Shown: positions 1 through 64,000, counted from the first letter of the stretch. The stretch is DNA of 64,000 nucleotides from an uncultured Spirochaetota bacterium (GCA_963835575.1 CAWIGG010000002.1:800001-864000); one strand, 5' to 3'. A program made the numbers and translations. Notes: generated by a model from the sequence alone, not told the origin.

Positions 1-555
1 AGGGCATTATCTAAAAATGAAGTAAATACACAGACTACAAATGATTCTCAGCAAAAAAACAAGGAACCATTAAAGAATAAAGAGATCATTCAGATCCCTG
101 CCGATAACCTTTTTCAAAACGGAGATTTTAACCAGGGTAAAGACGGATGGCAGTTATGGACCGGAGAGGGCGGAGTGGGAAGATTTGAGATTGATCAGTT
201 TTCCAGGCTGAACGGTATCAACAGCGCAAAAATTCAGGTATTAGTCGTTGGTAATTACGATTGGAGCGTTCATTTACGGCAGCATTTTCAAACAAAAACC
301 AATAAAGCTTATATTCTCAGTTTTATGGCAATGGCTGATGACAATATTGAGTTTTTTACCTCATTAGTTGAAGATAAAGAGCCTTTTAAGCCATTATTGG
401 TAAAGACAGTTAAAGCCGGTCCTGATCCTCAGGTTTTTACATATACTAATGATTATCCATCATGGAATTCAGGTAATATGATGATTAATATGTGTTTTGG
501 CAAATTAGGAAAAAGAACAATCTGGCTTGACGTTATTTCACTGGCGGAGAAATAA
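1..555 (+). CDS. 5'-truncated protein with carbohydrate-binding (CBM4/9-like) domain
   Basis: Frame 1 is open from base 1 (RALSKNEV...NLFQNGDFNQGKDGWQLW...) into the 175..555 ORF; NL.NGDF...W is typical of CBM_4_9 starts. Confidence 0.6.
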   Translation, partial: RALSKNEVNTQTTNDSQQKNKEPLKNKEIIQIPADNLFQNGDFNQGKDGWQLWTGEGGVGRFEIDQFSRLNGINSAKIQVLVVGNYDWSVHLRQHFQTKTNKAYILSFMAMADDNIEFFTSLVEDKEPFKPLLVKTVKAGPDPQVFTYTNDYPSWNSGNMMINMCFGKLGKRTIWLDVISLAEK

Positions 556-567
556 AAATCTATTTAA

Positions 568-2685
568 TCATCCATTTTCGTCTGTTTTTTTAATGGGCTT
601 AAATGTTTTTTCAACCCTGGCATCTATACCGGCTTCCTTCTTTTTAATCAACTGATAGATATTCTCAAAACTGTCCGGAGCTTTTCTTTTGGTCTTTCCC
701 TTTACAAGCCTGTATGATTGATCATCTCTCAGTTCCCAGAGATTTGTGCAGTCCTCAAACTGCAGATCCAGGATTTTCTTTATAAACGAACCGTTGTTTT
801 CGTCTTTGACAGGGAACAGGATTTCTATTCTTCTATCCAGATTGCGTTCCATCCAGTCCGCGCTGGAAAGATAATACTCATCTTCGCCGTTATTATAAAA
901 ATAATAAATCCTCGAATGCTCAAGATACCTGCCGATCAGGCTGACGATTGAAATATTATCGCTCAAATTTTTTATTCCCGGGACCAGCGAGCAGATACCC
1001 CTGACAATTAGGCTGATTTTAACGCCGGCCTGTGAAGCCTCGTATAGATGCCTTATGATTTCAATGTCGGATAGCGAATTCATTTTCGCGGTAATTTTCG
1101 CCTTCAGGCCGTTTTTCGCGTTTTCCTTTTCCCTGTCAATCAGGCGCAGGAATTTCATCCTGAGATCGACAGGCGCCAGCGTGATTTCATTCCATTTTTC
1201 GGCCAGAGAAAAACCCGTCAGGAGGTTGAAGAGTGAGGAAATATCTTCCGCCGTTTTATCATTTGAGGAAAAAAAACTGAAATCGCTGTAAAGACGGGCC
1301 GTTATTTCGTTATAATTACCGGTAGCCAGGTGGACATAGCGCTTCAGCCTGCTTTTTTCCTTTCTGATGATGAGCAGGGCTTTGGCATGGGTTTTATAAC
1401 CGGCCACTCCATATGTCACATGGGCGCCGGCGTCTTCCAGTTTTCGGGCCCATTCAATATTCCTCTTTTCATCGAAGCGCGCTTTAAGCTCATCTATGAC
1501 GGTGACATACTTGCCGTTTTCCGCCGCGCGGATCAACGCCGGGATTATTTCCGACAAAGGACTGGTCCTGTAGAGGGTCTGTTTAATGGCTATTACTTCC
1601 GGGTCATCCGCGGCCTGGCAGATCAGTTCGACAACGGGATCATAGGAATGATAGGGATGAAAGAGGAGAACATCATTATTCTTGATCACATTAAATATAT
1701 TTTTATTTTTCAAAATACGGGGATAAACAGGCGTTACCGGCCTGTATTTCAGCTTTTCATTATCGATTATTTCATAAAGCAGCATCAGGTCTTTTAGATT
1801 TAAAATCCCGTCAATGGAATAAATGTCCTCCTCATTTATTATGTTTTTCTCCAGCAGGGTCTTAAGGATAAATGAAGGCGTATCCTTCTCATATTCCAGT
1901 TTGACAGCGGAGCGGCGGTGCATCCTCTTTATGGAAGACTCGATCTCTTTAAGAAGATCGGGGGCGTCCTCTTCCTGCAGGCTGAGATCGGCGTCGCGCG
2001 TAATCTTGATGACATGACAGGATGTGACCTCATATCCCTTGTATATTTGATTGGCGAACAACCTGATAATATTTTCCAGAGGGATAAAACAGTTTTTATC
2101 ATTCTCCGGCTGATAAAACCGCCCGAAAACATTTGTCGGGATTTCTAAGAATGAAAGCCGGCTCTTTTCAATATCCGGGTTTGCCGACAACGGGTTCAAG
2201 CCGGCGGCAATATAAAGCCGGCCGGTTACCAGTGTGATAAAAGGCTGTGTCGGGCCGATGGAAAGCGGTGTCAGGGAAGGCTTCAACTCGTTTTCGAAAA
2301 AGGGCAGAAGATTATTTTTTATGGGGATGATTTCATCCTGTTTGAGCAGGAGCTTTATCCCGATTTTATTGAGTTCCGGGATGATCTCCTGATAAAAAAG
2401 AGCATACTGCTTATTTATCATTTCATTCGCTTTTAAACGGATCGTTTTTAATTGTTCGGCCGGGCTCCGGGAAAGATTGCTCTCATTATCATTAATTTTT
2501 GCCCGCTTCTTGTTTTTTAATGCGGCCACCCTTACCATAAAAAATTCCTCAAGATTGGACGCTGTGATGGATAGAAATTTTATTCTTTCAAGAACAGGGT
2601 TATCGGCCTCAAAAGCTTCGTACAGGACTCTGTCGTTGAACTCAAGCCAGCTGTATTCCCTGTTGATAAGGGGATATTCGTTCAT
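568..2685 (-). CDS. ppk1: Polyphosphate kinase 1
   Basis: NREYSWLEFNDRVL, SNLEEFFMVRVA, HPYHSY, KQTLYRT, ELKARFDE, HLATGNYN, GRYLEHSRIY, SADWMERNLDRRIE motifs. Confidence 0.97.
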   Translation of the reverse strand: MNEYPLINREYSWLEFNDRVLYEAFEADNPVLERIKFLSITASNLEEFFMVRVAALKNKKRAKINDNESNLSRSPAEQLKTIRLKANEMINKQYALFYQEIIPELNKIGIKLLLKQDEIIPIKNNLLPFFENELKPSLTPLSIGPTQPFITLVTGRLYIAAGLNPLSANPDIEKSRLSFLEIPTNVFGRFYQPENDKNCFIPLENIIRLFANQIYKGYEVTSCHVIKITRDADLSLQEEDAPDLLKEIESSIKRMHRRSAVKLEYEKDTPSFILKTLLEKNIINEEDIYSIDGILNLKDLMLLYEIIDNEKLKYRPVTPVYPRILKNKNIFNVIKNNDVLLFHPYHSYDPVVELICQAADDPEVIAIKQTLYRTSPLSEIIPALIRAAENGKYVTVIDELKARFDEKRNIEWARKLEDAGAHVTYGVAGYKTHAKALLIIRKEKSRLKRYVHLATGNYNEITARLYSDFSFFSSNDKTAEDISSLFNLLTGFSLAEKWNEITLAPVDLRMKFLRLIDREKENAKNGLKAKITAKMNSLSDIEIIRHLYEASQAGVKISLIVRGICSLVPGIKNLSDNISIVSLIGRYLEHSRIYYFYNNGEDEYYLSSADWMERNLDRRIEILFPVKDENNGSFIKKILDLQFEDCTNLWELRDDQSYRLVKGKTKRKAPDSFENIYQLIKKKEAGIDARVEKTFKPIKKTDENG

Positions 2686-4220
2686 AGTGCTCTCTCAATA
2701 ACAACCTGAATCCCGAAAAAGTTCTCCAGCAGATCGCTTTTCTTTTTCACGGAATTTTTGATGATATCCAGAAAATCATAACGGTTGTCTTTTATCTTAA
2801 TGAGGATTTCGCACCTGTCGGCCGTCAGGTTTACTTTAAGGTCTTCGACAATCTGGGCATGCGTATTATCCAGCGCGTCCGCTATCCGGAGGATGCCCGC
2901 CATGCGTGAAATAATCATTCTGTCTTCAAGCGGGAGTTCTATATAATCCGCATGGGTCGGCTTTGGCGGTGATTTTCTATGGTAGCGGGATATCTGAGCG
3001 ATGATCTTCATTTCCGCTTTCTGCAGGCCTATTATTTCAGAGGATGAGATCAACTGGGCCGAGTATTTATTATGACTGCTGGCGCCGACAAAAAAGCCGA
3101 TATCATGCAGTAAGCCGGCAACCTCTAAATATATTCCCTCACGCTCGCTGAAATCATAAATATTTTTGAGCCCTTCAAAGATTTTCATCGCCAGACGCGT
3201 CACGATAAAAGCATGTTCCTTGTCGTATTGATATTTCTTTCCAAGGGCCAGCGCGGACGAAATAATATTGTCCCGGATTTCCTTTTTGATCGCTTTATTC
3301 TTCGTAAACGCTATTTTATAGAGCTTGAAAAAAGAAGGGCTGATGTCAGGAATCAGTATGTAATTTGATGAGGTCAGGTTATAAAACATGCCGAAAAGGA
3401 GAAAGGCCACCTTGGATGTTTTCAGCAGCGTTTCGTTCAAATCGAATTTTTCCTTCATTTTTTCAAGGCTCATTTTTTCTATCTGCGTCAGCATCTTATT
3501 GAATTCCTTTCTGGGGATTTTATAAAAGCCTTTAAGCAGGAAATCCTGGAACAGTTTCTGAATGAGAAGAAGTATATCGTCATTAATGCCGATGAAACCG
3601 TTGATTTTTTTGATATCCGGGAATCTTTTCAGCGTATTGACAAAACTCATCGGGAAAGGATTGAGGGTAAATTGAAAATTATCGTTAAAATTATATTCTT
3701 TGACAAATTTGATGGTGCCGATATGATGGGTTTCGGAGAAGACTATCCTGCCTTTTGACTGCAGTACTATATGGGTTGAACCGGCGCCTATGGAAAAGAG
3801 AATAAAGTTTTTCTTGAGGAACCCGTATTTTTCCTTTATCAGGTTTTTAATCCCTTCATAAACGATTTCCGTTTCCTCGGATGAATCAATGGTTTCCACT
3901 TTTATGGAGGTCGCTTTTTTTATTCTTTCCAGCAAAACATCGCTGTTACCGGCGGCCTGTATATTGCCGGTTATATAAGTTTTAAAGTTGTTGACACGGA
4001 AGGAATGGAGAGATTCCTTGTACTTTTTGATAATCTGTATCGCTTCCTGGATCGTCTGGTTCGAAATGACCCCTTTATTGAGGATATCCTTGCCGATGGA
4101 AATATTATTCCAGAGATACTCTATGGGATAAACATTCTTTTTTTTTGTGACTTCGGCGATATGCATTTTGATGGTATGCGAACCGATATCGATAACCGCT
4201 ATGAGACGGTCTTTTTTCAT
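2682..4220 (-). CDS. ppx: Exopolyphosphatase Ppx/GppA family with C-terminal HD domain
   Basis: N-terminal VIDIGS, IGAGST; LLHDIG and RYHRK HD-domain motifs; 4-bp overlap with ppk1. Confidence 0.9.
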   Translation of the reverse strand: MKKDRLIAVIDIGSHTIKMHIAEVTKKKNVYPIEYLWNNISIGKDILNKGVISNQTIQEAIQIIKKYKESLHSFRVNNFKTYITGNIQAAGNSDVLLERIKKATSIKVETIDSSEETEIVYEGIKNLIKEKYGFLKKNFILFSIGAGSTHIVLQSKGRIVFSETHHIGTIKFVKEYNFNDNFQFTLNPFPMSFVNTLKRFPDIKKINGFIGINDDILLLIQKLFQDFLLKGFYKIPRKEFNKMLTQIEKMSLEKMKEKFDLNETLLKTSKVAFLLFGMFYNLTSSNYILIPDISPSFFKLYKIAFTKNKAIKKEIRDNIISSALALGKKYQYDKEHAFIVTRLAMKIFEGLKNIYDFSEREGIYLEVAGLLHDIGFFVGASSHNKYSAQLISSSEIIGLQKAEMKIIAQISRYHRKSPPKPTHADYIELPLEDRMIISRMAGILRIADALDNTHAQIVEDLKVNLTADRCEILIKIKDNRYDFLDIIKNSVKKKSDLLENFFGIQVVIERAL

Positions 4221-4331
4221 ATGCTTGTCCTAAAAAATGAATTTATACAGAACATTAAAAATATTTTAAATTGAAAGGATAAAAATGTCTAACAAAAACA
4301 GACGGGAAACTTTCCTTTACTGTCATTATTC

Positions 4332-5851
4332 GTAACTATCCAGCCGCATATTTAATAGCGGAGCCGTTCAACGCGTCAATAAGGGCTTGATAAACACTGA
4401 CGCCCATCTTTTTTACTGTAGATATATAACCCCTGATTCTGCAAAAGGCAGCCGCTCCATTCCAGCTTCTGAATGTACCTGATATTTTCTGCTGGACTTT
4501 TATCATTCTGATATCCCGTTCCGCCAAATTGTTGCTGAATGGAACATCTTTTTCCCGCATAAATAAAAGGACAGATTCTTTATATTTTCTTAATCGGTCT
4601 AATAGGCATAAAACCTTGCCCCGCTTTTTTCTGCCGCGTTTAACAAGTCCTTCCGGCTTTTCAGGCGTTGGATTTACAGCAAATCCTTTCGCGATGATCC
4701 GGTCATATTCCGTATCATATTCTATAATCCTTTCCGCCGGTATTGGAAAACTTGCCTCTTTATCATTCTTAATCCTTATAAGAAGATTACCCATCTCCTT
4801 AGCCCATTCCTGACCCATTTCCTCATGTATCCAGATTAGCTCTCTCAAATGGTGTACATTACACAATCCATGACGGCATAAGAATTCCAGATAACTTTTC
4901 CATCCATCGTGGATAATAATACCGGTAAATCTTGTGAGAATGTCCATCGCACGCATCGCCTCTGTGCCGCGTTTGTCATGAGAAAAATAATAGGTAAAAC
5001 GTTCATTCGAGGCAACATGGAGCCATTTTAATAACCCTTTTATCCGAATACCGGTTTCATCACAGTGAAGAACCACTTCTTTTAGTATCAGTTCTATGAC
5101 TTTCTGTTCATACTCTTCTAATTTATTGTAGGTCTCCCGGATAAATCCTTCAATCGTTGCCTTGCTGAGCGGCACTCCCAATAAACATTCGGCGTATTCC
5201 GAAAGCCTTTCATAGGGTATCAACCCATATGTTTTCATATAGACCAGATGCGCTTTAATGTTTTTTCCATACTGTGCCTTATTGGTTATGCCTTCCGGAA
5301 ACTCCGCCGTTACTCTCGCACCGCAATGCGGACAATCTTTTACTTCCGAGCGATGTTCGGTAACTTCCACTTTTATCGGAGGTATATCGAACACCTGCCT
5401 TCTTTCCGTCCGCTTAACTGATTCGGAACTTAAATCAATTCCACAACAGGAACATTTTTCAACCTGATGTTCTATGATCTTATCAGGGCTTTCTACTTTC
5501 TTCAGAGTATTTCCCTTATGTCCAAACTGGCCGCCTTGTTTTTTACCGCTCTTTTTCCGTAAATTCTTTACTGTATTTTGGAATGGATTATCGGAAGACG
5601 GCGGTTTATTGCTGTTATGGCTGTCCTTATTAAGCTGTTCTTCCAATTTCTTAATCTTTTCCGCTTGTCTTTGAATGATTAAACCCTGCTCCTTTATCTG
5701 GTTTTGTAAATCAGCAATGATGCCTTCAAATCGTTTTAAGCAGGCCGCACAGTCTTTTTCTCTTCTATCTTCATTCATGCTATAGAATAGCATGGTTTCA
5801 TGCTCAATGCAAATATTTCATGTGACTATTTTTTAGTGGCTGGATAGTTAC
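4332..5851 (-). mobile_element. IS66-family insertion sequence (single-ORF type), 1520 bp
   Basis: Terminal inverted repeats GTAACTATCCAGCC (4332-4345) / GGCTGGATAGTTAC (5838-5851); 8-bp TSD CATTATTC at 4324-4331 and 5852-5859. Confidence 0.95.
4336..5793 (-). CDS. IS66 family DDE transposase
   Basis: NSNKPPSSD, GGQFGHKG, CxxC zinc finger, LHCDETG, HDG, CNVHHLREL, SNNLAERDIR motifs. Confidence 0.95.
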   Translation of the reverse strand: MLFYSMNEDRREKDCAACLKRFEGIIADLQNQIKEQGLIIQRQAEKIKKLEEQLNKDSHNSNKPPSSDNPFQNTVKNLRKKSGKKQGGQFGHKGNTLKKVESPDKIIEHQVEKCSCCGIDLSSESVKRTERRQVFDIPPIKVEVTEHRSEVKDCPHCGARVTAEFPEGITNKAQYGKNIKAHLVYMKTYGLIPYERLSEYAECLLGVPLSKATIEGFIRETYNKLEEYEQKVIELILKEVVLHCDETGIRIKGLLKWLHVASNERFTYYFSHDKRGTEAMRAMDILTRFTGIIIHDGWKSYLEFLCRHGLCNVHHLRELIWIHEEMGQEWAKEMGNLLIRIKNDKEASFPIPAERIIEYDTEYDRIIAKGFAVNPTPEKPEGLVKRGRKKRGKVLCLLDRLRKYKESVLLFMREKDVPFSNNLAERDIRMIKVQQKISGTFRSWNGAAAFCRIRGYISTVKKMGVSVYQALIDALNGSAIKYAAG

Positions 5852-5887
5852 CATTATTCTTTAAAATAAAAAGGAACAACGTAATGG

Positions 5888-6132
5888 AACCACAGATTTC
5901 ACAGATGACACAGATTATAATTTTGCAGGTATCAGTGAAATCATGTTATAATTCTCAATATGAAAAAGAAAAGAACGGTACGCGAACATATGGTTCGAAT
6001 GTGATCAGAGCAATTGGGATTATTGATGTGGCAAGACGTTCCTAAATAATATTTTAATAAAGGAATAGGAAATTTATATCATCTGTTATCATTCCTTTAG
6101 AAATATCAGTGAAATCAGTGTAATCTGTGGTT
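5888..6132. repeat. MITE-like element with ~28-bp imperfect inverted arms built of 9-bp units
   Basis: AACCACAGATTTCACAGATGACACAGAT (5888-5915) vs ATCAGTGAAATCAGTGTAATCTGTGGTT (6105-6132); no ORF inside. Confidence 0.6.
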
Positions 6133-6227
6133 TCAACTCGTAAGATTGAATTACTAAGATAGTTAAATAAAGTTTTTAGATGAGTCTGAGAGTACCCCTA
6201 ATATAAGCCTGGAAAAGGAGGTTTTGA

Positions 6228-7211
6228 GTGGAGCCTGTCAGATTGGGAATAATCGGATGCGGTATTGCCGCCCATGAACTGCATTGGCCGGCGCTGGAAA
6301 AGCTTCAGGATAAATTCAGGATAGTCATGGTATGCAATCATACCGAAGAGAAGGCCAGGGATTTCGCAGAGATGGCAGGCGGCGTTCCTTATACTCTGGA
6401 TTACAGGGAACTGCTGAAAAACAAGGAAATCGAAGCCGTTGACATTGCGCTGCCGATCCATCTCAATTATGAAGCGGTAAAAAACGCGATCCGCTCTAAA
6501 AAGCATGTGATAGTGGAAAAACCTCTGGCCGCCAATCTGGATGAAGCGAAAAAAATGGCGGCATATGAAAAAAGATACCCCCGTGTTCTGATGGTCGCGG
6601 AAAATTACCGCTACAGCCCGCTTTATAAAAGGGTAAAAGCGCTTATAAAGGAAGGCGCGATCGGCGAGCTGTACGGCGCGTTCTGGGATGCCTTCAGGCG
6701 CATGGACCTCAATGATAAATACGCGAAAACGCTCTGGAGGATAAACCATCAGTACGAGGGCGGTTTTGTTACAGACGCCGGTATTCATAATATCGCGGTG
6801 CTCAGAAGCCTCTGCGGCGAATTCTCTTCCGGCATCGCCGCCATCGAGTGCATCAATCCGGCGATAGGGAGAATGGATTCGATGAGCTTTCTCTTCGCGA
6901 CGACCCATATGGTAAAAGGGGTTTTTAATATGTACTACAGCGTGAACGGGTACAGGAAAGACAGTCTGCTCCTGCTGGGTACGGAAGGGAGCATGGTTGT
7001 CGGGGAAAATAAAATCATTATCAAAAAAGAGGGTGAAGCGGATAAAATAGAGGAAATCCAGAACGACGGCGGGTACCTGGAGGAATTTGAGGATTTTTAT
7101 CTCTCAATCCGCAAAGGTAAAAAAACAGAAAGTACTTTCCAGGAAGCTTATATTGACCTGTCGGTTATGATCGGCGCCATTCAATCGGCGGAAGGAAATT
7201 CAAAAAGTTAA
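6228..7211 (+). CDS. Gfo/Idh/MocA family oxidoreductase
   Basis: GIIGCGIA Rossmann motif, HVIVEKP, GG...DAGIH; AAGGAGG RBS before GTG. Confidence 0.92.
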   Translation: MEPVRLGIIGCGIAAHELHWPALEKLQDKFRIVMVCNHTEEKARDFAEMAGGVPYTLDYRELLKNKEIEAVDIALPIHLNYEAVKNAIRSKKHVIVEKPLAANLDEAKKMAAYEKRYPRVLMVAENYRYSPLYKRVKALIKEGAIGELYGAFWDAFRRMDLNDKYAKTLWRINHQYEGGFVTDAGIHNIAVLRSLCGEFSSGIAAIECINPAIGRMDSMSFLFATTHMVKGVFNMYYSVNGYRKDSLLLLGTEGSMVVGENKIIIKKEGEADKIEEIQNDGGYLEEFEDFYLSIRKGKKTESTFQEAYIDLSVMIGAIQSAEGNSKS

Positions 7212-7232
7212 GTATGAATAACTCTAAGGTTT

Positions 7233-8975
7233 ATGAATAAAAGAATACTGTTTACTATTCATTTATGTTTTATCATGAATATCTTTACCGCGTCTTTTTC
7301 ATTATTCAATTATAACGGCGAAGAAGCCATGATTTATTCCGATTCTGAAATGCGGCCTGTTGAACTGGAAGATGTCAACCGGCTGATTAAACGGCAAAAA
7401 GATCAATTAAACGATTTTTTCAATAAAAGGCTTTCACAAAAGCCGGCGGTCTATTTTTATTCGAGCGTCAATTCCTTTGAGAAAAATCATTCATTAGACC
7501 GGCATTTCGGCGGCCTGTATCAGAATGGAAAGATCACTCTCCAGCCTTTTACTGTATTAAAGAAGAATGGAGTTCTCTGGAGTATGCTCTCCCATGAATA
7601 CACGCACTTTTATGCGGACAGCTTTTATACCAATCTGCCTTTTTTTATCCGGGAGGGATTGGCCTCTTACCTGGCGGGGAATAAAGTACGGGAGGCTGAA
7701 CCTCTTCTGTACGAAAGCATACAAAATCCTTCGAATTTTACAAACGCTTTGGACTTCGAGTATTATTTATACTCATCCCGGAATTATATTCAGTATTTAC
7801 TGACGCAGATGAAGAAAAAGGAATTCCTGGGATTTCTAGAAAAGGCCTCTCCGGCGGACATTAAAAGCAGGTATCTTGATTACTACTACGCGGATTGCGA
7901 TACCGTCAGGGTATGGATCAATCCGAGGAGCGAAAAAAGGTTCGTTATAACATTTAACGGAAACTGCAGGGTCCTTGAAGATAACGGTCTTACGAATATT
8001 TATGATAACAGTATAGATATTGAACATATCAATAATAAGCTTTATCTGAACAATAACGAATCCGGTAATGTGTCGCTTTATTTTAAGGACGGCTTTTCTG
8101 TTGATAACGGAAGGGAGAAATCAAGGGATTACAGGGGGAATTTAAAGATCATTCTCAGTAATCAGAATATTTATTTAATCAACCTGGTCCCTGTCGAGGA
8201 GTATCTTTACAGCGTCGTGAAAAGCGAAATGCCTTCCGCCAGCCTGGAAGCTTTGAAAACGCAGGCGGTCCTTTCTAGGAGCCTTGTGAATTACAAAAAG
8301 AGGCTGAACAGGAATGAATTGTACGATGTCCTGACTTTGACCAGCGACCAGTCATACCAGGGCCGGGGATGGGAAACAGCCCTTTCCCGCAGGGCCGTCC
8401 GGGAAACGGATAAGGAAGCCCTTTTTTACCATAATAGCATGGTTTATCCCTACTACTCGTCAACCTGCGCCGGGCATACGGCGCTTTCCGCCGATGTCTG
8501 GAATAAAAGCCTGCCTTATATCAAAAGCGTCGAGTGCGGCCTGTCGAACAAAATCCTCTGCTCCCTGTCGCCGCATTTTAAGGATTGGGAAAGGGAGATC
8601 ACAAGGGATGAGCTTTCTGAAATAATGAATTTTACGGTTAATAAATTTGAAATTGAACAGGCTGATCCCTTCGGGAGGGTGAAATATATCAAGGTGAACG
8701 AACGTTCTTACCTTTTCGATAACCTGAAAAGCCTGACGGCCAGGAAAAAGGGCTGGGCTTTTTTAAAGAGCAATCTTTTTACCATACGGAGATCGAGCGA
8801 TGGGCTTGTCTATCATATCAGGGGCAAAGGCCTCGGCCATGGCGTGGGTCTCTGCCAGTATGGGGCCATCGAGCTGTCGAAGGTGAAGAACTATAAGGAG
8901 ATTTTGAAGTTTTACTTCAATGAAGTGGAAGTGAGAAGGGTCCATCCGGAGGATGATTTGTACTTCCAGTACTAA
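7233..8975 (+). CDS. SpoIID/LytB domain protein with N-terminal HExxH (zincin-like) module
   Basis: EEYLYSVVKSEM, EALKTQAVLSRS, YSSTCAGHT, GLGHGVGLCQYGA; N-terminal SHEYTH...REGLA. Confidence 0.85.
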   Translation: MNKRILFTIHLCFIMNIFTASFSLFNYNGEEAMIYSDSEMRPVELEDVNRLIKRQKDQLNDFFNKRLSQKPAVYFYSSVNSFEKNHSLDRHFGGLYQNGKITLQPFTVLKKNGVLWSMLSHEYTHFYADSFYTNLPFFIREGLASYLAGNKVREAEPLLYESIQNPSNFTNALDFEYYLYSSRNYIQYLLTQMKKKEFLGFLEKASPADIKSRYLDYYYADCDTVRVWINPRSEKRFVITFNGNCRVLEDNGLTNIYDNSIDIEHINNKLYLNNNESGNVSLYFKDGFSVDNGREKSRDYRGNLKIILSNQNIYLINLVPVEEYLYSVVKSEMPSASLEALKTQAVLSRSLVNYKKRLNRNELYDVLTLTSDQSYQGRGWETALSRRAVRETDKEALFYHNSMVYPYYSSTCAGHTALSADVWNKSLPYIKSVECGLSNKILCSLSPHFKDWEREITRDELSEIMNFTVNKFEIEQADPFGRVKYIKVNERSYLFDNLKSLTARKKGWAFLKSNLFTIRRSSDGLVYHIRGKGLGHGVGLCQYGAIELSKVKNYKEILKFYFNEVEVRRVHPEDDLYFQY

Positions 8976-9024
8976 GGTGCTGCCTCCGGCGGTAGTGTCA
9001 ATGTCTTTTATTAACTTTATATTG

Positions 9025-9402
9025 GATTTTTGTTACGACTGGCAGTCGAGGGATTTGCGTACTTTTTTTCTTTTCGAAAAGAAAAAAAGTACGCGCGAAA
9101 AAAATAAAACAGGTCGAGGCCATTTTCATACGAAGCTGTCGGATTGGTTGGAGGTGTGTCATCCGGCTTTTAAAAAACGATTCCTTAATTTAATAGCCGC
9201 CTTATTACGCTGTCCTTGCCCAGCACCACTTTGAGGACGGGCAATCAAAGTGGTGCTGGGCGTGGCTTTATGCGGCGGTTTTGACATCCTTGTCAAAAAC
9301 ATGTACTTCTCTTCTATTATTATATTAGCGAATGACACGACTATATATCGAGATATTTTGTGTGCTGATTATGGTTTGGAGGAAAATGGCCTCGGGAACG
9401 GA
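9025..9402. repeat. Large palindromic/structured element, copy A (inverted relative to copy B)
   Basis: Core 9191-9298 is 107/108 identical to the reverse complement of 19723-19830; several nested hairpins. Confidence 0.9.
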
Positions 9403-9576
9403 CTATTTTTTTAAAATCTTTTTGATTTTTATTCGTTTCATTGAGGATTAAATATACTTTTTAAAACATAGTATAACAGGCATTCTGTTGCCATATAAAG
9501 TTGTACAGAACGGTAGCGTCCATTCCGTAAATTGAGAGGTTAATGTAATAAGCGACTTTTTTCTTATTACAACCAT

Positions 9577-9610
9577 ATTATAAAACATTGCGAGGGACAC
9601 AGAATGTCCC
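9577..9610 (-). promoter_or_regulatory. Putative operator GGGACA-N5-TGTCCC with TATAAT 11 bp downstream on the minus strand
   Basis: Palindrome 9594-9610; ATTATA at 9577-9582; same geometry as 19195-19228. Confidence 0.5.
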
Positions 9611-9629
9611 GGTGTGAAAAATTTAATTT

Positions 9630-10450
9630 TTGTAAATCCCCACAAATGTGGGTAATACGATGACGGGCTTCGAACATCGGCAATTCCTCCGGTTCATCCC
9701 CATGCGTATGGGGAATACGAAAGTCCGGTGCTGCAATCGTAGGTAATTTCCGGTTCATCCCCATGCGTATGGGGAATACGAGCTTGTTGCCTTCAGCATA
9801 GAGTTTGCTGCCGGTTCATCCCCATGCGTATGGGGAATACTAACATAAACATCAATATGATTTGTCGTCGAACGGTTCATCCCCATGCGTATGGGGAATA
9901 CCACCGGACTTTCTTATGTTTTCGGGATTTTAGCGGTTCATCCCCATGCGTATGGGGAATACCACCGGACTTTCTTATGTTTTCGGGATTTTAGCGGTTC
10001 ATCCCCATGCGTATGGGGAATACTTGTTGCTTTCCGCCAGAACGAGTTCCATCGCCGGTTCATCCCCATGCGTATGGGGAATACTATTCCAACTATGGTG
10101 TCGAATGCATACGCTGCGGTTCATCCCCATGCGTATGGGGAATACAACCGGGCAGCATAAATTTGTTTGGAGAAATTCGGTTCATCCCCATGCGTATGGG
10201 GAATACTCCAGGAACCCCGGGAACTCTTTTCCATCTAACGGTTCATCCCCATGCGTATGGGGAATACGGTTGACGGAAGGGCTTTCAATGCTTTGCTTGC
10301 GGTTCATCCCCATGCGTATGGGGAATACAGCTGGTGCAAGTTCTTCCAATAGAATGATTACGGTTCATCCCCATGCGTATGGGGAATACAAATATTGCGA
10401 GATATAAATTGAAGCATATTACGGTTCATCCCCATGCGTATGGGGAATAC
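9630..10450 (-). CRISPR. Type I-E CRISPR array: 13 identical 29-bp repeats (GTATTCCCCATACGCATGGGGATGAACCG on minus strand) plus one degenerate trailer repeat; 13 spacers (12 x 32 bp, 1 x 31 bp)
   Basis: Perfect repeats start at 9690, 9751, 9812, 9873, 9934, 9995, 10056, 10117, 10178, 10239, 10300, 10361, 10422 (61-bp period); degenerate repeat 9630-9658; CCCCAT/ATGGGG stem; directly downstream of cas2. Confidence 0.98.
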
Positions 10451-10478
10451 TGTATAGTTTGCTTTATTTAACAAAAAA

Positions 10479-10757
10479 CTATTTATCTACAGGTTTACTC
10501 AACAATGTAATGCCGTCAAAATCAACCGCCGTTCTTGAAGGATCGCCATTCACCAAAATCTTGAAAGACTGCTCGGCATTTGTGGAATACAGCATAATCG
10601 CGTTCAACTTCCAATCCTCCACGATTTTTCTCCAGAGCTTTTCCCTGATCCTCGCTCCGATATCAGCCACAAACACACCTGATTTAAGCTCCAATGCTAA
10701 GCGCGACATCTCGCCTTTCTGAGACGGCTTCGAATTCTCCATCATAATCACGACCAT
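10479..10757 (-). CDS. cas2: Type I-E Cas2
   Basis: 92 aa; MVVIMME, ELKSGVFV, ARIREKLW, EQSF, VDFDGITL; between cas1 and the array. Confidence 0.95.
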   Translation of the reverse strand: MVVIMMENSKPSQKGEMSRLALELKSGVFVADIGARIREKLWRKIVEDWKLNAIMLYSTNAEQSFKILVNGDPSRTAVDFDGITLLSKPVDK

Positions 10758-11577
10758 ATATCAATTCCTTCAGGTCGGGAATAATTCGCTGCATGATCCT
10801 GTTTTTCCTGAACGCGTCCCGGCACCGATACCGGACTTCCCTTTCCAGATGCTCAGGGTTATCCTTGACTGTCTGAAAAGCTATAGGAACAGTGACATCC
10901 GTCTTATAAAGATCGGCAATGTCATAAACAAAAGATAACTGCTTGCCGGTATGAACAAAACCGATGGCAGGGGACATGCCGCACGCCAGAACCGCCGCAT
11001 GAGTTATCCCGTAAAGACAGGAATTCGCTGAAGATAGGGCCCTGTTCAACGGGTCGCCGTAATCCCAGTGCTCCTGATTGTAATTCCTGCCTTTCCATTC
11101 AATTCCGTATTCCTCAGACAGCAAGTTGTAGCTTTTACGCACGCGGGCGCCTTCCATTCCCCTGAGCTGTTCGATGCTTTCGCTTCCTGTCAATTCATTC
11201 CCTCCGAAGCGTTTCCTGTACATTTCACGTACTATTTTCTCACGCGCCGCTTTGTCCGCCCATAGTTCCGCTTGCTTAAGCAGATTTCTTGAAGAATAAG
11301 TTCCCGGGCATCCGTATGAATAAAGCCTGACCCCCATCTCGCCTGTCCAGGCCACCAGGCATCGGCTTTCCGACAGGCATTTTACGGCCTCGTGAGTTAT
11401 GGAAGTCCCCGGCCCGAGCATCAAAACGCAGAGGGTTTCGACCGGAATAGGTATCACCTTGTCAAGATAATGAAACCCTATGGATTTTTGATATTGGTCG
11501 ATCAAGCCCTTTTCAAAATACAGATAACTCCATTCGTCCTCAAACTTCGGCAATTCCTGCAAATCCCGATTTTTCAT
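10684..11577 (-). CDS. cas1: Type I-E Cas1 (likely start MKNRDL at 11577)
   Basis: LMLGPGTSITHEA, QLRGMEGARV, NRALSSANSCLYG, GFVHTG, SFVYDIADLYK; GGAGG RBS before 11577. Confidence 0.97.
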   Translation of the reverse strand: MKNRDLQELPKFEDEWSYLYFEKGLIDQYQKSIGFHYLDKVIPIPVETLCVLMLGPGTSITHEAVKCLSESRCLVAWTGEMGVRLYSYGCPGTYSSRNLLKQAELWADKAAREKIVREMYRKRFGGNELTGSESIEQLRGMEGARVRKSYNLLSEEYGIEWKGRNYNQEHWDYGDPLNRALSSANSCLYGITHAAVLACGMSPAIGFVHTGKQLSFVYDIADLYKTDVTVPIAFQTVKDNPEHLEREVRYRCRDAFRKNRIMQRIIPDLKELIYGRDYDGEFEAVSERRDVALSIGA

Positions 11578-11709
11578 AAACTGCCTCCTTCCTTGGGAAA
11601 TTTCCCCCTCCCAATAAAGAAAGCTGACTATATGATTATCGGTTTGCGCCACTACAGAATATTCGCCTAATAGTAAAGAAAATATTCTGATAAAACAATT
11701 TATCTATCT

Positions 11710-12435
11710 TTATATTTTACGAACCATCAACATTCCAGAGCCGAAAGAACGCGAGTGGCCGATACCTTCAAACAAAACCTGCTTAAATCTTTCAGGGTCT
11801 TTAACAATTAGAATACCAGAGAGTTCAACACTATTAAACCGGATTTCATTTCCTCCTTTTTTACGCAATAAGTTTTGCCGATGTGCGGAAACTTCAATCT
11901 TTCTGTTTTCGCCTTCATTAACCGCAATCTGAAACCCTGATGCTTCTCCCTTTTTGACCATCCATTCTATTACCGCTTCTTCCATCCTTCGTTTGATTTC
12001 TTTGCGGTCAGTAATACCTTCTTTCTGAGCCCTAAATTTTGCATCCATTTGCACATCATGCTTAGAGGAATTCTCTTTTCCCTCAATTTTACGCGCAACT
12101 ATGGGATTTACTCTTATATTAAAAACCAACTTCATTCCTGATTTAAGTTTTGGATTATACTCCTTGGTTTCAACCCTCAAAAGACCGTTAACCGGAACCG
12201 GTTTTTTCTTCGATAAGACATAAAAAATAGGCATACCGCGTCTCGAATCGACAAATGGCATTTGCTCTTTTTCGAATTCCTGCCGGTAAAGAAATTCACG
12301 TCCGGAGTCGGGTTGATCGGGGAAAAGTTTCCAGATCAATTGATGTATGGCATAAATATCATTATTAAGCACTTTTATCAGATTCATATTAGCCTGAACC
12401 CCGCTCTCAATTCTAACCCTTGAGAAATACATCAT
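11710..12435 (-). CDS. cas6e: Cas6e (Cse3/CasE)
   Basis: YAIHQLIW, FNIRVNP, C-terminal GIGHSRSFGSGML glycine-rich loop. Confidence 0.95.
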   Translation of the reverse strand: MMYFSRVRIESGVQANMNLIKVLNNDIYAIHQLIWKLFPDQPDSGREFLYRQEFEKEQMPFVDSRRGMPIFYVLSKKKPVPVNGLLRVETKEYNPKLKSGMKLVFNIRVNPIVARKIEGKENSSKHDVQMDAKFRAQKEGITDRKEIKRRMEEAVIEWMVKKGEASGFQIAVNEGENRKIEVSAHRQNLLRKKGGNEIRFNSVELSGILIVKDPERFKQVLFEGIGHSRSFGSGMLMVRKI

Positions 12436-13175
12436 GATTCACCTCCCGCCGTCATAGAGTGTTCTTTTCGGGGAGAAAACTGCCAGCGTCTGCGGTTTAG
12501 TGGTTCGTCAAAACGTTCGGTAGTCATTTGAGGCTGCATATCACCGGCTTCACCTTCCCATAAATAACGCGGATTTACAAATTCTATGTATCTTCCGGTA
12601 ATATCTTCATCTGAGTAATTTGTAACAAGCGGAGGAAATGACGCACCGTCCAGAGCGCCGCGAAATCCTGCGGATTCAATAATCTGCGGTTTGAGCGGTA
12701 CCGCCGGAGGACAGGATTTTCTCCCCAGATATATTACAAATTCCGGATAATTTAACTTTTGTTGCAGTTTTTCCAGGGAATAAGGTGCAACTTTTCTTGA
12801 ACGTAACGCAACTATGGACAGAGCGTCACAACGGTATTCCCGGCTGGTTAAAATAGTCCCTAATCGGTCTTTGCCAACCACTATTTCATCACGACGAGTC
12901 ATATAATGATATTTCCCGGTGCTATCCGGGACCTGTACCGTATGATAATCTTTAAGTAGTGTGCCGGGACTAAATACCTTTACCGAGACATCATAACCGA
13001 GAAACAGTGCTGTCAGTTTATCTGTTTCATCCCTTCTGATTCCCAGGGCTGCAGAAACCAATCCAAGAATTGCAGAACGGCTCGGATAAGATGAGCTTCT
13101 CCTGACCTCTCCGACAGCGATTTCACCCCAGGCGGCCAGAGGCCCGTAAAGTCTGAAAACAAGGAATTTCTCCAT
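12432..13175 (-). CDS. cas5e: Cas5 (CasD), type I-E
   Basis: LYGPLAAWG, PSRSAILGLVSAALGIRR, DYHTV, REY, YLGRKSCP. Confidence 0.96.
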   Translation of the reverse strand: MEKFLVFRLYGPLAAWGEIAVGEVRRSSSYPSRSAILGLVSAALGIRRDETDKLTALFLGYDVSVKVFSPGTLLKDYHTVQVPDSTGKYHYMTRRDEIVVGKDRLGTILTSREYRCDALSIVALRSRKVAPYSLEKLQQKLNYPEFVIYLGRKSCPPAVPLKPQIIESAGFRGALDGASFPPLVTNYSDEDITGRYIEFVNPRYLWEGEAGDMQPQMTTERFDEPLNRRRWQFSPRKEHSMTAGGES

Positions 13176-13178
13176 AAG

Positions 13179-14240
13179 TTACTCCTGAATAAATTTAATC
13201 AAATCAGCCGCGGAGCCTTTACCTTCAAAAGCGTTTAAAGTCTTTCTTTCTACTCCTTTAATATCATAAACTTTATCCATTTTTGCATATGTTGTTTCAA
13301 GCGCACTTACAGCATCTTCTCCAATATTATCCCCCTTAATCGGCTTGAGAAACGCGACAGAAAGTGAACGTGGCTGTTCATCACCTTTTTCCAAGAGTAC
13401 ATAAGATGCCCAAGCGCGGCTGGCATAGCTGTTCTGTTTGCCCTCGGGAGCAATCTTCACGGCTGATTCCAGTAAAGCGGCAAGTGTTTTATTAGCCAGA
13501 GTTTTATCATCCCCGAGATTTTGTATCAAAAGTTCCCGGTCAATACAGATATAGCTGTAGAAAAGGGCAGATGCGAAACCGCTTTCACCGATATGCGCCG
13601 CACCCATATCGTCTTTACCATTGTTAAGATCATCCACAGCGGTAAAATAATCATCTTCAATGACAACCGGATGAACGCTTATGGGGTGTGATACCTGGCA
13701 GGCGGCTTCCACATTATAGGCCGGACTGGAAGCCAGCATACGACCAAAAAGAGCGATATCGACAGCCGTTTCAGGATGGCGTAATAGTTGCAGTTCCGTC
13801 TCATTTGGCACCCGGTTTTCTTTAATCAGTCTGTCTGCCAATTTATAAACAGCTTCTATTTCTTCCGGTGAAATGTGCGCCAATTGCTCAATTTCAAGTT
13901 CTTCGTGTTTTTCAGGCTGTTTCTTGTTCTCACCTTTGAGTTTGCCAAATACACCTGCTATCGATTGCGCCCATTCTTTCGCGCTTTTTTCTTTAATTTC
14001 CCCTTTTATCAACCTTTCATATATTTTATGCCCAAGCTCTTTGGTTCTAGTTCCAATATGTCCGCTCATAGCCGATTTAAACAAATCAGAGGTTCTCCAG
14101 GCTCTTTTGATGCTCTGAGAAGAAATCCGAAGTCGATCAACTCCGCCCATTTTCGCTGTCTTCGGCCGGCCCATGTCGTCTCGGTTCAAATTTGCTGGTG
14201 GATATGATGTCAGGGTATGAATCTGAATAAACTTACTCAT
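13179..14240 (-). CDS. cas7e: Cas7 (Cse4/CasC)
   Basis: PANLNRDDMGRPK, RISSQSIKRAWR, DIALFGRM, DYFTAVDDL, GKQNSYA. Confidence 0.97.
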   Translation of the reverse strand: MSKFIQIHTLTSYPPANLNRDDMGRPKTAKMGGVDRLRISSQSIKRAWRTSDLFKSAMSGHIGTRTKELGHKIYERLIKGEIKEKSAKEWAQSIAGVFGKLKGENKKQPEKHEELEIEQLAHISPEEIEAVYKLADRLIKENRVPNETELQLLRHPETAVDIALFGRMLASSPAYNVEAACQVSHPISVHPVVIEDDYFTAVDDLNNGKDDMGAAHIGESGFASALFYSYICIDRELLIQNLGDDKTLANKTLAALLESAVKIAPEGKQNSYASRAWASYVLLEKGDEQPRSLSVAFLKPIKGDNIGEDAVSALETTYAKMDKVYDIKGVERKTLNAFEGKGSAADLIKFIQE

Positions 14241-14270
14241 AAAAAATTCTCCTTTTAATTTTATTTTTCG

Positions 14271-14807
14271 TTATCTCGGAAGGTGTTGAAAATAATCCAG
14301 TCCCCATCGTATTAAAATCCTGTTACGCGGATTATTTTCCTCTTCACCATTTTCCCTTTCTTTGTACCAGTGAAGAATGCTGTCAGCGACAGAAACAGGG
14401 TCTGCTTTCTCACGCAAAAGGTGTATTGCCCTAATCATACGGATATATAGTTCATCCAATGTATGGCTTTTCTGGAGCTGAGCGAAACGAAGTTCACTCA
14501 ATGCCGGTTTATCTTTACCTTCTGGCGATGCTGCGCAGGATGCCGTAAAAGACTTTTCATCGATATACTTAATATGCGACACAATACCGGCCGCCGCCGC
14601 AAGTCCGAGTAAATTCCGTTCCTGAGTCCAGTATCCAGCTAGTTCATAATAGAGATAGCGGAAACCATGGCATAACAGAACATCTGCCGGGTTTTCCGAG
14701 CGTCGAAGTTCCGCCCTCCAGCCGGAATTTTCCTGAAGCTTCCCCCACCATGACTTCATTTTTTCCGGGTCTTCTTTGTTTCTGAACCCGTAATAATATT
14801 GGCTCAT
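14271..14807 (-). CDS. cse2: Cas11 (Cse2/CasB)
   Basis: RAELRR, LSELRFAQL, C-terminal W..DY; lies between cas8e and cas7. Confidence 0.92.
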   Translation of the reverse strand: MSQYYYGFRNKEDPEKMKSWWGKLQENSGWRAELRRSENPADVLLCHGFRYLYYELAGYWTQERNLLGLAAAAGIVSHIKYIDEKSFTASCAASPEGKDKPALSELRFAQLQKSHTLDELYIRMIRAIHLLREKADPVSVADSILHWYKERENGEEENNPRNRILIRWGLDYFQHLPR

Positions 14808-16375
14808 ACACCCTCCTGATTTAAGATTTGTAATGATTTCGTTTTAGGACTATTTAAAATACTGGTCAACGTTTTTGCGGCTTCGGCAACCCGCTTCATA
14901 TTCCTGGGTTCATCAGTTTCCTGCAAAGCAAACCGGTCGAAAATTCTTTCTACAGCTTTGATGATGATAGAACGCCATTCTTTTAAGATTGTAAAAGTAG
15001 GTTGGTTTCCTTCTATGCTTTTGCTTAGCTCATCGGTTATGGCATAAAAATCGGATTCTGTTTCTTCCCAGAAAGCGGAACGGATAAAAGATATATCGCC
15101 CTTTTTGTCACCGGGCCTATCAAACAAGGCTGATTTAACTTGATCTTGGAGTAATTTTGACATTTCATCGGCGGCGGTGATTATTTTTTGAACCTCTTCG
15201 ACAAATCGCTCTTTTTTATCTTCACTGATATTCAACAAGGGCATAGTCTGGTCGTACCAGCAACGGGCTTTCATATTATCCATATCATAACCAAAGCACC
15301 ATATTCTATTTTGCCCAGAATTACTTATTTTATATACCTTATGCGTAATAAAAGATTTTACAATTGCGGCTGCCTTCTCATTTTCCGATCCACCTAAAGT
15401 CAAAGAAAGCCAATCAGGATAAGAAAATCCTCCTTGTTTACCTTTGATTGCAATAAGGCTTGTACTTCCATCTTTTTCTTTCTGTTGTCTATAGGGGCTA
15501 AGAGTATGCTGCCAAATTGAAGAATAGCTTATACCATAGTTAATAGCTTTGAATTCTACCCAAACAGAACCAGTGCTTCCACAAATGCTACATGTTTTAG
15601 ATTCTATTTTTTTCAATAATCGAATACGGCGAGGCATGCCCCAATACATTTGTAATTCATTGACATCTGAAGGATTAGTTTGTATATCATTTTTACTTTC
15701 GCGAGTCAAAGCCATCCATGGAAAAATATTAAAAGGTGCGTTTTGGACTGGTTCTCCGAATTTTTCTTCTTTAGTCAAAATATTCAACCAAACCATTTTC
15801 CACAAAGAATCTTCTGAAGCCTCATTAATTATCAGTGTAGTTAAAGGACCACCACCCCTCATACCCGTTCTATGACCCTGACCACCTGATGGTGCATTAA
15901 TCTGTAAGGTGCTTAATGCCGTAGTCACACACCTATCACAAAGACATTCAACGACATCCCTTTTTACAAAATGATCTAAATTATTTTTTACAGTATTTGC
16001 CCCCGGTGAATCAATAAGAAGAGATCGTATATTTGAAACTTCTGCTTTTTCAGGAAGATTAAAATCCTGCATAAACGCCGGGCCATGCTCATTCACCAGT
16101 TCAAAAGCTTCTACGAATTTACTAAAAACCCCTCTCAATTCTTCACATGAAGGTGTTTTATCCCACCTATCTTTCCATTCCTTGTCATCTTCGGGAGCGT
16201 AAGCGGTTTGAACAAGTCCAATCATAAACTGGTAAAGCGCCCCTCGGAAATCCGGACGCGGCGCGGTAATTTCAGTAACAGGATTATCCGAAAGCCCAAT
16301 TTCCCAGGGAGCAATAACACATTCTGTTCCATCCGCACGTTTTACCGGAATCCACCGGTCTTTAATTAAATTCAT
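14804..16375 (-). CDS. cas8e: Cas8e (Cse1/CasA)
   Basis: MNLIKDRWIPV, LQINAPSGGQGHRTGMRGGGPLTT, WGMPRRIRL, CxxC, GYDMDNMKARCW. Confidence 0.95.
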   Translation of the reverse strand: MNLIKDRWIPVKRADGTECVIAPWEIGLSDNPVTEITAPRPDFRGALYQFMIGLVQTAYAPEDDKEWKDRWDKTPSCEELRGVFSKFVEAFELVNEHGPAFMQDFNLPEKAEVSNIRSLLIDSPGANTVKNNLDHFVKRDVVECLCDRCVTTALSTLQINAPSGGQGHRTGMRGGGPLTTLIINEASEDSLWKMVWLNILTKEEKFGEPVQNAPFNIFPWMALTRESKNDIQTNPSDVNELQMYWGMPRRIRLLKKIESKTCSICGSTGSVWVEFKAINYGISYSSIWQHTLSPYRQQKEKDGSTSLIAIKGKQGGFSYPDWLSLTLGGSENEKAAAIVKSFITHKVYKISNSGQNRIWCFGYDMDNMKARCWYDQTMPLLNISEDKKERFVEEVQKIITAADEMSKLLQDQVKSALFDRPGDKKGDISFIRSAFWEETESDFYAITDELSKSIEGNQPTFTILKEWRSIIIKAVERIFDRFALQETDEPRNMKRVAEAAKTLTSILNSPKTKSLQILNQEGV

Positions 16376-19117
16376 TCAAGCCTCCTCATTTAACTCCGCA
16401 CCCCACCCAAGTCGCGGATCATAATATTCCGATATCGGTTTATTACCAGAAAGTGCTTCGCTTGACCTGCAATTAACCAAAACGATTTCACTATATTTCA
16501 GTCTCGAAATTTCAGATTTTAATTTCTTTTCTAATTTTAAATAATCCGCAGACAGTTCATAATTAATTTTCTTCCAATTACACAAAGAAACAGAAAGAGT
16601 ACTCCAGTCCCAAGCATTATTTTCGACTTCCGCATAAGGAATCAGCTTGCCATTCTGGATAACAGCCAGGGCTATTTCCTGATTTTCTTCCATTAAACGG
16701 GTGCTTTTTTCTTCCTCTTCGCCCCAATCACTCAGTTTATCCGCATCCCAGCAATAACCCTTTTCAAGAATAATAGCACTCAAATCTCCCTGGGCCTCTT
16801 TTTTCCTGTCTGCACCCTCCGCCCTTGACACTTTTTCTTTCAGACCCTCCGGCAATTCCTGAGAATTATTCTCATCATAAACATTTTCAATTAAATCCCT
16901 TGCTTCCTCCGGCATCTTCCAACCCTTTTTCCCTTCCAATAATCTCTGCGTTCTCCAGAGAATCCCAACATTTTGATAAACAGATGATGTGCCTTTAAAA
17001 TCACCCGACAGCCAATTTTTATCAGCGTTATCGTTAAATACAGGACAGAACAAATAAATAACGGGAACCCCTCTTTCATCAACTGCATTGTCTTCAAGTC
17101 TGTTACCCTCTTTATCCCTGACATGCCGGCGAAGGCGCCCGGCTCTTTGAATCAATAAATCAATAGGGGCAAGGTCGGAAAACATAGCATCAAAGTCAAG
17201 ATCTAAAGACTGTTCCACAACCTGAGTTGCAATCAATATTCGGCCTTTTCGTTTATCTTTGCCGCTCATTATTCCAAAATTGTCAATAGTCGCCTTTTCA
17301 ATTCTTGCCCGATCGATCATAGCAAACCGGCTATGGAAAAGATCAATATTTTCACACTCAATACCAGACATGTTTCTTAAATCAAAATAGGCTTTTCTGG
17401 CATCCTTGACGGTATTGCGCACCCAGCAGACACATTCTTCCTTCTCGGCTTTCTTAATGATTTCAGCCAACACATCGGAATAATTGTAAGTAAATTTCAC
17501 ATCAACTTCCCTTTTCAACTTTTTACTGGTTTGGACAATATCAATCTTTAAAACATCTTTAGCTACTTGAGTTATTGAAGGAAAAGCTTTTTCACCGGAG
17601 TATTCTGTCACATCATCCTGATTCCCCAAACCTCTTCGGAACGCCTTTAAAATATCCCTTTTTTTCTTCAGTGGAATCGTCGCGGAAAGTAGTATTGCCG
17701 TACCTCCACTCCGTGCATGCGCTTCTAATAAAGTTTCTAATAAATGACCCATATAAGGGTCATACGCATGAACCTCATCTACAACAAGTACTTTTCTTTG
17801 CATTCCCAATAACCGAAGGGATTGATGTCTCACCGGTAAAATACCAATCAGAGCCTGATCGATAGTGCCTACCCCCACATCCGCCAGCAGGGCTTTTTTC
17901 CGATTGTCCGTAAACCATTCATTACAATAAGCACTTGCTGTTTCCTCAACATTTCCATAAGATTGATCCTCTTTTTGCAACAGCTTTATGAACACATCAT
18001 ATAAATGGCTTGATCCATGAGATAATATAATCGAAGGTTTTGAATTATCTGTATAAAGTTTGTAATAAGCTTGTTTCATTCTATTAAACATAGCGTTTGC
18101 CGTCGCCATTGTGGGCAACCCGATATAAAGCCCGTCCGCTTCCCCGGCAGCCATAATACGGGCGGCCAGTACCATAGCGGCTTCTGTTTTCCCCGCCCCG
18201 GTAACATCTTCTATTATGAATAACTTAGGTCCCGTACTTAAAGGTGTGATTTCAGCCAAAGACTGAAGAGGTGTCGGACGATGAATAAAAGGGAACATAG
18301 ATGAAATATCGCTGTATTTACTTGCTTTCCCCACGTTCCACCGGATTTTATCTAAAGCTATGCTCGCCTGTGATAAAGCCCTATTATTCCAATAATCTTT
18401 TAACTCTACTATATCAGATAGGTAAGGAAAATATTCTTGATTAGAACCAACCCAGTCCGCCAGAATACCAAGCCCGGCTATCTGCCAAGATAGTTCTTTT
18501 AATATTTTTTTAGGAATAATGTAATTTTCAGGAAACTCAGGAATTATACCCAAAAGATCAAAACAGGAATTTATAAAACTTTGGGCAGCTTTAACATCAT
18601 TATCATCAAAAAAAGAAGATACATATAATGGTGTATTTCCTCCTCTGCTAGACTCAAGCGGCGGAATTCCATGGTGACCAAATGCCGCTTTAATAATATA
18701 GTCAGCAATCTGCATCAAGATATTGTTTTTTGAATCGAATAAATATTTTATAGAATTTTCATTTCTATTCGGATCACCGCGCCAAAGAAGAAAACCAAGA
18801 GTATCATGCCTCTCTTCATAAATTTTAATTTTATGTAAAGGAAACAGAATACAATATAAACCAGGCACTAAGGATTGAAAGGTTTTTGAAAATTTTCCAA
18901 GGTCGTGAATGATCATAATCAATGTAATAACATAACGAACCGTTTTTCCAGGAAAGGATAGTTTTTGAGCTATATCCTTGCATCTCCGGGATTCCGGATC
19001 AAGCAACAGCCAAGTTACAGCGGCTACATCTAAGCAGTGGTATGGCAAAAGATGGTAAGAAAACTCTTTATCTCCTTTTTTGGTTGATTTTCCCCAGTAG
19101 AAATAATAATCTTTCAT
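16376..19117 (-). CDS. cas3: Cas3 HD nuclease / SF2 helicase
   Basis: YHCLDVA, HDLGK, GHHG, ADWVGS; TGAGKTE, DEVH, LSAT, ATQVVEQSLDLDFD, QRAGRL; all motifs appear intact. Confidence 0.97.
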   Translation of the reverse strand: MKDYYFYWGKSTKKGDKEFSYHLLPYHCLDVAAVTWLLLDPESRRCKDIAQKLSFPGKTVRYVITLIMIIHDLGKFSKTFQSLVPGLYCILFPLHKIKIYEERHDTLGFLLWRGDPNRNENSIKYLFDSKNNILMQIADYIIKAAFGHHGIPPLESSRGGNTPLYVSSFFDDNDVKAAQSFINSCFDLLGIIPEFPENYIIPKKILKELSWQIAGLGILADWVGSNQEYFPYLSDIVELKDYWNNRALSQASIALDKIRWNVGKASKYSDISSMFPFIHRPTPLQSLAEITPLSTGPKLFIIEDVTGAGKTEAAMVLAARIMAAGEADGLYIGLPTMATANAMFNRMKQAYYKLYTDNSKPSIILSHGSSHLYDVFIKLLQKEDQSYGNVEETASAYCNEWFTDNRKKALLADVGVGTIDQALIGILPVRHQSLRLLGMQRKVLVVDEVHAYDPYMGHLLETLLEAHARSGGTAILLSATIPLKKKRDILKAFRRGLGNQDDVTEYSGEKAFPSITQVAKDVLKIDIVQTSKKLKREVDVKFTYNYSDVLAEIIKKAEKEECVCWVRNTVKDARKAYFDLRNMSGIECENIDLFHSRFAMIDRARIEKATIDNFGIMSGKDKRKGRILIATQVVEQSLDLDFDAMFSDLAPIDLLIQRAGRLRRHVRDKEGNRLEDNAVDERGVPVIYLFCPVFNDNADKNWLSGDFKGTSSVYQNVGILWRTQRLLEGKKGWKMPEEARDLIENVYDENNSQELPEGLKEKVSRAEGADRKKEAQGDLSAIILEKGYCWDADKLSDWGEEEEKSTRLMEENQEIALAVIQNGKLIPYAEVENNAWDWSTLSVSLCNWKKINYELSADYLKLEKKLKSEISRLKYSEIVLVNCRSSEALSGNKPISEYYDPRLGWGAELNEEA

Positions 19118-19194
19118 TTTCTTACATCCAATGACAATTTACTAAAACCCATAAAACTTACTTATGCCCACTTAATCCTTCCTATCACCCTTCC

Positions 19195-19228
19195 ATTATA
19201 CCACATCCCCCGCGACACAGGACGTCCC
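19195..19228 (-). promoter_or_regulatory. Putative cas3 promoter: GGGACG-N5-TGTCGC operator with extended -10 TGTGGTATAAT
   Basis: Minus strand GGGACGTCCTGTGTCGC-N11-TATAAT, about 78 bp upstream of the cas3 ATG. Confidence 0.55.
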
Positions 19229-19317
19229 TGTACAAGATAAATAAAAACCGCGCAAATCCGCCTCATCCGTGCTGATCCGTGTGAAAAATCGGATTTTATA
19301 ATAAAGATTCTTTTATT

Positions 19318-19452
19318 GTCGAGCATATATTCGATATCCTGCTTGACAGTGCTCTTGTTCACCTCGAATTTTTTGCTGATTTTTGAAACAGTAATTTTTC
19401 CTGAGTCTTTGATGTGCCGATTTATGTAGGCAATGCGCTCTGAAAGGCTCAT
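19318..19452 (-). pseudogene. Truncated winged-HTH resembling the N-terminus of WYL-domain (or DeoR-type) regulators
   Basis: MSLSERIAYINRHIKDSGKITVSKISKKFEVNKSTVKQDIEYMLD (FEV..STV..DI HTH pattern); rest of the 19162..19458 ORF runs into repeat and promoter DNA. Confidence 0.6.
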
Positions 19453-19619
19453 ATCCACCCCCTTGTCATCAGTGAGCCGTCAAACCCCCGCTATTGCACA
19501 AAAAGATAACCAATTATACACCCGTCTTCATTTTAAAACCATATTTATTTGATTCTCTATATCAATAAGGCTAATTTTAATTTTTTCATTATGTTTCCCC
19601 CGTGGTTGCTTCCCGTTCC

Positions 19620-19996
19620 TCCGTTCCCGAGGCCATTTTCCATTAGCCATAATCTGCGCATTAAATATCTCAATATCAAGTCGTGCTATCCGCTTTAATA
19701 ATAGAAGAGATGAAGCACATTCTTTTGACACGGATGTCAAAACCGCCGCATAAAGCCACGCCCAGCACCACTTTGATTGCCCGTCCTCAAAGTGGTGCTG
19801 GGCAAGGACAGCGTAATAAGGCGGCTATTATAAACGGGAATCATAAATTCAATAGACGGATAGCACACATCCATATCATCAGACTTCTTAGTATGAAAAT
19901 GGCCTCGACCTGTTTTCTTTCTTTTTTGCTCCTTTTCTTTCTTTTCGAAAAGAAAGAAAAGGAGCTTCCCCCAACAGCCTGTCGGAATAAAAAATC
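19620..19996. repeat. Large palindromic/structured element, copy B
   Basis: Reverse-complement homolog of 9025-9402. Confidence 0.9.
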
Positions 19997-20071
19997 TCTT
20001 TAAATTTCATTAAAAAGAAAAGATTATCAAAAGAAAGTGACCCCCGCGGTAAGTGTTACCGCATAACACAT

Positions 20072-20108
20072 AAAAAAACCCGTAAGGTTAACTCCCTGCG
20101 GGTTTTTT
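20072..20108. terminator. Probable bidirectional intrinsic terminator
   Basis: AAAAAAACCCGTAAGG...CCCTGCGGGTTTTTT downstream of the 20130..21068 gene. Confidence 0.6.
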
Positions 20109-20129
20109 GTATTTTTGCGTGAAAAATAA

Positions 20130-21068
20130 TTATTCCAAGATTTCCTTTACATCGATGGTACCGCTCCATTGGGAATCCTTGATGATGTCTCCCCTTGCCC
20201 TGATCATCCTTCCGTTTTGTCTGAACAGGCTTTTCTTATAATCACCGATGACTTTGAGAGATATTCTGGACCGGGATTCGGGCTTGATGACCAGATAGAC
20301 TTCATTATCGCCCGTGCTGACTTCAACTTTTACATTAATAAAACCTTCATCGTCTTCGCCCTGTGTTTTGATTTCAATATCATGCGGACGGGACTTAACG
20401 TAATTTGTTATTGTAATGTAATTGGTTATGGTCAAATAAACATAATTTGTTATAGTTGCGATGTTGACCGTTGCCGGATTTCCGGCATTAATAACGCCCA
20501 GAATGGTTTTTATCTCGATTGTCCCGAACCTGCCGGTTTGCTTGTCTATTTCGCCTTTAACATCAATGATTTTTCCGTCATATTTAAAAAGCTCATTTCT
20601 CAATTTCCCGGTAACTTTCAGGTAAAGCTTTGATTCGGAATCCCAATTCTGGATGAAAAACACTTCATTACGTTTCAAAGTTGCTTCTATTTTACCCCTG
20701 TAGACTTCTCTGTTATCAATAATCACAGGTGCAGAAGAATACTGACCTGCCGCTGTGCTGATTATTTCATAGATATCAATAGTGCCCAGACTGGCGGTCT
20801 GTTTTTGAATGATGCCTTTAACTGTAATTATCTGGCCGTCATATTTGAAAAGCTCATTTCTGTATCTTCCAGTGATTTTCAATAATGCTTTTGCGGAAGA
20901 ATCCCAGTTTAATATAAAGAATACTTCATCACGCTTCAGCGTGACCTGGATTTTGCCCTTGCATACATCTTTGAGATTGGGGCTAATCATGTTCCCATTA
21001 TCGGGTTCGCCGGCAAAACCGCCTCTGAAGAAAGCTAATAAACATAAACTTAAAATAATAGTTTTCAT
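20130..21068 (-). CDS. Secreted hypothetical protein with three ~65-aa repeats
   Basis: Signal peptide; three copies of K.EV.....EV(F/Y)....S...LK.(T/I)G.....LF..(D/N)G..I...G.I.K.....GTI.....I; ITNY-rich linker. Confidence 0.75.
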   Translation of the reverse strand: MKTIILSLCLLAFFRGGFAGEPDNGNMISPNLKDVCKGKIQVTLKRDEVFFILNWDSSAKALLKITGRYRNELFKYDGQIITVKGIIQKQTASLGTIDIYEIISTAAGQYSSAPVIIDNREVYRGKIEATLKRNEVFFIQNWDSESKLYLKVTGKLRNELFKYDGKIIDVKGEIDKQTGRFGTIEIKTILGVINAGNPATVNIATITNYVYLTITNYITITNYVKSRPHDIEIKTQGEDDEGFINVKVEVSTGDNEVYLVIKPESRSRISLKVIGDYKKSLFRQNGRMIRARGDIIKDSQWSGTIDVKEILE

Positions 21069-21309
21069 TTTATTCTCCTTTGTTTTACTCTGAATATTAT
21101 TATAACAGGGTATTTATTTAATTGAAAAGCATTTTAATAAATTTTATATTTATAACAAAATTATTTCAACAATTTTTAATTCTCAGTTATGGCAACTCTT
21201 TATTTATTTTAAGTTTTATTTTAGAATATGCCGTTTACATTATCTAAAGCAGTTCAAAAAACCTGAAACATTTTGGAACTGACAATAATTTTAAAGCTGG
21301 AGAGTATCA

Positions 21310-21720
21310 ATGCCGGTTAATTTATTTGAGCGTTTAAAAGTGGTCAATGACGCGTTTTTTCAAATGCCTGAATTGCCTTGTATTAAATGGAGCAGGGGAG
21401 TCATAAAGAAAAAATACCGTAAACTCACATTCGGGACTTATGATATCAAAAGAGATCAGATCAGGATCCACCCGATATTGGAAAATGAAGCCGTTCCCGC
21501 TATTGTATTGAATTTTGTCATTTATCATGAGCTTCTGCATTATCAGGACAGGGACGCCTTAAAGGAAAGGTACAAAACGCCTTTCTTCCATAAAAGATCG
21601 TCGCACAAAGTGCATAATCCGCATTTTCACCGGCGTGAAAAAGCTTTTCCTGAAAAAAAGGAAGCGACAAAAATCATGCGCGAATTGACCCTGGGCACCT
21701 ATTGGAAAAATAAATATTAG
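21310..21720 (+). CDS. SprT/YgjP-like small zinc metalloprotease
   Basis: FGTY...IRIHPIL, VIYHELLH, downstream H...F...E. Confidence 0.75.
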   Translation: MPVNLFERLKVVNDAFFQMPELPCIKWSRGVIKKKYRKLTFGTYDIKRDQIRIHPILENEAVPAIVLNFVIYHELLHYQDRDALKERYKTPFFHKRSSHKVHNPHFHRREKAFPEKKEATKIMRELTLGTYWKNKY

Positions 21721-21865
21721 CCTTGCAGGCAAAGTGCCGATGTAGTTTATGGGGCTGAAGATGATTTTAAGGCCTTTCCGGGTATTGATATTCATAAACC
21801 TTGAATAATTTTTGAAAGCCAGTTAAAATATAAATTAAAATTTAGAAATGAGGGAAGGAGAATAT

Positions 21866-22894
21866 ATGAACTTTTTTTCTGTAATAAAAGACGCTTTTGT
21901 CAATGATCTGGCGATTGATCTGGGCACTGCGAATACCCTCATTTATATAAAGGGACAGGGCATTGTTCTTTCCGAGCCTTCCGTTGTCGCGATCCAGACC
22001 GGCACGGGGAAAGTAATGGCGGTGGGGAAAGAAGCGAAGAATATGCTGGGCAAAACCCCCGGGGATATTGTGGCCATCCGCCCGATGAGAGAGGGGGTGA
22101 TCGCAGATTTTGAAGTTGTCGGAAAAATGATGAAATATTTTATCTCAAAAAGCCAGACGCGGCGGAAACTGGTCCATCCCCGCGTCGTTATCGGCGTGCC
22201 TTCCGGAGTGACGGAAGTGGAAAGAAGGGCCGTAAGGGAAGCGGCCGAACAGGCCGGCGCGACAAAAATCTATCTGATAGAAGCGCCTAAAGCCGCGGCC
22301 CTCGGAGCGAACATTCCCATTGATGAACCGGCCGGACATATGGTAATCGATATCGGCGGAGGCACGACCGAGGTCGCTGTTCTGTCGCTGGGGGGAATCG
22401 TGATCAGCAACTCCATCCGCGTCGGCGGCGATAAATTCGACGAAGCAATCATGTCTCATCTGAAAAAATACCATAACCTGATCGTCGGCGAGAAAACGGC
22501 CGAGGAGCTCAAGATAAAGATCGGCAGCGCTTATCCTTTGAAAACCGTGGAAACAATGGAAATAAAAGGAAGGGACGCTATCAGCGGCCTGCCGAGAATA
22601 CTTAAAATCGACAGCGTTAAGGTCAGGGAAGCTCTTCAGGAAACCGTCAATAAAGTGCTGGACGCCGTCAGGCAGACGCTTGACCAGACGCCGCCGGAAC
22701 TTTCCTCGGACATAATCGAGAGGGGTGTTGTCATGGCGGGAGGCGGGTCTCTTTTGCGCGGTTTGCCTAAATTTATTTCAAAGAATACGGGAGTGCCCGT
22801 GTTTTTATCTGAAAATCCTCTTACCTGTGATGTACTGGGTGCGGGTAAATATCTTGAGAATATTAAAAAATATGAAAATCAGTATTATGGATAG
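21866..22894 (+). CDS. mreB: Rod shape-determining actin MreB
   Basis: [46 protein letters not shown]; start taken at the ATG after GAAGGAG. Confidence 0.97.
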
Positions 22895-22913
22895 GGGCGA
22901 TTGGTAATATCCA

Positions 22914-23793
22914 ATGCAAAACCTTTATTTTTATAAGAACAAACCTTTCGTTTTTTCTGATCCTTCTCCTTTCCATTTCGGTTTGTCTGATGTTTTTCCA
23001 GGTCCGGTTTAATTTTTTAAACCTCAGGCCGGTATTCTTTTTTATCACATACCCTGTTCAATATTCCCTTAAAGCCATAGGGGATTTTTTCTCAAATTCT
23101 TTTGTCGGCATTTCCAAAATTCAGGAATTGGAAGATGAATTAAAAACAACGAGGGAGAGCCTGGACAAGTATAAGAGGACTCTTCTGCCTTTTTCTCAGC
23201 TGCAGAAAGACAATGAGGAATATAAAAAGATTCTGGGTGTAAAGTCCAAAATTGATTATAATACAAAATATGCCCGCATTGTATTCAGGGACCCCAGTTT
23301 GACCGGGGATTATTTTATTGTTGATAAAGGCGCGTTTGACGGACTTAAAGAAAATATGCCGGTGATTTCATATAATGAGGACGGGAATATTTATTTAATA
23401 GGTAAAACATCGGAAGTCAATCTTTCCGCGGCCAAGGTCAAGCTGATCACGGCGGCGGATTCTTTCATCGGCGTGGCGCTCAAATCCAGCGGATATGTCG
23501 GCGTTCTCAGGGGCAACGGTTCCTGGAACCAGAACTGCATCGCGGAGTATATTCCGATTGAGGCCGACACTTTCGCGGGAGAGGAAGTTGTCACATCCGG
23601 CGAAAGCGATATATTTCCCCCCGGTTTATTGATAGGACATGTAGTGGGCATCGGTAAAGCGCCTGTCGAGGAATTTTTTAAAAAGCTCTATGTAAAGCCT
23701 GAGTTTAAATACTCAAAAACCAGAAATGTTTTTATCATGGAATGGAAGCCCAATGTGGATGTCGGAAATCTGATAGAACATACGAGCGAGTAG
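22914..23793 (+). CDS. mreC: MreC (apparent frameshift in T6 tract near the 5' end; in-frame ORF 22990..23793)
   Basis: Coiled coil, IVDKG..DG...NMPV, VVTSG..IFPPGLLIG; lies between mreB and mreD. Confidence 0.88.
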
Positions 23794-23797
23794 GGAT

Positions 23798-24298
23798 ATG
23801 AAGAAAGGATTATTCAGAAATATTGTCTTCGGATTGATCATTTGTCTGCTGCTGGCCCTTCAGATGTCTTCGGTCATTTCGATTTTCAGGATAAATCCTG
23901 ATTTATTATTGATCCTCTGCATACTTCACACCATTAACAGAGGAGAATTGAAAGGCGAAATATTCGGTTTTATTATCGGGATTTCAGTCGATGTTTTCAG
24001 CGGCGAGATATTCGGCATCAACGCATTTGTTTTTACTTTTATCAGCTGGTTTACCGGCATTTACAGAAAATACATATTTGTTTCGGACGTTGTGGCCTAT
24101 TTGATATATCTGGGAATCGCCACTATAATAAAATATGTCCTGTTTGTGCTGCTGAGCCTGATTTTTAAGGGCGTCTGGATCATGGACGGAATGCTTCTGC
24201 TCAATATGGGCGGTGAGATTGTTTATAATATTCTGATAGGGACTTTGTTTTTCTACCTGTCGCCTTTTCTTTATAAAAAAGAGGAATTTTCATATTAA
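23798..24298 (+). CDS. mreD: MreD
   Basis: Hydrophobic 166 aa; PDLLLI, GFIIG..D.FSG; follows mreC. Confidence 0.9.
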   Translation: MKKGLFRNIVFGLIICLLLALQMSSVISIFRINPDLLLILCILHTINRGELKGEIFGFIIGISVDVFSGEIFGINAFVFTFISWFTGIYRKYIFVSDVVAYLIYLGIATIIKYVLFVLLSLIFKGVWIMDGMLLLNMGGEIVYNILIGTLFFYLSPFLYKKEEFSY

Positions 24299-24300
24299 TT

Positions 24301-24374
<74 letters not shown>

Positions 24375-24386
24375 GTTTTTATATAG

Positions 24387-24503
24387 GGCATTTCCAAAAA
24401 CAACCATATATACCAAATTGGTGTTTTTGGAAATGCCTAAAGATATTGTACCTGGAGAATAATATGTTCTTAAATATTAACTATTTTGTTGGTTTTTAGA
24501 ACT
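24387..24503. repeat. REP-like hairpin plus ~75-bp dispersed repeat (second copy 63308-63381)
   Basis: GGCATTTCCAAAAAC/GTTTTTGGAAATGCC hairpin; 24429-24503 aligns with 63308-63381. Confidence 0.75.
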
Positions 24504-24514
24504 TTTCTGTATTT

Positions 24515-26341
24515 ATGAATCAAATTGAATTATTATCCCCCGCTAAGGATCTGGAATGCGGCATCGCGGCCATAAACTGCGGCGCCGACGCTGTTTATAT
24601 CGGCGCGAGAAAATTCGGCGCCAGGTCAGCCGCGTCCAACGATCATCTTAATATTGAAAAACTGGCATCTTACGCGCATCAATATAAAGCAAAAATCTAT
24701 ATTACTCTCAACACAATACTTTTTGATCATGAACTGGATGAAGCCCGGAAAATCGCTTATGAAGTTTACGATGCCGGAGCGGACGCGCTTATTATTCAGG
24801 ATATGGGCCTCTTAGAAATCGATATGCCGCCCCTGCCGCTCATCGCCAGCACTCAGATGAATAACCGGGACCGGCAGAAGATCAAATTTCTTGAGGATAC
24901 CGGTTTTAAAAGGGCGATTCTCGCCAGGGAATTGACTCTTGCCGAAATTAAAGAAATCAGGGCGCATACAAAATTGGAACTGGAGTTTTTTATCCATGGC
25001 GCCCTCTGCGTTTCCTACAGCGGCCGCTGTTATTTCAGCCAGGCGGTCTGTGGAAGAAGCGGCAACAGGGGTGTCTGCTCTCAGCCCTGCCGCATGTTTT
25101 ACAACCTCATGGATGAAAAAGGAAATATTATCGGCAGGGAAAAGTATTTTCTTTCGCTCAAGGACCTCAATCTCTCGGATTCCATAGAGCCATTGCTGGA
25201 CGCGGGGATCACTTCTTTTAAAATAGAGGGCAGGCTTAAGGATGAAAGTTATATTAAAAATATTGTCAGTTATTATAGGAAAAGGTTCGATGATATATTG
25301 GATAAAAAAGGCCTTGCCCGGTCCTCAACCGGCGAAAGCCGCATCAATTTCGAACCTGGCCCGTATAAGACATTCAACAGGGGTTATACGGATCATTTTA
25401 TAAACGGGAGGAAAAAAGGGATCATATCTCTTCATACCCAGAAATCGATCGGGGAATACATCGGAGATGTCAAGGAAAAAGTCAATGATTATTTTATCAT
25501 AAATTATGATGACGCTGATAAAAAAATGCTTCATAACGGCGACGGGATATGTTTTTTTAATGATCAAAACGTTCTCTGCGGCATGGCCGCCAGTAAAGTT
25601 GAAAACCGGAAGATTTATCCTTTCGATAACCGGTGGATCAGTGAAGGGTATAAAATTTACAGAAATCATGATCATGCGTTTATTCAGTTATTAAAAGGCG
25701 GTAAAATTGAAAGGAAAATCGCCGTTGAAATAAAATGCGCTGAGACCGATGACGGTTTAAAGCTGGAAGCGCTCGATGAAGACGGCATACAAGCGGAATT
25801 AATCGTCAAAATGGATAAAAAAACAGCGGAAAATAAGGAAGCCGCCGTCCAGACGCTTGATAGAAATATGACGAAATTAGGCGATACTATCTATTACTGC
25901 AGAAAACTTACAGTTAATGTAAAAACCCCGCTTTTTATGCCTGTAAAGATGATCAATTCAATGAGAAGAGAGCTTATATTGAAATTAGAAGAAGCAGGAA
26001 TAAAAGCATATCGCCGGGAAACCGCCCCTATAGTAAAGAATACTGTTCCCTATCCTGAAAAAGAACTGGATTATACATATAATGTCCTTAATCAGAAAGC
26101 AAGGGAATTTTATTTCCGCCATGGCGTGAAAAAAATCGATGACGCGGCCGAAAGCGGTCTGGATTTAAAAGGGAAAAAAATCATGACCAGCAGGTATTGT
26201 CTGAAATACGAGCTGGGCGAGTGTGAAAAGGAAAATACCGGATTGTCTAAACAAAGGAAGCTTTATTTAACCGACGGCAGAAATAAATACGCTTTGAAAT
26301 TCAACTGCGGCAGATGTGAAATGGAAATATATCTTGAATGA
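24515..26341 (+). CDS. rlhA: Peptidase U32 family protein with DUF3656-like C-terminus (RlhA-like rRNA hydroxylation factor)
   Basis: ELLSPA, GADAVYIG, HGALCVSYSGRC, RSGNRGVCSQPCR, KIEGRLK, FNRGYT. Confidence 0.8.
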   Translation: MNQIELLSPAKDLECGIAAINCGADAVYIGARKFGARSAASNDHLNIEKLASYAHQYKAKIYITLNTILFDHELDEARKIAYEVYDAGADALIIQDMGLLEIDMPPLPLIASTQMNNRDRQKIKFLEDTGFKRAILARELTLAEIKEIRAHTKLELEFFIHGALCVSYSGRCYFSQAVCGRSGNRGVCSQPCRMFYNLMDEKGNIIGREKYFLSLKDLNLSDSIEPLLDAGITSFKIEGRLKDESYIKNIVSYYRKRFDDILDKKGLARSSTGESRINFEPGPYKTFNRGYTDHFINGRKKGIISLHTQKSIGEYIGDVKEKVNDYFIINYDDADKKMLHNGDGICFFNDQNVLCGMAASKVENRKIYPFDNRWISEGYKIYRNHDHAFIQLLKGGKIERKIAVEIKCAETDDGLKLEALDEDGIQAELIVKMDKKTAENKEAAVQTLDRNMTKLGDTIYYCRKLTVNVKTPLFMPVKMINSMRRELILKLEEAGIKAYRRETAPIVKNTVPYPEKELDYTYNVLNQKAREFYFRHGVKKIDDAAESGLDLKGKKIMTSRYCLKYELGECEKENTGLSKQRKLYLTDGRNKYALKFNCGRCEMEIYLE

Positions 26342-26415
26342 AAATAATGAATGCCGTATTGTACAATTCTATATAAAACCCTATAATACAAACTACATTT
26401 TATAAGGATTAACAT

Positions 26416-27396
26416 ATGGTTTCTATCGGAGAATTCGCCCTTATCGATAAAATTAAAAAAAGTTTTAAACCTCTCGATCTGTCTGTCATAGGGATCGGCG
26501 ATGACGCGGCTGTAATAAAAAAAAGCAAAAATAAAGAAATGCTCATCACGACAGACACGCTGGTTGAAGGCGTCCATTTCCTGCCGGGAAATACCAAATA
26601 CTCCCATCTGGGCTATAAAGCCATTGCGGTCAATATCAGCGATATCGCGGCCATGGGCGGGACACCTTCTTACGCCCTGCTGACGCTGGGAATTACCGAT
26701 AATACAAAAGATTCCGAAATCGATGAACTGATAGAAGGGATGCTGCTCATCCGTAAAAAATGTCCTTATGATCTCATAGGCGGCGATATTGTTCATTCAA
26801 AGACATTTTTTATTACCATTGCCATGATAGGTTTCTTGAAAAAAAAGCCTCTGCTGAGAAGTTCGGCAGGGAAAGGCGATTATATTTACCTGACGGGGAA
26901 TATCGGCGGCAGCGGCATAGGGCTTTCTATCATTAAAAATACGCTTAAATACCCTGTAAAAAATCAAGATTACTTTATTCAAAAACATTTCCTTCCTGAA
27001 ATACGCGTCGAACTGATGCAGTATCTCAGGAAGCATTATAGAATGGGCGCCGCCATAGATATCAGCGACGGTGTTTTGTCCGATCTCATACACATCGCAG
27101 AAGAGAGCGGAACAGGTTTTAAAATTGATATCGATAAACTGCCGGTTTCTTCCGATAAAATAGGGGACGCTTTTTATCGGGACGAGTATTATTTTTATGA
27201 AATGGCCCTTGGTTCCGGCGAAGACTATGAGATCCTCTTTACATCGCCGGACCAATTGAACAGAGAAAAGATACTTCAGGATACAGGAACAGCTGTCGCC
27301 TGCATAGGCCGTATTGAGCCTGAAGACATGGAAGCATACTACAAAGGAAAGAAACTGGATATCAATATATTAAAAAAAGGATATACACACTTTTAA
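26416..27396 (+). CDS. thiL: Thiamine-monophosphate kinase
   Basis: GEFALI, GIGDDAA, EGVHF, NISDIAAMGG, GGD, IDISDG, GEDYE. Confidence 0.95.
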   Translation: MVSIGEFALIDKIKKSFKPLDLSVIGIGDDAAVIKKSKNKEMLITTDTLVEGVHFLPGNTKYSHLGYKAIAVNISDIAAMGGTPSYALLTLGITDNTKDSEIDELIEGMLLIRKKCPYDLIGGDIVHSKTFFITIAMIGFLKKKPLLRSSAGKGDYIYLTGNIGGSGIGLSIIKNTLKYPVKNQDYFIQKHFLPEIRVELMQYLRKHYRMGAAIDISDGVLSDLIHIAEESGTGFKIDIDKLPVSSDKIGDAFYRDEYYFYEMALGSGEDYEILFTSPDQLNREKILQDTGTAVACIGRIEPEDMEAYYKGKKLDINILKKGYTHF

Positions 27397-27457
27397 GCAT
27401 ATCCAAAAACTAAAGGTTTTTGGATATGCCCGGTTAAATGAGAGAGGAGCGATTAAA

Positions 27458-28501
27458 ATGAAAAAGTCTTTTTTTGATGTCCACTTTCATATATTTAACG
27501 TGACGCATATACCGATGATGACAATGCTTAAAAGGTATGGTTTGCCGCTTCAAATCGGAATAATGAACTGGAGCTGGTTAAAAATAGATGACCGGGTCAG
27601 GAAATATGTCCAGTTATCCGAATACCCGGTTTTAGACATATTATTAACAATTGAGAAAGAGATCCTGGAATCCTTTCCTGAAGCCGCTGATTTTGAGGCA
27701 CCCGAAGAAATAGTCCTGACCCCTTTATTAATGAATTTTGAATATGAAGACGGTTTAAAAACAATCAGGGTCCAGATTGATGATACCCAAAAGGCCGTTA
27801 AAGAATTTCTGAAAATGCTCCATAAAATTCCCGTTAAAGTATATCCTTTTCTGGCCGTTGAACCGACAAAAAAAGACGCCGTTCCCCTGATAAAGAAATA
27901 TATTAAAAGGAAAAAAGGCGTCTCCAAAATTAAAAACGGCGATTTTATCGGCGTTAAAGTTTATCCTCCCCTGGGTTTGAATATTGATCTGGATATTTAT
28001 CCGCAGCTGCGTGATTTTTTTGATTATTGCCTTAAAAATGACATTCCCATTACAACTCATACGGCGCCCGGCGGATTCATATCAAAAAACATTACACATA
28101 ACAGTCTTGCTAATTCTTACTGCAATCCCGATAAGTGGGGACCGGTTCTGGAAGCCTATCCGGGGCTCCGGGTCAATTTCGCTCATTTCGGGGCTTTTAA
28201 ATATTCCTGGAAGAATACGATCATCAAATTCATGAAAAAATACAAAAACGTCTATTCGGATGTCTCTTCGGTCCTCAATTTCAGGTTTCTCTGGTTCAAT
28301 CATTTCGGCCTGTTAAAAAAGCTGGTCAGTCATCCGTTGATAGGGGAAAGGATGTTGTACGGCACGGATTATTATATAGTCATGCCGTTTATACGTAATT
28401 ACGGTTTTTATAAGGATTATTTATTACCTGTTATAAAGCATCTGAAAGGCAGTTTTTATAAAATAGCCGAGGATAATCCGAAAAAATTTCTCAGATTATA
28501 A
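27458..28501 (+). CDS. Amidohydrolase_2 family metal-dependent hydrolase
   Basis: FDVHFH, GVKVYPPLG, PITTH, NFAHFG, VYSDVS, YGTDY. Confidence 0.85.
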   Translation: MKKSFFDVHFHIFNVTHIPMMTMLKRYGLPLQIGIMNWSWLKIDDRVRKYVQLSEYPVLDILLTIEKEILESFPEAADFEAPEEIVLTPLLMNFEYEDGLKTIRVQIDDTQKAVKEFLKMLHKIPVKVYPFLAVEPTKKDAVPLIKKYIKRKKGVSKIKNGDFIGVKVYPPLGLNIDLDIYPQLRDFFDYCLKNDIPITTHTAPGGFISKNITHNSLANSYCNPDKWGPVLEAYPGLRVNFAHFGAFKYSWKNTIIKFMKKYKNVYSDVSSVLNFRFLWFNHFGLLKKLVSHPLIGERMLYGTDYYIVMPFIRNYGFYKDYLLPVIKHLKGSFYKIAEDNPKKFLRL

Positions 28502-28556
28502 TAAAACAAAAAATGGATTATTCATTTTTTTATTTAAAAATAACTTATATATTATT

Positions 28557-28597
28557 GCGGTTTTCCACCCCGCGCGAAGCGCGGGGTGGAAAACCGC
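28557..28597. repeat. Perfect 19-bp GC-rich hairpin with GAA loop
   Basis: GCGGTTTTCCACCCCGCGC-GAA-GCGCGGGGTGGAAAACCGC. Confidence 0.7.
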
Positions 28598-28809
28598 CTA
28601 TTAATTAGCTTAGTAATTTATTAAAAGTATCGCCCATTTCAGGGAAAAGTTAGAATCATGCTTATGCTGTATTGATTTTATAAGAATTAGTTTTACAATA
28701 TTAGCAAATTTATCAAAGCTGTGGTAAAATCAAATTAATTGGGGAAAACTGGAATTACCTTCATTAAATCAGGGTTTTTTAACCGGTACAAAGCAGTAAG
28801 GAGGAACGC

Positions 28810-29772
28810 ATGCAGAAAGCTGTCGCTTTGCAAAGGACCTCGGGCGGATGGTTATCCTTCAAGCGTAAGGCCGCTCCGTATGTTTTTATAGCGCCTTTCT
28901 TTATTACATTTATGATTTTCCAGGTCTATCCGATTTTCTATACGCTTTATCTCAGTTTTTTCCAGTGGGGAGGGAACGCGGCCGCCGAGATGGTGCCGGT
29001 CGGTTTTGGTAATTATATCAATATTATAAAAGATCCTCTCTTCTGGCAGTCGCTCTTAAACACTCTGGGGATTGCTGTTATAACGGCGTTTCCTCAGCAT
29101 ATTCTGGCGCTCTTTTTCGCTTTTATTTTAAACCAGGGCCTTGTCCGTTTAAAGGACTTTTTTAAAGGCATCCTCTTTCTGCCTTATATCACTTCCGCGG
29201 TCGCTGTTTCGCTTGTATTTCTCATTCTTTACGGCTACCGCTACGGCCTTCTTAATTTCGGATTGGCTCAGCTGGAAAAGCTCGGGATCATAGGCGCGGG
29301 CGCGTTATTTCCCATTGAGCTGCCAATAAACTGGTTCAGAGGCTTTATCTGCTGGTTCACGATCGCTACCGTGGCCATCTGGAGATGGACCGGCTGGAAC
29401 GCCATTATTTATTTTGCCGGACTGCAGGCCATTCCGGACACGCTTTATGAAGCGGCAAGGATTGACGGGGCAAACTGGAGCCAGGTTTTCTTCAGAATCA
29501 CTCTTCCGCTTCTCAGGCCGATTATTTTTTTTGCGACGACCATGACGATCATAGGGCAGATGCAGTTGTTTGATGATCCGATGGTATTGATCGGAGGAGT
29601 GCCGGGGATGGGCACTTTCTCCAATATGGGCATGACGCTGGCTGTGTATCTTTACGGCAATGCTTTCGCGTGGTCAAGCTTCGGCAAGGCGGGAGGCATG
29701 TCCTATATCATTTTGATCCTGATTGTGGCGTTCTCCGTGGTGAATAATAGAATATTCAGAAAAGAGCAATAA
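28810..29772 (+). CDS. Carbohydrate ABC transporter permease (MalF/UgpA-like)
   Basis: VGFGNY, EAA loop LYEAARIDGAN, ITLPLLRP. Confidence 0.93.
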   Translation: MQKAVALQRTSGGWLSFKRKAAPYVFIAPFFITFMIFQVYPIFYTLYLSFFQWGGNAAAEMVPVGFGNYINIIKDPLFWQSLLNTLGIAVITAFPQHILALFFAFILNQGLVRLKDFFKGILFLPYITSAVAVSLVFLILYGYRYGLLNFGLAQLEKLGIIGAGALFPIELPINWFRGFICWFTIATVAIWRWTGWNAIIYFAGLQAIPDTLYEAARIDGANWSQVFFRITLPLLRPIIFFATTMTIIGQMQLFDDPMVLIGGVPGMGTFSNMGMTLAVYLYGNAFAWSSFGKAGGMSYIILILIVAFSVVNNRIFRKEQ

Positions 29773-29786
29773 TAAGGCGGTTGATA

Positions 29787-30701
29787 ATGGAAGATATTAA
29801 TTCTTTAGAAAGCAGAGTATCCAGGCAGGATGAAAAGTTCAGACTTCAGCATAGAGAGAGCCGCTTTAAAGCTATATTCAAGCTTTTATTGCTCTATTTA
29901 CCGCTCATCATATGGACAGTCATTACGATCTACCCGTTCTGGTATATGATTGTTGTGTCCACCAAGAGCCAGGCCCAGATATTTTCATTCCCGCCCCCGA
30001 TGACACTGGCCGGCGATTTCTGGAACCAGTTTCTGGAGAATTACCGTTCTCTTTTAAACAGGATACCGTTTTGGAGAAATTTATGGAACAGCGTTTATAT
30101 CGCCGCGATGTCGACAATCCTGTCCATCTTTTTCTGCTCGCTGGGCGGGTACGGGTTCGCGATGTACAGGTTTAAGGGAAAATCGGTCTTTTTCGCCTTT
30201 ATGCTCTTTACTCTGATGATCCCGCCTCTTATCAGTATCATTCCTTATTTTCTCATAATGAGATACTTCGGATGGCTTGATACGGCAAAAGCAATTTATC
30301 TGCCGGGTATAGCCAATTCTTTCGGTACTTTTCTTATGAGGCAGTACATAGAGACGTCCATTCCCGTTGACCTGATCGACGCGGCGAGAGTGGACGGGTG
30401 TTCCGAGTTTATGATTTACTGGCAGATCGTCTTTCCATTGATACTGCCGGTTGTCGGATCATTCGGTATTATCACATTCCTGGGAAGCTGGAATAACTTC
30501 CTGGTTGCCCTTGTTGTGATGACATCCAAAACCTCGTTTACAATTCCGGTGGCGCTCAACTCGCTCCGCGGACTGCAGAATGTGGATTACGGCGCAATCA
30601 TGGTCGGAACCTTCATTTCAGTATTTCCACTTGTGTTCATGTTCATTTTGATGTCGCGGCTTATCATATCCAAGGTAACTGAAGGGGCTTTGAAGGGATA
30701 A
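29787..30701 (+). CDS. Carbohydrate ABC transporter permease (MalG/UgpE-like)
   Basis: NSV, GYGFA, FLMRQY, LIDAARVDG, WNNFL, GALKG C-terminus. Confidence 0.93.
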   Translation: MEDINSLESRVSRQDEKFRLQHRESRFKAIFKLLLLYLPLIIWTVITIYPFWYMIVVSTKSQAQIFSFPPPMTLAGDFWNQFLENYRSLLNRIPFWRNLWNSVYIAAMSTILSIFFCSLGGYGFAMYRFKGKSVFFAFMLFTLMIPPLISIIPYFLIMRYFGWLDTAKAIYLPGIANSFGTFLMRQYIETSIPVDLIDAARVDGCSEFMIYWQIVFPLILPVVGSFGIITFLGSWNNFLVALVVMTSKTSFTIPVALNSLRGLQNVDYGAIMVGTFISVFPLVFMFILMSRLIISKVTEGALKG

Positions 30702-30853
30702 AATAACAGTTCCAAAAACTGAGTTTTTGGAACTGTTATTCGGTAATATAAAACTTTTATTTAATATCAAAGACGCTGTCCCTCACCATTTTGTTCGGCT
30801 ATACTGTGTAGCCCGCAAAATGGTGAGGGACAGCAAATTTCAGGACAATAGTC

Positions 30854-30882
30854 AGGCGGCTTTAAACAGCCGCCTTTTTTTT
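30854..30882 (+). terminator. Intrinsic terminator
   Basis: AGGCGGCT-ttaaac-AGCCGCCT followed by a T run. Confidence 0.7.
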
Positions 30883-30986
30883 GCGAAAAACGCGCCTTGC
30901 AATTTTTCATTAATAGGATTATAATTTCTTAAACACAACTGAAGACTCAGCCATGATTTAAAAAAAGAAGGGAAAAGCGCCGTCAT

Positions 30987-32000
30987 ATGAAAATCGCGGA
31001 TTTTTATGAAAGTAAAGAAGAGAAAAAGGTCTTATGCAGGCTTTGCCCTCATAATTGCCTGATCAATCCCGGGAAATCGGGAATATGCGGGGCCCGGAAG
31101 AATAATGACGGGGTGCTGTACAGCCTTAATTACGGCGTCATATCCGGTTTGTCTTTTGATCCGATAGAAAAAAAGCCGCTTTATCATTATTATCCTTCTT
31201 CCGAGATTTTATCCATCGGCACTGTCGGCTGCAATATGCATTGCCCTTTCTGCCAGAACCATCATATTTCACGCTTTTTTGATGACCAGAACCGTTCCAT
31301 TGATGATACATCAAAGCCGGGCGATATTCTGTCAGCACTGGAAGGCAGGCGAAAAAAAGGCCCTGAAAATGTATTTTCCGGCGCCGCTTATACCTATTCC
31401 GAACCTCTTGTCTGGTTTGAGTTTGTAATGGAAACGGCTTCATTGCTGAAAGAAAGGAATTATAAAAATGTTCTGGTTACCAACGGGTTCATCAGCCGGG
31501 GGCCGCTCGCCGAATTACTGCCTTTGACGGACGCGGCTAATATTGATTTAAAAGCCTTCACGGAAGAACACTACCGCCGGCTCGGGGGCAGACTGAAGCC
31601 GGTTTTAGACTCCATCGGGGCTTTTAAGAAAGCCGGCGTGCATATTGAGCTGACCACACTGGTTGTGACAGGATTAAATGATAATCTGGATGAACTGGAA
31701 AATCTGGTTAAATGGATCGCGGAACTGGATAAATCAATTCCCTATCATATTTCCCGTTATTTTCCGCAATACCGTTATAATGAAAGAGCAACGGACATTC
31801 AATTCATGAACCGGGCAAAAGAGATGGCGGACGGCTATCTGGATTATGTCTATACGGGGAATATTCATGGAGAAAGCGGCAGCGCATGCCCTCAATGCAA
31901 AAATGTACTCGTTAAAAGAGAGGGATATTATACTAAAATAACAGGCATCAAAGACGGGCATTGCTCAGTCTGCGGAAGAAAAGCGGATTTTATTTTATAA
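30987..32000 (+). CDS. amrS: AmmeMemoRadiSam system radical SAM enzyme
   Basis: CRLCPHNC, DPIEKKPLYH, GCNMHCPFCQNH (CxxxCxxC), YTYSEP, NIDLK. Confidence 0.92.
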   Translation: MKIADFYESKEEKKVLCRLCPHNCLINPGKSGICGARKNNDGVLYSLNYGVISGLSFDPIEKKPLYHYYPSSEILSIGTVGCNMHCPFCQNHHISRFFDDQNRSIDDTSKPGDILSALEGRRKKGPENVFSGAAYTYSEPLVWFEFVMETASLLKERNYKNVLVTNGFISRGPLAELLPLTDAANIDLKAFTEEHYRRLGGRLKPVLDSIGAFKKAGVHIELTTLVVTGLNDNLDELENLVKWIAELDKSIPYHISRYFPQYRYNERATDIQFMNRAKEMADGYLDYVYTGNIHGESGSACPQCKNVLVKREGYYTKITGIKDGHCSVCGRKADFIL

Positions 32001-32021
32001 ATTTTGTACTGCGGGGCGGGC

Positions 32022-33473
32022 ATGGTTGAAATTTGCGAAGCGAAGAACGGATCACCGACGGTCGTAAAGGACGGTATATTTTTACTCAGCCGATATGACC
32101 CTGTCCGTGAAGTCGAGCGGTTTATTGAAAAATCGGCCATAGACAGGGATAATCATTTTATTATTTTCGGAAGCGCGCTGGGCTATATGGTAAATGCTTT
32201 AACCGGTAAAGGTATTGATAAGGACAATATAATCGTTCATGAACCGGACCCTGTGCTGCGTGATTATTTTGTAAAGAAATTCCCGGATATAACACTGCTG
32301 GACGGCGGTATATTTATTTCCGGTTATCTGGAAAAAAAACTCCTGGGGCAGAAAAAACCCTGCCTGCTCAGCCTGGAGTCTTTCCGCAAAGCGTTTCATG
32401 AAGATTATGAACATTTTACTCAGGCGGTAAGAAATTCCCTTCAAGTCGCTGTGGAAAACATCAAAGTCTCATCCTATTTTTCCAAAGTCTGGTTTATGAA
32501 TTTTATGAGAAACCTTTTTATAACAAAGTCAAAAAGAGACGCTTTTATTCTTAAAAAGCCGGTTAAAAAAACGGATATGACTGTTTTAGTTGCGGCCTCC
32601 GGCCCTTCATTAAATGAAAGCATTGCGGAGATCGGAAAATATCAGGGCCGGATGATCATCATTTCCGTTTTGTCCGCGGCCCATTCTCTATTAAATGCGG
32701 GAATTAAACCGGATTTTATCGTTATGAGCGACGCCGGCGTCTTTAATAAAATGCATGGCTTCGGTATTCCCGAGGACATACCTGTATTCAGCGGTGTTTA
32801 TGGCAGCAGTTCCTTATTATCGTCTATAAAAAACCCTGTTATTTTTTATGATCTGCAGGATGAAATAGATGAGCCGGGCTTTGAGTTAAAAAACCCGTCT
32901 GTTACAATTGACGCCGGACGGCTCGCTAATCTTTTGTCGGAAAAAAAAGTGATTTTCGCGGGCTTTGACCTGGCGTATTCACTGAGCGGAGGCAGCCATT
33001 GCGCCGGCAATGCTTTTTATGAGAGAAAGAAAAGCGCGGTCAGCCGGTTTGATACTTTTGATGCTTATTCAACATCCTTTTTAAAAAGAAAGGATCTGAC
33101 CGCTTTAAATGAGAAAGGCCTTTATACGCAAAGCCAGTTTTTACTGGTAAAAAACCTTGCAGAGAAATATTTCAAGGGCAATAAATATATAGGCCGGGGC
33201 GTCGAGTTCAGTTCGCTTATAAAATTAAAGGATTTCAGCCTGACGGATTTCGGCAAAAGCAGGAAAGCTGATGCAATAAACGCGGTCAAATTAAACTTTA
33301 TGAGGGAAGACGGGGTTTTGAATAAAATTGACGGAAAAATGAATGATATCAAATCGGAATTAAAATCAAAAAATAAAGGCTTTTACTCGCGCATTTTTGT
33401 CAGGGAGATTGTTTCGTCAATGCCGGTTGACGGAATAATCCGTTATTATGAAAATAAAATCTCAAATTTCTAA
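32022..33473 (+). CDS. DUF115 / Maf-like (MptE-like domain) protein
   Basis: SRYDP, VAASGPSL, GIKPDF, FAGFDLAY...H. Confidence 0.75.
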   Translation: MVEICEAKNGSPTVVKDGIFLLSRYDPVREVERFIEKSAIDRDNHFIIFGSALGYMVNALTGKGIDKDNIIVHEPDPVLRDYFVKKFPDITLLDGGIFISGYLEKKLLGQKKPCLLSLESFRKAFHEDYEHFTQAVRNSLQVAVENIKVSSYFSKVWFMNFMRNLFITKSKRDAFILKKPVKKTDMTVLVAASGPSLNESIAEIGKYQGRMIIISVLSAAHSLLNAGIKPDFIVMSDAGVFNKMHGFGIPEDIPVFSGVYGSSSLLSSIKNPVIFYDLQDEIDEPGFELKNPSVTIDAGRLANLLSEKKVIFAGFDLAYSLSGGSHCAGNAFYERKKSAVSRFDTFDAYSTSFLKRKDLTALNEKGLYTQSQFLLVKNLAEKYFKGNKYIGRGVEFSSLIKLKDFSLTDFGKSRKADAINAVKLNFMREDGVLNKIDGKMNDIKSELKSKNKGFYSRIFVREIVSSMPVDGIIRYYENKISNF

Positions 33474-33494
33474 TTATAAAGTCCCTGTTAAATA

Positions 33495-34610
33495 TTACCA
33501 GATTTTATCGACAGCGGCGCCTCTGTAAAAAAAGGCGAGGATATTTTTATATTCGAAGCCCTGTTTTGCCATGCCGAGCGCGTCCCATTGCCCCATACCG
33601 ACGCCATGGCCGTAGCCGACACCGCTTACAAAAAGATCATCATTAGTGATCTTGATATTCGCCCTTGTGCTCTTCATCTGCGTGGAGCCGATCAGTTCCC
33701 GTAAATCTTTTCCCTGCAAAAGCGTTTTTTTCCCGGAACTGTCTGTAAATTCAACATTCTTTATTCTTTTTGACAAACTTCTTTCAGTCACATTAACAGC
33801 GGCGATCTTATCAGGCATTTTAAGAAGGTAAGCCATTCTTTTCAAAGGAATTGTCACTTCCCATTTATTATCCTTATAAATGGAGCTGTAAGGCGAGGCG
33901 ACAGACGTGAGATACGGCTTATTATCGCCGAAAACCTCGCTCGAGGATTCAGTCATTCCGCCGCTGGCGGAGTGAAAAAAAGACTGGATTATTTTGCCTT
34001 CATACCGGAGCACTTCGCCCATGGTGGAATCAACGGCCAGCGAAGTAAATCTGGATTCCTTTGCAGAGCCGTCATATACCTGAGAGCGGGTATCATTAAA
34101 GAGGTCGAAAATACGGCCGCTTTTCCGGGAGCTGACGACTTCGTAGAGGGCGAAGGTCCTTGATACAATGGCCTGCGCTTTCAGGACCTCCATATCCCAG
34201 TTCGGCGAGACTTCATTGGGGAGCACGCCCTTTATATAAGTCTCAATATCGATGGTATTGATCAGCATAAGGGAATTGTTGGTAAGAATGATTACAGCGC
34301 TTCCGCCGTATTTTTTCCCGTTAAATTCAAAACTTGAACCGGGAATGATTTCAATGGAATCAGCGCTGACAGCGGTATCATTGACTAACAGCTTACTTCC
34401 CGTGTAATTGATATAAACCGGGCCTTCCCCCATTTCTTTTCTTGAGTTAATCGAGAGGACATAATTCCTGCCGGGTTTTATCTGTATTTCCCTGCCTTGA
34501 TAAAGCAGTATTTTAACGATGGGCGAAGCATGGGCGACCGGCCTTTGATAATTGGAACAGCCGGTATATAATAATATAATAAAAACACAATACATTACCA
34601 ATACTTTCAT
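33495..34610 (-). CDS. SpoIID/LytB domain lipoprotein (lytic transglycosylase-like)
   Basis: ETYIKGVLPNEV, LKAQAIVSRT, FHSASGG, GYGHGVGMGQW; YTGC lipobox-like. Confidence 0.9.
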   Translation of the reverse strand: MKVLVMYCVFIILLYTGCSNYQRPVAHASPIVKILLYQGREIQIKPGRNYVLSINSRKEMGEGPVYINYTGSKLLVNDTAVSADSIEIIPGSSFEFNGKKYGGSAVIILTNNSLMLINTIDIETYIKGVLPNEVSPNWDMEVLKAQAIVSRTFALYEVVSSRKSGRIFDLFNDTRSQVYDGSAKESRFTSLAVDSTMGEVLRYEGKIIQSFFHSASGGMTESSSEVFGDNKPYLTSVASPYSSIYKDNKWEVTIPLKRMAYLLKMPDKIAAVNVTERSLSKRIKNVEFTDSSGKKTLLQGKDLRELIGSTQMKSTRANIKITNDDLFVSGVGYGHGVGMGQWDALGMAKQGFEYKNILAFFYRGAAVDKIW

Positions 34611-34663
34611 TTTGACCTCGATGAAATGTTATAATAATATTATCGGTAATGTTGAGAAAAACT

Positions 34664-35251
34664 CTATAAAACTGCGAGAATGAAAAATTCGATCTGTTTG
34701 CGGAGCTTTTCCTCGTCCGCGTTGTTAAAGATGATGTAGTCGATATCCTGTTTATGGCGGTTGAAGTCATCCTGGATCTTCAGGACTTTCAGGATTTTTT
34801 CCTCGGGCCAGTTCCTGTATTTTTTTATACGCTCCACCAGTTTGTCCGCTGGCGCTTCCACAGCCAGTATATAATCGCAGATTTCGTCCAGCTTGATCTC
34901 AAATAAAAGGGCGGCGTCCAATGCTATAAGCTTGGTATTAATATCGTTGATCATCCTGATGATTTTCTTTTTCATTTCAGGATGAAGGAGCGAATTAAGC
35001 TGTTTAAGCTTATCGGGATCGGAAAAAACCAGATTGCCGAGGAGGGCCCTGTCGATTTTATTTTTATCGTTAATGATGTCTTTACCGAATTCCTCTATAA
35101 TCTTTGGTTTCAGTTCTTCCAGGACAGCATGCCCGACCTTATCTGCGTCGATCATGGAAAAACCGTAATCGTCGCAGAGGACCTTCGCGACAGTTGATTT
35201 GCCTGAGCCGATTTTCCCGGCGATGCCGATAAGAAAATGCTTTTTTGCCAT
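34664..35251 (-). CDS. coaE: Dephospho-CoA kinase
   Basis: GIAGKIGSGKST, IDAD, IDRALLG..VF, LHP, DAALLFE. Confidence 0.95.
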   Translation of the reverse strand: MAKKHFLIGIAGKIGSGKSTVAKVLCDDYGFSMIDADKVGHAVLEELKPKIIEEFGKDIINDKNKIDRALLGNLVFSDPDKLKQLNSLLHPEMKKKIIRMINDINTKLIALDAALLFEIKLDEICDYILAVEAPADKLVERIKKYRNWPEEKILKVLKIQDDFNRHKQDIDYIIFNNADEEKLRKQIEFFILAVL

Positions 35252-35329
35252 ACGCCCTTCAAATTATTTATTTATCCCTTTCTATCCGCCATTAAAAATA
35301 GAATAAAGGAAAGACTCATTTTTAATATT

Positions 35330-35659
35330 TTACCGGCAGAATTCCTTCCGGATAATTTTTTCTATCTGCTTGAAATTTCTATTTTCATAAAGGAGTCCCA
35401 ATATTCTCCGGGAGACATCCCTTCTATGGATAAAATTACAAGCGCTGCAGTCCCATATTTTTATATTATCTTTATTTTTAATCCATTTTCCCGTGCCGGT
35501 CCTGTTCCGGCATGGATAAAACGGGCAATAGCAGAAAAAGCAGTCCAGGATGCCGTCATCGGGAAGCTTATGGCAGGGATAATAACGGCAGTCTTTAAAA
35601 GTAAAATGGGTCTGCGCGAATTGGATTTGCTTTCTTAAAGATTCCAGCGTCTTATCCAA
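35330..35659 (-). CDS. Cysteine-rich small domain protein
   Basis: CRYYPCH, CFFCYCPFYPC, WDCSACNFIH. Confidence 0.8.
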   Translation of the reverse strand: MDKTLESLRKQIQFAQTHFTFKDCRYYPCHKLPDDGILDCFFCYCPFYPCRNRTGTGKWIKNKDNIKIWDCSACNFIHRRDVSRRILGLLYENRNFKQIEKIIRKEFCR

Positions 35660-35825
35660 TATTGTATTCCTTAATCTTATATATTATAATATATTAATGA
35701 ATTTTACAGAATAAAACAAGTTACAGACAGGAGCGTTTTTTTTGCAGAATTGAAGAAAATGATCGTAAAATAAGTATTATATATAACAGAATATTATTAT
35801 TAATAATTATAAAAAAGGGGTATTT

Positions 35826-36812
35826 ATGAAAAAATTCCTATTATGTTTTTGTTTGTCGCTTCTGATCAATACCTGCTTCGGTTTTCTGTCCATTTCAATC
35901 AAACCTTCGGCGGATTTCTACAACGACGGGATCGGCTATAACGCCGGGCTGTCCGTTGAGGCCGATTTAAACGCGCTGTTTTCATCAATGCCGAAGGGTC
36001 TGTACATCAGCGGGGATTTTTTATTCGCTGGAGCTTATTACAATAATAATTCCTTTGTCAATAAAGTATTCGCGGGAGAGGCGGGTTACCATGTCCCTTT
36101 ATGGGGCGGAAAGATCATCCTGACGCCTTCAGTCATCATAGGCGGGGGCCTGATATCATTTTACGGGCCGACAAACGCGCCAGGGGATAGATGGGGATTG
36201 TACGCCATGCCCGGGTTGAGCGTTCAGACACCGCTGGGAAAATATATCAGTATCGGGATTTATGGCGGATATTCCTATTTTGCCTATGATCTGTACAAAT
36301 TATACGGAATTAACACGGGCGCCGTTTTGAATATCAGCCTGCCTCTCTTTGAGGATGAGGGCTCCGTTAAACCGGAAGATTCGGGCGGCAGTGAGATGCT
36401 CAGAAAGGACATTCAGTCCGTACTGAAGGCGGACACGGCGGCCGGAGAGGTTGTTACAAGGGAGGGCAATGAAGTCAGGATGAGCATGTCGGACATTCTT
36501 TTTGAACTGAACAGCGAAAGGATTAATAAAGATTCGGTCAAATCGATTGAGGCCGTTGCCGAAAAGGTAAAAACATACAAAAATATCAGAATCATTATTG
36601 AAGGCTATACGGACGATTCGGGAAACGCCGCCTATAACAAAGACCTTTCGGAAAAAAGGGCCAAAAATGTGGCGGATATCTTCATAAGGCTCGGGATACC
36701 GTTTGAAATGATTTCCTATCACGGCTTTGGAATGGAAAAACCCATAGCGCCGAATGACACTGAAGAGAACAGGGCTAAAAACCGCCGCGTTGTGATACGT
36801 TTTTTGATGTAA
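35826..36812 (+). CDS. OmpA family protein (N-terminal beta-barrel plus peptidoglycan-binding domain)
   Basis: ILF..NS, IEGYTDDSG...YN..LSEKRA, NRAKNRRV. Confidence 0.92.
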   Translation: MKKFLLCFCLSLLINTCFGFLSISIKPSADFYNDGIGYNAGLSVEADLNALFSSMPKGLYISGDFLFAGAYYNNNSFVNKVFAGEAGYHVPLWGGKIILTPSVIIGGGLISFYGPTNAPGDRWGLYAMPGLSVQTPLGKYISIGIYGGYSYFAYDLYKLYGINTGAVLNISLPLFEDEGSVKPEDSGGSEMLRKDIQSVLKADTAAGEVVTREGNEVRMSMSDILFELNSERINKDSVKSIEAVAEKVKTYKNIRIIIEGYTDDSGNAAYNKDLSEKRAKNVADIFIRLGIPFEMISYHGFGMEKPIAPNDTEENRAKNRRVVIRFLM

Positions 36813-37147
36813 AAATAATTAACAGGAAGACGGAAAGCGATGCCCTGAATAAGTGAAGCGCATCGAAGGGGCGGGAAGGATTAATGGGAGAAGAATATGG
36901 GATTTGGCATATATAAGCGTAATTGCGGGGAGATGGTTATCTTCCCTGCCGGAAGTTACAGCCCGAAGCAATCTGTCGGGCCGCACTGGAGTAGCTTACA
37001 AACTGATGAGGGAGGATTTGGCGGATTAGCGCGGATATTTCATGAAGGTATTAACGGGAATCAGTGTGATTAATCGGATATAATAAAAAAAAGGAAATTT
37101 AAAGTTAGGAAAGATAATCTTAATTTTATGTAAGATAGGAGAGATAT

Positions 37148-38668
37148 ATGAGAAAAATTATATTACTATCAGCTTTTATTTTATCAGTCATTACTTCCTG
37201 CGCGTCGCTTAAGGACATGTGGCCCGGCCAGACAGAAGAAAAGGGCCAATCAAACACCGTTCGGCAGAACGGCATTGTAATGGAAATACTGGCCCCGACC
37301 AATCATCAGGTATTCGGTGCAGGCAGTGTGGCCGTGTCCGGGCTGACCTACTGCACAAACGGAAATGAAGTCAGCAATATCCTGCTTTCCGTTGACGGCG
37401 GACTTTATATATCGCAGGGGTCGAACCATGCCTGGAATACGAATATTGTGATTACCGACGGCGGCCATACCCTTGCCGCTTATGCTCTGGACAATACGGG
37501 CGCTTCCAGCATAACACAGCAGGCCGGCATAACGCTATTTCCGGCGCCTTCTAATTTGTCCGCTTCCGATGGAGTGGCTCACCAGGGATATGTGCTTGTC
37601 CAGTGGACAAACAGCTGGGGAGCGCAGTCTTATAATATTTACCGCTCTCTTTCCTCCGGTGGTCCCTATTCGCTGATCGGGAGCAGTCCTTCCAACGCTT
37701 ACTGCGACAGGTCTGTTTTTCCGCTGACAAACTATTATTATGAAGCCTCGGCTGTTTCCTCAACATACGGTGAGACATTAAAAAGCTTATCAGATGTGGG
37801 GTACAGGCTGATGTGGGAGTTTATTTTTGACGGCAAATGGGGAAGCAGCGGTACAGGAGATGGGCAGTTTAATACTCCTTATGGAATAGCCGTTTATGGC
37901 AATACAAATATTTTTGTGACAGATTTTAATAATAACAGAATACAAAAATTCAACACAAACGGTGATTTTATATTGAAATGGGGTTCTTCTGGGTCTGGTC
38001 TTGGTCAATTTCGAAATCCTCATAGTATAGCTATCAATGAAAATATATACATAACTGAAACCATGGGCTTTAGAATACAAAAATTTGATTTGAATACGAA
38101 CTTTATTACTAACTGGGGACAGGGTGGAAAAGGCAATGGACAATTTAATTGGCCTTGTGGTATAGTAAATGATTCATCAGGATATTTATATGTAGTTGAT
38201 GAAGGTAATTCCAGGATACAGAAATTTGATACAAATGGGAATTTTATATTAAGCTGGGGAACCAATGGATCAGGGGACGGCCAATTTAGTAATCCAATTG
38301 GAATTGGTATTGATTTCAATAATAATATATATGCGGTTGATGTGTTGAATAATCGGGTTCAAGTTTTTGACACGAATGGAAATTTTCTCAGGAAATGGGG
38401 AAGTCTCGGTACAAGTAACGGCCAATTTAATTCACCGCATAGCGTTAAAGTGGATTCGGAAGGTATTGTTTATGTTTCTGATTTAAGCAATAGAATCCAG
38501 GTCTTTGATTTGTATGGTAATTATTATACATCCTTCGGGACTAACGGCAGCGGCGACGGGCAATTTAATGAGCCCCGCGGCATAACTATTATTTCATCTG
38601 CATATAATTATTATATTTTTGTGGTTGATTCAATGAACAACCGTATCCAGCGCTTCCGGAGGGAATAA
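37148..38668 (+). CDS. Lipoprotein with Ig/FN3-like domains and a six-bladed NHL beta-propeller
   Basis: ITSC lipobox; six WG..G.G.GQF..P.GI...YV.D..N.RIQ.F repeats. Confidence 0.88.
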   Translation: MRKIILLSAFILSVITSCASLKDMWPGQTEEKGQSNTVRQNGIVMEILAPTNHQVFGAGSVAVSGLTYCTNGNEVSNILLSVDGGLYISQGSNHAWNTNIVITDGGHTLAAYALDNTGASSITQQAGITLFPAPSNLSASDGVAHQGYVLVQWTNSWGAQSYNIYRSLSSGGPYSLIGSSPSNAYCDRSVFPLTNYYYEASAVSSTYGETLKSLSDVGYRLMWEFIFDGKWGSSGTGDGQFNTPYGIAVYGNTNIFVTDFNNNRIQKFNTNGDFILKWGSSGSGLGQFRNPHSIAINENIYITETMGFRIQKFDLNTNFITNWGQGGKGNGQFNWPCGIVNDSSGYLYVVDEGNSRIQKFDTNGNFILSWGTNGSGDGQFSNPIGIGIDFNNNIYAVDVLNNRVQVFDTNGNFLRKWGSLGTSNGQFNSPHSVKVDSEGIVYVSDLSNRIQVFDLYGNYYTSFGTNGSGDGQFNEPRGITIISSAYNYYIFVVDSMNNRIQRFRRE

Positions 38669-38756
38669 ATTATAAAACCTTTCGAAAGTGCAAAAAAAAC
38701 TGTGCTGATATGAAGTGAATCCATACTTTGTATTGTTAGTGTTTAATACAAAAAGC

Positions 38757-38900
38757 GTCATTGAGAGCGGATTACCCGCTCCTTCGCCGCTGATTACAGC
38801 GCGAAGCAATCTGTCTGTACATTAAGCAATATCTATAAGCCGACAGATTGCTTCGGGCGAAGGCTTTCGGCAAAGCAGATGTCTGTCTCCTCGCAATGAC
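38757..38900. repeat. GTCATTGCGAG...CTCGCAATGAC palindromic element, copy 1
   Basis: Terminal IR GTCATTGAGAG/CTCGCAATGAC and inner CGAAGCAATCTGTC/GACAGATTGCTTCG; direct-repeat partner at 39950-40178. Confidence 0.8.
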
Positions 38901-39082
38901 GGCTTTTATAATTTATCGCATTTTTCAGTAAAACCGCAAAGCATATATGTCAAAAGCCTTTCGTTTATGCAAAACCGCCGTCATTCCGAGCATCTTGATA
39001 TCGGTATTTTAATTGAGGAGATACTTCAGGGGCAAATGTATGAGTGAGAGTCAGAATAGGAAATTGAACGCGATGATGATTT

Positions 39083-39466
39083 TTATAGACTTTTTAAAGT
39101 TATGTCTGTCTTTTTAAAGTCTTTGTCAAAACTTACAAGTGTTAGATTGTATTTTTTTGAAATAAAGTACTGGTAAGAATCATCAAAATCGATAGCGAAC
39201 TCTTTTTGTATATCAATTAAATGGAATATTTCTTCGGGTTTAACATAGAGTACATTTACATGCCCCAAAGTGATTACGTCATCTAAGAAATTCCTTAAAA
39301 CATCAAGCTTTTTTAAACGGCTTAAAATAACGCCGATGGAATAAAGCGAAAAGCCGCTTATTGATATCAATGAAGTATCGGTTTTAGTAAGAAATCTTGA
39401 AACCTTTAAACTTTTTTCCTGGTTCAGGAATAGTTCAATCCAGACGTTCGTGTCGACCAGATACAT
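39083..39466 (-). CDS. PIN-domain (VapC-like) toxin
   Basis: YLVDTNVW, DFDDSYQY, LVSFDKDF; start overlaps antitoxin stop (TAATG). Confidence 0.9.
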   Translation of the reverse strand: MYLVDTNVWIELFLNQEKSLKVSRFLTKTDTSLISISGFSLYSIGVILSRLKKLDVLRNFLDDVITLGHVNVLYVKPEEIFHLIDIQKEFAIDFDDSYQYFISKKYNLTLVSFDKDFKKTDITLKSL

Positions 39467-39702
39467 TATTTTGACCACCAATCCATGGATTTTTTCTGCA
39501 GTTCTAACGAAGTAAATTTATTCTTATATTCCTCAAGGCCTCCCGCCCATTTTAAAGACAACCTCTTCGGTCCGGCATGGGTTTTATATTTCTTCTCAAT
39601 TATAAATTCGACAAAGTCAAATACCTCGTTTTTTAAATCATCAGGCAGACCGTCAATCATTTTTTTAATGTCTTTTACATTTGTTTTATTAACTAAGATC
39701 AT
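39466..39702 (-). CDS. DUF2281-like antitoxin
   Basis: LPDDLKNEVFDFVEF, WAGGL, TSLELQKK..DW; directly upstream of the PIN gene. Confidence 0.85.
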   Translation of the reverse strand: MILVNKTNVKDIKKMIDGLPDDLKNEVFDFVEFIIEKKYKTHAGPKRLSLKWAGGLEEYKNKFTSLELQKKSMDWWSK

Positions 39703-39949
39703 AGCGCCCTCTTTATTATAATTATATCCTGAAACGATTGATTAGTCAAAAGGATAATTATCTTATTTATACCCGGTTTTTATGGGTCATCCGTTTCCTG
39801 CATACCAGTTGAAGGGTCAGGGTAAACTCCTAATACGGAATCTTACGGATTATCGCGGAATTATTTTGTATAAAATCAAATACATAATCCTTTGTTACTT
39901 CAGCGGGGCCGGAAGTTTTACTGAAAAATGTGATAAATTCTAAAAGGTT

Positions 39950-40178
39950 GTCATTGCGAGCGGATTACTTGCTCCTTCGCCGCTGATTATAGTGTGAAGC
40001 AATGGTTCGTTCCTCACCATTTTGCAACTCTATTGGTACGGCTTAACAAAATGGTGAGGGATCACCACGGCGTCTGTCTGAACATTAAGCAGTCTCTATA
40101 TGCCGACAGCCCCCGATCTAATCGAGGGTTCGGGTGAAGGCTTTCGGCAAAGCAGATGTCTGTCTCCCCACAATTGAC
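39950..40178. repeat. GTCATTGCGAG palindromic element, copy 2, with nested hairpin insertion
   Basis: Aligns with 38757-38900 but carries an extra CCTCACCATTTTG/CAAAATGGTGAGG hairpin at 40012-40059. Confidence 0.8.
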
Positions 40179-40915
40179 GGTTCTTTTCACCGAAATTCGC
40201 TTTTTTCAGAAAAACCACGAAGCAAACAAATCATAAGTGTTTAATTTATCAAAACCCTATTTCCCCTTTTATATATATAGTTATCTCAAAAATCTGAAAA
40301 TGTTTTTGATATTTTTGGAACTTGGGTATTATAATATAAATAGAAATTCAAAGGAAAAAGATGAAATTTAACTTTGGTTTGTCAAGTGGATAGTTCCGTT
40401 TGAAATTATCAAAATCAGGATAAACAAATGCGATTGATTATTATTTTAATTTCGATTTTTTTTATTGGTAGAATATGGGGACTTCAAAATGACACAAATA
40501 ACAACTTTATATCAAATAATACTGTCATAAACATAAATGATGAAACAAATTATCATTGGTATATAAAGTCTCCTACGCCTTTAGATTTAATAACATGGTT
40601 CGTACCTATTAATGGTGTCCTTGAGCCTATATATGAAGATGATTTTGAATATCGGTTAGATCTCAAAAATGCTATTGCTGGTGATTTAGCCATTTATAAG
40701 ATTGCTGGCGCATTTTCAGATTTATTGCTTACGAATCCCTATCCTGGCTATGAATGGGTGTATGAAATCAGTATTGGCTATCAAAGATATATTTGGGAAG
40801 GTCTTTATATTAATCTAAAGTTAAGCCCTGGATATATATCGTATTATAATAACAACAATAATTATCTTGCAAATGGTTTCCAATTATTTCTAATAAGTCA
40901 GATTGGCTATTGCTT

Positions 40916-42311
40916 GAGTTATAATAGAAAGTTGTGTATAGGAATAAATATTATAAAAAAGATGGCGTACCCTCTATAATTTATTTACGACAATAAACAA
41001 AAGGAGGAATACGCCATATGCCGAAGCACAACGAAGATTTTAAGCTCTTACAGGCTTTTAATCAAGATGAAACAGTAGAATTTTTATGTCTTGAAGAATT
41101 GGCAAGGATCGGGGCCAGGGAAATAATCAAGAAGGCTCTGGAAGATGAAATTAATGGGTTTCTTCAGGAGAGAGAGCATTTAACTATCGAAGACGGGAGA
41201 AAGGCAATAGTAAGAAATGGGTATCATAAAGCCCGTCAGATTCTCATTGGTGGAGGGGCTATTGATGTATGTATTCCGAGAACAAGGAACCGACTCGGAG
41301 GCGACAATTTTCAAAGCCTAATAGTACCGCCGTATATGAGAAAAAGCCTGAGAATTGAGGAAGCCATTCCATTGTTGTATCTCTATGGAGTCTCAGAGAT
41401 GGATATGGAGAATGCCTTGAGAGGATTGCTTGGTGAAGAAGCGAAAGGATTATCAGCCTCAAGTATAAGCAGAATGAAACAAGGATGGGGTAAAGAATAT
41501 GATGAGTGGCGGACATCCGATTTAAGCGATAAAAAGTATTGCTATATATGGGTTGACGGCATTTACTTCAATGTACAGGGCAGCGAAGACCGTTTATGCA
41601 CTCTTGTAATGATCGGAGCCAATGAGAATGGTGAAAAGGAGATTATTCTTGTTGAAGAAGGTTACAGAGAGAATTCCGAGACTTGGTTAGGGATATTAAG
41701 AAACCTAAAAGAAAAAGGTTTGAAAGGTCCTATTCTTTTTATCGGAGACGGAAGCCTTGGATTCTGGAAAGCAGCCAAAGAAGTATATCCTGAATCCAGA
41801 TGGCAGAGATGCTGGGTTCATAAGATAAAGAACATTCTAAACAAGCTGCCCAAAGTATTACAGTCAAAGGCAAAAGAGATGCTTCATGAGATATGCAATG
41901 CTCCTGATAAGGATAATGCTATCAAAGCTTTTGAATTATTCCAGGCGGTTTTTAATCCTAAATATCCAGCAGCTGTCGAATGTTTAGAAAAAGATTGGGA
42001 GCTTATGATCGAATTTTATAACTGTCCGGCGGAACATTGGGTACATATCCGTACGACAAACGTAATAGAATCTACCTTCTCTACAGTTCGATTAAGAACT
42101 AAAAAGATGAGAGGCTGCGGAACCAGGGAAACGATTCTAATAATGGTCTATAAATTACTGGATAAGGCATCCAGGCGATGGAGAAAATTAAGAGGTTATG
42201 AAAAGATTTGCCTTGTATTGGAAGGCGCTGTTTTTGAGAACGGAGAGCTTGTAAAAAAGGCAGCATAAAAAAATGAGAGGGTATGTCATACACAACATTT
42301 GACAAAAACTC
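40916..42311 (+). mobile_element. IS256-family insertion sequence, 1396 bp
   Basis: 24-bp imperfect TIRs (18/24): GAGTTATAATAGAAAGTTGTGTAT / ATACACAACATTTGACAAAAACTC; 8-bp TSD TATTGCTT at 40908-40915 and 42312-42319. Confidence 0.93.
41018..42268 (+). CDS. IS256 family transposase
   Basis: RNGY, YIWVDGIY, IGDGSLGFW, QRCWVHK, HIRTTNVIES. Confidence 0.96.
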   Translation: MPKHNEDFKLLQAFNQDETVEFLCLEELARIGAREIIKKALEDEINGFLQEREHLTIEDGRKAIVRNGYHKARQILIGGGAIDVCIPRTRNRLGGDNFQSLIVPPYMRKSLRIEEAIPLLYLYGVSEMDMENALRGLLGEEAKGLSASSISRMKQGWGKEYDEWRTSDLSDKKYCYIWVDGIYFNVQGSEDRLCTLVMIGANENGEKEIILVEEGYRENSETWLGILRNLKEKGLKGPILFIGDGSLGFWKAAKEVYPESRWQRCWVHKIKNILNKLPKVLQSKAKEMLHEICNAPDKDNAIKAFELFQAVFNPKYPAAVECLEKDWELMIEFYNCPAEHWVHIRTTNVIESTFSTVRLRTKKMRGCGTRETILIMVYKLLDKASRRWRKLRGYEKICLVLEGAVFENGELVKKAA

Positions 42312-42809
42312 TATTGCTTTGACTTTAAGGTTAATAATATACCCTTATTTTTAAAGTTGTTTTTTGAAGTCGATTATTTGGCCTATTATTTTGACAGTAA
42401 TGCTCCAAAGAAATTTCAGGAAATAGACAAGAATGCAAACCCTTTCGAGATTCCAAATTTAGCTTTATATGATATTCCAATACCAGCAATAAGTTTAGGA
42501 TTTAGATTTTAATATATTCGGGTAATTTAATAACCTCTTTTATTTCATTAAAATCCTTGAATATGGTCAATGCCCGTGTTATAATAATAAATAATCTGCC
42601 GTTTATTAAAACTGTGTTTAATCTTTAGAGCGAAAAAGAATAAAATGAAAAAATAAGACCGTTTTCCTTTAATGGGAAACGACGCGGGCCGGAAGGCCGG
42701 AGATGAAAAATAACCCCCCTTATTATTATAGGGTGTCATTTATTAGAAGATATGGAAGAATGGGGATTATCTTCAGTTTGAAGACATTCTCTTCCAAGGG
42801 GAGAAAGAT

Positions 42810-44615
42810 ATGATAAGAAGATATTTTATTTTCATCGCTCTGGCGTCTCTGGTTTCCTGCAGCGGCTATTTTCTCAACAACAACAACCATTCAATAGAAT
42901 CCCAGACGGAAAAGTTAAGTCTGGCCATGGCCGATGGCAGCGGCTACCTCAGCACCGATCAGTATAATGAAATCACGCCTTTTGTTTTCCGGGATCAAAA
43001 CAGCGGAAAAACCTATCTTTTTTACGCTTCCGATAAAGACGGAAGCTATGATATTTATTACGCCGAAATGAATTCAGAGGGAAAGTTTTTCGCGCCGGTA
43101 AAAATGGGTCCGTCTATTAACACATCGGTTTCCAATGAATTTTCTCCGGTTGTTTTTCAAAGTTCGGCTTCAGGTTCATTAAAAACATATATTTCTTTCA
43201 TTATGGAAAGCAATAAAATATCATCAATAATAACATATACCCTTGATAATAATCTGAATTTTTCAGGCTCAACATCGGCTGTCCCTTCAGGCCCATATAA
43301 TCCAACTCATATCAGCCTTTTTAAAGACAGCCAGGGAAAAATCTATCTGATCACAGCAGATGGATTGGCTAATTATTACCGTTTTATTTTTAATGATAGT
43401 TCAGGGGTAGTATGGAATCTGGATTATGGATCTGATACAGCAATGAGTGCCAATTCGATCAGCGGATATATGATAAAGGGTGCAGTATTTACAAACAATA
43501 TTATGGTTTATGATACAGTGACAAATGGAAAACATCAGCTCAGAGGCGAGGCTTTTATGCAGGCAGGCTATAAATTGTTTGTTCCTTTTGAAATATCGGC
43601 CTATTCTTCATCAGCCAATGACGCTTATCCATTTGTGGACGCGGAAGGCGGCTATAAAGTTTATTTCGCTTCGGACAGGTACGGAAAGGGGAATTACGAT
43701 CTTTACCGGTATAATACAAAAACATTTGAGGCACAGGTCCCTTCCGTTTTAACGAAAGCGTTAAATACAGTTTATGTATCCCCCTCCGGCAGCGACTACA
43801 ATTCCGGTTATATCCCTGAATCACCATTAAGAACAATACAGAACGCTGTCAATGATGCTTATTATAACGGCATACATAATGTCTTTCTGGCAGAAGGTTC
43901 TTATACCCCGGGCAGTGGTTTGAATCCATCCGCGCCCGGATTGCAGATCAATAATTTTACAAATATTAATATCGTCGGCGGATATAATAGTAGTTTCACC
44001 GTTATTTATGGGAAAAGCAGTCTTAACGTGCAGGGTAACGACATGGCAACTATAGTATACATATCATATTCTACGAATATATCTATCAATAATTTAATTA
44101 TTGAAAACGCGACAAATGGGAGAGGAATCTATATTATAAATTCATCCGGGATCAATGTTATTAATAATACGGTCAAGGGTAATGGCTATGCTGAAACAGA
44201 CGGCGGAGGCTTATATATTTTTTATTCGTCATATGTCAATTTAACAGGATGCGATATTTTATTGAATTCCGGTTATTACGGCGGAGGAATGAAATTTGAA
44301 AATAGCGATAATAATAATGTTATAAATTGTAATATCTTAAACAATAATTCATATTATGGGGGGGGATTATATTACTTAAATAGCGTTAGTAATAATATTT
44401 CTAACTGTATGATAAATACCAATACGGCGCTCAATGACGGCGGCGGTCTTTACATAAATAATGACATCAATGATATATTTTCATCCTGCAATGTTTTGTT
44501 TAATACCGCTGCCGGAGGCGGAGGCGGTCTGTTTATAATTAATAACTCTTTAACTACAAACAGTTGCATCATCAAATTTAATATTCCTGATAATGTGTCA
44601 AACAGTAGTACTTGA
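42810..44615 (+). CDS. Lipoprotein: PD40/TolB-like N-terminal region, DUF1565-like segment and right-handed beta-helix (paralog A)
   Basis: LVSC lipobox; YFASDRYGKGNYDLY; YVSPSGSD...P.RTIQ.A; N...GGG.Y repeats. Confidence 0.8.
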   Translation: MIRRYFIFIALASLVSCSGYFLNNNNHSIESQTEKLSLAMADGSGYLSTDQYNEITPFVFRDQNSGKTYLFYASDKDGSYDIYYAEMNSEGKFFAPVKMGPSINTSVSNEFSPVVFQSSASGSLKTYISFIMESNKISSIITYTLDNNLNFSGSTSAVPSGPYNPTHISLFKDSQGKIYLITADGLANYYRFIFNDSSGVVWNLDYGSDTAMSANSISGYMIKGAVFTNNIMVYDTVTNGKHQLRGEAFMQAGYKLFVPFEISAYSSSANDAYPFVDAEGGYKVYFASDRYGKGNYDLYRYNTKTFEAQVPSVLTKALNTVYVSPSGSDYNSGYIPESPLRTIQNAVNDAYYNGIHNVFLAEGSYTPGSGLNPSAPGLQINNFTNINIVGGYNSSFTVIYGKSSLNVQGNDMATIVYISYSTNISINNLIIENATNGRGIYIINSSGINVINNTVKGNGYAETDGGGLYIFYSSYVNLTGCDILLNSGYYGGGMKFENSDNNNVINCNILNNNSYYGGGLYYLNSVSNNISNCMINTNTALNDGGGLYINNDINDIFSSCNVLFNTAAGGGGGLFIINNSLTTNSCIIKFNIPDNVSNSST

Positions 44616-44641
44616 TTAATTTTTGTTGAGAAGGGAGATTT

Positions 44642-46591
44642 ATGAAAAAAGTATTTATATTTTTTATAAGCGCTGTTATATTCACCTCCTGCAGCGGCTA
44701 TTTTCCGAATAGCAATAACGGCGCCCAGAACCGGGAATCCGGCGATATGCACCTCGCGCTGGCCGACGGCAGCGGCTACCTCAGCACCGATCAGTATAAT
44801 GAAATCACGCCTTTTGTTTTCCGGGATAAAGCTAACAATAAAACCTACCTGTTTTACGCTTCCGATAAAGACGGAAGTTATGATATCTACTACGCTGAAA
44901 TGAATTCCGAAGGGAAGTTTTATACGCCTGTAAAATTCGGCAGTCCGGTTAATACTTCCTCTAATGAGATTTCGCCGGTAATAATTCAGACGAATGGCAC
45001 CAATTATCTCACTTACATACAGTATAATTCAAGCGGAACAAATGTAACCGGTTATAAACTGGACCTGAATTTTCAGACAAATTCTTCAATTTCAATCGGT
45101 ACGCCGCCTTCAATGCCCCTTAACTTAAGTTCCTATCCGGGCAGTGATGGAAATTATCATCTTTTAATAGTAAACGGTAGCGGCACCATCTATAAATATT
45201 ATTTATTTTTGGGTGTCGGCGCATATACATGGATTCAGGAAAACACAACTAATTTATCCACTCAACATTACTCTCTTTGCGGGTATGAAACGGCCGCCGG
45301 GCCTTTTACTAATATTTACGCGCTTTATGACACAATGACCGGCGGAAGGCACCAGATCAACGGGGAAGTGTTTATTCAGGGCAGCGGAACATACCTGGTG
45401 CCTTTTGATATATCGTCTTATTCATCATCCTCGGATGATGCCTATCCTTTTATAGACACAGGAGACGGTTATAAAGTGTACTTTGCTTCTAAAAGGTACG
45501 GTAAAGGGAATTACGACCTCTACCGCTTCAATACAAAAACTTTTGATGCGCAGATACCGGCATACCTTAAAAATTTTAATGCGGTTTATGTTTCGCCGGC
45601 TGGAAATGACGCAAATGCCGGTATTGTTCCTGCGTCTCCTCTTAAATCTCTATTAAATGCCATATCCTCAGCCGATATATGGGGAATTCATAATATCTTT
45701 GTCGCCGCGGGAGTTTATACGCCGGCTACAGGATTGAACACCATGTTTTTTACAAGTAAATCGAATGTCAATATGATTGGCGGTTATAATAACAACTTTA
45801 CTTCAATAGTCGGCAGAACCGAACTTGATATGCAGGGTACCACGTCCCCGTTCCTTGTAATGAATTCGTCCTTAAACATGACAATAAATAATTTTGTTTT
45901 CAGGAATTTTCTATTTGCAGGAGGCGGAGCAATTGAAATTGACGGTTGTACAGGCATTGTTTTTATCAACGATATAGTTACAAACAACGGGACAAACATG
46001 GGCAATGGCGGCGGTTTTTATATTTATGGCTCATCCTATATCAGCATTAACGGCTGTACGATTGCCAACAACCTGGCCTCTTACGGCGGAGGGATTTATC
46101 TGGCCTACAGCAGTTATAATGTAATAGCAAATAGCACAATTATGAATAATTATGTTGATACGAATAATTATGGTTATGGCGGCGGCATCTATTATCAGAA
46201 TTGCGATTATAATAATATTATAAATTGTAATATATCCGGCAATATTTCATATAGCGGGGGTGGATTATATTACGTTAACTGCGTGAGTAATACTATTTCC
46301 GGATGCACGATAAATACCAATTCGGCTGTCTATAACGGCGGCGGCGTTTATCTTGGAAATAACTCAAATACTTCCATATTAGGATGCACAATAAACACAA
46401 ATACGGCCAATAATGAAGGCGGCGGCTTATGGATTTACCAGGAAAATTTTGAGAATTTATTAAACTGTGATATCTTTTATAATGCGGCTTCAGCCGGCGG
46501 TGGAATAATGTTCCTCAATACCTCGGTTGTAACGAATAACTGCATTATCAAGTTAAATACTCCGGATAATGTATCAAACTATTTTAATTGA
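44642..46591 (+). CDS. Lipoprotein, paralog B of 42810..44615
   Basis: FTSC lipobox; shared LADGSGYLSTDQYNEITPFVFRD; YVSPAGND; GGG-repeat beta-helix. Confidence 0.8.
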   Translation: MKKVFIFFISAVIFTSCSGYFPNSNNGAQNRESGDMHLALADGSGYLSTDQYNEITPFVFRDKANNKTYLFYASDKDGSYDIYYAEMNSEGKFYTPVKFGSPVNTSSNEISPVIIQTNGTNYLTYIQYNSSGTNVTGYKLDLNFQTNSSISIGTPPSMPLNLSSYPGSDGNYHLLIVNGSGTIYKYYLFLGVGAYTWIQENTTNLSTQHYSLCGYETAAGPFTNIYALYDTMTGGRHQINGEVFIQGSGTYLVPFDISSYSSSSDDAYPFIDTGDGYKVYFASKRYGKGNYDLYRFNTKTFDAQIPAYLKNFNAVYVSPAGNDANAGIVPASPLKSLLNAISSADIWGIHNIFVAAGVYTPATGLNTMFFTSKSNVNMIGGYNNNFTSIVGRTELDMQGTTSPFLVMNSSLNMTINNFVFRNFLFAGGGAIEIDGCTGIVFINDIVTNNGTNMGNGGGFYIYGSSYISINGCTIANNLASYGGGIYLAYSSYNVIANSTIMNNYVDTNNYGYGGGIYYQNCDYNNIINCNISGNISYSGGGLYYVNCVSNTISGCTINTNSAVYNGGGVYLGNNSNTSILGCTINTNTANNEGGGLWIYQENFENLLNCDIFYNAASAGGGIMFLNTSVVTNNCIIKLNTPDNVSNYFN

Positions 46592-46630
46592 TAAATATTT
46601 TAAAGTTTTTTAAACAGAGGAGGTCTTATA

Positions 46631-47053
46631 ATGAAGAAAATCTTGATGATATGTTTTGTGTGTCTTGTCTTATCGGGAATAAAAGCCTACTCTATATCCA
46701 ATGACGATATCCGCGCCCTTATGGATAAAAAGAACGCCACGGTTATTGACGCGCTTTATATGGTCTATTCCATAGATAAACCGGATGCCGTCATAAGCGA
46801 CCTGGCTTCCATAAATAATCCGAGGATCAGCGCCCTGAAAAAGGACGCGAACCTGGACGCAGGGGCTTTCGCCATCATTGCCATCGAGATGAAAAAGGCG
46901 AGAGGAAGTATTTTGTATTCCCTGACGGGCTTTTCGAAATACGCGGCTGAATGCCTGGTTTTCGATAAAATATATCCCGAATACTATTCCTGGAACAGGG
47001 AATTGAGCGGACAGGAACTGATAGAGTTTACGGCCCTTTTAAAGTCAAAGTAA
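46631..47053 (+). CDS. Secreted hypothetical protein
   Basis: Signal peptide, GAGGAGG RBS, operonic position. Confidence 0.65.
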   Translation: MKKILMICFVCLVLSGIKAYSISNDDIRALMDKKNATVIDALYMVYSIDKPDAVISDLASINNPRISALKKDANLDAGAFAIIAIEMKKARGSILYSLTGFSKYAAECLVFDKIYPEYYSWNRELSGQELIEFTALLKSK

Positions 47054-47132
47054 TATAGAGAAAAATGGTCTGGTTATATAAAAGAAGTTAAATTGCCGCA
47101 ATCCGGCTGACGGGTTGCTGAGGAGGTTTTTT

Positions 47133-47807
47133 ATGAAGAAAGTTATAGCGGTCGCAGTTTTAATTTTCGCTTTCCAGATTTTATTCGCCGGGGTTGTCAA
47201 GGACATGACGGGAAGCGTTGATGTTCTCATAAATGGGAAATGGCAGAAAGCAGCTTTGAACATGGAGATCAAGGACGGGACGAAGATCATGACAGGTCTG
47301 AATTCCACTGTTAAAGTGGAAACAGCCGGCGGTTTTTTTACCGTGAATGAATTATCGATGGTTACTTATCAGGAAATACTGTCCGACAAGTTTCACGCAC
47401 AGAAACTGGCTTTGAATATGGGCAAGGTCAAGGTCAGGTTCTCAAAGATACAGGGAACCCAATCCAGTTTCAAAGTCCAGACCCCAAAGGGAACCGCGTC
47501 GGTGCTGGGTTCAGAAGAAGATGTCAGTTTTTATTCGTCTTCAGGCATGAATGTGGATATAATTGACGGCACCATTGATGTCGGGGATAATAACGGCAAT
47601 TCCTTTACCGGCCATCAGGGAGACCACGGCGGTGTTTCGGGGGACAATGGAATCAACGGAAACACAGATCATGTTTCCGGAGGTTTGAACCAGTTTGATT
47701 CGTTCGGTGATGATGATACTCGGAATAATACAATTGATAACGGCCTTAAAGGTTTTTTAAACAATTTATTCAATCAGAACAGCCTGCCTGAACCGGAAAG
47801 GCTGTAA
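47133..47807 (+). CDS. FecR-domain periplasmic protein
   Basis: Signal peptide; I.TG.NS, L.MGKV, FKVQTPKGTASVLGS (FecR TP...VRGT-like). Confidence 0.8.
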   Translation: MKKVIAVAVLIFAFQILFAGVVKDMTGSVDVLINGKWQKAALNMEIKDGTKIMTGLNSTVKVETAGGFFTVNELSMVTYQEILSDKFHAQKLALNMGKVKVRFSKIQGTQSSFKVQTPKGTASVLGSEEDVSFYSSSGMNVDIIDGTIDVGDNNGNSFTGHQGDHGGVSGDNGINGNTDHVSGGLNQFDSFGDDDTRNNTIDNGLKGFLNNLFNQNSLPEPERL

Positions 47808-47822
47808 TAACAGGGGGAACAG

Positions 47823-48974
47823 ATGAAAAAATTATTCTGTATCATTTTATTGATTATTACGGTAAAGCTGGGTTACTCTTTCAATTATAATTTCAGCATT
47901 GAAGATCTGCCGATGATGGTTATGGGGACGGATACGACTAACGCCGCCTTTTACAGCTTTTATAATATCGCGAATGTCGGCTTGTCCCTTAATTTTGATG
48001 ATTACTCCAGCGTTAAATTCAGGCTCAAAGACACCTATTTTGACCTGCTGAGGACCAATGATCTGTACATCGACCGGCTCAGTTTTGATTATAAAGGAGA
48101 AGCCTTCGGCGTTTTGGCCGGCAGGGATTATTTCGTGGAAGATGACGCCCTGCTCATCGGGAACCTGGCTGACGGTTTAAAATTAAATCTTAATTTTCTG
48201 GGTCTGAAGGAAAGGGTTTATGTTTATTATTCCGGCCTGCTTCCCCAGGAGATCAACCAATTCGATATCAGTACCGCAGACCTTACCCTTTCGAATGGGC
48301 CGAACAGGATTTTCGCCGGCCTGGCACTGGAAAAAATGGGCTTATTAGTGGAATCTCTGGGAGCTGTTATCCTTTATTCGAAAGATCTATCGACAAATAA
48401 TATTTACAATCCGATTTATCTTGGATTGAATGGAAAGGGAACAATCGTTAAGGGCCTTATTTTTCAAGCCGCTTTTATCAGCGAATTGGGAAGTCTTGAT
48501 GCTTCAAATTCCATCGTGGCTTTCGGCGGAAATGCCGGACTGACCTATCTGTCCGAAGGCGATGTGAAATGGGGATTGATCGGCAAGCTGTCATTGGCGA
48601 CAGGCGATAGTCCGGGCGGCAATTATGAGCAGTTTGATACTTTCGGTAATTATAATACAGGGTCGGTCATAGGCCCGAAATTAGCCAATTTATTTATGGT
48701 CCAGGCTGGTTTTCTGGTAAAAGCGCTGAGCGATACTCTGACTTTCGGCGCCAATTATTATTACCTGATGAGAATGACCACAAACGATTCTGTCAACGGC
48801 TTTTATGACGGGAAAGGAACCGGAGTAGGCAATGAAATTTCCGGAAGTATTATTTACGATATAGACCCGAACTTTTCGGTATTCCTGACAGGCGGTTATT
48901 TTCTTAAAGGCGACGCGTTTACAGACACGACAAATAAATACAAATTCATCGCCGGTGTAAGGGTGAAAATTTAG
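47823..48974 (+). CDS. Putative outer-membrane beta-barrel (alginate-export-like)
   Basis: Signal peptide; ATGD, GNEI, GYF..GDAF; alternating beta-strand pattern. Confidence 0.65.
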   Translation: MKKLFCIILLIITVKLGYSFNYNFSIEDLPMMVMGTDTTNAAFYSFYNIANVGLSLNFDDYSSVKFRLKDTYFDLLRTNDLYIDRLSFDYKGEAFGVLAGRDYFVEDDALLIGNLADGLKLNLNFLGLKERVYVYYSGLLPQEINQFDISTADLTLSNGPNRIFAGLALEKMGLLVESLGAVILYSKDLSTNNIYNPIYLGLNGKGTIVKGLIFQAAFISELGSLDASNSIVAFGGNAGLTYLSEGDVKWGLIGKLSLATGDSPGGNYEQFDTFGNYNTGSVIGPKLANLFMVQAGFLVKALSDTLTFGANYYYLMRMTTNDSVNGFYDGKGTGVGNEISGSIIYDIDPNFSVFLTGGYFLKGDAFTDTTNKYKFIAGVRVKI

Positions 48975-48985
48975 GGAGACAGACA

Positions 48986-51316
48986 TTGCCGAAAAACAGA
49001 TGGATTGATTTCAGCATTATCATAGTGAGTATACTCCTGGCCGTGCTCTTTTCCATGAGCCAGGCCGGGCAGATGATAGATTTAAAGCTCTATGATATAT
49101 TTTCAATGGTAAAACCCAGGCCTCCGGAATGGAATAAAATCCTTTATGTGGACATTGATAATCAGAGTATTGACTTGATCGGCAAATGGCCGATACCCAG
49201 AGATAAGATCGCAGAGGGCATCGCGGTATTAAAGGAGTTCGGCGCCGATAAGATCCTCCTCGATATCGAGTATAACAATCCTGCCCCGCTTGTGTTAAAT
49301 CAGGAATATTATGATCAATCAAAAGAAAGCAAATCATCTCTTCCCGTCCGTCAAATTCTAGATAATTTAGTGATAGACCCGGATAAAGCGCTGGCCAGGG
49401 CATTCGGCATAAGTCCGACGAATGTTTATCTGACCTGCAGGGGAGTTGATGAGACAAAAAAAATAAGAACAGATATCGCGGCGGACTCTTTCATGGAACT
49501 GCAGATAGTGGAAAAGTTTTTCATTCCTATAAAAGATAAAAGCCTGACCAACCGGCTTGTGTCGGATCTTTACATGGAAAGTCCCGTCTATCCTCTGTAT
49601 ACCGTGGCAAAGGGTCTGGGCTTTACGACATCAGAGAAAGACATAGACGGTTCACTGAGGAAAATCAAACTTTTCAGAATTTATAAAGATAAGCTGGTCC
49701 CCCAGCTGTCATTACCTGTTATCCTTGACGAATTCAACGTGGACAGGGATAAAATAGAGATTAAACCCGGTGAATATATTAAATTGATTACGAAAGATAA
49801 TAAGATAATAAAAATACCTGTTTCTCAAAAAGGGGAAATGTATATCAACTGGACGAAAAAGTGGTCTGAAACTCCTTTTGGACAGCATATCCCGTTTGTG
49901 GCGCTGATTGATTATTACAATATGAAGCAGGAAATCCTGCCCCAGATTCCTTATTTAAACAGCAAAGATATCACTGAGGAAGAAAGGCAGAATATCAAAA
50001 GCAATATTAAAACCCTGGAGGATCTTTCCAACAAGCTTGCTTTAATCAAGGGCAAAATAACGATTACCGGCTGGACCGCGGATTCCAGTACCGATATAGG
50101 TATGATAACCATAGATCCCCAGGCGCCCCTGGCTTTATTACAGGGCAACCTGATCAATACGATTTATCAAAAAGCGTTTTTAACGGAGCTTCCCTTTTTC
50201 TGGAATGTTATCATATCTTTTCTTTTTATTTTAGGCATTTTCATAGTCAGTATAAGGATCACATCGGCGTTCAAGGAAGCAATCGCCTCTTTGTTTATTT
50301 TGATAGGTTTATTCCTGATCCAGTATCTGTTCCTGGCTGTTTTCGGCATCATTCTGAATTATGTCATGATCCTTCTCAGTACGATTATCAGCCTCGCGGC
50401 GTTTATTTCTTATAAATTCGTTCAGTATGACAGGCAGAAAAATTATATTAAAAAGGCGTTTATGCAGTATCTATCGCCCGAAGTCGTTCAGGAAGTTATT
50501 GAAAACCCCAGCCTTCTCAAGCTGGGCGGTGAAAGAAGGGAAATCACCGCCTATTTTTCCGATGTGGCCGGGTTTACCAGCATTTCTGAGAAACTGACGC
50601 CTGAAGAGGTTGTCGCTCTTCTCAATAAATACCTGACGGCGATGACGGATATAATTCTGGCTAACGGCGGCACCGTGGATAAATATGAAGGCGATGCGAT
50701 CGTCGCTTTCTTCGGCGCGCCGATACCGCATCCCGATCATGCGATCAGGTGCTGCAGCGCGGCGGTGGATATGCAGAATGCTTTGGTGAACCTCCGGGAG
50801 GAGTGGATTAAGGAAGGTTATCCGCCTGTGATAGCCAGAATGGGCATAAATACCGGCCCGGCAATTATAGGGAATATGGGCTCAGAGCAGAGGATGGACT
50901 ATACGATGATGGGCGATACCGTCAATTCCGCGTCCCGTTTTGAAGGGGCGAATAAAGCCTATGGAACCTTTACAATGATTTCGGAATTTACTTATAATCA
51001 GGTTAAGGATAAGTTTGTGGTCAGGAAGCTTGATCTGCTCAGGGTGGTAGGTAAAACAACGCCGACAGAAGTGTATGAACTGGTCGGCAGAATAGGAGAA
51101 GTCAGCCCTGAGAAACTGTCAATAATTGATGAATACCATAGCGCCCTGCAGGAATACAGGGCTAAAAAATGGGATTCGGCGTATGATATGTTCAGAGATC
51201 TGGTTAAAAAATATAATGATCCCCCTTCCAGGACTTACTTCGAACGCTGCCAGAAATACAAGAAAACTCCTCCTCCTGAAGATTGGGACGGTGTTTTTAT
51301 CCTCAGTACGAAATAA
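48986..51316 (+). CDS. CHASE2-domain class III adenylate/guanylate cyclase
   Basis: VDID..S...GKWP.PR (CHASE2), three TM helices, FSDVAGFT, DKYEGD (ATP-type Lys), MGINTG, GDTVNSASRFEG, PPEDWDG. Confidence 0.93.
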   Translation: MPKNRWIDFSIIIVSILLAVLFSMSQAGQMIDLKLYDIFSMVKPRPPEWNKILYVDIDNQSIDLIGKWPIPRDKIAEGIAVLKEFGADKILLDIEYNNPAPLVLNQEYYDQSKESKSSLPVRQILDNLVIDPDKALARAFGISPTNVYLTCRGVDETKKIRTDIAADSFMELQIVEKFFIPIKDKSLTNRLVSDLYMESPVYPLYTVAKGLGFTTSEKDIDGSLRKIKLFRIYKDKLVPQLSLPVILDEFNVDRDKIEIKPGEYIKLITKDNKIIKIPVSQKGEMYINWTKKWSETPFGQHIPFVALIDYYNMKQEILPQIPYLNSKDITEEERQNIKSNIKTLEDLSNKLALIKGKITITGWTADSSTDIGMITIDPQAPLALLQGNLINTIYQKAFLTELPFFWNVIISFLFILGIFIVSIRITSAFKEAIASLFILIGLFLIQYLFLAVFGIILNYVMILLSTIISLAAFISYKFVQYDRQKNYIKKAFMQYLSPEVVQEVIENPSLLKLGGERREITAYFSDVAGFTSISEKLTPEEVVALLNKYLTAMTDIILANGGTVDKYEGDAIVAFFGAPIPHPDHAIRCCSAAVDMQNALVNLREEWIKEGYPPVIARMGINTGPAIIGNMGSEQRMDYTMMGDTVNSASRFEGANKAYGTFTMISEFTYNQVKDKFVVRKLDLLRVVGKTTPTEVYELVGRIGEVSPEKLSIIDEYHSALQEYRAKKWDSAYDMFRDLVKKYNDPPSRTYFERCQKYKKTPPPEDWDGVFILSTK

Positions 51317-51427
51317 TTTTTTACTTGAAAAGTTCAAAGCTGATACTTTGATTAAAATTATACTTGTCTTTATAATATTCAGGCTAAAATTTTCAGATAA
51401 TACAGCTTATATAAGAGGAGGCTGTCT

Positions 51428-52972
51428 ATGAAAAGGATAAATTTCTTCTCTATCGTCTTCATTCTAATATTCTTGTTTTTATGCAATGGCCGGCAGATAA
51501 TTGCCGTGGAGAACGCAAAAATAATCAAGGCTTCCGCGCAGAGTATGCCTGAATGGGTGCTGAAAAAGAAAAAATCCGCCGACTTTGTATATTTTGTCGG
51601 TATGAGCACAAAAGCCCCTGATTTAAAACAGGCTAAAAAGGAAGCCGTTGATGACGCCGCTTCGCAATTAGTGGAATATATCGGGTTCAGGGCCACAACA
51701 AGGTTTAAAAGCACTAAAGAAATGACGGATATGGATAATGTTTCCAGTTTCAAAGAGACTGTTCAGCAGACCATTGACGGGAAAGGCACTGCAAACGTTA
51801 ATATTGATCTGGAAGATATTTATTATGAGCAGTATTCGGATAATACTTATTCTGTGTATTGCCTGATAAAATTCCCTCAGGACTGGGTGGAAAAAGAAAG
51901 AAAGCGCCTTCAAAAACTGGTAAACGACCAGAGGCAGCAGTCGCAGACATATCTATCGGAAGCGGATGATTCCCTGAAAACAGGGAACCTTTCCAAATCG
52001 CTGGATCTATCTCTAAACGCTCTTCTGATCAGCGAAAAAGCGGCTGAAAATTCGGATATTTATGATCAATCAAAAAACTCAATTTTAATGTGCTTATCAA
52101 GCCTTTCTTTTGCTTTAGAAGGGGCGCCGAAATACGCCTATATTGAAGGAGGCGGGGACCCCATTCAAATAAAGGCCATGTCTTCCAAAACGTCAGGGGC
52201 CGTGGCCGGGTTAATGATGATCGTTCTGGAAGAAAATACAAACGCCGTCATCAATTCAAAAATCGGGAATACAACTGATGACAAAGGGAAAGTTGTTTAT
52301 AATACAGAAAAGATCGCCGATACTTCCGCAGATAAGCTGGATCTTTTTTCCTCTTTTTCACTGGCAAAATTTGATCAGGTGAAAAAAATCGATGAGGAAT
52401 TTTACAATCAGATAGAAGGCCTTCAGAAATCGCAGGCTTTAAACTTCAGCCTTTCGGTTGTCAGTAAGGATAAAGCCCTCAATACGGCAATTGTGGTTTT
52501 TGACATCATCAGGGAAGGAAAGCAGAAGGCTCATAGCGGATTGTCGCTGAAATTCCAGGAAGCCGTGTCAGGTAAAATGGCGAATTCAGGTTTTAATATC
52601 ATTTCCGCGGAAATTCCGCCCGATGTTATTACTGAAGGGAAAGATGAGGGAAAAATCAAACAGGCGATAATGAAATATTTGAAATCTAATTATCCGGATT
52701 TAAAAAGACTTCTTCTGGGAATACGCCAGATAAATTATCTCGGTGAAATCGGCAAGGATATTGTGTTTAAAGAATATAATATTAATGACAGCGAGTTTAA
52801 AGCCGTGGAAGTGAAATTTATACTTTCATTTATTGATATTGATTCTAATAAAACAGAAAAAGGCGTAACAATAGAAGCGAGAGGCATGGGGCTTAATGAA
52901 GAGCAGGCTGTGGAAATGGCGGCAAAAAAGATTTTAGAGAAAATGAATCAAGAGATAGAAAAATTTAATTAA
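51428..52972 (+). CDS. LPP20-like exported protein
   Basis: PEWV...YFVG.S...AKKEA...A..QL N-terminal motif; coiled/TPR-like middle. Confidence 0.65.
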   Translation: MKRINFFSIVFILIFLFLCNGRQIIAVENAKIIKASAQSMPEWVLKKKKSADFVYFVGMSTKAPDLKQAKKEAVDDAASQLVEYIGFRATTRFKSTKEMTDMDNVSSFKETVQQTIDGKGTANVNIDLEDIYYEQYSDNTYSVYCLIKFPQDWVEKERKRLQKLVNDQRQQSQTYLSEADDSLKTGNLSKSLDLSLNALLISEKAAENSDIYDQSKNSILMCLSSLSFALEGAPKYAYIEGGGDPIQIKAMSSKTSGAVAGLMMIVLEENTNAVINSKIGNTTDDKGKVVYNTEKIADTSADKLDLFSSFSLAKFDQVKKIDEEFYNQIEGLQKSQALNFSLSVVSKDKALNTAIVVFDIIREGKQKAHSGLSLKFQEAVSGKMANSGFNIISAEIPPDVITEGKDEGKIKQAIMKYLKSNYPDLKRLLLGIRQINYLGEIGKDIVFKEYNINDSEFKAVEVKFILSFIDIDSNKTEKGVTIEARGMGLNEEQAVEMAAKKILEKMNQEIEKFN

Positions 52973-52982
52973 GTATTGAATT

Positions 52983-55900
52983 ATGGTTTATGGTTTAAGA
53001 ATAAAGAAGATTGTAACGCTGGGATTAATAGGATTATTATTTTATTTTATATTGGTGGTCATAGCGCAATTTGTATCTTATCAATATAAAAGCTCGCTTG
53101 AAAAAGAGCTGGCAAAATATTTGAATGTATCGTCAGTGAGCATTGGAAATATCCTGAATTTCCCTTTTGTATCAATAAATTTAAATAATGTTACAATTCT
53201 ATTTGAGAAGAATGGGGTTTGTAAAATTAATAATCTTTCTTTCTACTATAATCCATTAATAATACCATTAAAAGGGCCGGTTTCTTCAATTTATCATATT
53301 TCCCTGGGAAAAGCCTCTATACAATGCGGACTTTCTGACATAAGAGATTATCAAAAAAAGCTGAATTCAAATGTAAATAACATCGTGATGGAAAATGTAT
53401 CGATATCTGGGGATGATATTGTTTCCAGTATTAAAATGATGGGATCCATTCAATCGGATTTTTATCTGAATCAATTTCAATTGAATGTTAAAAATAATAA
53501 TACGGCAATAAAAGCGTTAGTAACGGCTCATACTCATATGGGAAATTCTATAGATTATCTCCAGGCAGTCTTAAAAGTCAATTTGTTTTACCGGCTGGAT
53601 AATAGAGATGGTTCAGGAATGCTTTCTTTTTCACATGTAAATCTTGGCGGTATTAAATTACTTCAGAATGAGGATATCCCTTTTGTTATAAGCAATAAAA
53701 TCATACTTGAACTACCGCAGTCTTATTTATCTAATAAATCATACGAGAAAAATAAGTTCGTTTTTTTTGCGATTGAGAAAGAATTTGAACTAAACTATAC
53801 TCAACTTGAAGAATATTATCTTTTTGAACATCTCTTTAATAAGGGAAATTATATATTTCAATTGTCATTTTTTACAAATCAGAATGAACAGGGAATGAAT
53901 TTAAGTTTAAATTCCAGAACAAGCCCTGATAAACTGATAATTGATGTAAATAAAAAAGATCAAATATGGAAATTAGACTGCAATCTTGAATCATCTAAAT
54001 ATGGTTCCGGGGCGCTGGAGTTTAATTTTAATCAAAAATCTATATTCCCCTCGGGATTTATGAATTTAAGAAATTTCATAATAATACCCGGCTTAAAAGT
54101 CAGCGGAATATTTGATCTACAGCCTGATAGCAACAGGGTTAAAATATTCGGCAGGGAGACAGAGATCAATGGCGGGCCTATTGGAAATGCATTTACCGAG
54201 ATGATAATGGAAACAAATAGGCTTATTTTTGACTCCGGCCGGGAGCGTTATAATGGAGTTATGAAAGGTTTTATAAATGATAATAAATATGAGCTGTTTG
54301 TTGAGGCGTATGATGTGAGCGGCTTGGCTATTGTCAGTAATATAGGTTTTGATTTATTAAATATCAGTAAAGGGAAGTATTATGGAAAAATGCATGTTTA
54401 TAATGATGAGAATGATGATTTACGGCTTAAAGCTGATGCGGATGGATATAATTATAATTTAAAAAAAGGAAATAAAAAATATGCCAGTACGAGCTTAAGT
54501 TTTTATAATAATATTTTGAGTTTCCCGAAAATATTCTTCATAAACGAAGGTGTTAATGTAAATTGTGAATTTATAATTACAAATACAAATAAAAGCGTTG
54601 ATGCCGTTTATTTATCAGGTATGGCTGTTTTTCAAAATAAATACAATCTTCCGATGAAAGGAACTGTGTTTATCAATAGACTGATAAATACAGTTGATTC
54701 AAAGGTTTATCTTGATAATGATATGGCATTGTTTGTCACATTAATAAGCAACCGTTTAAATTTTAACGCCATGGCAAATCAATATTCTTTATCACACATA
54801 GGCCTGGCAGGCAATCTGAATTTTAAATATACCGGCGATTTTATCGGTGGTAAAATCCAATCTTTAAAATTAGATGCTTCATATTATTATAAAAAAAGGG
54901 AAATAAAATTCAGTTTTAAATCAAGTAAACAGGATGGATATTTGAATATTGAAAGGTTCTTGCTGGATACAAAAGATGATAAATTGTTCGGCCAGGGCAG
55001 GTTATGGCAGGATGATGACCGTCTATTCGGCCAGATAGATTTTATCAGGGGCGGCGGATTATCTTTTTCCTGTTCTTCGGAAAATTTAAGCGGAGTATTC
55101 CAATTCAGGAATCTATTTATTAAAGATTTTATCAAGGAAAATCTTGATGTGTTTGTTTCGGCAAAGCTGAATTTATCAGGCGATTTGATGTTTCCGGATA
55201 TTCAAGGTACAATAAAAGCGGTTAATTCGGCAAATTCTGAAAAATTTACACTTGATATTCCCTATCTGAGAATAAGCGATAATCAATGCATTTTTGACGA
55301 AATAGCTTTTCAAATGGCTGATTATAAGGCCAATTTTAATTTATGGTATTCGTTGATGAATTCAGAATATTCTTTAGGGGTTAAAGGAAAATTTATTTTC
55401 TTTGATATTATAAAAACCGATTGTCTGATTAATTATATTTATCAAACCAATCAGCAATATCTTTTTTACGATTTTAATAATTTATCGATTTCGAGCAGAA
55501 TAGTGAGTAATATATCGGGCGAAGTTATTTTAAAGAATAATCAATATACTTTTCTTAATAAAGAAGAAAATGGTGTCCGCGGTTATTTTAATGACGGAGA
55601 AAAGAAAAAAGAGTGGAATATACAATTAATGAATAAAAGTTTTCAGGGCGCGTTTTCAGGCAGTTTAAAAAATAATTTTATTGATGCGGAATTTAATTTA
55701 AAAGCGCCGATGGATGTGTTTTCATTTTCTGATCTAATAAAAGATATTAAAGGCGACGGTAAGATAGATCTAAAAATGAAAGGAAATATAAATGCCCCTG
55801 TGATAGATGGGGTCATTCAATTTTACCAGTTGAATTTGAACCTCAATAATATAAACACTAAAATAAAAGGTCTGAATGCATACCTGCCTATTGTGACAAA

Positions 55901-57089
55901 TAAAATCATACTGGATCATTATATTATGACAACGAGCACAGGCAATTATCTTTTAAATGGCACAATAGATTTTAAAAATATTTTATATCCAAAGCTTAAT
56001 ATTCAGATTATTCCGGGTGATAAAAACGCAGCCGCTCTCAGTTTAAATATTAATAATCCAAACTTTAAAATTGCGGGTAATTTAATTATAAAAGAATTAA
56101 AACTGGAAGGAGAAATAACCTCATTGGAAGTGGCCGGGGATCTTATGACAGAAAACAGCCTGATATATGTCAGTTCATTTTCTTTTAATACTAATAAAAA
56201 TAACGATTCGGGTATTTTAAATAATATTAAATGGAAACTCCCGATCCGGCTGGGTAATGGTGTAAAATTTTCAAATGAATTAATCGATGTTTTTCTTAAA
56301 AAAGATGATATAGTAACTTTAATGGGCTCATTTAACAACAATTCATTCTCCATTAAAGGTAATGTGGGGGTTGATAGAGGGTCTTTAATTTATTTTGGAA
56401 AAGATTTTTCAATTACAGAAGGGAATGCGGTTTTTGCAGGTGTTGCTGGAGATATTATTCCATATGTCCAGCTGGATTCATCTTTTAAATATAAAGATGA
56501 TACGGGAGAAAATGTAGAAGTGTTCCTCACATTTACAGGAAAAGCGGACAATATCACGCTGAAATCATTTCAATCTGTTCCTTCAAAAACCATCAGTGAA
56601 TTGTCATCAGTTATCGGTCTGAATTCTCAAAATTCTGCTTCTGATATAAGCAACAAAACTGCAGTAAATGAAGGATTTATACCCAGCGGTCTGGTTAATG
56701 TGGCGGAAAACGCCTTTATTTTTAATCCCTTAACTATTGATATAAAAAGAAGACTGGGTTTGGATTTATTTACAATAAGAAGCGGCGTTATCAGCGGCTG
56801 GGCAAGAAGAAATATTCTGGGAGAAACAAATATTAATGCTGTTGATATGTTTGAGGGCTCGACACTTAGTCTGGGAAAATATATAATTCCCAATGTTTTT
56901 TTCCAATACGATCTGCTTATTTCAAGGAATCCTCTTTCATATGATGAAATTATTCCGCTTCATACCTTCGGCCTGGATTTTGATATGAGGCTTTTTGATC
57001 TTGGCTGGAAGATTCAGCCTTTTACTGAAATCGGGAAGCAGGTAAAATATGAGCAAAAATTTGAATTTAATTTTAATCGAAGATTTTAA
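52983..57089 (+). CDS. tamB: TamB-like translocation/assembly module protein
   Basis: 1368 aa beta-rich, N-terminal anchor, LSGDL..P.I.G repeats, C-terminal LGKY..P..F; upstream of bamA-skp. Confidence 0.75.
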   Translation: MVYGLRIKKIVTLGLIGLLFYFILVVIAQFVSYQYKSSLEKELAKYLNVSSVSIGNILNFPFVSINLNNVTILFEKNGVCKINNLSFYYNPLIIPLKGPVSSIYHISLGKASIQCGLSDIRDYQKKLNSNVNNIVMENVSISGDDIVSSIKMMGSIQSDFYLNQFQLNVKNNNTAIKALVTAHTHMGNSIDYLQAVLKVNLFYRLDNRDGSGMLSFSHVNLGGIKLLQNEDIPFVISNKIILELPQSYLSNKSYEKNKFVFFAIEKEFELNYTQLEEYYLFEHLFNKGNYIFQLSFFTNQNEQGMNLSLNSRTSPDKLIIDVNKKDQIWKLDCNLESSKYGSGALEFNFNQKSIFPSGFMNLRNFIIIPGLKVSGIFDLQPDSNRVKIFGRETEINGGPIGNAFTEMIMETNRLIFDSGRERYNGVMKGFINDNKYELFVEAYDVSGLAIVSNIGFDLLNISKGKYYGKMHVYNDENDDLRLKADADGYNYNLKKGNKKYASTSLSFYNNILSFPKIFFINEGVNVNCEFIITNTNKSVDAVYLSGMAVFQNKYNLPMKGTVFINRLINTVDSKVYLDNDMALFVTLISNRLNFNAMANQYSLSHIGLAGNLNFKYTGDFIGGKIQSLKLDASYYYKKREIKFSFKSSKQDGYLNIERFLLDTKDDKLFGQGRLWQDDDRLFGQIDFIRGGGLSFSCSSENLSGVFQFRNLFIKDFIKENLDVFVSAKLNLSGDLMFPDIQGTIKAVNSANSEKFTLDIPYLRISDNQCIFDEIAFQMADYKANFNLWYSLMNSEYSLGVKGKFIFFDIIKTDCLINYIYQTNQQYLFYDFNNLSISSRIVSNISGEVILKNNQYTFLNKEENGVRGYFNDGEKKKEWNIQLMNKSFQGAFSGSLKNNFIDAEFNLKAPMDVFSFSDLIKDIKGDGKIDLKMKGNINAPVIDGVIQFYQLNLNLNNINTKIKGLNAYLPIVTNKIILDHYIMTTSTGNYLLNGTIDFKNILYPKLNIQIIPGDKNAAALSLNINNPNFKIAGNLIIKELKLEGEITSLEVAGDLMTENSLIYVSSFSFNTNKNNDSGILNNIKWKLPIRLGNGVKFSNELIDVFLKKDDIVTLMGSFNNNSFSIKGNVGVDRGSLIYFGKDFSITEGNAVFAGVAGDIIPYVQLDSSFKYKDDTGENVEVFLTFTGKADNITLKSFQSVPSKTISELSSVIGLNSQNSASDISNKTAVNEGFIPSGLVNVAENAFIFNPLTIDIKRRLGLDLFTIRSGVISGWARRNILGETNINAVDMFEGSTLSLGKYIIPNVFFQYDLLISRNPLSYDEIIPLHTFGLDFDMRLFDLGWKIQPFTEIGKQVKYEQKFEFNFNRRF

Positions 57090-57162
57090 ATATTTTGACA
57101 TAATACTACATTTGTAGTATAATGTTCGGGTTATTAATATATAATTGTCTAAAGGAGTAATT

Positions 57163-59608
57163 ATGTTTCGCAGGTTTTTATGCATATTTGCAGTATTATT
57201 TATTGCAATCCAGTTCTCTTACAGCCAGGATGTAAATTATAAAGATAAAAAGATACAGGAAATTAAGTTTGACGGCTTGATTAATGCAAGACCGGAGGAA
57301 CTTAAACAAATTATCGATATCAAGGAAGGCGATAATTATAATTCGGAAATGATCAACAAAGCATTAAAAAAATTATTTTTTCTGGATATGTTTAAAAATG
57401 CCAAAGCGGATATAATAGAAGGAACTAACGGGCTTATCATTAATTTTATTGTAGAAGAAAATTATTATATTAGATTTGTAAAGTTTGAAGGAAATGATGA
57501 AGTTTCATCTGATGATTTATTAAAAGTTATCAGTTTTACTCAGAATTCATTTTTTACTGATAATAAATTAAATAATTCTCTTATTGCAATTCAAAATAAA
57601 TACATTAGTGAAGGATTTATCGATGTTATTGTCACTAAAAAATTTGTACTGGTTGATGTAAAAAAACAGACTTTTGATCTTGTATTCAATATCAGTCCTA
57701 AAAAGAAAATAGTTGTTGAGAAGATTAATATAACCGGATGTACAAATGTAAAAGCTGATGAGATAAAAGGCATTATGAAAACCAAAGAAAGATTTTTTAT
57801 CTTTGTAAGCGGGGTCTTAAAAGAAGAAGACTTTAATAAAGATAAGCAGAATGTTATTGACCTTTATCAGCATAAAGGTTATATTGACGTCAATATAAAT
57901 AAATTCGAGTGGAAAATAGAACAGCTGGAACAGGATAAACATAAAGCGATTGTTGTTTATATTGATTTAACAGAAGGCGAAGTATATAAAACTGGGAAAA
58001 TATCTATTACCGGCAACACGCTTTTCCAGACAAAGGAATTACAGGCCTTAGTTGATTTGAAACAGGGTGATGTTTACGATAAAGTTAAGATGGATAAGAC
58101 CAGGATGGATATTTATAATAAATATAGCGACAATGGTCACTTATACGCGAACGTATCTCTTGTGATGAATAAGGAGATAACAAATAAAATTATTGATTCT
58201 GAGCTGATTGTTTCTGAAGGTCCGAGAGCGCATATTGAAAGTATTTCTATATCCGGGAACACAAAAACACTCACTTCAGTAATAAAAAGGGAATTTTATT
58301 TTGAGGAAGGAGAACTCTATATACAACGTAAATTGAGAATGACATATGAAACGCTCATGCAGCTTCAATATTTTTCTGATATAAGGTTTGTGCCTCTGCC
58401 GGGAAGCGATGAGGGTTTAATTGATCTGGATGTTACCGTTGAAGAAGCGAGAACAGGCCTTATAACATTCGGCTTGGGTTATGGAACAGAAAGCGGTTTT
58501 AATGTATCAGCGCAGATTTCTGAAAGAAATCTGTTCGGGACCGGGAGAATTCTTTCAGTTAAAGGGAATTGGGGACAAAAAGCTCTGGGCTTTGAAATAA
58601 GTTTTGAAGAACCATGGCTTTTTGATGAGCCTCTCTATGCCGGAATTTCTATAGGATATTCAAGATATTTAATAGAAAATATCCCCGCTGATTTCGCAAG
58701 GGAACGGTACAATAGATGGAACAAATATTAATTATATAGAAGACCCAACAAATATGATGAGTCTTTATGCATCATCTAATGCTTATACAAGGGAAACATT
58801 TTCATTAGGCGGCAGTCTTAGAAGAAGACTCCCTGATTATTGGTCTGTTACTTTCGGATTGGGTACATCTATTTACCGCGATGTTGATCCAAATTTTAGA
58901 AATCCATTGGTCTATACCGACCATTGGGTGACAAACCAGACATTAATCGATTCATTTAATAAAGGCTGGCAATTTAAAAATTCAATATCCCTTGGCTTTA
59001 CAAGAAATTCTACTGATCATCCTCTGAGACCTCTCTATGGCAGTATAATTGACATCGGATCTATGTATGTTGGAGGAATTCTGGGAGGAGACGCTAATTT
59101 TATAAAATCACATCTATCTTATAGCGTTTATTGGAACCCTATATGGAAAATAGTATTGGCTCTGCATGCCTCATCAGAGTTTCTTACTCCGCAATTAAAC
59201 GCTGAATTCAAAGCGGATCCGCGTTTTGTTTATGACTATTCCGATATGTGCTACTTTGACGGCATTTATGAAATGCGCGGATGGATGAACGCATATGGAA
59301 GAGGCGAAAGCAAAATATTTTACAGCGCCGAATTGAGATCTCAAATATTTGATGAAATTTGGGGCGTTTTATTTTTTGATATGGGAAGTCTTTATCTTAA
59401 CTATAACTCATTTGCGCCTTTTACTCCTGACGGATATAAATTCAGTTTTGGAATTGGAATACAGTTAAATATACCGATGCTGCCGATCCGCGTTTATCTG
59501 GCAAGGCTTGGCCAATATAATCCTGATCTTAACAGATTTGAACTTGTCGGGACACAGGATTTGTTTAACGGAATTACTCCTGTGTTGAGCATTCAGGGCC
59601 TGTTTTAA
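57163..59608 (+). CDS. bamA: BamA (POTRA domains plus barrel), split by a one-base frameshift near 58697-58700
   Basis: POTRA motifs, EEARTG...G.GY, ERNLFGTG, EPWLF in 57163..58731; MRGW, FFDMG, FGIG in 58754..59608. Confidence 0.9.
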
Positions 59609-59623
59609 TACAAGGAGGAAAGT

Positions 59624-60154
59624 ATGATAAAAAAAATTTTGATATCCCTGATAAGTATTTTTATATTATTTTCCGTTAATTATGGTTTAAGGCAGGTAAA
59701 GCTCGGCTATGTAGATGTCGAGGATGTTTTTAATTCTTATCCGGGAATAGAAGATATTAAGAAAAAATTATTAGATGAAAGAAAAACCTATCAGATTGAG
59801 ATTGATAAAAGGAAAGAGGAAATCGCTCTTCTGGAAAAGGGATATCAAAATAATGACCGTCTTTCTGATGAGGAAAGACAGAGGCGTGATGCTGAAATTG
59901 AATACAAAAAAGAACTGCTGAATGATTTCATTATTGATTCAAATAATAAATTGACGGCTTTTAAAGAAGAAATGACTAAACCCATTTATTTAAAAATAGC
60001 CACAGTAATACAAAAAGTCAGCGCTGAAAAAGGTTTCAGTTTTGTATTCAGAAAAGGAAACGATATCCTGCTTTTTGTCGATAGAGAGTTCGATATTACA
60101 GGCGAAGTTAAACTCAGATTAAAAAAGGAATTAACTCTGGATGAACGGAATTGA
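59624..60154 (+). CDS. skp: OmpH/Skp periplasmic chaperone
   Basis: KLGYVD, coiled coil, DIT..V; follows bamA. Confidence 0.9.
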   Translation: MIKKILISLISIFILFSVNYGLRQVKLGYVDVEDVFNSYPGIEDIKKKLLDERKTYQIEIDKRKEEIALLEKGYQNNDRLSDEERQRRDAEIEYKKELLNDFIIDSNNKLTAFKEEMTKPIYLKIATVIQKVSAEKGFSFVFRKGNDILLFVDREFDITGEVKLRLKKELTLDERN

Positions 60155-60170
60155 TGATTAAGAGGCGCTC

Positions 60171-60647
60171 ATGAAGGCTTTAGTTATTTACTATTCCTGG
60201 AAAAACCATACCAGGGCTGTTGCCGAAGTATTAAAAGAGATCGGCGGTTTTGAACTGCGCCGGATTGAAGAAGTTATTATAAGAAGAGGCGTTTTCAGTC
60301 ATATCATTTCAGCAATTCAGGCGATAGCAGATTTCAGCAGTGATTTAAGGCCGTATAATCAGGGTCTGGAAGGCTTTGATAAAGTATTTATCGGAACTCC
60401 TGTATGGGCAGGGAATCCCGCCCCTGCGATAAATACATTTATCAAGGAAACGGATTTAAAAAATATAAAATTTGTTATATTCTGTACTTACCTGTTGTCT
60501 AAACCAATTAGAGCTGTTAATAAATTAGAGAATAATATAAAGGAAAAGGGCGGAAAAATAGAAGGATCGTTTTTTATTAAAGTTAATAAAAAGGACAAAA
60601 ATTTATTAAAAGAAAAGGTTGGTGAATCAATTAAAAAGTATATTTAG
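60171..60647 (+). CDS. Flavodoxin-like protein
   Basis: VIYYSW.NHT..VA, IGTPVWAG, FCT. Confidence 0.85.
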   Translation: MKALVIYYSWKNHTRAVAEVLKEIGGFELRRIEEVIIRRGVFSHIISAIQAIADFSSDLRPYNQGLEGFDKVFIGTPVWAGNPAPAINTFIKETDLKNIKFVIFCTYLLSKPIRAVNKLENNIKEKGGKIEGSFFIKVNKKDKNLLKEKVGESIKKYI

Positions 60648-60668
60648 GAAAGAATAGAGGAGGCGGAT

Positions 60669-60989
60669 ATGAATAAAGGTAAATTATTTAAATTATTAAT
60701 TCTCATTCTTCTGCTCGTTTTATTAGTAATTCTTGTTATTCAAAATTTAACTCCGGTACCGGTTAAATTCCTACTCATCAATATAGAAGGCGTTCCGGTT
60801 ATATCCCTGATACTGTTAAGCCTGTTGATAGGTTATATTTTTGGGTTATTGACATATAATTTATTATTTAGGGGTAAGAAATCTAAAGCGGAGGAAAAAA
60901 CGAAAGCATCTGCTGAAAATAAAAAAATTGAAATTCCTTCGGATAAAATATTAGAAACTAAAAACAAGAAAAAACCAAATAAAAAATGA
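60669..60989 (+). CDS. LapA (DUF1049)-like membrane protein
   Basis: Two TM helices with QN..PV.V.FL; basic tail. Confidence 0.75.
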   Translation: MNKGKLFKLLILILLLVLLVILVIQNLTPVPVKFLLINIEGVPVISLILLSLLIGYIFGLLTYNLLFRGKKSKAEEKTKASAENKKIEIPSDKILETKNKKKPNKK

Positions 60990-62341
60990 AAAAAGTTTTA
61001 TTTCTCTGCGCTAATTGCGGGTATCAGTCTTCAAAATGGCTCGGGAAATGTCCCGAATGCGATTCCTGGAATACTTTTATTGAAGAGGAAATCGATACAA
61101 CCCGATCAAAAAAAAGTACAGGTGATGATTTTAGTGAAAGCAAAAAAACACCGGTTGTTTTACTTTCAGACATTAAGAAAGATGAAAAAGAAAGATCCTA
61201 TTCGGGCATTACCGAGTTTGACAGGGTTGTCGGCGGGATTGTACCGGGGCAGACCATACTTTTATCGGGAGAACCCGGTATTGGAAAATCAACGCTTATC
61301 ATAGAAGCGGCCGGCCAGCTGGCGAAGCAGAATAAAGTCTATTACATTAACGGCGAAGAATCCAATTCGCAGATAAAGCTCCGCGCCGCGCGTCTTGAGA
61401 TTGAGTCGGAAAACCTGTTCTTATACTCGGAAAATAATATCCATTCCATTGTCAATAAATTAAAAAAGGACAAGCCTTCCTTTGTTTTTGTTGATTCCAT
61501 TCAGACAGTATTTTCACCGGATTATGACTCGCTGCCCGGGAGCATTGTTCAGATGAGGGAAACGGCCTATCAGCTGGTGACTTTATGTAAAGAGATCAAT
61601 ATATCTCTGGTTATAGTTGGCCATGTGACAAAGTCCGGGAGCATTGCAGGCCCGAAGGTGATAGAGCATATTGTGGACACCGTATTATTCCTGGAAATGG
61701 ACAACAGAGGTTATTACCGGATACTCCGGAGTATGAAAAACCGCTTTTTTTCCACAGAAGAGCTTGGCTTTTTTACCATGGAAGAAAACGGCCTTAAAAG
61801 CATAGAAAATGTAACGGAAGCCTTTCTCTACGAGCATAATACTTCTGTCAGCGGTATTTCTTTTTTTCCTCTGGCGGAAGGGAACAGGGTCATTCCGGTT
61901 GAGATTCAGGCGCTTACGGCGCCGTCCCAGTTTAATTACCCGAAAAGAACTTCTGACGGTATGGACGTAAACAGGCTTTTTATGCTGATCGCGATTATGG
62001 AAAAAAATTTGAAAATCAATCTATCCCATTTCGATATTTATCTTAATATAACTAACGGGCTCAAGATCCAGGACCCGGGCCTGGACCTGGCGGTCATCAG
62101 CGCCATCTATTCGTCTTATAAAGACCTGCCTTCTTCGCTGGATATCATGCTCTGCGGCGAGGTCGGTCTGACCGGAGAGGTCAGGCCTGTCATGAAAATA
62201 GAAAAGAGAATTACGGAAAGCACAAGAACAGGATTTAAAAAAATTATAATTCCTTATCAGGCCAATAAATTAAAAAAATCAGAAGTGTTTTCCATCATGC
62301 CGGTTAAAAATATCAATGAATGCATTTCTCTTCTGTTTTAG
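60986..62341 (+). CDS. radA: DNA repair protein RadA/Sms
   Basis: C..CG...KWLGKCP.C..W zinc finger, GEPGIGKST, DSIQT, KNRF, GEVGLTGE. Confidence 0.96.
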   Translation: MKKVLFLCANCGYQSSKWLGKCPECDSWNTFIEEEIDTTRSKKSTGDDFSESKKTPVVLLSDIKKDEKERSYSGITEFDRVVGGIVPGQTILLSGEPGIGKSTLIIEAAGQLAKQNKVYYINGEESNSQIKLRAARLEIESENLFLYSENNIHSIVNKLKKDKPSFVFVDSIQTVFSPDYDSLPGSIVQMRETAYQLVTLCKEINISLVIVGHVTKSGSIAGPKVIEHIVDTVLFLEMDNRGYYRILRSMKNRFFSTEELGFFTMEENGLKSIENVTEAFLYEHNTSVSGISFFPLAEGNRVIPVEIQALTAPSQFNYPKRTSDGMDVNRLFMLIAIMEKNLKINLSHFDIYLNITNGLKIQDPGLDLAVISAIYSSYKDLPSSLDIMLCGEVGLTGEVRPVMKIEKRITESTRTGFKKIIIPYQANKLKKSEVFSIMPVKNINECISLLF

Positions 62342-62401
62342 AATCATACATAAGGACAGTTCCAAAACTTGTGGTGAGTTTATCGAACCAACTTAAGGTT
62401 T

Positions 62402-63166
62402 TTAGAGCTGTCCATAAATCATTTTCTTTGTCATACCGCCGTCAACCATGAAATTTGCGCCGGTGATAAAAGAATTACCGGGAGAAGCCAAGAATAGGGC
62501 CAGGGACGCTATGTCCTGAGGCATGCCGGCCCTTCCTGCGGGGTGCTGCAGTTGATCGGCTTTCGAAAGATCAGCGTTATACCGGCCGGATTTCTTTTTC
62601 CATCCGCTGACATCAATCCAGCCCGGGCTGATGCTGTTTACCCTGACATCCGGCCCCAGGCTGAGCGCCAGCGCATGGGTCAATGCGGCAATGCCGCCTT
62701 TTGATGCCGTGTAAGCTTCCGTATCCGGTTCAGACATAAAAGCCCTTGTCGAGGCAATGTTGATGATACAGCCCTTGTTTTGCTTTAAATAAGGGGCCGC
62801 ATATTTTGAACAGAGGAAAGGGCCGGTCAGGTTTACGGAAATAACGCGGTTCCATTCATTAAGAGATAGTTCATTGATGGATTTATTTATGGCAATCGCA
62901 GCGTTATTGACCAGAATATCTATTCTTGTGAAAATTTCAATTGTTTTATTGATCATTGTTCTGACAGATGATTCGTCGGAGACATCGGTCCTGATGAATT
63001 GAAGCCGGTCCGCCAGGTTTAATTCTGCGGCTGTCTCATTGCCCGCCTCTTCATCCAGCTCGGCAATAATAACATTCATTCCATCTGAAAGGTATGCCTG
63101 TGCAATGGCTTTTCCGATTCCCTGTCCCCCGCCGGTGATGACAGCTGTTCTTGTTGATCTATCCAT
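62402..63166 (-). CDS. Short-chain dehydrogenase/reductase
   Basis: TGGGQGIG, NNA, YTASKGG, SPGWI, VDGG. Confidence 0.93.
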   Translation of the reverse strand: MDRSTRTAVITGGGQGIGKAIAQAYLSDGMNVIIAELDEEAGNETAAELNLADRLQFIRTDVSDESSVRTMINKTIEIFTRIDILVNNAAIAINKSINELSLNEWNRVISVNLTGPFLCSKYAAPYLKQNKGCIINIASTRAFMSEPDTEAYTASKGGIAALTHALALSLGPDVRVNSISPGWIDVSGWKKKSGRYNADLSKADQLQHPAGRAGMPQDIASLALFLASPGNSFITGANFMVDGGMTKKMIYGQL

Positions 63167-63541
63167 ATAAGCCTCCAGATACCATAATATATATTTCGTA
63201 ATATATTTTTCATTTTTTCTGTTAATAGTTATATTATAATAAAGGGCGGTTTATCCCTCACCAGTTTGTCGAGCCGCACCAAAGATGCTGACAAACTGGT
63301 GAGGGATGGAAACGCCTAAAATATTGTACTTAGAGAATAAGATGTTCTTAATTCTCTAATATTTTGTTGGTTTTTAGAACTGTCCTTGATTTATTGGTCT
63401 GAAGATAAATTATAATTCTCGATTAAGGGCAGTTCAAAAACATTGGCTATTGGAACTGCCTTTTAATAATTATAAATATTTCAGCGGATAAGAGCAATTT
63501 TCCGGAAAAGATTGATCAAATTTATAAAAGGAGAAATTATT

Positions 63542-64000
63542 ATGAAAAAACCAGGTCCTATTAAAAAGAAAGGCCGCATCAGCAGGGATGATACTCTTGT
63601 TTCAGAAAAAATGCTGAGGGACGCGGTGCATAAAATACTGACAAAAGTTAAGCTCGACCGGTCATGGGATATTCCCTATCTGGCCGGATACAGCCGCAGC
63701 GGCAGAACAATTTATATTGACAGGCACCTGCCGAAATATTTAAAGTTCAAGGGTAAAACCTACAATGTAGACCCGTTTCTCATTCTGCATGAATCTGTTG
63801 AAAAATCCCTCCTGGATGAATTGGGGCTTCACTATCAGCATGCGCATCAGATAGCTCTGCGCGCCGAGGAAGCCGCTGTCAGGGCAGCGGGAATTAAATG
63901 GAGGGTTTATGACAGGTTTATGCAGCAATATATTAAGTGCGCGGGTCATGAAAACCTGCGGAAAATACCCCCGGAACTGGATATTAAGCCGTATCACGAC
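63542..64000 (+). CDS. 3'-truncated hypothetical protein with HExxE motif (absent from the ORF track)
   Basis: AAGGAG RBS; open to window end: MKKPGPIK...DIPYLAGYS...YIDRHLP...LILHESVEK...YQHAHQIA...PYHD. Confidence 0.8.
   Translation, partial: MKKPGPIKKKGRISRDDTLVSEKMLRDAVHKILTKVKLDRSWDIPYLAGYSRSGRTIYIDRHLPKYLKFKGKTYNVDPFLILHESVEKSLLDELGLHYQHAHQIALRAEEAAVRAAGIKWRVYDRFMQQYIKCAGHENLRKIPPELDIKPYHD

Follow-up and report, generated by a model that had tools for sequence, protein, structure and literature searches.

The type I-E CRISPR-Cas locus of an uncultured Spirochaetota bacterium (home genome G000, 4.39-Mb) lies between two inverted copies of a structured element, which raises the question of what these copies are and how they relate to the genes between them. 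The preliminary description of this DNA offered two answers, a composite-transposon-like unit or a structured element linked to the locus. Both are considered here for the window, meaning the whole stretch of 64,000 nucleotides that was analysed (G000 contig C2, positions 800001-864000), and for the copies of the element found elsewhere.

The bracketed locus and its edges

The two copies, A and B (Table 1), are 85% identical at full length over 370 aligned columns, and a repeat search of the window recovered their inverted homology as three sets of arms: 9179-9374/19647-19842 (86%), 9063-9174/19848-19959 (78%) and 9381-9402/19620-19641 (100%). Positions 9191-9298 and 19723-19830 agree at exactly 107 of 108 sites, in a block largely made up of a 44-bp hairpin that is an optional insertion within a loop, and the initial view of the two edges as inverted homologues was thereby borne out. 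This near-identical run of 108 compares with a median of 30 and ranks second-longest of 276 pairs; the block is likely a gene-conversion tract. Copy A folds as RNA with z-scores of -6.9 and -7.3 on the two strands and copy B folds as DNA with a z-score of -9.6. The basal helix of copy A is near-invariant within G000 and covaries among relatives, and the second GGA loop is interrupted by the insertion in both copies alike. The arm motif of the 44-bp palindrome falls within element copies at 11 of its 12 genome sites, as does the main 3' hairpin motif at all of its 13.

The bracket encloses a complete cas operon and its array, the strand of the latter presumably following the usual type I-E repeat orientation. 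With just 28 bp (10451-10478) between the stop codon of cas2 and the first repeat, the leader must either be very short or extend into cas2. A tandem duplication of one spacer lies at window 9873-9994. Neither a second copy of the array nor a full-length spacer target elsewhere was found in G000, and a domain scan of the ORFs inside the bracket matched no transposase family, in agreement with the preliminary description. Type I-E cas7 occurs in 3 of the 43 genomes of the class. Other repeats in the window are an internal repeat within the 312-aa ORF (20512-20881), an IS66 copy (4336-5793), REP-like palindromes (36918-40174) and a gene region duplicated with a spacing of about 1.8 kb (42921-46350).

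Table 1. Features of the bracketed locus (positions in the window) and of related loci (contig named)
Feature	Position	Strand	Remarks
SpoIID-domain gene	7233..8975	+	outside the bracket, 3' side of copy A
Copy A, TwoAYGGAY-like element	9025..9402	- (GGA-loop strand)	5' end (9402) faces the CRISPR array trailer
Copy A 3' extension hairpins	9036..9094 (9036-9048 + 9057-9094)	-	just past the spoIID stop
Copy A core	9115..9394	-	13-bp basal helix, 9115-9127 with 9382-9394
Optional 44-bp palindrome inside second GGA loop, copy A	9218..9261	none
Copy A first GGA-loop hairpin	9279..9298	-	loop AAGGAT; from sequence and covarying stem
Degenerate CRISPR repeat	near 9629-9657		from sequence
CRISPR array	9690..10450	-	13 exact 29-nt repeats, 12 spacers (11 distinct)
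Complete type I-E cas operon	10479..19117	-	cas3, cse1, cse2, cas7, cas5, cas6e, cas1, cas2
98-aa ORF inside the bracket	19162..19458	-	weak N-terminal HTH matches
Copy B	19620..19996	+ (GGA-loop strand)	5' end (19620) faces cas3
Copy B basal helix	19628-19640 with 19895-19907
Copy B ACGGAT-loop hairpin	19723-19742
Copy B inserted palindrome	19760-19803
Copy B 3' hairpin	19928-19965
312-aa ORF without Pfam match	20130..21068	-	outside the bracket, 3' side of copy B, GC 0.39
Group II intron-bearing loci L035, L046, L055	G000 C2:94.4k, C4:454.8k, C5:88.4k
Type I RM + PDC-M04	G000 C5		bracket
Type I RM + HerA	G006 C11		bracket
SIR2/Dsr1-like	G006 C6		bracket
HNH	G009 C5		bracket
Y1 transposase with own REPs	G006 C3		bracket

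Build and distribution of the element

The element has a core of about 245 bp closed by a 13-bp helix, with optional parts consisting of hairpins at one end and the 44-bp palindrome in one loop. Across its stems, 84.6% of cells pair compared with 61.1% in shuffles (reached in 0 of 500) and 35-44% in slid controls, in an alignment of related sequences that had been fitted to the model; the proposal of a covarying structured element is upheld by this pairing well above shuffles across relatives.

BLAST and nhmmer searches of the whole genome placed about 35 copies in G000 (33 used in flank tests, 35 in the orientation test), and a first covariance model, R1, gave 42 matches there, split halves counted in. 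R1 found the element in 3 of the 43 genomes of the class. A second model built from these three genomes (R2; G000, G006 and G009) gave 36 matches in G006 and 44 in G009, both of which belong to a sister genus, and none in the congeners G001, G002 and G004; across 151 genomes of the phylum it matched only G000, plus one partial match in the more distant G132. The BLASTN comparison suggested at the outset thus returned many copies at home and none in 40 relatives searched with the core, and the copies of G006 and G009 were detected by covariance models only. Searches of plasmids and phages for the element, and of IMG/VR for the paired-end pattern, gave no match, and exact-pattern scans yielded 3 GTDB and 4 metagenome matches that are chance-like and confined to the pattern.

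Copies are mosaic, and the longer ones carry an inserted IS1182, IS1380 or group II intron, each with its own ends. Longer copies were rejected as autonomous forms, the internal ORFs belonging to these insertions. One IS1182 type has 4 of 6 copies at the second GGA loop (L040, L043, L055 and L059), and another occupies the 3' hairpin module in all three genomes. IS1182 was also rejected as a parent of the element, 20 of the 23 copies of one type lying outside elements. The group II intron (2,026-bp) is present in four near-identical copies. Three of them share a single insertion point within the first GGA hairpin, and the same short upstream word precedes the remaining one. A coding origin was rejected as unsupported, a protein search with a spurious ORF over copy B being empty, and HEARO/omegaRNA, a group I or II intron remnant and attC were rejected in the absence of Rfam matches or motifs.

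A divergent TwoAYGGAY-like fold

On the opposite strand the core forms two GGA-loop hairpins and a basal stem, with covarying helices. The Rfam search proposed in the preliminary description gave only sub-threshold matches to the TwoAYGGAY family: RF01731 matched 7 of 20 copies on the GGA strand, always at full length (1-168), at 21.5-37.2 bits against a gathering threshold of 43 bits, and one more copy at 23.7 bits. It did not match window copy A, and a whole-genome RF01731 search returned no hits. Strict AYGGAY occurs in 23 of 106 GGA-anchored loops, the remainder being mostly NNGGAY. In one stem, read on the GGA strand, tandem G-A/A-G pairs (18 sequences) alternate with G-C/C-G pairs (12), with 2 mixed, a count that covers the 32 sequences of 50 matching the pattern and leaves 18 outside it; tandem GA in one TwoAYGGAY stem is noted in PMC4333381. 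These tandem GA pairs show the GGA strand to be the folded one. R2 matched 10 of 11 G132 loci at 29.7-42 bits, in addition to a site on contig C26 that scores 45.2 on RF01731, and the G132 copies mostly lie above the RF01731 cut-off. No R2 match was obtained on 10 viral-contig loci, 6 of them RF01731-positive. The element was accordingly filed as a putative divergent branch of TwoAYGGAY-like elements and not as a curated member.

Likeness to the TwoAYGGAY RNA motif (RF01731; Weinberg et al. 2010, PMC2864571; Li et al., bioRxiv 10.64898/2026.09.22.753630) extends to the two GGA-loop hairpins, the long basal stem, the 3' extension hairpins, the many copies, the patchy distribution, the divergent (5'-ends-inward) pairs and the short repeat words at some 5' ends, which were found here in 5 of 34 copies compared with 1.5 expected. 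GGAAC-type words repeat just outside the AYGGAY-5' end at window 19610-19627 and in four other copies, and recall the 5' repeat arrays of Pseudomonas. The present copies differ in that they are AT-rich and score below the threshold, and R2 provides no link between this subfamily and copies of the Pseudomonas type (0 of 10 loci). According to bioRxiv 10.64898/2026.09.22.753630, Pseudomonas TwoAYGGAY is multi-copy, with 68.4% divergent doublets 249 bp apart, and function, as well as a link between mobility and regulation, is left open there. That median gap of 249 bp was obtained with 2-kb grouping and contrasts with the 1-11 kb of genes between partners here.

Other repeat families resemble the element in part. 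REPINs and RAYT (Bertels & Rainey 2011, PMC3116915) share its non-autonomous, intergenic and fold-back character, and G000 has a Y1 gene, but the element is larger, branched and covarying, the Y1 genes carry short palindromes of their own and their distribution does not track it.

Integron attC sites and CALIN likewise combine conserved structure with variable sequence, lie beside accessory genes and are targets of IS and group II introns, whereas the copies studied here have no integrase beside them, cargo in mixed orientation, and dispersed, often inverted sites with no evident attC core boxes. MITE-bounded composite transposons (TIME, IMU) also consist of two inverted short elements and cargo with no transposase inside; the bracket differs from them in its diverged ends (85%), its lack of TSDs and the absence of a fixed terminal sequence across subfamilies.

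Polarity of the flanking DNA

The 5' end of the element preferentially faces low-GC accessory DNA, often carrying defence genes, in three related genomes. Measured in G000 at offsets of 30 and 200 nt, the GC of the 1-kb flank is 0.366 on the 5' side and 0.451 on the 3' side, with the 5' flank the poorer of the two in 28 of 33 copies (p=7.5e-7); the GC3 of the nearest CDS behaves likewise (0.424 vs 0.548; 24 of 33 copies, p=0.0014). The 5' flank is also GC-poorer in G006 (27 of 35 copies, 1 dropped for a short flank, p=0.0009) and G009 (28 of 37 copies, 7 dropped for short flanks, p=0.004), although all three genomes belong to one family, so these results are not independent. Polarity is absent from the more distant G132 (13 of 24 copies, 3 dropped, p=0.13). 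Canonical members on viral contigs, a thin sample, are lower in GC on the 5' side at 5 of 6 usable loci (p=0.22), and at a single Pseudomonas-type locus, compared across 12 contigs, the 3' side is uniform and the 5' side more patchy.

In a manual tally, one of the two nearest genes on the 5' side was an RM or CRISPR gene at 9 of the 33 G000 copies, and a more generous tally that adds TA-like, Fic, FRG, STAND and kinase genes raised this to 18 of 33; no such gene was the scanned 3' neighbour of any of the 33. The 5' neighbours comprise type I, IIG, III and ISP RM, TA-like, Fic, FRG, SIR2/Dsr1-like, HNH and AAA proteins, and the 3' neighbours are mostly housekeeping genes or an IS1182 seated in the 3' hairpin. 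The bracketing would have been coincidental, on the preliminary description, had dozens of copies been scattered without enrichment at defence islands and had relatives with the cas locus lacked the flanks. Only half of this holds: the copies do number dozens, yet they are enriched at accessory and defence boundaries. One element in G000 (L060:4350-7973; C5:408.8k) adjoins a gene for a 1,207-aa type IIG RM protein that has a Y1_Tnp domain in its interior, and G022 contains an open frame of 1,183 aa that matches Y1.

Inward pairing around complete systems

Among 115 copies in the three genomes, neighbours within 12 kb are inward in 15 cases, tandem in 11 and outward in none (p=3e-5), and within 26 kb the corresponding numbers are 18, 15 and 6 (p=0.011). 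Copies A and B form one of the 15 inward pairs. G000 alone has 2 inward pairs within 12 kb compared with 0.77 expected, no significant excess (p=0.17). Inward pairing does not count as evidence separate from polarity, since 5' ends facing islands would by themselves give inward pairs.

Bracketing is thus non-random across three genomes and is not specific to CRISPR: several other systems are enclosed (Table 1), the element-rich G006 and G009 are without type I-E cas7, and the congener G004 has type I-E cas7 without the element. The suggestion of a structured element linked to the locus therefore holds for its structured, non-coding nature and for a bracket that belongs to a wider non-random pattern, but not for a particular tie to CRISPR. 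The inward pair on G006 C3 (L139:870-2640; 120.4-122.2k) surrounds a 148-aa RAYT-like Y1 gene with its own palindromes. A longer bracket of 24-kb in G000 (L133-L134; C4:308.8-333.2k) contains a kinase, an SspH-like ATPase, a DpdJ-like helicase and a type III RM along with several genes without PADLOC matches, and is a candidate defence island. The 25-kb bracket at C4 988-1013 kb contains ordinary genes, 0 of 15 matching PADLOC.

In general, partners resemble each other no more closely than copies taken at random (p=0.25-0.65), which means that they do not as a rule convert one another. Neither A nor B is the other's best match, their partner ranks being 6 and 2 of 22. Neither an empty nor an alternative allele was observed; over window 6200-23000, the reads from 4 sequencing runs included no long stretches of this organism.

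Mobility and candidate enzymes

Target site duplications in G000 were counted at 8, 4, 2 and 1 of 26 copies for k=5-8 compared with 11.1, 4.3, 1.9 and 0.6 expected, with outer element ends that were only roughly placed; the preliminary description, which had found no convincing duplication, is matched by this lack of signal. In G132, the core lies within a unit of 194 bp that ends in 16-bp terminal repeats, and 10 of 17 rows (or 9 of 16 distinct sites, against a null of 6.6%) are flanked by exact 5-bp duplications, which indicates that a TwoAYGGAY-type fold can move as DNA. RF01731-positive cores in the 194-bp unit are found at G132 loci L303-L337 (for example L311, L314, L323 and L325); shorter versions of the unit are without a core, and in L325 and L334 the core has the opposite orientation with respect to the outer arms.

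Apart from IS transposases, no gene for mobilisation is found repeatedly next to copies, and no transposase was found beside unpaired G132 ends in the 16 of 37 ORFs scanned. Y1 genes are present in 7 of the 43 genomes without tracking the element, are absent from G009 (57%-complete), and the stand-alone Y1 gene of G000 has no element nearby.

Proposed mechanism and alternatives

The preferred reading, to which we give a probability of roughly 45%, is that the element is a folded, non-autonomous DNA that spreads in trans and that inverted pairs likely delimit slots, the cargo of which is exchanged through repeat-anchored recombination. After spreading in trans, resident copies would serve as partners for incoming DNA in which an element carries genes on its 5' side, and recombination between them would produce either tandem element-cargo-element units or the replacement of cargo between two inward copies. 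The content of such a slot would be type I-E CRISPR-Cas here and RM or other defence genes elsewhere, and the conversion event that probably left the 108-bp block might in addition have flipped the cas block. Polarity, pairing, the mosaic copies and the movement in G132 are observed; we infer both the exchange of cargo and the enzyme responsible for it.

The copies may instead be passive markers, that is, MITE-like repeats whose insertion or survival favours one orientation at core/accessory boundaries; the bracket would then be a by-product with no part in moving the CRISPR locus. This is unlikely but accords with several results: the copies in G132 resemble MITEs, having 5-bp TSDs but lacking polarity, partners are unrelated, G004 has type I-E cas7 without the element, and the excess of pairs in G000 is not significant. 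This explanation has to contend with the missing TSD signal in G000, and the 15:0 ratio of inward to outward pairs together with a GC3 bias at coding level demands a strong orientation rule. A preferred orientation might be given, for example, by 3' hairpins acting as terminators for core genes, but only about half of the copies have a 3' neighbour gene that terminates at the element, so that a terminator role leaves the bias unexplained. A composite transposon, with two inverted ends recognised by a transposase in trans and a CRISPR-Cas block moving as a unit, would account for inward pairs around complete systems at 1.4-10.9 kb, for the 13-bp inverted repeat that closes each core and for the transposition of related G132 elements with TSDs. 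It is nevertheless quite improbable, because A and B are only 85% alike and neither is the best match of the other, the 13-bp repeat covaries between subfamilies as a helix and unlike a fixed enzyme site, G000 has neither a second array copy nor a TSD signal, and many copies are single or in tandem. For a young form of the composite-transposon-like unit first suggested, the dissimilar partners, the absent TSD signal and the want of a recurrent dedicated transposase make the case poor.

Very improbable, too, is a regulatory RNA, in which a transcript of the GGA strand would bind CsrA and tune adjacent foreign genes, copy A being transcribed by read-through from the array. In its favour, tandem G-A pairs alternate with G-C pairs on the GGA strand (18, 12 and 2 mixed), csrA is present in G000, and CsrA binding of TwoAYGGAY has already been proposed in PMC4333381 and in the discussion of bioRxiv 10.64898/2026.09.22.753630. 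However, csrA is also present in G002 and G004, both without the element, strict AYGGAY is confined to just 23 of 106 loops and the second loop is broken in both window copies. G-T and A-C pairs are near-symmetric (55 vs 37), the fold z-scores favour neither strand clearly, promoters occur at chance level (3 vs 2.3 expected), and a regulatory role would leave copy number and polarity unexplained.

Significance for defence-gene turnover

The motif itself is known, and what is added here is the quantified 5'-side polarity and the inward pairing around whole defence systems. No description of TwoAYGGAY flanking defence genes was found in the literature searched; the words 'cargo', 'restriction' and 'TSD' do not occur in the main text of bioRxiv 10.64898/2026.09.22.753630, and the host lineage lies outside those that it covers. 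TwoAYGGAY has been without a demonstrated function since 2010, and the divergent branch described here has a measurable polarity, which in combination with bracketing gives a concrete and testable role in the turnover of defence genes. As a practical marker, the element points to its 5'-side genes, many of them without a Pfam match, as candidates for new defence systems.

A broader and rather doubtful proposition is that TwoAYGGAY-type elements in general are polar recombination sites of single-strand-folded DNA, not primarily regulatory RNAs, and constitute an integrase-free cassette system that loads and swaps defence systems. If this were true, complete systems as large as the CRISPR-Cas locus of 10 kb would be exchanged at many chromosomal positions.
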